This document shows, piece by piece, positions 1 to 64,000 of a stretch of DNA of 64,000 bases; positions within the stretch are counted from its first letter, which is position 1, and every line of letters begins with the position of its first letter. Origin of the DNA: Octopus vulgaris (lineage: Eukaryota); NCBI GenBank assembly GCA_951406725.2, contig OX597840.1:22072001-22136000 (forward strand). The letters are read 5' to 3'. Made by a program: the position numbers and the translations under genes. A model generated the notes under the pieces. It saw only the letters and a program-made list of their open reading frames with translations, was not told the DNA's origin and did not search any database.

Positions 1-14956: not shown

Positions 14957-15099
14957 TATCATGTGATGGTTGTAAACAAACATACATGCAGGGTTGTTTG
15001 TTTCAAATCATTTGTGAAAAACATGGTCTAGCTTTGAGAAGAACAGATGAAGGTTGGGGTCAGGAAAGGCATCCAGCTGGCCATTGAAGATCTATCTAT

Positions 15100-15600
15100 C
15101 TGCTCAGTCAAAGTCGATTCTCGGTTACCCGATGGATCAGTGTCCTCTAGCCAGTTCTATCCTGGGTCGCTTCTTTCAGATTGGCTATGTCCATTCCCTT
15201 GTCACTCTTGATGGTGTCAAGCCAGTGGGTTCTGGGTCGGCCTCTTCTTCTCTTGCCACTGACCATTCCGAGCATGATGTCCTTCTCCAGGGATTTTCTC
15301 TGCATAATATGACCAAAATATGTCAATCTATGCTTGGTGATCCTAGCTTCCAGAGACAGTTTCGGCTTGATCTGGTTAAGAACTTCTCCATTGGTGAGCC
15401 TCGCTGTCCATGAAATCCGTAAAAGTCTTCTCCAACACCAAAGCTCAAATGCATTAATTCTCTTCTGGTCAGCTTTCTTTAGTGTCCAGGTCTCACATCC
15501 ATATGTTGCTACTGGGAAGGCGATTGCATTCACCAATCTGCATTTGGTAGCAAGGCTGATGTCTCTACTCTTCCAGACCTTGCTCATGCTGACCATTGCC
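15100..15600 (-). mobile_element. RTE (BovB-like) LINE 3' fragment of a different family
   Basis: ISLATKCRLVNAIAFPVATYGCETWT..AFELWCWRRLLRISW..YFGHI..GKRRRGRPRTHW. Confidence 0.9.
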
Positions 15601-15679
15601 TCTCAGCCTAGCACTATCTAAGATATCTACTTCAAAAACATTCCGTCTGACCTCACACAACATGGGAAAAAAATGACTG

Positions 15680-15878
15680 TTAAATAACAATGACAACGAA
15701 GACAATAATGATGATGATCATCATCTTCATCATTATGATGATAATGATGACGATGATGATGATGATCTTGATGACGATGATCATGATGATTATGACAATG
15801 ATGCTGACGATGACAATGACAATGACAACAACCATGATCATCATCATCATCATGACAACAGCAAAGATGATGTTGACA
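15680..15878. repeat. Imperfect (ATG/GAT)n trinucleotide repeat
   Basis: Runs of gat/gac/cat. Confidence 0.9.
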
Positions 15879-16516
15879 CATATTTTTTTAAACAAGAAGT
15901 ATGGCTGAGTCTTATTATTAAAACTTAAAACCAATGTTTTTTTATTAATGTCGTTTCCAATTAAATACTTATAAATTTCTTTTCACACCTGTTTACTTTT
16001 CTCTCTCTTCGTAATGTTTTATGCTTTTAAAACGAAAGCACTTTTCACTTTACCTTCTTTCCATCGTAAACATTTCATTTTCAGTCTGTTATTTGAACTT
16101 CCATTCTCCAGTTCTTCAAAGTTACACTCTCATTCTCTCCACATTCACACAAATGTTACCAGGTGTTTGTGTGTTTGTCCGTCTGTGTGTCTGCATGTGT
16201 ATAATCAAAAATATATATATACACACACACACATATGTGTATGTTTATGTATATATACACATGCACACACACATACATACGCTTTCACATGTGTGCATGC
16301 ATATGTGCACACTTATTTATAAGAAATTAAATATTAAACACTTTCCTTTTGAAAATAATTTCCATGCCAAAGTGTGTGTGTGTGAGTGTTTAATAAATAT
16401 TAAATATCTTTTCTTTTCAAAATATCACCCATGTAATACATACATACACACACACACACATATATATATACTTACATGTATGTATGTGTGTGTGAGTATA
16501 TATATATACACGTGTA

Positions 16517-16560
<44 letters not shown>

Positions 16561-18189
16561 TAGTTTTTAGAAAACATAAATCCAAAGTAGTCTATATTTT
16601 TTCCTGGTGAAGGCCAGTTTATGGGGTTACTCTGGATTTCCTGTCCATAAAGGGTTTAACTTTATGGCGTATCTACAGACCCCAAGCCCTGTTGGCCTAT
16701 GACCCCTTAAAATATGGAGGGGAAAAGTCTGGATTATCTCCCTTTGTTAATGCCCATCAACTTTTGGCTGTGCTGCCATCGATCAGTTATATGGGTAAGT
16801 AATAAGGAATTTAGCCATCAACTTCCGACAGTTCCCAAAAGGCCGGCAGAAATCTCTTAAAATGCAGACATGACCTAAAAATCTCTGTTCTGGAGTTAAG
16901 TATAGCCCCTAGCTTGAGTGAGTCCCTTAGGATTCTCATGCATTCAGCTATGCATAGCTTGCAACATTTCATCCCGTTGATGTAAGGACTGGCAAGCCAG
17001 GAGAGGCTGCACCGGGCTCCAGTCTGATCTGGCAATGTTTCCACAGCTGGATGTCTTTCCTCACACCAATCACACCAAGAGTGTAGTGGGTGTTATATAC
17101 ATACATATATATATATATGTATGTGTGTGTGTGTGTGTGTGTGTGTGCGCGTGTGTGTGCAGATATATATATATTTATGAGTGAGCAGACATACAAAAGG
17201 GCACTCAACACATTTATTGGGAGTTGTATGTATGGATCCAACAATTTCATTCAAATTCCTTTACTACCTCAGTTTCAAGAATGATGCTAATTCCAATGGC
17301 TGAAGATTAGTATCATGCTTGAAACTTTAAGTTCTGAAGGAATTTGAATCAAACTGTTTGATCCATATATATATATATATATATTTGTACATCTATGTTT
17401 GTCCCCTGTCACTGCTTGTCAACCAATGTTGGTGTATTTAGCAGTTCAGCAAAACAAACCAAGAGAATAAGAACCAGGCTTTAAAAGAAAAAAGTTCTGA
17501 GGTCAATTTCTTCGACTAAACCTTTCATGGCTGTGCCCCAGCATGGCCACAGTTCAGTGATTGAAACAGGTAAAAGATAAAAGGCAAAAGAAAGATGTTC
17601 CAGTTTAATTTTCTTTCCATTCTTTATACTTAGTCAGGAACAATAGAATTCCTCAGTCCGTTCAATTATTAACGTTCTGAGACCTCCGCAGTCCCATTTT
17701 CAAAATAAACTTCTCTTAATGATGTCTGCTTCACACATTTTGCAGCATAACAAACAAGTGCCATGGGAATAACTTTAGATGTGATAAAATCATTAATGCC
17801 ACATCTGAAATTATTCAATGGCAACATCTGGTAGCTTTCTTGATTTATTTTATATATTATGCATTCAGACAATTAATTTGGGTTTGCATGTTGTTTTTCG
17901 TAAAGTTTTCTTAGTTATTCTTCTTTTCTTTTATTTGTGTTTCGGTGGTTCAAATACAGCCATACTGGAGTACCTTGAAGGGTTTGGTCAATCAACTCAA
18001 CCCAGGATTAATTTTTTAAAACGTTGGACTTATTACACCAGAACATAAAGATGGCCAAACTGCTGTGATGCATTCTGCCCAGCTTCCTCAAGATTCTGCC
18101 AGCTTGATACCTTATCCTCTATCAATATATTGCACACACATATAGGGATTCATAAACTAATATCTTTCGTCTTTTATATTGTGCTTGCA

Positions 18190-18573
18190 GCGAAGCTGGG
18201 GCACCACCTCAAAGCACTTTTAGTCAAATAAACTGACCCCAGTATTTATTTTTTTCTTAAGCCTGGCACTTATGCCATTGGTCTCTTTTTGTTGAGCCAC
18301 TAAGTCACAGGGATGTAAACACACCAACACTGGTTGTCAAGTAGTGGTTGGGGGAGAAACACAGACACAAAGACACACACACACATGCATATATATATAT
18401 ATATATACATGACAGGATTCTTCCAGTTTCCATCTTCCAAATCCACTCACAAGGCTTTGGTCGACCCGGAGGCTATAGTAGAAGTCATTTGCTCACAGTG
18501 ACATGCTGTGGGACTGAACCTGGAACCATCTGGTTAGGAAGCCAGCTTCTTACCACACAGCCATACCTGCACC
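18190..18573 (-). mobile_element. tRNA-derived SINE (main family) with internal (CA)/(TA) tract
   Basis: Reverse complement head ggctgtgtggtaagaagc..ggttcagtccc (A/B boxes); same family as 49856-50648 and 60878-61100. Confidence 0.75.
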
Positions 18574-18792
18574 TAGAATAATTCCCACATATTTTTTCTG
18601 TTGTTGTTGTCTAACCCCAGGTCAGTTCTGATCCAGTAGAACCATTTGCTGTACCTGATACATATCAACAGACAATAATCTTATACTTTTAGCAACTTGG
18701 TCATGTTACTTTCTACCCAACCCCAGGGGGAATATGGAGAATATAACAGAGAAGGTAGAGTGAGAAGGAATGTGGGTTAAGATTAGAGCAGT

Positions 18793-19169
18793 TTAACCCA
18801 TTAGCATTAAAACCAGCCATATCCAGCCCAAATATTCTACCTTTTTCATGTTAAAACTGACCAGGTCCAGCCTACAATGTCATTCTAAAAGTAAACAATC
18901 ACAACATTGAAATCTCAAAGCTATGAGATAACGGATGATTTATTCAAAGCAATATGAATAAATAGACATTCCATTTGACAGAAGAATCTGAATGCTGAAA
19001 GGTTAAACTGGCCAGATCTGACCTCTCACACCTACCCTACAATGTCTTTGTTAAAACATACAATCACATCATTGAAATAGCAAAGCTACAAGATAACGCA
19101 TGATTGATTCAAAATATTGTGAATAAATAAGCATTACACTTGACAATAATTTGAAAGCTAAAGAGTTAA
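18793..19169. mobile_element. TTAA-flanked MITE plus a tandem partial copy
   Basis: TTAA-cccattagcatt ... aatgctgaaagg-TTAA (19006), followed by a repeat of the 3' two-thirds ending aaagctaaagag-TTAA (19169). Confidence 0.65.
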
Positions 19170-19365
19170 TTAGAATGTACACTAATTAACTAACTCATCA
19201 GTAGCTATTATTAAGTAAATGGAATGGTAGATACAATGTAGTAACGAACTCAACCAATGTTTCTTTAGACAAGATAAGGGAACTACTAAATGGTTGCATA
19301 ATGTGCTAGTAACAGCAACCAAATCATTCTTACACATCCTCATCACCATTTGATGTCCATGATGG

Positions 19366-22300
19366 ACATGGCGTGGCGTGGCGTGCTGTGGTGTGGCGTG
19401 GCGTGGTGTGCTGTGGTGTGGTGTGCTGTGCTGTGGTGTGGTGTGGTGTGCTGTGGTGTGCTGTGCTGTGGTGTGGTGTGGTGTGGTGTGGTGTGCTGTG
19501 ATGTGGTGCGATGTGGTGTGGTGCAATGTGGTGTGGTGCGGTGTGGTGTGATGTGGTGCGGTGTGGTGCGGTGTGGTGTGATGTGGTGCAGTGTGATGTG
19601 GTGCAATGTGGTGTGGTGTGGTGCGGTGTGATGTGGTGTGGTGTGGTGTGGTGTGGTGTGGTGCGATGTGTGCTGTGGTGTGATGTGGTGTGGTGAGGTG
19701 CGATGCGGTGTGGTGTGATGCGGTGTGGTGTGGTGTGATGCGGTGTGGTGAGGTGCGGTGTGGTGTGGTGTGTGATGTGGTGTGATGTGATGTGATGTGA
19801 TGTGATGTGATGTGGTGTGGTGTAGTGTGATGTGGTGTGGTGTGGCGCGATGTGGTGCGGTGTGGCGCGATGTGGTGTAGTGTGTGTGGTGTTGTGTGTG
19901 AGGGGTGGTGTTTGTTGTTTGTGTGGTGTGATGTGTGGTGCGTTGTGGTGTGGTGTGATGTGGTGCGGTGTGATGTGGTGTGGTGTGGTGCGGTGTGATG
20001 TGGTGCAGTGTGATGTGGTGTGGTGTGGTGCGATGTGGTGTGGTGTGGTGTGATGTGCTTTGGTGTGGTGTGGTGTGGTGAGATGTGGTGTGGTGCGGTG
20101 TGGTGCGGTGTGATGTGGTGCGGTGTGGTGTGGTGTGGTGTGGTGCGGTGCGATGTGATGCGATGTGGTGTGGTGCGGTGTGGTGCGGTGCGGTGTGGTG
20201 TGGTGTGGTGCGATGTGGTGCGATGTGGTGTGATGTGCTTTGGTGTGGTGTGGTGTGGTGCGATGTGGTGTGGTGTGGTGTGGTGTGGTGTGGTGCGGTG
20301 TGGTGCGATGTGCTTTGGTGTGGTGTGGTGTGGTGTGGTGTGATGTGGTGTGGTGTGGTGTGGTGAGGTGTGGTGCGGTGTGATGTGGTGCGGTGTGGTG
20401 TGATGTGGTGTAATGTGGTGCGGTGTGGTGTGGTGCGGTGTGGTTCGATGCAATGTGGTGTGGTGCGATGTGGTGTGTTGTGATGTGATGCGATGTGGTG
20501 TGGTGTGGTGCGATGTGGTGTGGTGTGGTGCCGTGTGGTGTGGTGCGATGTGATGTGGTGCGGTGCGGTGGTGGTGTGGTGCGGTGTGGTGTGCTGTGGT
20601 GTGGTGCAATGTGGTGTGGTGTGGTGCAATGTGGTGTGGTGTGATGTGGTGCGGTCTGGTGTGGTGCGGTGTGGTGCGATGTGGTGTGGTGCGATGTGAT
20701 GTGGTGTGGTGCGGTGTGATGTGGCGCGGTGTGGTGCGATGTGGTGTGGTGTGATGTGGTGCGGTGTGATGTGGTGCGATGTGTGTGGTGTGGTGTGGTG
20801 TGGTGTGGTGTGGTGTGGTGCGGTGTGGTGTGATGTGGTGCAGTGTGGTGCGATGTGATGCGGTGTGGTGTGATGTGGTGCTGTGTGATGTGGTGCGATG
20901 TGGTGTGGTGTGGTGCGGTGTGATGTGGTGTGGTGCGATGTGGTGTGCTGTGGTGCGGTGTGATGAGGTGTGATGCGGTGCGATGTGGTGTGGTGCGGTG
21001 TGGTGTTATGTGGTGCGGTGTGATGTGGTGCGGTGTGGTGTGGTGTGGTGCGATGTGGTGTGCTGTGGTGTGGTGTGATGTGGTGTGCTGTGGTGTGGTG
21101 TGGTGCGGTGTGGTGTTATGTGGTGCGGTGCGATGTGGTGTGGTGTGGTGCGGTGTTATGTGGTGCGGTGTGATGTGGTGCGGTGTGGTGTGGTGCGATG
21201 TGGTGTGGTGTGGTGTGGTGTGGTGTGGTGTGGTGTGGTGTGGTGCGATGTGGTGTGATGTGGTGTGGTGTGATGTGGTGTGGTGCGATGTGGTGTGGTG
21301 TGATGTGATGCGGTGTGGTGTGGTGCGGTGTTATGTGGTGTGGTGTGTGAGGTGTGGTGTTTGTTGTTTGTGTGCTGTGATGTTGTGTGGTGTGGTGCGA
21401 TGTGGTGAGGTGTGGTGTGGTGCGATGTTGTGTGGTGTGATGTGGTGTGCTGTGGTGTGATGTGGTGTGGTGAGGTGCGATGCGGTGTGGTGTGGTGTGA
21501 TGCGGTGTGGTGTGGTGTGATGCGGTGTGGTGAGGTGCGATGCGGTGTGATGTGGTGTGATGTGATGTGATGTGGTGTGGTGTGATGTGGTGCGGTGTGG
21601 CGCGATGTGGTGTAGTGTGTGTGGTGTTGTGTGTGAGGTGTGGTGTTTGTTGTTTGTGTGGTGTGATGTGTGGTGCGTTGTGGTGTGGTGTGATGTGGTG
21701 CGGTGTTATGTGGTGTGGTGTGGTGTGATGTGGTGCAGTGTGATGTGGTGTGGTGTGGTGCGATGTGGTGTGGTGTGGTGTGATGTGCTTTGGTGTGGTG
21801 TGGTGAAATGTGGTGTGGTGCGGTGTGATGTGGTGCGGTGTGGTGTGGTGTGGTGTGGTGTGGTGTGGTGTGGTGTGGTGTGGTGTGGTGTGATGTGCTT
21901 TGGTGTGGTGTGGTGTGGTGAGATGTGGTGTGGTGCGGTGTGATGTGGTGCGGTGTGGTGTGGTGCGATGTGGTGTGGTGCGATGTGGTGTGGTGTGGTG
22001 CGGTGTGGTGTGGTGCGATGTGGTGTGATGTGGTGTGATGTGCTGTGCTGTGTGTGGTGTGGTGTGGTGCGATGTGGTGTGGTGTGATGTGGTGTGGTGT
22101 GGTGTGGTGCGATGTGCTTTGGTGTGGTGTGGTGTGATGTGGTGTGGTGTGATGTGGTGTGGTGAGGTGTGGTGCGGTGTGATGTGGTGCGGTGTGGTGT
22201 GATGTGGTGTAATGTGGTGCGGTGTGGTTCGATGCAATGTGGTGTGGTGCGATGTGGTGTGTTGTGATGTGATGCGATGTGGGGTGGTGTGGTGCGATGT

Positions 22301-25300
22301 GGCGTGGTGTGTTGCGATGTGGTGCCGTGTGGTGTGGTGCGATGTGATGTGGTGCGGTCTGGTGTGGTGCGGTGCGATGTGGTGCGGTGTGCTGTGGTGT
22401 GGTGGTGTGCAATGTGGTGTGGTGCGGTGTGATGTGGTGCGGTGTGGTGCGGTGTGGTGCGGTGTGATGTGGTGCGGTCTGGTGTGGTGCGATGTGGTGT
22501 GGTGCGATGTGATGTGGTGTGGTGCGGTGTGATGTGGTGCGGTGTGGTGCGATGTGGTGTGGTGTGATGTGGTGCGGTGTGGTGCGGTGTGATGTGGTGC
22601 GATGTGGTGTGGTGCGGTGTGGTGTGATGTGGTGCGGTGTGGTGCGATGTGATGCGGTGTGGTGTGATGTGGTGCTGTGATGTGGTGTGGTGCGGTGTGA
22701 TGTGGTGTGGTGCGATGTGGTGTGCTGTGGTGTGGTGCGGTGTTATGTGGTGCGGTGTGATGAGGTGTGATGCGGTGCGATGTGGTGTGGTGCGGTGTGG
22801 TGTTATGTGGTGCGGTGTGATGTGGTGCGGTGTGGTGTGGTGCGATGTGGTGTGATGTGGTGCGGTGTGATGTGGTGTGGTGTGATGTGGTGTGCTGCGG
22901 TGTGGTGCGATGTAGTGTGGTGTGGTGCAGTGTGGTGTTATGTGGTGCGGTGCGATGTGGTGTGGTGCGGTGTTATGTGGTGCGGTGTGATGTGGTGCGG
23001 TGTGGTGTGGTGCGATGTGATGCAGTGTGGTGTGGTGCGGTGTGATGTGGTGCGATGTGGTGTGATGTGGTGTGATGTGGTGTGGTGCGATGTGGTGTGA
23101 TGTGATGCGGTGTGGTGTGGTGCGGTGTTATATGGTGTGGTGTGTGAGGTGTGGTGTTTGTTGTTTGTGTGCTGTGATGTTGTGTGGTGTGGTGCGATGT
23201 GGTGAGGTGTGGTGTGGTACGATGTTGTGTGGTGTGATGTGGTGTGCTGTGGTGTGATGTGGTGTGGTGCGATGTGGGGCGGGGTGGTGTGATGTGATGT
23301 GTGATGAGGTGCGATGTGCTTTGGTGTGGTGTGGTGCGAGGTGGTGTGTTGTGGTGCGATGTGGTGTGGTGCGATGTGGTGTGGTGTGTTGCGATGTGGT
23401 GTGGTGTGATGTAGTGTATGTGGTGCGATGTGATGTGGTGCGATGTGGTGTGGTGCGATGTGGTGTGGTGTGATGTGGTGCGGTGTGGTGTGGTGTTATG
23501 TGTGGTGTGGTGTTTGTGTGGTGTAATGTTGTGTGGTGTGATGTGGTGCGGTGTGGTGTGGTGCGATGTGGTGCGGTGTAGTGTGCTGTGGTGCAATGTG
23601 GTGTGGTGCGGTGCGATGTGGTGCGGTGTGATGTGGTGTGATCCGATGTGGTGTGGTGTGGTGCGATGTGGTGTGGTGTGGTGTGGTGTGGTGCGATGTG
23701 GTGTGGTGCGATGTGGTGTGGTGCGATGTGGTGTGCTGTGGTGCAACGTGGTGTGTTGTGGTGTGATGTGGTGTGGTGCGATGTGGTGTGGTGCGGTGTG
23801 ATGTGGTGTGGGGTGCTGTGGTGCGGTGTGGTGCGATGTGGTGTGCTGTGGTGTGGTGCGGTGGTGTGGGTGGTGTGGTGTGGGTGGTGTGGTGTGGTGC
23901 AGTGTTATGTGGTGTGGTGTGATGCGGTGTGGTGCGATGTGGTGTGCTGTGGTGTGGTGCGGTATGCTGTGGTGCAGTGTGATGTGGTGCGATGTGGTGT
24001 GGTGCGATGTAGTGTGCTGTGGTGTGGTGCGGTGTTATGTGGTGCGGTGTGATGTGGTGCGGTGCGATGTGGTGTGATGCGGTGTTATGTTGTGCGGTGT
24101 GATGTGGTGCGGTGTGGTGCGGTGTGGTGCTGTGTGATGTGGTGCGATGTGGTGTGGTGCGGTGTTATGTTGTGCGGTGTGATGTGGTGCGGTGTGGTGC
24201 GATGTGGTGTGGTGCGATGTGGTGTGATGTGGTGTGGTGCGATGTGATGTGGTGCGATGTGGTGCGGTGTACTGTGTGTGGTGTGGTGTGTGAGGTGTGG
24301 TGTTTGGTGTGGTGCGGTGCAATGTGGTGTGCTGTGGTGCAACGTGGTGTGGTGTGGTGTGATGTGGTGTGGTGTGGTGTGATGTGATGTGGTGTGGGTG
24401 GTGTGGTGTGATGTGGTGCGATGTGGTGTGGTGCAGTGTTATGTGGTGCGGTGTGATGCGGTGTGGTGCGATGTGGTGTGATGTGGGGTGCTGTGGTGTG
24501 GTGTGGTGCGGTGTGGTGTGTGGTGCGGTGTGCTGTGGTGTTGTGTGATGTGGTGCGATGTGGTGTGGTGCAATGTAGTGTGCTGTGGTGTGGTGCGGTG
24601 TTATGTGGTGCGGTGTGATGTGGTGCGGTGCGATGTGGTGTGATGTGGTGTGGTGCTGTGTTATGTTGTGCGGTGTGGTGCGATGTGGTGCGGTGTGGTG
24701 CTGTGTGATGTGGTGTGATGTGGTGTGGTGCGGTGTGATGTGGTGCGGTGTGGTGCGATGTGGTGTGGTGCGATGTGGTGTGATGCGGTGCGATGTGGTG
24801 TTATGTGATGTGGTGCGATGTGGTGCGGTGTACTGTGTGTGGTGTGGTGTGTGAGGTGTGGTGTTTGGTGTGGTGCGGTGCGATGTGGTGTGATGTGGTG
24901 TGCTGCGGTGTGATGTGGTGTGGTGCGATGTGGTGTGATGCAATGTGGGGTGGTGTGTTGCGATGTGGTGTGCTGTGGTGTAGTGTGATGTGGTGTGCTG
25001 TAGTGTGATGTGTTGTAGTGTGATGTGGTGTGCTGTAGTGTGATGTGTTGTGATGTGGTGTGGTGCGATGTGGTGCAATGTGGTGTGGTGTGATGTAGTG
25101 TGTTGCGATGTGGTGTGCTGTGGTGTGATGTGGTTCGATGTGGATTGGTGTGGTGTGATGTGGTGTTCATTGTTTGTGTGGTGTGGTGCGATGTGGTGTG
25201 GTGTGATGTAGTGTGTGTGGTGCGAAGTGGTGTGGTGCGATGTGGTGTGGTGCGGTGTGATGTGGTGTGCTGTGGTGTGTGGTGCGGTGTGGTGTGGTGT

Positions 25301-28300
25301 GCTGTGGTGTGGTGTTATGTGGTGTGGTGCGGTGTGATGCGATGTGGTGTGCTGTGGTGTGGTGCGGTGTGCTGTGGTGCGGTGCGGTGTGATGTGGTGT
25401 GGTGTAGTGTGCTGTGGTGTGGTGCGGTGTTATGTGGTGCGGTGTGATGTGGTGCGGTGTGGTGTTATGTTGTGCGGTGTGATGTGGTGCAGTGTGGTGC
25501 GGTGTGATGTGGTGCGATGTGGTGTGGTGCGGTGTGGTGTGGTGCGATGTGGTGCGATGTGGTGTGGTGTACTGTGTGTGGTGTGGTGTGTGAGGTGTGG
25601 TGTTTGGTGTGTGGTGCGGTGCGATGTGGTGTTGTGTGATGTGGTGCGGTGCGATGTGGTGTTATGTTGTGGTGTGTGAGGTGTGGTGTTTGGTGTGGTG
25701 CGGTGCGATGTGGTGTTGTGTGATGTGGTGCGATGTTGTGTGATGTGGTGTTATGTTGTGCGGTGTGATGTGGTGCGGTGCAGTGTGCTGTGGTGTGGTG
25801 CGGTGTTATGTGGTGCGGTGTGATGTGGTGCGGTGCGATGTGGTGTTATGTTGTGCGGTGTGATGTGGTGCGGTGTGATGTGGTGCGATGTGGTGTGGTG
25901 CGGTGTGGTGTGGTGCGGTGCGGTGTGATGCGGTGCGATGTGGTGCAATGTGATGTGGTGCGATGTGGTGTGGTGTACTGTGTGTGGTGTGGTGTACTGT
26001 GTATGGTGTGGTGTGTGAGGTGTGGTGTTTGGTGTGGTGCGGTGCGATGTGGTGTTGTGTGATGTGGTGTGGTGTGATGTGGTGTGCTGCGGTGTGATGT
26101 GGTGTGGTGCGATGTGGTGTGATGCGATGTGGGGTTGGGTTGCGTGATGTGATGTGGTGCGATGTGCTTTGGTGTGGTGTGGTGCGAGATGGTGTGTTGT
26201 GGTGCGATGTGGTGTGGTGTGGTGCGATGAGGTGTGGTGCGATGTGGTGTGGTGTGTTGCGATGTGGTGTGCTGTGGTGTAGTGTGATGTGGTGTGCTGT
26301 AGTGTGATGTGTTGTGGTGCGATGTGGTGCAATGTGGTGTGGTGCAATGTGGTGTGTTGCGATGTGGTGTGCTGTGGTGTGATGTGGTTCGATTTGGATT
26401 GGTGTGGTGCGGTGTGGTGTGTAGTGTGGTGTGATGTGGTGTTCGTTGTTTGTGTGGTGAGATGTGGTGTCATGTGGTGTGGTGTGATGTAGTGTGTGTG
26501 TGGTGCGATGTGGTGTGGTGCGGTGTGATGTGGTGCGATGTGGTGTGGTGCGATGTGGTGTGGTGTGATGTGGTGCGGTGTGGTGCGGTGTTATTATGTG
26601 GTGTGGTGTTTGTTTGTGTGGTGTAATGTGTGGTGTGGTGCGATGTGGTGTGGTGGTGTGTGGTGCGATGTGGTGTGGTGCGATGTGGTGTCGTGTGGTG
26701 CGATGTGCTGTGGTGTGATGCGATGTGCCTTGGTGTGGTGTGGTGTGATGTGCTTTGGTGTGGTGTGGTGCGATGTGCTTTGGTGTGGTGCGAGGTGGTG
26801 TGTTGTGGTGCAATGTGGTGTGGTGCGATGTGATGTGGTGTGGTGCGATGTGGTGTGGTGTGTTGCGATGTGGTGTGCTGTGGTGTAATGCGGTGTGATC
26901 TGGTGTGGTGCAATATGTTGTGGTGCGATGTGGTGTGGTGTGGTGCGATGTGGTTTGGTGTGATGTGGTGTGGTGTGCTGTGTGTAGATTGTTGTGGTGT
27001 TGTGTAGTGTGGTGTGATGTGGTGTGTGTGGCGTTCGTTGTTTGTGTGGTGTGATGTGGTGAGCTGAGGTGTGGTGCGATGTTGTGTGGTGTGATGTGTG
27101 GTGTGATGTGGTGTGCTGTGGTGTGATGCGATGTGGTGTGATGCGATGTGATGTGGGGTGGCGTGGTGTGATGTGATATGTGGTGCGGTGCGATGTGCTT
27201 TGGTGTGGTGTGGTGCGAGGTGGTGTGTTGTGGTGCGATGTGGTGTGGTGTGGTGTGGTGTGTTGCGATGTGGTGTGCTGTGGTGTAGTGTGATGTGTGC
27301 TGTAGTGTGATGTGGTGTGGTGCGATGTGGTGCAATGTGGTGTGGTGCGATGTGGTGTGGTGTGTTGCGATGTGGTGCGCTGTGGTGTGGTGTGGTGTGA
27401 TGTGGTTCGATGTGGATTGGTGTGGTGCGGTGTGGTGTGTAGTGTGGTGATGTGGTGTTCGTTGTTTGTGTGGTGTGGTGCGATGTGGTGTCATGTGGTG
27501 TGGTGTGATGTAGTGTGTGTGGTGCGATGTGGTGTGGTGCGGTGTGATGTGGTGCGATGTGGTTTGGTGCGATGTGGTGTGGTGTGCTGTGTGTGGATTG
27601 TTGTGGTGTTGTATGGTGTGGTGTGTAGTGTGATGTGGTGTGTGTGGTGTTCGTTATTTGTGTGCTGTAGTGTGATGTGGTGTGGTGTGATGTGGTGCAA
27701 TGTGGTGTGGTGCGATGTGGTGTGGTGTGTTGCAATGTGGTGTAGTGCGGTGTGATCTGGTGTGGTGCAATATGTTGTGGTGCGATGTGGTGTGGTGTGG
27801 TGCGATGTGCTTTGGTGTGGTGCGATGTGGTGTGGTGTGATGTGGTACGATGTGGTTTGGTGCGATGTGGTGTGGTGTGCTGTGTGTGGATTGTTGTGGT
27901 GTTGTGTGGTGTGGTGTGTAGTGTGATGTGGTGTGTGTGGTGTTCGTTATTTGTGTGGTGTGGTGCGATGTGGTGTGGTGTGATGTGGTGTGGTGAGGTG
28001 TGGTGCGATGTGGTGTAATGTGTGTGGTGTGGTGTGGTGCGATGTGGTGAGGTGTGGTGTGATGTGATGTAATGTGGTGCAGTGTGATGTGGTGTGTTGC
28101 GATGTGGTGCGGTGTGGTGTGGTGCGGTGAGGTGCGATGTGGTGTGGTGTGTTGCGATGTGGTGTGGTGCGATGTGATGTGGTGCGATGTGGTGTGCTGT
28201 GGCGTGGTGGTGCGATGTGGTGCTGATGTGGTGCGATGTGGTGCAATGTGGTGTGGTGCGATGTGGTGCGGTGCGATGTGGTGCGGTGTGGTGCAGTGCG

Positions 28301-31300
28301 ATGTGGTGCAATGTGGTGTGTGCGATGTGGTGTGATGTGGTGCGATGTGGTGTGATGTGGTGTGATGTGGTGCGACACGGCGTGATGTGGTGTGGTGCGT
28401 TGTGGTGCGGTGTTGTGGTGCGGTGTGATGTGGTGCGGTGTGATGTGGTGCGATGTGGTGTGCTGTGGTGCACCACACCGCACCACAGCACACCACATCG
28501 CACATCACACCGCACCACACTGCATCGCACCACACCGCACCACATCACACCGCACCACATAACACCGCACCACAACACAGCACACCACATCGCACCACAC
28601 CACATTGCACCACACCACATCATGTGGTGCGGTGTGATGTGGTGCGGTGTGATGTGGTGTGCTGTGGTGTGGTGCGGTGTGGTGCGATGTGGTGTGGTGT
28701 GGTGCGGTGTGGTGTTATGTGGTGTGCTGTGGTGTGGTGTGCTGTGGTGTGGTGCGGTGCGATGTAGTGTGCTGTGGTGTGGTGCGGTGTGGTGTTATGT
28801 GGTGCGGTGTGATGTGGTGCGATATGGTGTTATGGGGTGCGGTGTGATGTGGTGCGGTGTGGTGTGGTGCGATGTGGTGCGATGTGGTGTGGTGCGATGT
28901 AGTGTGATGTGGGGCGGTGGGTGTACTGTGTGTGGGTGTACTGTGTGTGGTGTGGTGTGTGAGGTGTGGTGTTTGTTGTTTGTGTGCTGTGATGTTGTGT
29001 GGTGTGGTGCGATGTGGTGTGGTGAGGTGTGGTGCGATGTTGTGTGGTGTGATGTGGTGTGCTGCGGTGTGATGTGGTGTGGTGCGATGTGGTGTGATGC
29101 GATGTGATGTGGGGTGGTGTGATGTGTGATGTGGTGCGGTGCGATGTTCTTTGATGTGGTGTGGTGCGAGGTGGTGTGTTGTGGTGTGGTGTGGTGTGGT
29201 GCGATGTGGTGTGGTGTGGTGTGTGGTGATGTGGTGTGCTGTGGTGTAGTGTGATGTGGTGTGCTGTAGTGTGATGTGGTGTGGTGCGATGTGGTGTGAT
29301 GTGGTGTGGTGCGATGTGGTGTGATGTGGTGTGGTGCGTGTGTGCGTGTGGTGTTGCGATGTGGTGTGCTGTGGTGTGGTGTGATGTGGTTCGATGTGGA
29401 TTGGTGTGGTGCGGTGTGGTGTGTGTGGTGTGATGTGGTGTGGTGTGATGTGGTGCGGTGTGTGTGTGGTGTTATGTGGTGTAGTGTGTGGTGTGGTGTT
29501 TGTTTGTGTGGTGTAATGTTGTGTGGTGTGATGTGGCGCGGTGTGGTGTGGTGTGGTGCGATGTGGTGTGGTGCAATGTGGTGTGGTGCGGTGTGATGTG
29601 GTGCGATGTGGTGTGGTGCGATGTGGTGCGATGTGATGTGGTGTGATGCAGTGCGATGTGGTGTGGTGCGATGTGGTGCGGTGTTATTTGGTGTACTGTG
29701 TGTGGTGTGGTGTGTGAGGTGTGGTGTTTGTTGTTTGTGTGCTGTGATGTTTGTGTGGTGTGGTGCTATGTGATGTGGTGAGGTGTGGTGTGGTGCGATG
29801 TTGTTTGGTGTGATGTGGTGTGCTGCGGTGTGATGTGGTGTGATGCGATGTGTGTGGGGTGGGATGGCGTGGTGTGATGTGATGTGTGATGTGGTGCGGT
29901 GCGATGTGCCCTGGTGTGGTGCGAGGTGGTGTGTTGTGGTGCGATGTGGTGTGGTGTGATGTGGTGTGGTGCGATGTGGTGTGGTGTGTTGCGATGTGGT
30001 GTGCTGTGGTGTAGTGTGATGTGGTGTGCTGTAGTGTGATGTGGTGTGGTGCGATGTGGTGTGATGTGGTGTGGTGTGGTTCGATGTGGATTGGTGTGGT
30101 GTGGTGTGGTGTGATGTTCGTTGTTTGTGTGGTGTGGTGCGATGTGGTGTGGTGTTATGTAGTGTGTGTGGTGCGATGTGGTGTGGTGCGGTGTGATGTG
30201 GTGAGATGTGGTGTGGTGCGATGTGGTGTGGTGTTATGTGGTGTAGTGTGTGGTGCGGTGTTTGTTTGTGTGGTGTAATGTTGTGTGGTGTGGTGCGATG
30301 TGGTGTGGTGAGGTGTGGTGCGATGTGGTGTGGTGCGATGTGGTGTGGTGCGATGTGGTGTGCTGTGGTGTGATGCGATGTGCCTTGGTGTGGTGTGGTG
30401 TGATGTGCTTTGGTGTGGTGTGGTGCGATGTGCTTTGGTGTGGTGCGAGGTGGTGTCTTGTGGTGCAATGTGGTGTGGTGCGATGTGATGTGGTGTGGTG
30501 CGATGTGGTGTGGTGTGTTGCGATGTGGTGTGCTGTGGTGTAGTGCGGTGTGATCTGGTGTGGTGCAATATGTTGTGGTGCGATGTGGTGTGGTGTGATG
30601 TGGTGCGATGTGGTTTGGTGCGATGTGGTGTGGTGTGCTGTGTGTGGATTGTTGTGGTGTTGTGTGGTGTGGTGTGTAGTGTGGTGTGATGTGGTGTGTG
30701 TGGTGTTCGTTGTTTGTGTGGTGTGATGTGGTGTGGTGCGATGTGGTGTGGTGTGATGTGGTGTGGTGAGGTGTGGTGCGGTGCGATGTGGTGTGTGTGG
30801 TGTGGTGCGATGTGGTGTGGTGTGATGTGGTGAGGTGCGGTCTGGTGAGGTGTGATGTGGTGCGATGTGGTGTGGTGAGGTGTGGTGTGGTGTGATGTGG
30901 TGTGTGTGGTGTTCGTTGTTTGTGTGGTGTGATGTGGTGTGGTGCGATGTGGTGTGGTGTGATGTGGTGTGGTGCGATGTGGTGTGATGTGGTGTGTGTG
31001 GTGTGGTGCGATGTGGTGTGGTGTGATGTGGTGAGGTGCGGTCTGGTCTGGTGATGTGGTGCGATGTGGTGTGGTGTGGTGCGATGTGGTGTGGTGAGGT
31101 GTGGTGTGATGTGGTGTGATGTGATGTGGTGCGATGTGGTGTGGTGTGGGGTGGTGCGATGTTGTGTGGTGTGCTGTGTATAGTGTGGTGTTTGTGTGGT
31201 GCAATGTGGTGTGATGTGGTGTGGTGAGGTGTGATGTGGTGTGGTGCGATGTGGTGAGGTGCGATGTGGTGAGGTGTGATGTGGTGCGATGTGGTGTGGT

Positions 31301-32710
31301 GAGGTGTGATGTGGTGTGGTGAGGTGTGATGTGGTGAGGTGTGATGTGGTTAGGTGTGATGTGGTGAGGTGTGATGTGGTGTGGTGCGATGTGGTGTGGT
31401 GAGGTGTGATGTGGTAAGGTGTGGTGAGGTGTGGTGTGGTGTTGTGCGATGTGGTGTGGTGCGGTGTGGTGTGGTGTTGTGCGATGTGGTGTGTGTGGTG
31501 CGATGTGGTGTGATGTGGTGTTGTGCGATGTGGTGTGTGTGGTGCGATGTGGTGTGGTGTTGTGCGATGTGGTGTGTGTGGTGTGGTGCGATGTGGTGTG
31601 GTGTGGTGCAATGTGGTGTGGTGTGATGTGGTTTGTGTGTGTGGTGTGGTGTGTGTGGTGTGTAGTGTGCGTGGTGTGGTGTATGTGGTGAAGTGTGTGG
31701 TGTGGGTGGTGTGTGTGGTGTGGTGCAATGTGGTATAATGTGGTGTGGTGTGATGTGGTGCGATGTGGTGTGGTGTGTGTGTTGTGGTGTGGTATGATGT
31801 GGTGTGGTATGATGTGGTGTGGTGTGTGTGTTGTGGTGTTATGTTGGTGTGGTGTTGTGTTATGTGGTGTGGTGTGATGTGATGTGGTGTGTGTGTTGTG
31901 GTGTGATGTGATGTGGTGTGGTGTGATGTGGTGCGATGTGGTGTGGTATAATGTGGTGTGGGTGGTGTGATGTGGGGTGGGTGGTGCGATGTGGTGTGGT
32001 ATAATGTGGTGTGGTGTGGGTGGTACGATGTGGTGTGGTATAATGTGGTGTGGTGTGGGTGGTGTGATGTGGTTTGTGTGGTGTGGTGTGTGTGTGTGTG
32101 GTGTATGTGTGTGTGGTGTGTGTGGTGTGGTTTGTGTGGTGTGATGTGTTGTGGGTGGTGTGTGTGGTTTGGTGTGTGTGGTGTATGTGGTGTGGTGTGG
32201 GTGTAGTGTGTGTGGTGTGGTGTATGTGGTGAAGTGTGTGATGTGTGGTGTGGGTGGTGTGGTTTGTGTGGTGTGGTGTGGGTGTGGTGCGGTGTGTGTG
32301 GTGTGATGCGGTGTGTGTGGTGTGATGTGGTGTGTGTGTGGTGTGATGTGGTGTGTGTGTGGTGTGATGTGTGTAGTGTGTGGTGTGGTGTTGTGTATGG
32401 TGTGGTGTGATGTGGTGTAGTGTGATGTGGTGTCATGTGGTGTGATGTGGTGTGGTGTGTGTATTGTGGTGTAGTATGATGTGGTGTGGTGTGTGTGGTG
32501 TGATGTGGTGTGTGTGGTTCAGTGTGGTGTGGGGTGTGTGGTGTGGTGTGTGTGGTTCAGTGTGGTGTGTGTGGTATGGTGTGGTGTGAGTGGTGTGGTG
32601 TAATGTGGTGTGTGTGTGGTTTGATGTGTGTGGTGTGGCGTGATGTGGTGTGGGTGTGGTGTGATGTGGTGTGTGTGGTGTGGTGTGGGTGTAGGTGTGG
32701 TGTAGGTGTG
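19366..32710. repeat. ~13.3 kb pentanucleotide satellite (TGTGG with TGCGG, TGCGA and TGTGA variants) with higher-order structure
   Basis: Continuous 5-bp periodicity and extreme G+T strand bias; the landmark gtgtgaggtgtggtgtttg recurs; the distal ~1 kb is more decayed. Confidence 0.98.
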
Positions 32711-33432
32711 GGCATCTTTCTGTCGGTAGTCGTACCCTATATTGCGGTTTCCTCATTCCCCTGTAACATAGCAGCTTAGCAAAAAGAACTGATACAAAAA
32801 GCACCAGGCTTTAAAAAACTTAGTACTGAGGTCAAGTTGTCTGACCAAAACCTTTCAAATTTGTGCCCCGACATGGCTGCTCTCCAACGATAAGACAAGT
32901 TAAAGGTAGGAAGGTAATCCCTTTTCATAATGGAAGTTGAGATTTCAGTGATATTTAGCTGTTATTTCTAACAAATTGAACGCCTGCAGAGAGGCTCCTT
33001 CATTGGCACTTCTAAATAAACAGAGATGTTGTTTTCTCTGGTGTACAGCTGCAGTATTAATGTAAGCAGTTTAGGAAGAACAGTGTGCATTGGTGGTAAA
33101 GATATGGGAGTGGGGAGATGTGCAGCAAAGGGGAGACGGAGAGAGAGACATATAAATGGATGGAGAGAGAGAGAAAGAAAGAGACAGGGAGAGAAAGAGA
33201 CAGGGAGAATGAAGGAGAGTTTAGTTGTCTGTGAGGTGAATGGAAGAGGATGTTAGAGAAGTCGGCAGGTGAAAGCTGTCATTTTTGCTTTCACAGATTC
33301 AACGAAGACTTCCATTTTTGTTGCCAATGCAGTCATTAAATACACACACACACCTATATATATACACACACACACACATACATACACACAGACACATGCA
33401 CAAGCACACACATATATGTGTGTGTGTTTGTG

Positions 33433-33464
<32 letters not shown>

Positions 33465-33509
33465 CTGTGCATATGATATAGAATTAATATAAAGAACATT
33501 ATATGTATG

Positions 33510-33542
<33 letters not shown>

Positions 33543-33728
33543 ACACCACATGCATATACATACACATATATAACTTTGTGTTTTGCCTTTGCTTGTTTCA
33601 TATATATGTGTGCACATGTGTGTGTGTGTATATATACAAAACGATATTTTTTCTCATCATTATCACCATTATCATCATCTATTTAAGAATATATATCTAT
33701 ATCTATATATATATATACACATACATAC

Positions 33729-33762
<34 letters not shown>

Positions 33763-33793
33763 GAAAAGCTATATAAGTATGTCAGTATATACA

Positions 33794-33839
<46 letters not shown>

Positions 33840-34410
33840 TGTATGTATGTATACACCAAAAAAGAACAAAAGCACAAAAGATGTTGAGATGTTCTCAGTC
33901 ACTGTTACTCGTTGGATGTTCAAGGAAGAACAGAAAAAGTAAAAGGTTATTCTGCTTCATACAAAGTTCTTGCTCAGATTAGAGAGAGAAAAGTCCAGAA
34001 GAAACTGAAAAGAGCAGGAATCAAGAAAAAGAAGAAAGGAAACGAGACAAGGAGGAGAGTGAGGGAAAGAAACTGTGTGTGGTTCAACTGTTTGATCTGC
34101 TGACTCTTCTATGAGCCAGAAGATCAGGACAGAGTGTATAATTATTCACACCTCCTCACAACTGAAGCTTAGAGTGAAAATATAAAAAGAATGAGTTCCA
34201 ACAGCCATCGATTGGTATCGCTATGGCAAAAGCAGAATTATAATACATATGCACATGTGAATGCATGCACACAAGTGCACACATGTGTAGCCTCTTAACG
34301 CCTAACATAAAACCACTGCCTCCAACTCGTACTCTCCGACCCATGTCAGCATGGAAAACAGACATTAAAGGATGGTGATGACGATGATGAGAAACAAAGT
34401 GGTTATATTC

Positions 34411-34441
<31 letters not shown>

Positions 34442-34532
34442 CATATGTGTGTGTTATGAATGTGTATGTATACACACATATATATATTTGATGTATATAT
34501 GTATATACATATACAAAAACATATATATGCAT

Positions 34533-35810
34533 CATCATCAGCATCGTTTAAAGTCCGCTTTCCATGCTGGCATGAGTTGGTCGGTTTGACTCAGGACTGG
34601 CAAGTCAGGAGGCTGCACCAGGCTCCAATCTTATCTCGCAAAGTTTCTAGAGCTGCCACTCCGAGAGTGTCGTGGCTGCTTTTTATGTGCCACCAGCACG
34701 AGAGCCAGTCAGGTGGTTCTGGCAACAACCGTGCTCAAAAGGTGTTCTTTAGATGCAACCTACATGGGAGCCAGTCCGGCAGCACCGGCTACAGCCATGC
34801 TTGAATGTTGATTTTCATGTGCCAGTGATGTGGCACTGGCAACCATCACACTCGGATGGTGCTTTTAGCATTCCACTGGCACAAGTGCCAATTAGGTGGT
34901 ACTGTCATCGGTCACGTCAGCGATTTTTATTTTGATTTCACTTGCCCCAACAGGTTTTCGCAAGCAAAGTTTATTGTCCAATGAATGAAGGGTACTCATA
35001 AGTGGGCTGGTTATACACCACTGGTATAGGCCATGGGTTATAGTCTCACTTGGCTTGTTGGGTTTTCTCAAGCACAGCATGTCTCCAAAGGTTTCGGTCA
35101 TTAGTCATTGCCTCGGTGAGGTCCAATGTTCAAAGGTCATGCTTCACCACCTTATCCCAAGTCTTCCTGGGTCTACCTCTTCCACATGTTCCATCAACTG
35201 CTAGGGTGTTACACTTTTTCACACAGCTGTCCTCATCCATTTGCAAGACATGACTATACCAATGCAGTCGTCTCTCTTGCACACCACATCTGATGCTTTT
35301 AAAGTCCAACTTTTCTCTCAGGGAGCTTACACTGTTGTGTATGCACACTGACATTACACATCCAGTGGAGCATACTAGCTTCATTCCTTGCAAGCTTATG
35401 CATGTCCTCAGCAGTCACAGCCATGTTTCACTGCCATGTAGCATGGCTGTTCACACACATGCATCATACAGTCTATCTTTTACTCTGAGCGAGAGGTCCT
35501 TTATCACTAGCAGAAATAAGAACTCTCTGAACTTAGCCCAGGCTATTCTTATTCTAGCAGTTACACTTTCAGTGCACCCTCCCCTGCTACTGACTTGGTC
35601 ACCTAAGGTAATGGAAGCTATCAACTACTTGTAGTTTTTCTCCCTGCAATGTGACAGAAGCTGTTCTCTGCACATTTTCAGTGTTTATTGCTCCTGAACA
35701 TTTACCACAAACAAAAACTATCTTCCCAGTTAGCCTTCCTTTGATATTGCTGCACCTCTTATGTATCCATAGCTTACACTGGGAACATCTTATGGAGTTT
35801 TTACACCTTT
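34533..35810 (-). mobile_element. 5'-truncated RTE LINE, same family as 10377-12050
   Basis: [34 protein letters not shown] and GRGRPRKTW; catcatcat tail. Confidence 0.92.
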
Positions 35811-35840
35811 TATACATACATGCATATATATATATATATA

Positions 35841-35889
<49 letters not shown>

Positions 35890-36717
35890 ACACACACACA
35901 TACATATATAATTTTTGCATTTGTTTGCAAGATTCCTGACATGAAATCGTGTGTGAAAACATATACAATTGTATCTTGGGAGGGTCATATGTTGTTCACA
36001 AGAAACACATGCAGTGATTGTATTTTTGTTCCATTTATTATTTATTAATTGACAAGTTAAATCAATTAGTCAACTGCTTGCCTGATTATTTGTTCAATCA
36101 ATTGATCAATCAGATCGTTTGGTTTTTCAGTATTCTTTCATCATCATCATCATCATCAGCAACCTCCTCATCAATGACATGCTCTCTATGTCTCCATGCC
36201 TGTCTCATTGTCTTCGAGCCTTTGTTCCTCTATTTTCTATTTTTAACAATGTTTGTGCAGAGTATGTATGGTGGTAAGTATTCGACAGGCATATATCTAG
36301 TTTGTTTTATTTTTCTATTTTTTAGGCTATGGTCATTAGTGTCTTTGTGAGCAACTTATATGAGTAAGTGTGTATATCAGTGTATATGCTTCAGTGTGTA
36401 TGATCCTTCTTGTAAATCTTGTCTTTTATTTATTTTTTTTTAACAGATCGAATTTCTATTTTATGACTTCTCTACCTTTCATTCTTATCTCTTACACTTC
36501 AAAAGAATTAAGAATTTATTCACAAAAGTATTTTTTCTCTCACACACAGGACATGCATATATGAACAGCCATCTACATAAGTATGTACATGTCTTTATAG
36601 ACATGTATACATGCACATGATCAGATATACACTTACACGCACACACTCACATATATTGGATGTATGTATATACTTATAAATATGTGTGTGTATACACACG
36701 CATACATGCACACACAG

Positions 36718-37040
36718 ATCATCATCGTTTAACGTCCGTTTTCAATGCTAGCATGGGGTGGACGGTTCGACTGGGGTCTGGGAAGCCAGGAGGCTGCACC
36801 AGGCTCCAGTCTGATCTGGCAGAGTTTCTACAGCACGATGCCCTTCCTAACACCAACCACTCCGTGAGTGTAGTGGGTGCTTTTTATGTGCCACCGGCAC
36901 AGGTGACAGGGGAGGCTGGCAGCAGCCACAATCGGTTGGTGCTTTTTACGTGCCACTGGCACAGAAGCCAGTCAAGGTGGCGCTGGCATCGGCCACATTC
37001 GGATGGTACTTTTTACATGCCACCAGCACAGATATCACAA
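36718..37040 (-). mobile_element. RTE 3'-UTR-only fragment (short truncated LINE or LINE-tail SINE)
   Basis: Matches 13400-13664 and 10377-10640; similar pieces at about 7900-8205, 16985-17092, 54825-55010 and 60303-60490. Confidence 0.8.
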
Positions 37041-37421
37041 CAATAGATATATATATATATAGGATGCATCAGTTTTTGGACACATTTTCAATGGCCCTAA
37101 CTTTCTTTTAGCTTATTTATTTTAAACTTACTTTTCAGATAAATAAACAGACATCAGGTTGACTGAGTAAATGAAGAAGCTCACTGCTGCTGTTGTCTTT
37201 AAAGTGCAGCGATTCAGAGAAAGGTCACTTCCTCAATCCGTCGTTGTCAAAATTCAAAAGGAGTTGGAAACTGCTGACAGGGATTCAACATCAGCAGCTA
37301 AACACAAAATGCTTGCACGGGGCCCTAATACCATCAGAACACACAGCTTCATAGAAAAAGTTATGTGTATATGTGTGTGCCTCTGGCTATCAAGTGTGAT
37401 GAGTCACCTATACTGCTAAGG

Positions 37422-37470
<49 letters not shown>

Positions 37471-37473
<3 letters not shown>

Positions 37474-38090
37474 CAACAAGGATATCCAGAGGTAATGCAG
37501 TACGATCGATTCATGTAAATCAAGATGTTAAGAGGGTCGGCCACTAGCAGACCATTGATAATTGTCAGCTAACATCTTGATTTAAGTTTTCCTTTACCAA
37601 ATCTCATGATATTGCTTCAAATAAATCTTGATAGTTTTTTATGACTATACCCACTATGATTTCTGTCGATTCCCTCAGCTCTTACCCTAACAGACACTGC
37701 CCCTTGTTCTATCGGCCTTAGATATACAAGGATTTGATAAAACTAGTCTATAAATTAAAACTGACCCCATAAAACAGTGACAAGCATAATCTGTAACAAG
37801 TTTTTCTTCCTGATACCTTAGTAGCTTAAGTGAAGGCAGCATGTTCTTTGTCTATCTCCTTAACTTCTTGGAGATTTTAGGTAAAATTATACTAATGTGT
37901 CCATCTGTTTTAATTTAATTAAATTCTATGTCTTTTTGCAACTGAAAATTGATATGATGGTTGCATTGTTCAATTAAATGGAGTTGCGTGAAACGATCGT
38001 ACTGCATTACCTCTGGATATCCTGTTGCTTATTTTGATTTTAATCACCTTATTTTGAAATTGTATGGATAATACCATACTAAATGCTGGT
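37471..38090 (+). mobile_element. Penelope-like pLTR relic with ~50-bp inverted terminus and a degenerate hammerhead (37937-38006)
   Basis: 37471-37521 is an inverted copy of 37981-38030; motif tgcaa-CTGAAAA...GAAA-CGATCG-TA-ctgca; begins at a (TA)n tract. Confidence 0.6.
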
Positions 38091-38102
38091 GCTTCAACTT
38101 AA

Positions 38103-38152
38103 GTACCATATTCATCTGAATCTAAATATATAGATTCAGATGAATATGGTAC
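38103..38152. repeat. Perfect 22-bp hairpin with a 6-nt loop
   Basis: gtaccatattcatctgaatcta-aatata-tagattcagatgaatatggtac. Confidence 0.95.
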
Positions 38153-39681
38153 AGGCATACATTCATACACACATGTTCCCAATATGAATGAAAGGCCATT
38201 CGCACATGTGTTATAAGTGCCTGCGTCTCTATGATTATGCTGTATAAATGCTTGTATTATCTGCAGCAAAAAAGCCATAAATTTGCATGCTACAAGCTCA
38301 TGCACGAACACACAGACGCAGAAGGAGCTATACTCAGATATACGTACACACACACACACAAACATATAGAGAAATATAAATACATACACACTTATAAATA
38401 TATGTTGTTAAATGATGATCATACATGCATACATACATACAAAGTATAAATGCATACACTATACAGGCATACATTCATACATACATACATACATGTATAC
38501 ATACAGAAACACAAACACATACACACATATATACATACATACATGCATGTACACATAAACATGCATTACAAACATACATGCATACAGGAACATAAAAGCA
38601 TACACATATACGTACATACTCACTTCTAGATTCATATACACATATATTCATACATAAATGCACATACATACATACACATTTCTAGATTCATATATATACA
38701 CATAGGCATATACATATATATATATACATATATACATGCATGCATACATACATACATACATACAGAAACATACATATGTACATACTACTAGATTCATATA
38801 CACACATACATATATATGCACGTGCATACTTACATATAGAATCATAAACAGGAACACACATACAGAAGCAAGTGTGCAGATAAAACATCCACTCTGCTGT
38901 CATTTTTGAATATTCTCTGAACAAAACTATTGATCACCTTCACATAATGATAAATTGCATTAATGCAATTTATGGTGTGCAACATTGCTGTAGCATACAA
39001 CATTGCAGTGCATTCGTGCAGGACATGATAGCAGCATGTACTAGTGGGATGCACTGATGCAGAGCACACCTGCCAGTCACAGTTGCTCTCAAGTCTGCAT
39101 CATCTGCAATACGGATACACAATAGGTCTGATTGTTTTTCTTTTTGCTTTTAGCTTCTAACTTTTATGGTTTAACCTTTTGCTTGTTTCAGTAAGTGGAC
39201 TGCGGCCATGCTGGAGTACCACCTTGAGGGGGTTTAGTAAAAAAAGAAAAATGGATCCTAGTGTTTGTTCAAAGGTCTGGGGCTTATTGTACGGAGGGGG
39301 GAAGGGAGATTACCAAACTACTAAGTTATGGCATGACTAAATTATGTCAACCGTTTGGATGAAGAGGACAAACAGAAAGACATACATATGCACAAATACA
39401 CACACACACACACACACGCATACATATATACATATGTACATACATATATACATATGTATATACATACATGCATACATACGCACATACATACATACATATA
39501 TCTTTTATCTTTTAGTTGTTTCCGCCATTAGATCATGGGAATACTGGACACCGCCTTGAAGAATTTTAAGCCTGGTACTTATTCTATCAGACTATTTTGG
39601 TGACCTGTTAAGTTACAGGGATATAAACAGACCAACACCAGTTGTCAAGCAGTGATGGGAAACAGACACAAGTGCAAGAGA

Positions 39682-39825
39682 GAAGACTGTGCTGGTATGG
39701 TCATGTGATGCATATGGACGAGGACAGGGCAGCTGTGTAAAGAAATGCCGATCTTTAACTGTCGAGGGGATCTGTGGTAGAGGTAGACCCAGGAAGACAT
39801 GGGATGAGGTGGTGACCTTCGAAAG
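39682..39825 (+). mobile_element. Short RTE LINE fragment
   Basis: SCVKKCRSLTVEGICGRGRPRKTWDEVV. Confidence 0.8.
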
Positions 39826-39964
39826 CCTTATATGGACCCCAGTTAAAAACCACTTCACTAAGCCAGCATTCCAGCAGGGTGACAGTCTCATGACTAAAAC
39901 AATCATAGAACTAGAAACCGCTTCAGGCTGGTTGCTATCAACAGGATTCACAATCTCATTGCTG

Positions 39965-40796
39965 TGTTTCTGTTGAAATACAACAACTGCCTTGGTTTCT
40001 ATAAATTTTGTAAATAACGAACAATTTAGCAAAATAACTTTGACATTATGAATTCTGTGCTTGGAACATTAATGAACATGAAATTTTAAGAGAAAATTTT
40101 AATTTAGATCACCTTAACTCTTTTGTTACCAGATTTCTGTTGAAATACACTGCCTCTGTTTTACTTGAAATGAATAAAGAACTTAAAATAACTTTGACAA
40201 TAAGTATAAATTAATGACTTGTGGGGACACCATATTTCATTTATACAAAGTATATTAAATGATTTGTAAGTTGGCAGTGTTCTACTGTGTTAGCAGTGCT
40301 ATTAAGCCACTTGCTAAGTTTATCTCTACAGATTGTTGTTTCCATTAAGCTTCATTAGGACATACAAAATGTCATAACAAATCGATATTGGTTATAATTT
40401 CTATAGAAAGTCTGTAGAGAGAACCTAAACAAATTATTAAGTCTGTATTTTGGAACAGAAATGAATGTGAAGCTTTGATGGGAGAAGGTTAATATTTAAG
40501 TTGCTTTAAAACAGGGAGTTTGTATCCATAGAATGAGGTTGCAGTCTCAAGGAGATTCAGATCAAAAATTCTAATGCTTTTGTTACCATATTTCTATTGA
40601 GACAGACTGCTTTTGTTTCAGTTAATTTTCAAAGATTATGTACAATTCCGTAAAACATCTTTGCCATTTATAAAATAGTGTTTGAAACATAAATTATCCT
40701 GAAATTCCAATGAAAGGTTTTAGAACATTTTAAACAGGAAGTTACCACCATAGACCTAGAGCCAGTGTCAGGCAAGTTAGTATCAAAAGGGTTAAA
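39965..40796. mobile_element. Cluster of decayed copies of a TTAA-ended MITE-like repeat
   Basis: The motif ttttgttacca-atttctgttgaaatacactgc recurs at about 39965, 40120 and 40580; termini ttaactcttttgttacc and gtatcaaaagggttaa. Confidence 0.45.
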
Positions 40797-41433
40797 TAAA
40801 GTAACAGAAGATTGAATAATGTTCTCCTACATTCATTACACCAGTAAAAACTGCTTTTATTAACAGTGACTGTCATCATTTATTCTGTTCTTTCAACTCT
40901 TCTCTTACAAACACTTTGTCATGCTACGTGCTGCGTTAATATACCTGGCAGCCATTTTCCTCTTAACTTGTCAGTTCTGTGTCTGATGATTTCAGCTTTG
41001 ATATATGAGGAAAGTATCGGAATGTATAGATGGCTTCTTTATTCTTTTAACTGATTTCGATCACTGGACTATGGCCATGCTAGACTGCTACTGTCGACGA
41101 TGTTAACCAATCATATCAAACCAGTATTTATTTTAACATTCCATTTTTGCTCAAATTCTACTTACGGGACAAGAATACACAATATAAGCTACAGTAACAC
41201 CAGACTTTAGCCCAGTGTAAAGACTAGATTGAAATGTAGTGTTATAAACTCTCATTAGCCAAGTGAGGAGTTATCAAAGTCCATCATAAATGCTGATTAT
41301 TTCAGTCATCCTTCTTCCAGTGCCATTCCTTATTTTATTATCTTGGCAATGGAATGCTGAATGCATTGATCAAGTATCAAGTGTTAAGTCAAATATTTTA
41401 GCTAATGTGAGTGAGCAATATATATATATATAT

Positions 41434-41657
41434 AGGAGAAACTAGAAGTAGTTGATAGTTTCTGCTACCTAGGTGACCAAGTCAGTAGCAGGGGTGGATG
41501 CTCAGAGAGTGTTACCACTAGAATAAGAATAGCCTGGGTAAAGTTTAGGAAGCTTCTTCCCCTACTGGCGACAAAGGGTCTCTCGCTCAGAGTGAAAGGT
41601 AGATTGTATGACGCATGTGTGCTAACTGCCATGCTTCATGGCAGTTCAACATGGGCT
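41434..41657 (+). mobile_element. RTE LINE internal fragment
   Basis: Close nucleotide match to 12628-12848 (EKLEVVDSFCYLG..LHGS). Confidence 0.85.
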
Positions 41658-42234
41658 TTTTTCCAATTCCTCAAAACTTCAGTCTTTACTAGGTTTATTT
41701 TACAAGCCTCTTGGTTCTAATTATGGCTTCAAGGTTTGGAATTTCTCCACTGAATCTTTGAGAGATTCACTTATGATAATTTAGTTATTGATGTACAGGA
41801 GTTTCCATTGGCAACCACTGAAATTCCTGTTTTATGGTCTGGAGGACTGTAATAAACAGAAGGGTGTTTATAACTGAAACCTGATATATTTCAGCCTAGA
41901 TGCTAATCTCATTCTGATGGCACCTCTGAACATGGCTTGTGTGTGTGTGTGTGTTTGTGCACATGCATGCATGTGGTGGGTGGGAGGCATGTTTATCTGT
42001 GTGTAAATGTAAAAAATATACGTACATATTGGATTGGATTTGAATGCTCCATCTTGGTTGACTGCTTTTCGTCCTTGTGGGAACAATAAAATATGTACCA
42101 GTTGGGTGCTGGGGTCAATGCAATTGACTATCCACACTCCCATAAAACTACTGGCCTTGTACCAAAGTTTGAAACCAGTATGCATGTGTGTGTGTGTGTG
42201 TGTGTACATATGTGTGCATGCATGTGTACGTGTG

Positions 42235-43124
42235 TATTACACAAAGTATTTAATAAAATCTTCTCACATTGAGCACCATGTTTGGTTTCCATGGCTCATC
42301 AGAGGAAAATAGAGAAGTTTCAAGCATTTTGTCACAATATGTCACACCAATTCCTTCCTCAAGATGCAAAGCATTCTAAAATTGTTTGTCACAAATAGAT
42401 ATTTATATAAAAGAATTCCTAAATAAACTTTCTGTCTCTCTCTTTTCCAACAAAGTGTATTTCTCGTGTTTTCAGCTTACAGTAAAATGACCATTCATTT
42501 TGCCTCGGTCCTCACTGTTTCATGCTGATATGACAGCTTTATAGAATGACAGCATGATTAAAAATTCTCTTTTCAATATTTTCTCAATCAGTTATGAAAG
42601 CAAAACATTGTGTCCATTGATAAGAGATGTTATTAGATAAATAAGCTGTTATATGTCTAGTAATGCAGGCAGTAGCGCTTGCAATATATCTACATATACA
42701 ACCACACACACACACACACGTTTAAATAGCTCTTTTATTCAATGTAGTGTTTACAACTTTTCCACAGTAATAAACACTCTGTGTGAAGCAACAATGTATC
42801 ACAAAGCCACAACATTGATTACATTCTGATACAGAATTTCAGTATTTATCAGCCCGTTCCATGGGAAGTTGAGCACTTTACAAATGTGAATTGCTTGCAG
42901 TTACTGATACAGGCAAACTTGTAAACACATGTTTTGTCTATATACTTATCAATGAAACATATTTTTCATCACTTTGGATTATGACAAAACAACAATTCAT
43001 TTTGCCTTGTCCTGAAAGATTTCTACTGAGATGGCTGCCATATTTATTCTAGACATAAACAACAGGCTCTATATAAAAATAGGGGGCTCAATGCAAATAT
43101 ATATATATATATACACACACATAT

Positions 43125-43155
<31 letters not shown>

Positions 43156-43159
43156 CAGG

Positions 43160-43191
<32 letters not shown>

Positions 43192-43298
43192 CAGACATAG
43201 ATATGGCTGGATACTCTTCCTAATGCCAATAATATGCTATGCTACACCATGATGTTATATATATATATATATAGACAGATGTGTGTGTGTATAATATG

Positions 43299-43350
<52 letters not shown>

Positions 43351-43473
43351 GAAGGAGTTGGTGTGACATATTGTGATAAAATGCTTGAAACTTCTCTATT
43401 TTCCTCTGATGAGCCATAGAAACCAAACTTGGTGCTCAATGTGAGAAGATTTTATTAAATACTTTGTGTAATA
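42235..43473. repeat. ~123-bp inverted repeat pair (42235-42358 / 43351-43473) enclosing ~1 kb
   Basis: tattacacaaagtatttaataaaatcttctcacattgagcacc... is the reverse complement of ...ggtgctcaatgtgagaagattttattaaatactttgtgtaata with few mismatches. Confidence 0.9.
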
Positions 43474-43521
43474 TATATATATTTGCCTAATAGTGGTTTT
43501 ATCTCTAATTTAATTTAATTT

Positions 43522-43572
<51 letters not shown>

Positions 43573-43820
43573 AGGTATGTGTATAATATGTATGTATATA
43601 TATACATGGCTGTGTGATAAGAAGTCCTGGGGTTGAATTCGTCAGCTAAACACCCTTTAAGGCAGTGCTCTAGCATGGCCACTATCAAATGCTTGAAACA
43701 AGTAAAAGAATAAAAGAGCACACACACACACATATGTTTGAGCACTTCTCAACTCATCATCAATAAAATGGTAATTATTAATATCCTTGATTAAAGATTT
43801 TATTTCTTTCTCTCTCTCTC

Positions 43821-43915
43821 TCTCTCTGATGGTGGAATAGTTAGCTTATATGGAAATCTTTACTCAATAGCATATGCTCCACATGCTCAGCCATTCTAGA
43901 AACAGCTGTAAGAGA
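43821..43915 (+). ncRNA. Type I hammerhead ribozyme-like motif (Penelope type, A9G variant)
   Basis: Stem I tctct/agaga; core CTGATGG (43826-43832); stem II base tggaat/attcta; GAAA (43899-43902); palindromic CAGCTG; TA cleavage dinucleotide at 43909-43910. Confidence 0.6.
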
Positions 43916-43998
43916 CTTTACATGTTTACTCTATGGTGCACAGTGTTTAGATTATAAATAAAATGCTCTAAAGTGGTACCACATATTTTGTATGTTCA

Positions 43999-44548
43999 TT
44001 GAAAGTTGCAGAGAGAGTCATAGCCCAACTAATCATGGAGAGAATTGGTCTAGATGTGATGCAGTTTGGCTTTGTGCCAGGTAGAAGCACCACTTATGCT
44101 ATATTTCTGGTAAGGCAACTACAGGAGAAATACCTAGCCAACGCTAAACCTCTGTACCTGGCTTTTGCTGACTTGGAGAAAGCTTTTGACAGAGTCCCCC
44201 GATCCGTTATCTGGTGATCAGTGTGGAAACTAGGGATAGACAAGTGGTTGGTAAGAGCTGTACAAGCCTTGTACAGGGATGCTACCAGTAAGGTGAGGGT
44301 GGGCAACAAGTACAGTAAAGAATTCAGGGTACAAGTAGAGATTCATCAAGGATCAGTGCTCATCCCCTTTTTGTTCATCATAGTCCTCCAGGTAATAACA
44401 GAGGAATTCAAGACAGGATGCCCCTGGAGCTCCTCTATGCTGATGACCTTGCTCTTATACCTGTTACTACCAGAACTAGAGAAGGAGTCCCAGGTATGGA
44501 AACAAGGTCTAGAATCAAAGGGACTTAGAGTTAACCTAGCAAAAACTT
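43999..44548 (+). mobile_element. RTE LINE RT-domain fragment
   Basis: QFGFVPGRSTTYAIF..AFADLEKAFDRVPR..HQGSVLIP..; YADD present in a shifted frame. Confidence 0.92.
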
Positions 44549-45510
44549 GGAGTACTTCCAAGTTCAGTTCCTGTAACTTGAGTAGCATTCTTTGTGCAAC
44601 ATGTGGTCAAGCATTGTCTTGCAAGAGAACTGGCCTGTCTCTATTGACCAATCTTGGTCGTTTAATTGCAAGTTCACTCATCATTTCATCCAGTTGGTTG
44701 TTGTATACATCCGCTGTAACTGACTTACCAGGTCTCATGAAGCTGTAGGGGATGACATCAGTGTTGGACCACCAAACTGACACCATTTGCTTTTTTTGGT
44801 GAATATTCTTTGTTTTGGCACTTCATTTCTATCTAACCATTGTGCAGAATACTTGCCATTGTTGAAAAGAATCCATTTTCCATCACATGTAACAATATGA
44901 TGCAAAAATGTTTCGCTTTTATGCCGAGACAGCAAAGAACAGCAAGTTTCAAGACAACATGTCCTTTGATGCTCGTTCAATTTGTGTGGTACCCGCTTGT
45001 CCAGCTTCTTTACCTTGCTAATTTGTTTCAGGTGGTCCAATACAGTTGGAATCGATGCATCAAACTTCGCTGCTAACTCATGCATAGTTTGAGATGTATC
45101 TGCTTCTGCTATAGTTTCCAGCTCATCATTATCCACCTCAGCTCTACCATGGGACTGATTTTCAAGAGTAAAGTCACCAGACGAGAACTTCTCAAACCAT
45201 CAACGTACAGTCTACTCATTCGGCGCATTTTCCCCAAACACTCCATTGATGTTTTGAGCTGTCTGGGATGCATTGGTTCCACAACAGAACTCATTCATAA
45301 AGAACACAAATGTTTTATCTATCTATGGGTTCACAAAAATTGATTTACAAGAGAAAATTCTCAATGTAATCAGACACCATGAATTGTATTGTGAAAAGTG
45401 ATGATGTAACCCTTCAATGTTGTAAAACAAAGAATTGTCAGGATAAAACATTAGAGTTAATGACTGTCAAACTTGGTGCATAAGAAAATCGGACACTTCA
45501 TTCTTAATGA

Positions 45511-45516
<6 letters not shown>
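44549..45516 (-). mobile_element. 3'-truncated mariner transposase pseudogene
   Basis: DNDELETIAEAD..KKLDKRVPHKL (WVPHEL motif)..IVTCDGKWI (TGDEKW motif); HTH relic upstream; probable TIR at about 45485-45516 abutting (TA)n. Confidence 0.88.
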
Positions 45517-45540
<24 letters not shown>

Positions 45541-45542
<2 letters not shown>

Positions 45543-45776
45543 GGTCTACCTCTCAACTTCTGTTCTTTCAACATGTGATCTCTTGAGCACCACCAGCAAA
45601 AATATTTTTTTCCTCTGTCTTCCCTTCTTGGGATCTTTCCTTCTCCTTGTTTCCGACGAAGAGCTCCGCTCGAAACGTTAAACCCTCCTTCCCTTCTTTC
45701 CTGAGCGTCAAATAATACTTTAATTGTTCCATGTCCTCGCGTTGGTGTGTTTTTTTCTGTGTTTTCTTGTTTGGAT

Positions 45777-45780
<4 letters not shown>
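45541..45780 (+). mobile_element. Solo Penelope-like pLTR fragment between two (TA)n tracts
   Basis: Contains the minimal hammerhead at 45649-45683 followed by a T-rich tail; flanked by TA arrays on both sides. Confidence 0.6.
45649..45683 (+). ncRNA. Minimal type I hammerhead ribozyme motif (U4C variant)
   Basis: gttt-CCGACGA-a-gagc(tcc)gctc-GAAA-CG-TT-aaac; stems I and II pair perfectly; AACGTT palindrome. Confidence 0.65.
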
Positions 45781-45850
<70 letters not shown>

Positions 45851-46487
45851 TGTATGTGTAAATATATATATATGTGTTATTGTAACATCATTTTATACAG
45901 AACAAGAGAGAGAAAGCGAGAGAAAGAGAGAGAATTAGTGAAGTTTTCTAAAATATTTAAATATTTCAACAACACTTCCATTAACGGATTAGTCTGTTGA
46001 TTAATGGCGTCCTTCCTGTTTTGTTCATTGCTCAAGATTTCAGATTTGATAACACACAGTTGTGACATAAGCCAGCAACCCAGTGAGAACAGGTAGAAAT
46101 GTGAATTTATATTCCAGCTGGTCTAGAATCAGCAACTTTCCATTAGTATTAGATCGCTGTAGGTGTTCTATTTCCTATTCCAGGAATGGTATTTACATCT
46201 GCCAGTCAATTAAGTTCCATTCGACTGAAATTGGAAAATGTATAGGTTTTTAATTCAGTATTTTAAGCAACTCTTCACCCAGTGCCTAAAATTTGCATCA
46301 TATTTTGTTCAAATATGTTATATATATATATATATATATATATTAAATTAGAGATAAAACCACTATTAGGCAAATCAAACAGTGAAAAACAAACCAAAAC
46401 ACAGAAATAAAATTAATATAATATACAAAATATATAAAATATAAAATTCAAAAATTATTCATTTATACTTATAAATTATACTTATAA

Positions 46488-46539
<52 letters not shown>

Positions 46540-46690
46540 ATTTTTATTTTTATCATTATTTTTAATCTAATTTTTATTTTTTAAATTTTTTTTATTTTTT
46601 ATTATATATTTATTTAATTTTTTAAATTTTTATTTTAATATATATAACTATCAAAAAGTATTAAAAAATTTAATATAAGATAATAAGTAA

Positions 46691-46790
46691 AACCACTACG
46701 ATCGTTTCATGCCCATAACCTAATTCGAATAACAATAATTTAAATTCAATTAATAATTCGAATTATGGTTATAGTCAATCTTCAGGTTAA
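46691..46790 (-). ncRNA. Type I hammerhead ribozyme motif, left arm
   Basis: Reverse complement of the motif at 49008-49106. Confidence 0.6.
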
Positions 46791-49007
46791 TGATAATATT
46801 TAAATAAATAATCAAATATATTTAAACAATATTTTTTTTAAGAAATAAATACAATAATATTTTTTCTTATAAAAAACTCTATTATCAAACTAGAAACTTT
46901 AACGATTATGATTATGTCATACAATCGATTATAATGTTAAATATTAATTTTTAAGTATTAATTTTTAAGGTAAGAATAGATAGAAAATGTATTTATCTAT
47001 TCAGATATAATATGGCTTTAAAAAAAACATAATAAACCCACAAATAATCTAATCTCAGTTATAGTCAATATCTAATTACCTATATAATTAAAAAAATAAA
47101 ATCACTAATCATATTTTATTAAATTCAATCTCAAGTCAAACAACTATATGATATTTGAACAATAACCAAACCATCAATGAACACATACAAATGTATATAA
47201 ATATAAGAATTTATATGAGTATGGGAGTTGGGATCTGGGATTGTCTCTATCAATGAGTGTATATGCGCGTGTGGTGGGGACCTGTTGGATTAATTGTTCA
47301 TTGTTGCTTATTGGAGGATTGGGGATGAGGGAGCTAGTTGTGGACGAGCAGGCGGGCTATCTTGTTGGAACTCTAGCTGGTTAACGATCCATGTATCTCA
47401 TTGGCTGGTTGGTAACTTGCAGGGGCCGTGTAGTTGGGAACTGGAATGAAATGGTAAAGTGCTTGATGAAGTGATCAATCCATGGTTGTGTGGTATCCGA
47501 TAGGTGCTACTAAAATGTTTGTCGGTGGAAGGAGTACTGCTGCCAATTGTCAGTTGAAGGGGGAAATGTGTGGGTTGTAGTAACAATTATAAAATGTTTG
47601 AGGTGGCTATCAACAGTTGTGGTTGTTAAAGACTGGAATTTGAGCTGTCAATGCATGTATGTGCATGAAGCCTGGCTTTGGAGGGCTCGTGTAACTGTTG
47701 GCGATCAATGTGTCTCTTTGGCTGGGTGGGGTCTTGTGGATGGACGTGGAGTTGGAATCTAATAATTGGGTGGAGGGGGCTGCGATAGCTGGATCATTGC
47801 ATGGCAATCAGTATTTGTGTGAAGTGCAGAATTGTACAATGGGACTTTTTGAAGTATTTAAATTTTAAAATTTGGAAATCTTAGATGTGAATATATACTT
47901 ATCTTTGCAAAGATAAGTATATGTTTGTATTTGGGATTTTTAGATTTTGAAATTTAAATGTTTTGGTAGGACTTATGGTATAATTTTGTATAGGTACTGA
48001 TTGTTGTGCAGTGATTTAGTTGTCGTGGTTTTTTCTATTTAATTATTGGATTTTGGATCTACGTTTGTTCGTGGGACTTTGCTTGGCCAAGGAGATGTAT
48101 TGATCGTTAACAGTTGTACGAGTTTTTTAAAGTTGGGTTTCATGTGTATGCATGTATTGGTGGCTTGGATTTTGGTCTTTAATAGTTGTAATTTTTGATA
48201 GTTATTTTAGGTATTTTATAATTGTTGTTATAACTTGTATGTTTCTTTTTTCAATTGAAGATTGGTAGTGGTATTTTTTCCATTGATAAGTGTGTTAGTG
48301 GTATTTGTTGGATACTGTATAGCTGCAGATTGATTATTTCATTAAGTGTTTTGTTGTTTCATTTTAGTTCTTAACTATACGGTTTTTGTAGGTTATTAGT
48401 TGGCCAACGAGATGTATGGATCGTTAATTAGTTGTGAAGTTCTTTTGGAATGGTTTGTTTGTTTGTTTACAGTCGGCTTTTTCATCTTTAATCTTTTAAT
48501 GTATTTATAAGTGGTAAAGAATAATTAATTTATTAGGTCTTTGTTATACGTGCATATATACTTGTTGATGGAGATAGTTTTGGATCTTAATTCTTATATT
48601 TATATACACTTGTATGAGTTCATTGATGGTTTGGTTATTGTTCAAATATTATATAGTTATTTGACTTGAAATTGAATTTAATAATGATTAGTGATTTTTT
48701 TTTTTTGTTAAATATTTAGGTAATTAGATATTGACTATAACTGAGATTAGATTATTTGTGGGTTTATTATGTTTTTTAAAGCCATATTATATCTGAATAG
48801 ATAAATACATTTTCTATCTATTCTTACCTTAAAAATTAATACTTAAAAATTAATATTTAACATTATAATTGATTGTATGACATAATCATAATCGTTAAAG
48901 TTTCTAGTTTGATAATAGAGTTTTTTATAAGAAAAATTATTATTTTATTTATTTCTTTAAAAAAATATTGTTTAAATATATTTGATTATTTATTTAAATA
49001 TTATCAT

Positions 49008-49106
49008 TAACCTGAAGATTGACTATAACCATAATTCGAATTATTAATTGAATTTAAATTATTGTTATTCGAATTAGGTTATGGGCATGAAACGATCGTA
49101 GTGGTT
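49008..49106 (+). ncRNA. Type I hammerhead ribozyme motif with 70-nt stem-loop II, right arm
   Basis: Canonical CTGAAGA (49012-49018); stem II tataaccataattcgaat..attcgaattaggttatg; GAAA (49089-49092); palindromic CGATCG; TA with predicted cut after 49100; stem I is weak. Confidence 0.6.
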
Positions 49107-49225
49107 TTACTTATTATCTTATATTAAACTTTTTAATACTTTTTGATAGTTATATATATTAATAATAAAAATTTTTTAAATTAAACAAATATATAATTAA
49201 AAAAATAAAAGATAATAAAAATAAA

Positions 49226-49271
<46 letters not shown>

Positions 49272-49855
49272 CTATAGGTATAATTTATAAGTATAAATTA
49301 ATAATTAAAAAATTTTTTTAAATTTTAACTTTAAATTTTGAATTTTATATATTTTGTGTATTATATTAATTAATTTTATTTCTATGTTTTGGTTTATGTT
49401 TTTCACTGTTTTGATTTGCCTAATAGTGGTTTTATCTCTAATTTAATATATATATATTTATACTGTAAAATTAGATTTAATCCTAAATCTAATTTTTCCC
49501 TGTAAATTTGGATTTACTCCCTAATATTATTATCATATATATATATATATATACATATATATAGGCACAGTGAAGGCTTGTGACATAGGGTATTTAGCTC
49601 ATGGTTGTAAGTTTCATGAGTTCAATACCTGGCAAGACACTTTATTTCACCTTTCTCCAGTCCACTCAGCTGGCAAAAATGAGTAGCACCTGCATTTCAA
49701 ATGACAGCCTTTTCACATTTTTAGAACTATGTGAAGGGTATGTGTGTCTATGGAGTACTCAGCCACTTGCACATTAATTTCACAAGCAGGCTGTTCCGTT
49801 GATCGAATCAACTGGAAACCTCGTCATCGTAACCAACAGAGTGCCAGTTCTATAG

Positions 49856-50258
49856 GCACTGTCATGGCTGTGTGGTAGGAAGCTTGCTTCCCAATCACAT
49901 GATTCCAGGTTCAGTTCAATTGTGTGGCACCTTGGGCAAGTGTCTTCTACTAAAGCCTCAGGCCAACCAAAGCCTTGTGAGTAGAATTGGTGGATGGAAA
50001 CTGAAAGAAGCCTGTTGTATATATTTATGGTAGTGTGTGTGTCTTGTGTCTGTGTTTGTTCCCTACCATTGCTTAACAACCAGTGTTGGTGTGTTTACAT
50101 CCCTGAAACTTAGTGGTCCAGCAAAAAGCAACCGATAGAATAAATACAAGCCTTTAAAAGAAAAATAAGCACTGGCATTGATTTATTTGACTAAAAATTC
50201 TTCAAAGTTGTGCCCCAGCATGGCCACAGTATAATGACTGAAACAAATAAAAGAAAAA
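49856..50258 (+). mobile_element. Full-length tRNA-derived SINE (main family)
   Basis: ggctgtgtggtaggaagc A box, ggttcagttc B box, ccttgggcaagtg body and actgaaacaaataaaagaaaaag tail. Confidence 0.8.
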
Positions 50259-50265
50259 GGATATA

Positions 50266-50648
50266 TATTCTTTTACTTGTTTCAGTTATCAGACGGAGGC
50301 CATGCTGGGGTGCCGCCTTGAAAAATTTTTTTAGTTAGATATATCAACTCCAGTACTTATCCTATCAGTCTCTTTTGCTGAACTGCTAAGTTACGGAGAC
50401 ATCAACATATCAGCACCAGTTGTCAAGGAGTGGTGGGGGATAAACACAGACACAAATACACACACACACACACACATACATATATACCGTGAGCTTCTTT
50501 CAGTTTCCATCTACCAAATCCTCTGACAAGGCTTTGGTCAGCCTGGGGCTATAGTAGAAGACACCTACCCAAGGTGCCATGCAGTGGGACTGAACCCAAA
50601 ACCATGTGGTTAGGAAGCAAGCTTCTTATGACACAGCCATGCCTGTGC
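50266..50648 (-). mobile_element. Full-length SINE of the same family, tail-to-tail with the preceding copy
   Basis: Reverse complement of the 49856-50258 family. Confidence 0.8.
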
Positions 50649-51399
50649 TTCCATACAGCTATACCTTTATATATTTATTACAGAAAATAAAGGAAATATC
50701 CAAAGCTCAATAACTGTGAGAACTGCTTAGAAGACCAAATAAATACCCTTGGAAGATAGAAAAAAAAAAAGCTTCTACCAAGAATCAAACCCTGAACCTC
50801 TCAAATTCTGGTTGAGCACCCTGTACCTCTAAGCTAAGTGACCCCTGACAACAGATACAGCCTTTTACAATGTTAAATAATAGCGTTTTGGAATGTGACA
50901 GCATTTTTATAAATAAACTTTAAAGCACTGAGTGATAGATATATATATATATGAAGGGCTTCTTTCAGTTTCCATTTACCAAATACACCCACAAAGCTTT
51001 TGTCAGCCAGAGGCTATTGTAGAAGAAACTTGTCCAAGGTGCCATACAGTGGGACAGATCCCACAACCATGTGGCTGGGAAGCAAGCTTCTCACCACACA
51101 TTTTGGATTCCACACCTCACCACAATTTTCCCACCCCCACTAATGGGGCATATACCCCACATTGGGAATCACTGCTTTGGAGCCTTTAATTTATAATTTA
51201 CAATTCAAACATAATGCAAAGTAGTTACAGTAAATTGGTAACTGTTTATTATAATTACTCTGTATTATGTTTCAATTATAAATTAAAGTCCCTGAAGTGA
51301 TACCACGTGTTTTGCTTGCTTGTTCTCTGTTTCTAATATGAATGAATGAATGAATATATGTATGTATCTATCTATCTATGTGTGTCATTATTTAGTTTT

Positions 51400-51885
51400 A
51401 TTTCAAGATTTCCTGCGAATAGAGAAAGATCCAGTTTCTAACTGAGATGCAATACTCCTTCATTGGGATTTCAGCATCAACAACAGAGTATTTTTGTATG
51501 CATGTATGTATACATGCAGATTTGTATGTTTTTCTTTATGTATGTATTCTCATGCATATAGTTACATATCTAGACATGCTCATATATACTTGAATGATGA
51601 ACATCTGGAAAGTTTTACATATTTTTACAGTTCCAGTGATGGATTGGATCCGTAGTCTTCGAATCAGCTTTCTTCTTTCTGGTTTTGAGAAGCCTAATTT
51701 CTGAAGATTGGTATTTAGGCAGTGTGCTACATATCCCAGTGCCCCAATAATTACAGGTACAAATCTGAACTTGTAATCTGCATAGAGTAGCTGTAGATTC
51801 TTCAATAATTCAGCATAGGTATTTTTTTTTTACACTCATCTTTAGCTTTATGTTAACATCCGCTGGGCAGCTGATTTCCACTACT
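51400..51885 (-). mobile_element. 3' fragment of an RLE-type (R4/Dong/NeSL-like) non-LTR retrotransposon
   Basis: VVEISCPADVNIKLK..YAELLKNLQLLYADYKFRFVPVIIGALG, typical of a restriction-like endonuclease C-terminus. Confidence 0.75.
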
Positions 51886-52852
51886 TGTGTATATATGTGT
51901 GTATGTAGATATGTATATTTCCTGTGCCTCTTTTATCTTCACTTTCTATAATGTTCTATAATGGAGACTGATTTCTTTTTCTTCTCTTTACAGATTTTTG
52001 AAAATCCTGTCGGTGATCCCTTCATGACTTTGTGTTGGTCACCTGTTGATGTCCAGCTGAAGAATTGTAAAACATCTTCCTGCTAATATTGTGATATTAG
52101 GTTATCAACCTCTGCAGGTTAATGACCTCTTCATATTAATGAGCTTCCAAGGCCAATGGTCTTCAGAAAATGATGGCCTCCCAACAGTGGTGACCTTTTG
52201 ACTTTCTCCAGACAACAACTTTACGTTTTATTTGTGGGTTTCTTCTCAACAGATTGAACTGAACTCATGAACCAGTACCCACTCACACACAAAGATATGT
52301 ATATATACACACAGCAGTATGCATATATATTAAGTAAAGTTATAACCTGTAACCAGACACAAATTTAAAGGTCACTCCAAAGCGGGTTTTTTTTTTTTAC
52401 TTTTGTAACTTTTTTATTCAAAGCTAGTGGGAGACACACTTCTTCAGTTTTCATCAACTCCCTCCATTTACTGATACTAATTTTATAAATCTCCAATCAC
52501 AGGCATGCAGACAATCCACAGCCAACTGCATAATATATACATATCCATGATCACTAGTTTGTTAATCTAGATCTTTCTCTTGTAGTATTTGACTTCAACG
52601 AGACCAAAGGACTTCCACATAAAAACCAACTGCCAGTTTCTAAAACCCTCCTTCAACACTTGAGTTTGTATTTTATCTGACACAAATGCTGGACATTATG
52701 TTGGCAAGATCGAGACCACAACAATCAGCCTAAACTATTCCTGCTTCAGCTTTGTTATACTTAATTGCTTGTACGTCTACCTCAGCCCCTACTTGAACTT
52801 AACCCCTTCTGCTTCTCCCTGTACACCTACTGCCAAAATTTTCCTTCTTTTA

Positions 52853-53064
52853 TTTACCTTCAGCATCTAATCCAGCCATATCCAGCCAAAATATTCTGTT
52901 CAAAGCAACCAGATCAGGCCTCTCACAACTACCCTACAATGTCAATCTAAAAACAATCACATCATGTAAATCTTGAGGCTATGAGATAATTCACGATTAA
53001 TTTAAAACAATGTTAATAAATAAACGTTACATTTGACAGGATACTCTGAATGTTAAAGGGTTAA
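52853..53064. mobile_element. TTAA-flanked MITE, same family as 18793-19006
   Basis: tttaccttcagcatc..ccagccatatccagcc..ctgaatgttaaagggTTAA. Confidence 0.6.
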
Positions 53065-53827
53065 AGTCTACTTACCTGACATCTATCAATCTTACTTCTG
53101 CTTAACTTGTTACTCCAACCACACTTTTACCATTTCTCTCTCTCCCTAATCTTGTTTACCTTTCTCCCATCTCCGCACAATTTCTATTTCTGATTCATTT
53201 TACTTCTGCCTAGATTTGCCTAACTTTTACAGACAGATTCATTCATTTGTCTGTCTATATTCATACAAACCTGTAAAGAAGAAAAAATTCACTTGGAAAT
53301 TAAAGAAAACAACTTAAAGAAAAAGAAGAAAAAAACACAAAAGCAAAGCAGACTAAGATTCCATTAATCTACGAATTTTGTATGACTGTCGTCTCAGCAC
53401 AAAATATATATATATATATCATCATCATCATATATATAGTATACCATTACAATTTATACACACACACACACACATAAATATATATAATACACACACACAT
53501 ATATAACATTAAACTAGTTTCTCTAAAAAGTTTTCTTATTAGCTTTGTGGATTTTTTCTGTTCTCTATTTTAGCTTACATGACAAATATTGATTTTCATA
53601 AACTTTCTTTTCTCTACTTTAAAAGATTGACTATTTAGTCACACATACAATTTCTTTGTCTTTCTCTTTATCTCTCTCTTTCTCTTTGTGAATACCCACC
53701 ATGCCTACACACACTCTCTCTTTCTACACACACATCCATAACATAGATGTATATATGTAATTTTCTCATCAGTAACAACATCAAAATATTCAAACTGGAA
53801 TCCCAAAATAGATTTCTCACCACCGCC

Positions 53828-54184
53828 ATGGATCACAGCAACGAAATATCTTTAGCATCGCAGATATTCAGGTCAAACAATTTCCATCACCATGAGCGTT
53901 TACACTCACACCATTTCATTTATGGCAATAAGAAGCTGCTGTACAACATTAAAATAGCCATTGTGGTCACCCTGGGAGTCATCGTTGTGCTTGGCTGTAT
54001 CATATACATTGTATTGCAGTGTCGACGGAAGACACGTGTCACGTTCTTGCTTCCGCGACACCGGGACTCTTTCTCAGATCAACATAACCTGATAGACAGT
54101 GTTGAAACCACAGAGACTCTGCTCAATGGAGAGCTTGGCATCAAAGAACGGGATGATGAACAGTGCCGAGAATTCTATGTTTGA
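53828..54184 (+). CDS. Small single-pass membrane protein (118 aa from the Kozak ATG, or terminal exon of a longer gene) with C-terminal PDZ-ligand-like REFYV
   Basis: Optimal Kozak context accgccATGg; hydrophobic IAIVVTLGVIVVLGCIIYIVL followed by CRRK; non-repetitive, GC-richer island; acceptor ttttctcatcag| at 53772 with the frame open through it; AATAAA at 54450. Confidence 0.8.
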   Translation: MDHSNEISLASQIFRSNNFHHHERLHSHHFIYGNKKLLYNIKIAIVVTLGVIVVLGCIIYIVLQCRRKTRVTFLLPRHRDSFSDQHNLIDSVETTETLLNGELGIKERDDEQCREFYV

Positions 54185-54357
54185 TGGGGGGCTTTTTTGT
54201 TTAAATTTCTTGATTTTTTGATACTTCATTATTTTTGTGTTTTTTTTTAATATTTAGAAGCAGTAAAAAAAAAAAGAACAAAAAAATGTTACCATTGTAC
54301 AAAATATAATGATGTCAGAAAAAATACAAGAAAAATTATCTTTTCATAATTACAACA

Positions 54358-54358
54358 C

Positions 54359-54410
<52 letters not shown>

Positions 54411-54446
54411 TGTTATTGTTGTTATTATTATTATTATTATTATTAT
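54358..54446. repeat. (TAA)n immediately followed by (TTA/TTG)n
   Basis: Complementary trinucleotide tracts able to fold back within the putative 3' UTR. Confidence 0.85.
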
Positions 54447-54449
54447 ACC

Positions 54450-54455
54450 AATAAA
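54450..54455 (+). promoter_or_regulatory. Candidate polyadenylation signal of the membrane-protein gene
   Basis: AATAAA ~270 nt after the stop codon; the hexamer is common in AT-rich DNA. Confidence 0.35.
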
Positions 54456-55386
54456 TTGTGATAACAACCTCTGTACAATATCAAACCTGTATTCTACCCA
54501 ACTCTATCCCTAATCCTTACAAATAGCACCCTTCAGAAAACCCTAAATTATCCCAATGATAGAAGCTTTCATTCTATATCAAATATGAAACCTAGTTGGT
54601 AGTAAAATGTAGGTAAAATATTACATTTATAATCAAATGGATTGCATTGCAATCCCAGTCTGCAGCACCTTTGGTAAGCGCTTTCTTCCATATTCCTTGG
54701 ATGGACATGTGACTTGCGAGTAAAATTGCATAGATTAAAACAGAATAGTAGCCAGTGTCTTATTAATATCAAACTTAATATATATATATAATTGTGAATA
54801 TATATATACACATATACATATATCATCATCATCATCATGATTTAACATCCATTTTCAATGCAGGCATAGGTTGGACAGTTTCTACAGTAGCTCACAAGCC
54901 AGAGAGCTGCACTAGGCTGCAGTTGTCTGTTTTGACATGGTTTCTATGACTGGATGCCCTTCCTAAGACCAACCACTTCACTGAGTGTACAGGGGGCTTT
55001 TTATGTGGCAGCAGCACATAAGCTTTTTTATGTCAGTTTGGACGTGTCATCCAGGCATTTGCCACATGAAGCATTTGCACAAATGGTGGTCATCTGAAAA
55101 ACATCTGTAGAGTATAACATGATAACATCAAAGAATGGAGTTAGCTATATAAAAGACAGGCTAGGCTCAGGCATGGCTGCATGGTTTAGAAGTTTGCTTC
55201 CCAACAACATGACTTTAGGTTCAGTTTCACTTCACTGCGCCTTGAGTGTTTTCTACTGTAATATAACCCCAGGCAGTGCAAAGCCTTGCAAAGGAATTTG
55301 GAACTTGGTAGACGGAAACTGAAAGAAACCTATATATAAATATATATATATACATACATATATGCCTGCACATGCACAAATATATG

Positions 55387-55428
<42 letters not shown>

Positions 55429-55796
55429 CACACACACATACGTACATACATATACACACATGCACATTTGTGTATGCATATATTTATGTATATATTTATA
55501 TTTTTATATACATGTACACATAGAGTTCAAATTCTGGTTGTGCTGCCTGTTACCAGGGTCAATAAAATATCAACTATGTGCTGCTTTCAATTTAATCTGC
55601 TCTAAATCCAAATTTGTAGCCTTGTGCATTTGTTAGAGATTATTTAAAAAAACAAGAAGAAGAGTTCAGCTGTTTGACTGTTTATTAAAATGAAAATGAA
55701 ACAAATGAACAGTGTGACTGTTTTCTTGTTTCTTTACCTTTGTAGAGAGTAACTTCAATCTTGAAATATTATTATTATTATTGTTATTATTATTAA

Positions 55797-56680
55797 GGCA
55801 GTGAGCTCACAGAATTGTTAGCATGCCAGGCGAAATGCCTATCAGCATTTCATCTGCCTTGATGTTCTGAATTCAAATTTCGCCGAGGTTGACTTTGCCT
55901 TTCATCCTTTCGGAGTTGATAAATTAAGTACCAGTTACATACTGAGGTCAATCTAATTGACTGGTCCTTCTCCCAAAATTTCAGGCATTGTACCTATTGT
56001 AGGAAGGATTATTATTATCATTATTATTAAGGCAGCAAGCTGGCAGAATCATTAGCACACCAGACAAAATGCTTAGCAGTATTTCATTTGTCTTTACGTT
56101 CTGAGTTCAAATTGCACCAAAGTCAACTTTGCCTTTTCGTCCTTTCAGGGTCGATAAAATAAGTACCAGTTAAATACTGGTGTTGATGTAATTGACCAAA
56201 CCCCTCTTATGGAACTGCTGGCCTTGTGCCAAAATTTGAAACCATTATTATTATTATTATAACAAAGGTAGTGACCTTTCAGGATTAATAAAAAAAAAAA
56301 AAAGGACCAATCAAGTACTGGGTTCAATGATATTGATTAATCCCCACACCCCATAAAAATTTCGGGCCTTTTGCCAAAATTGGAACAAAATGCTTAGCAG
56401 CATTTCTTCCAGTTTTATGTTCTGAATTCAATTTCTCCCGAGGTCAACTTTACCTTTAATCCTTTCAGGGTCAATAAAATAAGTACCAGTTACGCACTGG
56501 GGTCGGTGTAACCAACTTAACCCCCACCTTAAATTCCTGGCCTTATGCCAAAATTTAAAACCATAATTGATATTATGAAGAATTGACAGAAAACCAAATC
56601 AGTAGAATGGTGCAAAACATGCTTTGCAGCATTTCGATATGTCCCTTTGCTTTCTGAGTTCAAATTCTGGCAATGTTGGC
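55797..56680 (+). mobile_element. Head-to-tail cluster of 4-5 Nin-domain SINE copies or fragments separated by (TTA)n
   Basis: Repeated ggcagtgagctggcagaat..gagttcaaatt..gactttgcctttcatcctttcggggtcgataaaataagtaccagt at about 55797, 56030, 56385 and 56575. Confidence 0.8.
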
Positions 56681-57124
56681 TGTGTACTTGTGTTTGAGAT
56701 TATTATTATTGTTATTATTATTATTATTATTGCCATAGGTATTATTATTATTCTACACTTTGATCTTAGCCAAAAGCCGATTAAAAAATACGAAGAGCAC
56801 GATGCGATTTTTATAGATATCTTATTGGTTGAACAATATTCCAACAGTTTGCCTGTCTTTGTCGAGTTCAAAGTGAAAAGAACTCAACAAAGACAAGCAA
56901 GCTGTCGAAATATCCTTCAACCAATAAAAACTTCTCTTGCAATCGCATCGTACTCTTTGTTTTGTCTATTTACCTTTGTGAAGAGTTACATCAATCCTTT
57001 TAAAATATTATTATTATCACTTTTCTCTTTAACTCGGGTTTTGTCAGATCTCCTGGAGTCTCGCATGTGTAGTGGGTTTGCTACCTGCAGCTTACAGTAC
57101 CATGCCATCTGTTCTTTTCAGCTA

Positions 57125-57605
57125 ATCTAATGCTTCCCTGGCTATTCTGGCCATGTTAAGGAGGCAACCCTTTTGAAACAGTTCTACCGGTCACTTTATA
57201 CTGATTTCCTTTATATTCCTCTTTATGTCTTCTGATACTGTCCCCAAGGACCCAACAATAATTGGCACTATCTTTACCTTCTTCATTTTCCATAGGTGGG
57301 CTATTTTATAATTAAGAGGATTGTATATGTCTATTTTCTTGCCTTCCTTCTTGACTGTTTGTGGGTCAGAGGGCCACACATCAATTATATAGCACATGTG
57401 ATACACCTTGTCCACCACCATTAAGTTCTAACACCTGATCTGTTTAGATTGCGAAATCCCACAGGATTTTGTGGGTCTCTGACTCCACCATTCACTGCGG
57501 TTTGCGCTCATACCATGTCTTGCTGCTCTCAAGAACCCACTTTTTTCATAGTTTTCAGTATTGCATTTTTGCTACCTCATTGTGTCACCACAACTTATAA
57601 TATTT
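57125..57605 (-). mobile_element. 3' fragment of an R4/Dong-like RLE LINE
   Basis: HNEVAK, WYERKP..ETHKILWDF, YIIDV..P.D, KY-like motif and IVPIIVGSLGTV, with stops. Confidence 0.8.
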
Positions 57606-57656
57606 GGGGACAAGTCTAGGGCATTCATTTACAATTGTTGTTGTTATCATTATTAT

Positions 57657-57870
57657 GGTGGCAAACTGGCAGAACCATTCGCACTCTGGGCAAAATTTTT
57701 TCCAGCATTTCATTCATCTTTACGTTCAGAGTTTAAATTCCACCAAGGTTGACTTTGCCTTTCATTCCTTCAGGGTCGATAAAATAAGTACCAGTTGAGC
57801 ACTGGGGGGCATTGTAATTGATTAGTCCCTTCCCACAAAATTTCAGGCCTTGTGACTATAGAAGAAAGGA
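57657..57870 (+). mobile_element. Nin-domain SINE
   Basis: Same family as 55797-56250. Confidence 0.8.
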
Positions 57871-58031
57871 TTGTTATTACTGTTGTTGTTGTATGTATGT
57901 ATATACATACATACATACATACATACATACAACAACAACAGTAATAACAATCCTTTTTTCTATAGTCACAAGGCCTGAAATTTTGTGGGAAGGGACTAAT
58001 CAATTACAATGACCCCCAGTGCTCAACTGGT
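57790..58031. repeat. 242-bp near-perfect fold-back palindrome
   Basis: Arms of ~115 bp are reverse complements; the ORF track gives MISPFPQNFRPCDYR on both strands; the centre is (gtat)n/(atac)n. Confidence 0.95.
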
Positions 58032-58306
58032 GTACATACACACACACACATACTCTTAAAATCCCTTATGGAGTAAACATGTATGGCTATGTTGCCGTTG
58101 TTCTGGCACAGCAACGGCAACAACATCACTGGTCATAATATCATTTATAATAAAAGTATTTTAATAACATTTACCACTGCTACTTACTTAATCAACCCCA
58201 GAAAGGGGGGAGTGTGTGTGTGTGTGTGTGTATGGTTAGACCACATTACTCTGTAAGTTCAGTGCAATGTGGACAAGGAGCATAGGGCCAGTTTCCTGCC
58301 ATCTCT

Positions 58307-58377
<71 letters not shown>

Positions 58378-58792
58378 CTCCTTGGGCAGGACGCTGTCCC
58401 ATCATGCATTACTCATTTTTACCAGTCAAATGGACTGTTGCAACATGAAATGAAATGTTTTGTTCAAGAACACAATGCATCACTTGATCCTGGAATCGAA
58501 ACCACAATCTTACAACCAAGAGTCCAACACCTTAACCACTAAGCCATGCACCTCCACTGTAATTACATTACACCTCAATAGTTGCTTGGTGGACTGGTAG
58601 AATCGATAGAGTGACAGATAAAATGCTTTGTGGTATTTAGTTGTGACCCTTGACATTCTGAGTTCATATCCCACCAACATCAGCTTTGTCTTTCATTCTT
58701 CCAGGGTAGTTAAACTAAGTCGCTATCAGTGAAGTGCTGGCATCAGTTAAATTGGTTATACCCCAACAACAATATTTATGACATTGTGTCTC

Positions 58793-59458
58793 TAGAACCG
58801 ACAAAATTTGGAACATTGTGATTATGTTAGGGCCCATAACATTTGTGAATTGTATTTATGTTACAACCCACAAAATCTGTCATATTGCATCTATATTACA
58901 ACCCACAAAATCTGTGATGTGACTATTAGAACCCACAAAATTTGTGATATTGCATCTGTGTTACAACCCACAAAATCTATTATGTGACTATTAGAACCCA
59001 CAAAATTTGTGATGTGTTTGTTAGAACCCACATATCTTGTGATATGCTTATGTTAGAAATCACAAATTTTGTGACATTGTGACTATGTTACAACCCACGA
59101 AATTTGTGACATTGTTTCTATTTAAGAACCCAATTTGTGACATTTTGTTTATGTTGTGATGTGATATGTTAGAATGTACAACATTTGTGATGCTGTGTCT
59201 GTCAGAACCCACAAGATTTGTGACATAACAACATTAGAACCCACAAGATTTGTGAAGTAACAACATTAGAAATCACAAGATTTGTGATGTTCTGTCTATG
59301 TTGTGATAAGTTTGAACCTGCAAAATTTGTAATGCTATGTCTATGTCAGAACCCACAAAATTTGTAATGTTGTGATTCGTTAGAATCTACAATATTTGTG
59401 ACATTGTAACTTTCTCAGAACCCACAAAATTTGTGACATTGTGTCTTCATTAGAACTC
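58793..59458. repeat. Minisatellite, ~19-20 units of 30-35 bp (tagaacccacaaaatttgtgacattgtgtctatgt)
   Basis: Units counted by eye; conserved quasi-palindromic core cacaa-aat-ttgtg. Confidence 0.9.
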
Positions 59459-60504
59459 AGTATAGCATATAAAATATTATAATCCAGCTGAGATCAAATA
59501 TGCTTTTTTCTTTCTTTTGTTAGCAGGGTACTGATTAAATAACCATCAGTAATATATTGTATTATAGATCTAATCAGTTGTATCCTGTTTCAATAAGTTT
59601 GGCCACATGCCAAAATCAATACATTCTAATTGCTCTATTAATAACGAATATTAGTATAATGACAAGAGTGATTGCTATTGTATTGTTTGTGATAATAAAA
59701 ATACATATTATAATGTATAGAACGAGATGATTGATGATAACAAAAATAATAATAATGGTGATGGAGAAGATATGCTAAATGAAAAAAAATAGAATGAAAT
59801 GGATTGTTGGAAAAGAACAAGTAATAATGAAAAAGATACAAATGAGAAATAAAAAATTTCTAAAAATTTAAATGTTTAATGCCTTTTCTTGTTTTTTATA
59901 TTTCTTTTGTGAATGTGTGAAAAATAATCAGAAACATTATCTGATGCACTGGCTTTCTTTATTTGCATTAATTTGTGAACATAGATTTCACCATGAAGGC
60001 ACATGGCTCTGTGGTTTGAGCATCAGGTTCAAAATTGTGGTAATGAGTTCGATTCTTGGACCGAGCTGTGTGTTGTGTTCTTAAGCAAGACACTTTAATT
60101 TATATTTCTCCAGTTTACTCAGCTGTAGAAATGAGTTGTGGCATCACTGGTGCCAAGCTGTATCAGCCCCTTTGCCTTTCCCTTGGACAACATCAGTGGC
60201 ATGGAGATGGGAGGCTTATATGTATGGGTGACTGCTGGTCTTCCGTAAAACAACTTTGCCAAGACTTGTGCCTTGGAGAGGAACTTTATCCTTTATATAT
60301 TTCATCATCATTTAACGTCCACTTTCCATACTGGCAGGGGTTAGACAGCTTGGGTAGAACTGGTGAGCCAGAGAGCTGCACCAGGCTTGGTTTCTACAGT
60401 TGGGTGCCCTTCCTAATGCCAACCACTCTGTGAGTGTAGTCGGTACCATTTATGTGTCACCAGCATGGGTGCCACTTACATGACACCGGCACATATAATA
60501 CAAA

Positions 60505-60872
60505 GAGGATAGAACATCGATTGGCTACGGCACAAAAGGCCATGGAAAGATCCATGTTAGGAATATCATTATGAGAGTATATTTGAAATGAGATGAGTGA
60601 AGAATGGTGCAGAATGAATGATGTGATTGCAGAGTACCAAAAGCACAAGTTCCACTGGGCTGGACATATTGCAAGGTTCACAGACCCATGCAGTTGTCAA
60701 GTATTATCCAAGAGATTGAAAAAAGCCACTTGGAAGGCCTCCATGATGATGGGAAGGGGATTTGGTTAAGTAATTTAGGTTGAGATGGAAAAGAAAGGTG
60801 CAATGAAGATAGAATTGGAAGTGCATTGTGACCAGCAGTGTATAACAGCATCTGATGGCCTGATCAATACTG
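60505..60872 (+). mobile_element. LINE 3' fragment (RTE-like, third family)
   Basis: AQKAMERSMLGISL, FHWAGHIARFT and GRPP-like motifs with stops. Confidence 0.75.
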
Positions 60873-60877
60873 TGAGA

Positions 60878-61100
60878 ACTGTGTGGTAAGAAACTTGTTT
60901 CCCAACCACATGGTTCCAGGTTCAGTCCCACTGCATGACACCTTGGGCAAGTGTCTTCTACTATAGCCTCGGGCCGACCAAAGTGTTGTGAGTGGATTTG
61001 GTAGACAAAAACTGAAAGAAGCCCATCATGTGTCTTTGTGTCTGTGTTTGTCATCTCACCATCACTTGACAACCGATGTTGGTGTGTTTATGTCCCCATT
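60878..61100 (+). mobile_element. tRNA-derived SINE (main family), partial
   Basis: ctgtgtggtaagaa..ggttcagtcccactgc..ccttgggcaagtgtcttctactatagcctcgggccgacc. Confidence 0.8.
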
Positions 61101-61387
61101 ACTCTGACTTTATGGTTTTCTATACTCCTCATGAAATATTTTTATCAATCAGATCGTCTGAATTTTTGGTAACCATGACATTTCTTTGTATTGGTTTACT
61201 ATGTGAACTGATAGCCGAAAGCATAAGAGGAGCTTTCTGTGATAGCAGCATGGTTCTCTGAATCCACATCTTATCTAGTCAGAGATAGAGTGGGATAAAC
61301 AGACAGACAGAGAAATAAACAGACAGGCAGATATAGACAGGCTGACAGGCAGTTTAGAGATATAAATATATGTATGTAATATACACA

Positions 61388-61815
61388 CACCCAGCGCAAA
61401 CTAAGGACACATAAGAGACATGATGGAGTAACGGGAAGGTTAACGGAGAAAGTAGACTTTGTTTGTGGCAGATGAACAGGAGCAATAAACACTAAGAACA
61501 CATTGGAAGTAGATTTTTCTAGACAAGGAGAATGTCTAAAAGAAGAAGATAGTTTCTGTTAATTAGGTAACCTAATTATCAGCAGTGGAGGATGTTCTGA
61601 AAGTACAGCTGCTAGAATAATAACTGTTTGGAAAAAATCCAGAGAGCTATTAGCTTTGTTGATAACAAAAGGCCTATCTTGCAAAAAGAGAGGCAGGTTG
61701 TATAATACTTATGTACGAATGCCACATGGTTGTGAGATGTGGTCTTGAAAGTGGAGGAGATGCAAAGATTAGAAAGAAAAGATAGTAGCATTTTCTGTTA
61801 GACATGCAAAATATG
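61388..61815 (+). mobile_element. Old RTE LINE fragment (PHD-insert family)
   Basis: Degenerate match to 12494-12920 (acacataagag, tttgtttgtggcagatg, gctagaataa, aaaggcctatct). Confidence 0.7.
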
Positions 61816-62150
61816 TGACAAATTGTAAATGTGTTTATAGAAAATGGGCAGGAGAGGAATCAGATGTATGTATATACATATATATTTATTTATGTACATA
61901 TATATATATTTATTTATGTACATATATATATATATGTGTGTGTGTGTGTATGCATATTTTGTTCTATCTAGAGAGAATCATTATGCAAATATTAATGACA
62001 CACACACTGGTTCAATTCCATTCCTTTATTATTAGTCAATTGATTAGATATCCAACTAACAAATCAATTGTTTGTTTATCTTGGTTAAACAGTGAGTCGT
62101 TTGCATTATTTACATTCAACAGATATTTGTCCTCATCTTGTTTGTTGTTA

Positions 62151-62194
62151 ACACAACGTTTCAGCTGATATACCCTCCAGCCTTCTTCAGGTGT
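62151..62194 (-). ncRNA. Minimal type I hammerhead ribozyme motif with canonical core
   Basis: Minus strand reads acac-CTGAAGA-a-ggctg(gagggtatat)cagct-GAAA-CG-TT-gtgt. Confidence 0.75.
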
Positions 62195-62456
62195 CTTGGG
62201 GAAATTTTGAACCTAGGTTCTCATTCCTAAGCTATTTTTCAATATTATTATTATTACTATTGTTATTTTTAGGTCACTGCTTGGAATCTAACTCGGAATC
62301 TTGGGGCTAGTAGCCTGCGCTCTTAACCACTACGCCATATGCCCACGGCATAAAGAAGTGGAATTGAACCAGTGTGTGTGTGTTAATAATATTGGCATAA
62401 TGACTCTTCCTAGACACAACAAAATTTTTTTCAACACACAAATTCACATAAATAAT

Positions 62457-62520
62457 CTTGCAAACCAGATACAAAAAGGAAATATATATATATATTTCCT
62501 TTTTGTATCTGGTTTGCAAG
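62457..62520. repeat. Perfect 64-bp palindrome centred on (AT)n
   Basis: cttgcaaaccagatacaaaaaggaaatatatatatatatttcctttttgtatctggtttgcaag equals its own reverse complement. Confidence 0.97.
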
Positions 62521-62682
62521 AGCAGTATATTCCTGGTTATGGCAGATAATTGGTCAGACTGTTTTTTCGCCAGTTTTGTGGTGACTGCACTTGGCGATAA
62601 TTGTGTGTGTGTTTATGAAAGCCAAATGCACTCAAGACTAGTAAGTGTGTAGATCTAGCCAACCCATGCGTGCTGTTGCAGT

Positions 62683-63030
62683 TAATGATGATTATGATGG
62701 TGAAGACGATGATACTGATGATGACGACAGTGATGACAAGGATGATGATGACAGTGACAACAACAATTACAATGATGATGAGGACAACAATGATGATGAT
62801 GACGACGACAATGATAAAGATGATGATGATGATTACAACAATAACAACGATGATGATGATGATAAAGACAATGACTAGGATGATGATGGTGGTGGTGACA
62901 ATGATGATGATGACAACGACAATGACCAGGATGATGATGACAACGATAACCTGGAGGAGGATGATAATTATGATGACAATGAAGATATTGACGAAGATGA
63001 GGAGGAGGAGGGGGGAGAAGCAGCAGCAAG
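62683..63030. repeat. Imperfect (GAT/GAC/AAC)n trinucleotide repeat
   Basis: Triplet-periodic low-complexity tract with stops in the Asp-rich frame. Confidence 0.9.
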
Positions 63031-63521
63031 AGGATATACACACAGTATGTATGAATTAGCATTATTCCTTCTTATCATTTGCAAAAAAACACAGTCTTAA
63101 CCTTCAGCGTTTTCAGTTGCTGGCAAATACCCAGTTAAAACTGGACAGTGCGTATAAATATTTTGACGTGCGTGTGTGTGTCCATGTATGTCCATCTATG
63201 GGTGTATGTGTGTGCACATGCATGTGAGTGTGTGTGTGTGCGACTGTGCATCTTCCAATTCTAAAGATCTGACAGACAGATGGACTCTAATTAGGACACA
63301 ATACTATATTTCTAAGCATCATGCTTTCTGAAATCCCCACCCGTCCAACCATGCCATTAATTTTTCACTAAATTCACTCCTAATTGATGTTATCAAATCA
63401 ATTAGCTAAATGAATATCAAAGGTTAATATGTGCATTACACACATACACACACACACACACACGCAAGTGTAAATACATACATCCATACACACATGAATG
63501 CATATGTGCGTGTGTGTGTGA

Positions 63522-63580
<59 letters not shown>

Positions 63581-63644
63581 TATATTTTGTTTATTACACA
63601 GACAGCACTGTGAAGTGGTCAGGTGGATAACCAGAGATGTTAGA

Positions 63645-63810
63645 TATTTATATATTATATTTAAAAGGAGAATTCAGGTAGGTTCAACAATTTAGAATAA
63701 TAATACAACTTATACTCGGCCATAAAACTGTTTTTATGGCCGAGAATATGATGATTTAATTATTCTAAATTGTTGAATCTACCAGAATTCTCCTTTCAAA
63801 TATAATATAA

Positions 63811-63817
<7 letters not shown>
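63645..63817. repeat. ~170-bp imperfect fold-back (MITE-like hairpin) beside (TA)n
   Basis: aaaggagaattcaggtaggttcaacaatttagaataat / attattctaaattgttgaatctaccagaattctccttt around the central ctcggccataaaa-ctgt-ttttatggccgag. Confidence 0.88.
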
Positions 63818-63852
<35 letters not shown>

Positions 63853-64000
63853 CTTATCAATATATATATATTATATTAATATATATATATTTTCTTATCA
63901 ATATATATATACATATTATATTAATATATATATATATATTATTAATGTGTGTGTGTGTGTGTGCGCACGTGTGTGTGAGCTGAATAAAATGAGACAACAA

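Follow-up and report, generated by a model that had tools for sequence, protein, structure and literature searches.

A one-strand A-to-G pattern in a Penelope-like insertion of Octopus vulgaris probably records RNA editing of a hairpin transcript before retrotransposition

What process could have produced a 3.1-kb insertion in the Octopus vulgaris genome whose inner palindrome is now only 62% complementary between its arms as DNA, while its + strand still folds as a kilobase G.U hairpin? The insertion lies in the window, a 64,000-nucleotide stretch of contig OX597840.1 to which all positions refer. An earlier note on this DNA had described inverted arms separated by a spacer and flanked by TA. 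The arms are present as described, 46342-47211 and 48589-49447 being reverse complements with 797 of 825 aligned columns complementary; the remaining columns comprise 6 G.U, 9 A.C and 13 transversions, and indels are extra and lie in low-complexity parts. The TA flanks are (AT)12 on the left and (AT)5 on the right. The 'spacer' is a different matter, as 47212-48606 actually belongs to the same palindrome, forming its inner, G.U-rich part, and was detected by self-BLAST as an inverted repeat of 62.6% identity over 1,054 columns. The whole insertion is one giant hairpin with inverted outer arms and a palindromic inner 1.4 kb, and its parts are as follows.

46320..46343, no strand: (AT)12 target microsatellite, left flank.
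46342..47211, - strand: left outer arm, an unedited, inverted, 5'-truncated copy of the element 3' end, with that 3' end facing left.
46697..46785, - strand: hammerhead motif, left copy, Hydra-clade-like with a 70-nt stem II.
47192..47231, no strand: junction, an unedited segment of ~18-20 nt (47192-47211) followed by its putatively edited twin (47212-47231).
47212..47907, + strand: inner left arm, antisense to the element, with 171/325 inferred ancestral A changed to G.
47893..47922, no strand: loop-less centre, a perfect 30-nt palindrome with 0/12 A changed, spanned by a contig of DNA run X4 (47212-48378).
47908..48606, + strand: inner right arm, sense, with A>G at 72/224 inferred ancestral A; A in other family copies.
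48607..49447, + strand: right outer arm, unedited; 3' end of a Penelope-like family that is non-coding and high-copy.
49012..49100, + strand: hammerhead motif, right copy, with a predicted cut after 49100.
49446..49455, no strand: (AT)5, right flank.
43481..43514, + strand: solo terminal fragment of the same family, 34 nt long, lying behind (TA)n and with 100% identity to the element end.

The inner palindrome is centred at 47907/47908 with no loop. Alignment of the inner half (47212-48606, 689 columns) with symmetric scoring of all transitions gave 429 Watson-Crick columns, 243 G.U, 6 A.C and 11 transversions (p 7e-64), G.U thus exceeding A.C by 243 to 6 inside whereas the outer arms are unbiased at 6 to 9. 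Pairing is a property of one strand, as folding of the inner part yields -783 kcal/mol for the + strand versus -278 for the - strand, and the central 700 nt form a single unbranched stem on + (z -36.6), so that the equivalence of the two strands' transcripts proposed earlier does not hold. Mismatches other than G.U are equally frequent inside and outside, 17/689 in the inner half and 22/825 in the outer arms, suggesting that the inner palindrome was near perfect when it was changed and was at that time approximately as young as the insertion. One exhaustive round of editing fits this equality better than slow accumulation does. Similarity between the inner half and an outer arm did not go beyond shuffles (score 189, shuffle maximum 194), and no other G.U-biased hairpin, microsatellites excepted, was present among the top 40 matches per strand in the 64-kb window.

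On the + strand, either A>G or C>T can give rise to G.U pairs. A>G is favoured here clearly by three tests and modestly by a fourth. Base composition is informative in both arms, A dropping and G climbing from the outer to the inner part while C and T remain steady: inner/outer values on the + strand are A 0.234/0.465, G 0.32/0.068, C 0.115/0.115 and T 0.33/0.351 on the left and A 0.23/0.347, G 0.217/0.116, C 0.072/0.069 and T 0.481/0.469 on the right. Other copies of the family agree with this direction. In the contigs of three DNA runs, X1, X4 and X10, compared over 47212-49160, G>A places numbered 43, 44 and 40, respectively, and T>C places 7, 9 and 9; from 48057 on, the region to which other copies map, the locus offers 53 right-arm G.U guanines and 141 G.U thymines. 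Among the variants listed (40 of 150), 16 of the 19 right-arm G>A changes fall on G.U columns, one on a G-C column and two on gap columns, a count that leaves out one left-arm G>A change (47563). The junction provides an internal control, with the unedited segment 47192-47211 directly beside the A-to-G twin 47212-47231, both of which correspond to 48587-48606. Support from a four-way test on an internal direct repeat is modest, at 62 versus 20 polarised sites in a loose alignment and 7 versus 2 in its reliable core. Changed sites extend over both arms of the duplex, from 47212 to ~48582, the latter being the last right-arm change among the variants listed; past 48582, near-fixed G>A is absent from the right outer arm among the same 40 of 150.

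The opposite direction would require APOBEC/AID-like cytidine deamination of single-stranded cDNA, or a strand-biased DNA mutation, acting on a GC-rich palindrome. C>T on the + strand yields the same pair types and, under a C>T model, a 5' C context is favoured (98/109), an effect that is nevertheless expected from the 3' G lean and the runs on the other strand. The ancestor so required would have been 55% GC beside outer arms of 18% GC, the other family copies read A and not C, and the screen of 19 invertebrate genomes in Knisbacher and Levanon (PMC4866542) was without APOBEC-type editing, as far as the accessible text of that study goes. We therefore hold this origin to be very improbable. 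CpG decay was considered and rejected, since the C>T model shows no clear excess of 3' G.

With the direction set as A>G, 243 of 549 inferred ancestral adenosines (44%) were changed, and their sequence context could be compared with that of known editing. Changes depended strongly on the 5' neighbour, occurring at 126/239 adenosines after U, 104/211 after A, 6/38 after C and 2/46 after G, and this order was unchanged when invariant neighbours alone were used. Avoidance of a 5' G is a common ADAR rule in the available portions of two sources (PMC5625713, PMC8586724). Dependence on the 3' neighbour was slight (G 34/58, C 27/53, A 96/211, U 79/212), a weak lean towards G with no A enrichment. This differs from the preference in the accessible text of Porath 2017 (PMC5625713), in which invertebrates are enriched for A downstream and octopus has a reduced G preference; the same survey places octopus, alongside frog, at the top for hyper-editing signal, with Octopus bimaculoides as the top species. 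Edits across UA:UA steps were independent (p 0.84). All 12 adenosines within 15 bp of the apex were unchanged, which may reflect poor access near a loop. Like the 3' bias, the asymmetry between the arms, 53% changed on the left versus 32% on the right, counts against a perfect fit to ADAR. Clustered A-to-G change of one strand with polarity, confinement to the duplex and 5' G depletion, three of the features by which an ADAR scar is recognised, are found here. The pattern is likely the signature of ADAR hyper-editing, now in DNA, the enzyme being named from the pattern itself.

Preservation of pairing on the + strand by nearly all changes (z -36.6), at a locus common to three organism labels, would also be expected if selection had gradually built a G.U-rich, hpRNA-like source of small RNA against the high-copy family through pairing-keeping A>G and C>T substitutions. 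A gain of wobble pairs would, however, have used C>T as well, whereas C and T content is unchanged and T>C places in other copies are few; 5' G avoidance is not predicted by selection, and a stepwise build-up of 243 changes is impossible at a background of ~2.5%. Selection is thus largely refuted as the origin of the pattern, and we give it only a slight chance, if a little more than cytidine deamination.

Hairpins of this kind could be created by faulty assembly or sequencing, and palindromes and PLE insertions are difficult to assemble according to Craig et al. 2021 (PMC8557442, seen in part). The earlier note had itself raised misassembly of the arms. The 47212/48589 joint between opposite strands was recovered in the contigs of X1, X4 and X10, which represent three organism labels; X1 may be the assembly's own sample, while X4 and X10 have different organism, sample and study codes. 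X1 contigs on 47212-48647 contain 0 differing letters, and an X4 contig runs through the centre (47212-48378) with 13 differing letters in 1,156. The edited left arm (47212-47796) has a flat, single-copy depth in the three runs (73, 50 and 6.65). Together, the single-copy depth and the joint in three organism labels indicate neither a misassembly nor an amplified subfamily, and an artefact is the least credible of the explanations considered. Contigs of a further data set, X11, match 47427-47850 and 48134-48388 with no differing letters; X11 is only guessed to be RNA and is neutral with respect to expression.

Depth is entirely different at the other end of the element. Summed contig depth climbs steeply toward 49160 and the hammerhead: in X1 it starts at 48-73 (single copy) and reaches 64,000-85,000, and in X4 it starts at about 50 and reaches 160,000-212,000 near the hammerhead, i.e. 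~500 to 4,000 times the edited left arm, such summed depth not being a copy number. At the centre it is 4-7 times single-copy in X1 and X4. The drop in depth within the edited part is partly a mapping effect, as copies were mapped at 80% likeness and differently edited copies would escape. The steep 3' depth against a single-copy left arm suggests that the 3' end is part of a large family of 5'-truncated copies and that the edited unit has not spread. The separate 'retrozyme-like' 3.1-kb element of the earlier proposal is consequently not supported, since the inner left arm is single-copy and only the 3' part is high-copy. A DNA transposon with long TIRs was also rejected, depth being 3'-biased and not two-ended and a solo 34-nt end being present.

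The carrier is best described as Penelope-like, as previously suggested, on the basis of a Hydra-clade motif match and the inverted 5'-truncated copy. Targeting of (TA)n, also proposed earlier, is borne out by the AT-repeat flanks and by the solo 34-nt end, which likewise lies behind (TA)n. Inverted 5'-truncated copies are described as the usual PLE insertion product in the accessible text of Craig et al. 2021 (PMC8557442), so that the fold-back architecture is ordinary for a PLE and no separate element is needed. The locus has an inverted 5'-truncated copy adjoining the 5' end, a (TA)n site and a high-copy 5'-truncated family, all of them PLE features. An intact PLE would carry an ORF for a telomerase-like RT with a C-terminal GIY-YIG domain. 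The element was correctly reported as ORF-less, its longest stop-free frames being <85 aa, and 20-27 stops interrupt each frame of the de-edited inner half, which has no ORF; the RT-GIY-YIG ORF is absent from both, indicating a non-coding derivative or a 3' fragment. In the parts of PMC8557442 available, the Hydra clade of EN+ Penelope-like elements resembles this element in its (TA)n target, its sense hammerhead near the 3' end and its inverted copy, as in Penelope-13_HM; the stem II arm is 70 nt here in contrast to 3-7-bp stems in the Hydra rows, and no RT/GIY-YIG ORF exists in the 1.5 kb of element. Hydra-1_Obim places the clade in O. bimaculoides according to the same source, and its motif differs from the present one, which assigns the element to another family. 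Non-LTR retrozymes (Li et al. bioRxiv 10.64898/2026.07.22.740005, seen in part) are similarly non-coding and PLE-derived with a type I hammerhead; they are defined by direct tandem repeats, at least two units each with a hammerhead, whereas here one motif occurs per strand, on opposite strands, in a one-off insertion.

The outward-reading hammerhead motif reported for each arm, CTGAAGA-[70 nt]-GAAA-CGATCG-TA, is located at 49012-49100 (+) and 46785-46697 (-). The required core, CUGANGA, GAAA and UH, is represented by CUGAAGA, GAAA and GUA. Helix III/loop 3 is the short palindrome ACGAUCGU, two copies of which pair in a cofold, as the suggestion of a palindromic loop III had implied, and the 3' half of the motif (13 nt) occurs 4 times in the window at <=1 mismatch versus 0.04 expected. 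Cervera and de la Pena 2014, in the portion available, describe a G10.1-C11.1 pair with a bulged nucleotide after A9 and a helix I of 4-6 bp. This pair with its bulge is not found here, the base of stem II being U.U because the motif matches the T...T flanks of the Hydra clade, and helix I consists of 2 bp followed by a mismatch. The weak stem I had been called atypical, which is true with respect to the 4-6 bp range but less so given the 2-bp helix I reported for D. virilis Penelope in the source text seen. Hydra-clade hammerheads in File S2 of Craig et al. 2021 (PMC8557442, consulted in part) read CTGA(T/A)GAT-TGCC...GGCA-TGAA-AC with (TA)n targets, a pattern that the motif fits except at one mismatch and in the far greater length of its stem II. 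Four short element motifs and the core motif, in DNA and RNA spelling, were unmatched in the supplement of that paper. Preferential conservation of the motif between the arms, as proposed from its apparent identity, is not significant; the motif lies in a clean run of 170 nt, and a longest clean run of at least 168 has a probability of ~0.11 given 16 difference events in 577 columns. No variant falls inside the motif among the 40 of 150 variants listed. The Rfam search suggested in the earlier note detected no hammerhead in 45500-50300 at E<=10, and across the window no family reached the gathering score. When metagenomes were scanned for the long-stem motif, 15 loci emerged, all treated as chance matches; most are 40-60% GC without a hammerhead-like fold, and the best-looking one sits among prokaryote-type ORFs. 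In an anole PLE, insertion can proceed without cleavage, which is protein-assisted, according to the text available. In the history proposed below, the hammerhead would be a passenger, its cleavage being a prediction.

Combined, these results make it highly probable that a hairpin transcript was ADAR-edited and then retrotransposed into the germline. The parent would have been a young insertion, arranged head-to-head, from a non-coding family of Hydra-like PLEs, forming a near-perfect palindrome with 0.7-kb arms. Its + transcript would have folded into a duplex of 0.7 kb (47212-48606), leaving single-stranded a 3' tail that carried the hammerhead, and ADAR, to judge from the pattern, would have deaminated ~44% of the duplex adenosines in both arms and spared the tail. 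As no ORF exists even after de-editing, mobilisation would have occurred in trans, with a PLE RT/GIY-YIG protein reading I as G and placing the copy in a (TA)n site. At the other end, a 5'-truncated tail copy, inverted and unedited, would then have been joined; in the structure of the locus, this second copy stops ~18 nt into the base of the hairpin. This arrangement would be accounted for by priming at both ends of the target with stalling at the hairpin, and we put the chances of that particular route at about even. As given in the source text available, reverse transcription by the purified anole PLE protein needs no homology with the cut DNA to begin, and the protein cleaves both strands of the target and extends them; this suggests a route to the outward-facing ends and to the stop of the second copy. 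The edited copy would represent one retrotransposition with no further amplification.

A variant of this history, which we consider improbable but the strongest competitor, dispenses with a parent palindrome in the genome. Sense and antisense family transcripts would have annealed in trans and been edited by ADAR, and an RT template jump during insertion, leaving one strand at its 5' end and resuming at the paired 3' end of its partner, would have made the loop-less centre. The centre indeed has no loop, no parent palindrome was seen, and the depth of 4-7 times single-copy there in X1 and X4 is compatible with a few related copies; the accessible account of the anole protein, which begins RT without homology and extends both strands, also suits such a jump. 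However, inner non-G.U mismatches are no higher than those in the outer arms, whereas family copies diverge far more from the locus, so that the two strands would need to have come from one locus or from near-identical copies.

Editing of a hairpin transcript followed by retrotransposition has partial precedents. In avian retroviral RNA, an inverted repeat was changed A-to-G by ADAR at nearly 50% of adenosines (Hajjar and Linial 1995; Felder et al. 1994, via the parts seen of PMC12925331 and PMC8586724). There, too, a reverse-transcribed RNA shows clustered A-to-G change within an inverted repeat; the present case differs in its invertebrate germline, Penelope-like carrier, 0.7-kb duplex and occurrence under several organism labels. 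The APOBEC 'DNA editing' scars borne by vertebrate LTR retrotransposons (PMC4866542, in its accessible text) are similar in that a deaminase-hypermutated retroelement intermediate was fixed in the genome, with strand bias and polarity against a consensus. Those scars are sense-strand G-to-A changes from cDNA, in contrast to the A-to-G, duplex-confined and 5' G-avoiding changes seen here. A germline-fixed ADAR scar in an invertebrate or a PLE was not found in the published literature, as incompletely covered by the sources available.

If the proposed origin is correct, the locus is a heritable fossil of RNA editing, whereas RNA edits are normally not inherited, and it comes from the animal group best known for editing. 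The record is unusually clean, consisting of one RNA molecule with 243 sites, an internal unedited control and a known ancestral state. It would further imply that ADAR is active in cells in which Penelope-like elements move, and that an inosine-rich hairpin RNA can still be retrotransposed, with the start and end of its duplex recorded. More tentatively, germline ADAR hyper-editing and Penelope-type RT might constitute a recurring octopus route by which RNA edits are written into heritable DNA, converting unstable palindromes to stable loci and leaving many fossils, some co-opted as sources of hairpin RNA; we consider this generalisation possible but rather doubtful. Were it true, a genome scan would reveal many datable fossils of ancestral ADAR specificity. 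Edited arms fall below ordinary repeat-masking identity and resemble unique 'spacer' DNA. G.U-biased palindromes with 5' G avoidance offer a simple genome-wide search for the frequency of editing-to-genome feedback.

Outside the element, the neighbouring gene has an exon at 53831-54172 that encodes 114 aa identical to UniRef A0A0L8GPA4_OCTBM, as expected of a host that is Octopus bimaculoides or closely related to it; upstream exons of this gene were looked for and none were found.

Another outward-facing pair carrying the GAAACGATCGTA motif, as in the 3.1-kb Penelope-like insertion (the element), is observed at 37473-38021, where it sits behind a (TA)n run. Likeness between the arms of this second inverted pair is limited to the last ~45 nt, the stem II sequences differ between the two arms and both hammerhead cores are damaged or truncated. 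The pair looks as though separate RNAs had templated its two ends.

Further features of the window and of the element are as follows.

~19200-33000, G/T-rich satellite of about 13 kb with a 5-nt-based period
42227-42357 and 43351-43481, third inverted pair, arms of ~130 bp, about 95% alike
43481-43514, solo terminal fragment of the element's family, 34 nt
44218-44748 (+), reverse-transcriptase-like remnant
44735-45199 (-), transposase-like remnant
45655-45685 (+), minimal hammerhead-like remnant
47372-47423 and 47689-47740, internal direct repeat in an inner arm of the element, offset ~317 bp
53747-54184 (+), exon encoding part of an uncharacterised octopus protein
62190 (-), minimal hammerhead-like remnant

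The third inverted pair belongs to a family other than the element's and retains a degenerate CTGATGA...GAAA core in outward orientation; the solo fragment directly adjoins it. The two minimal hammerhead-like remnants come from other families as well. Resemblance of the reverse-transcriptase-like remnant is presumably to LINE reverse transcriptase, and we take the transposase-like remnant to resemble a mariner-type transposase. The satellite has one inverted block, near 28500-28620. A search for exons upstream of the one listed found none, and its protein has one predicted hydrophobic stretch.

Within the element, the internal direct repeat indicates an old tandem duplication in its family. 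The 11 nt at the predicted hammerhead cut site (49099-49109) occur again at 49425-49435, near the element's end.
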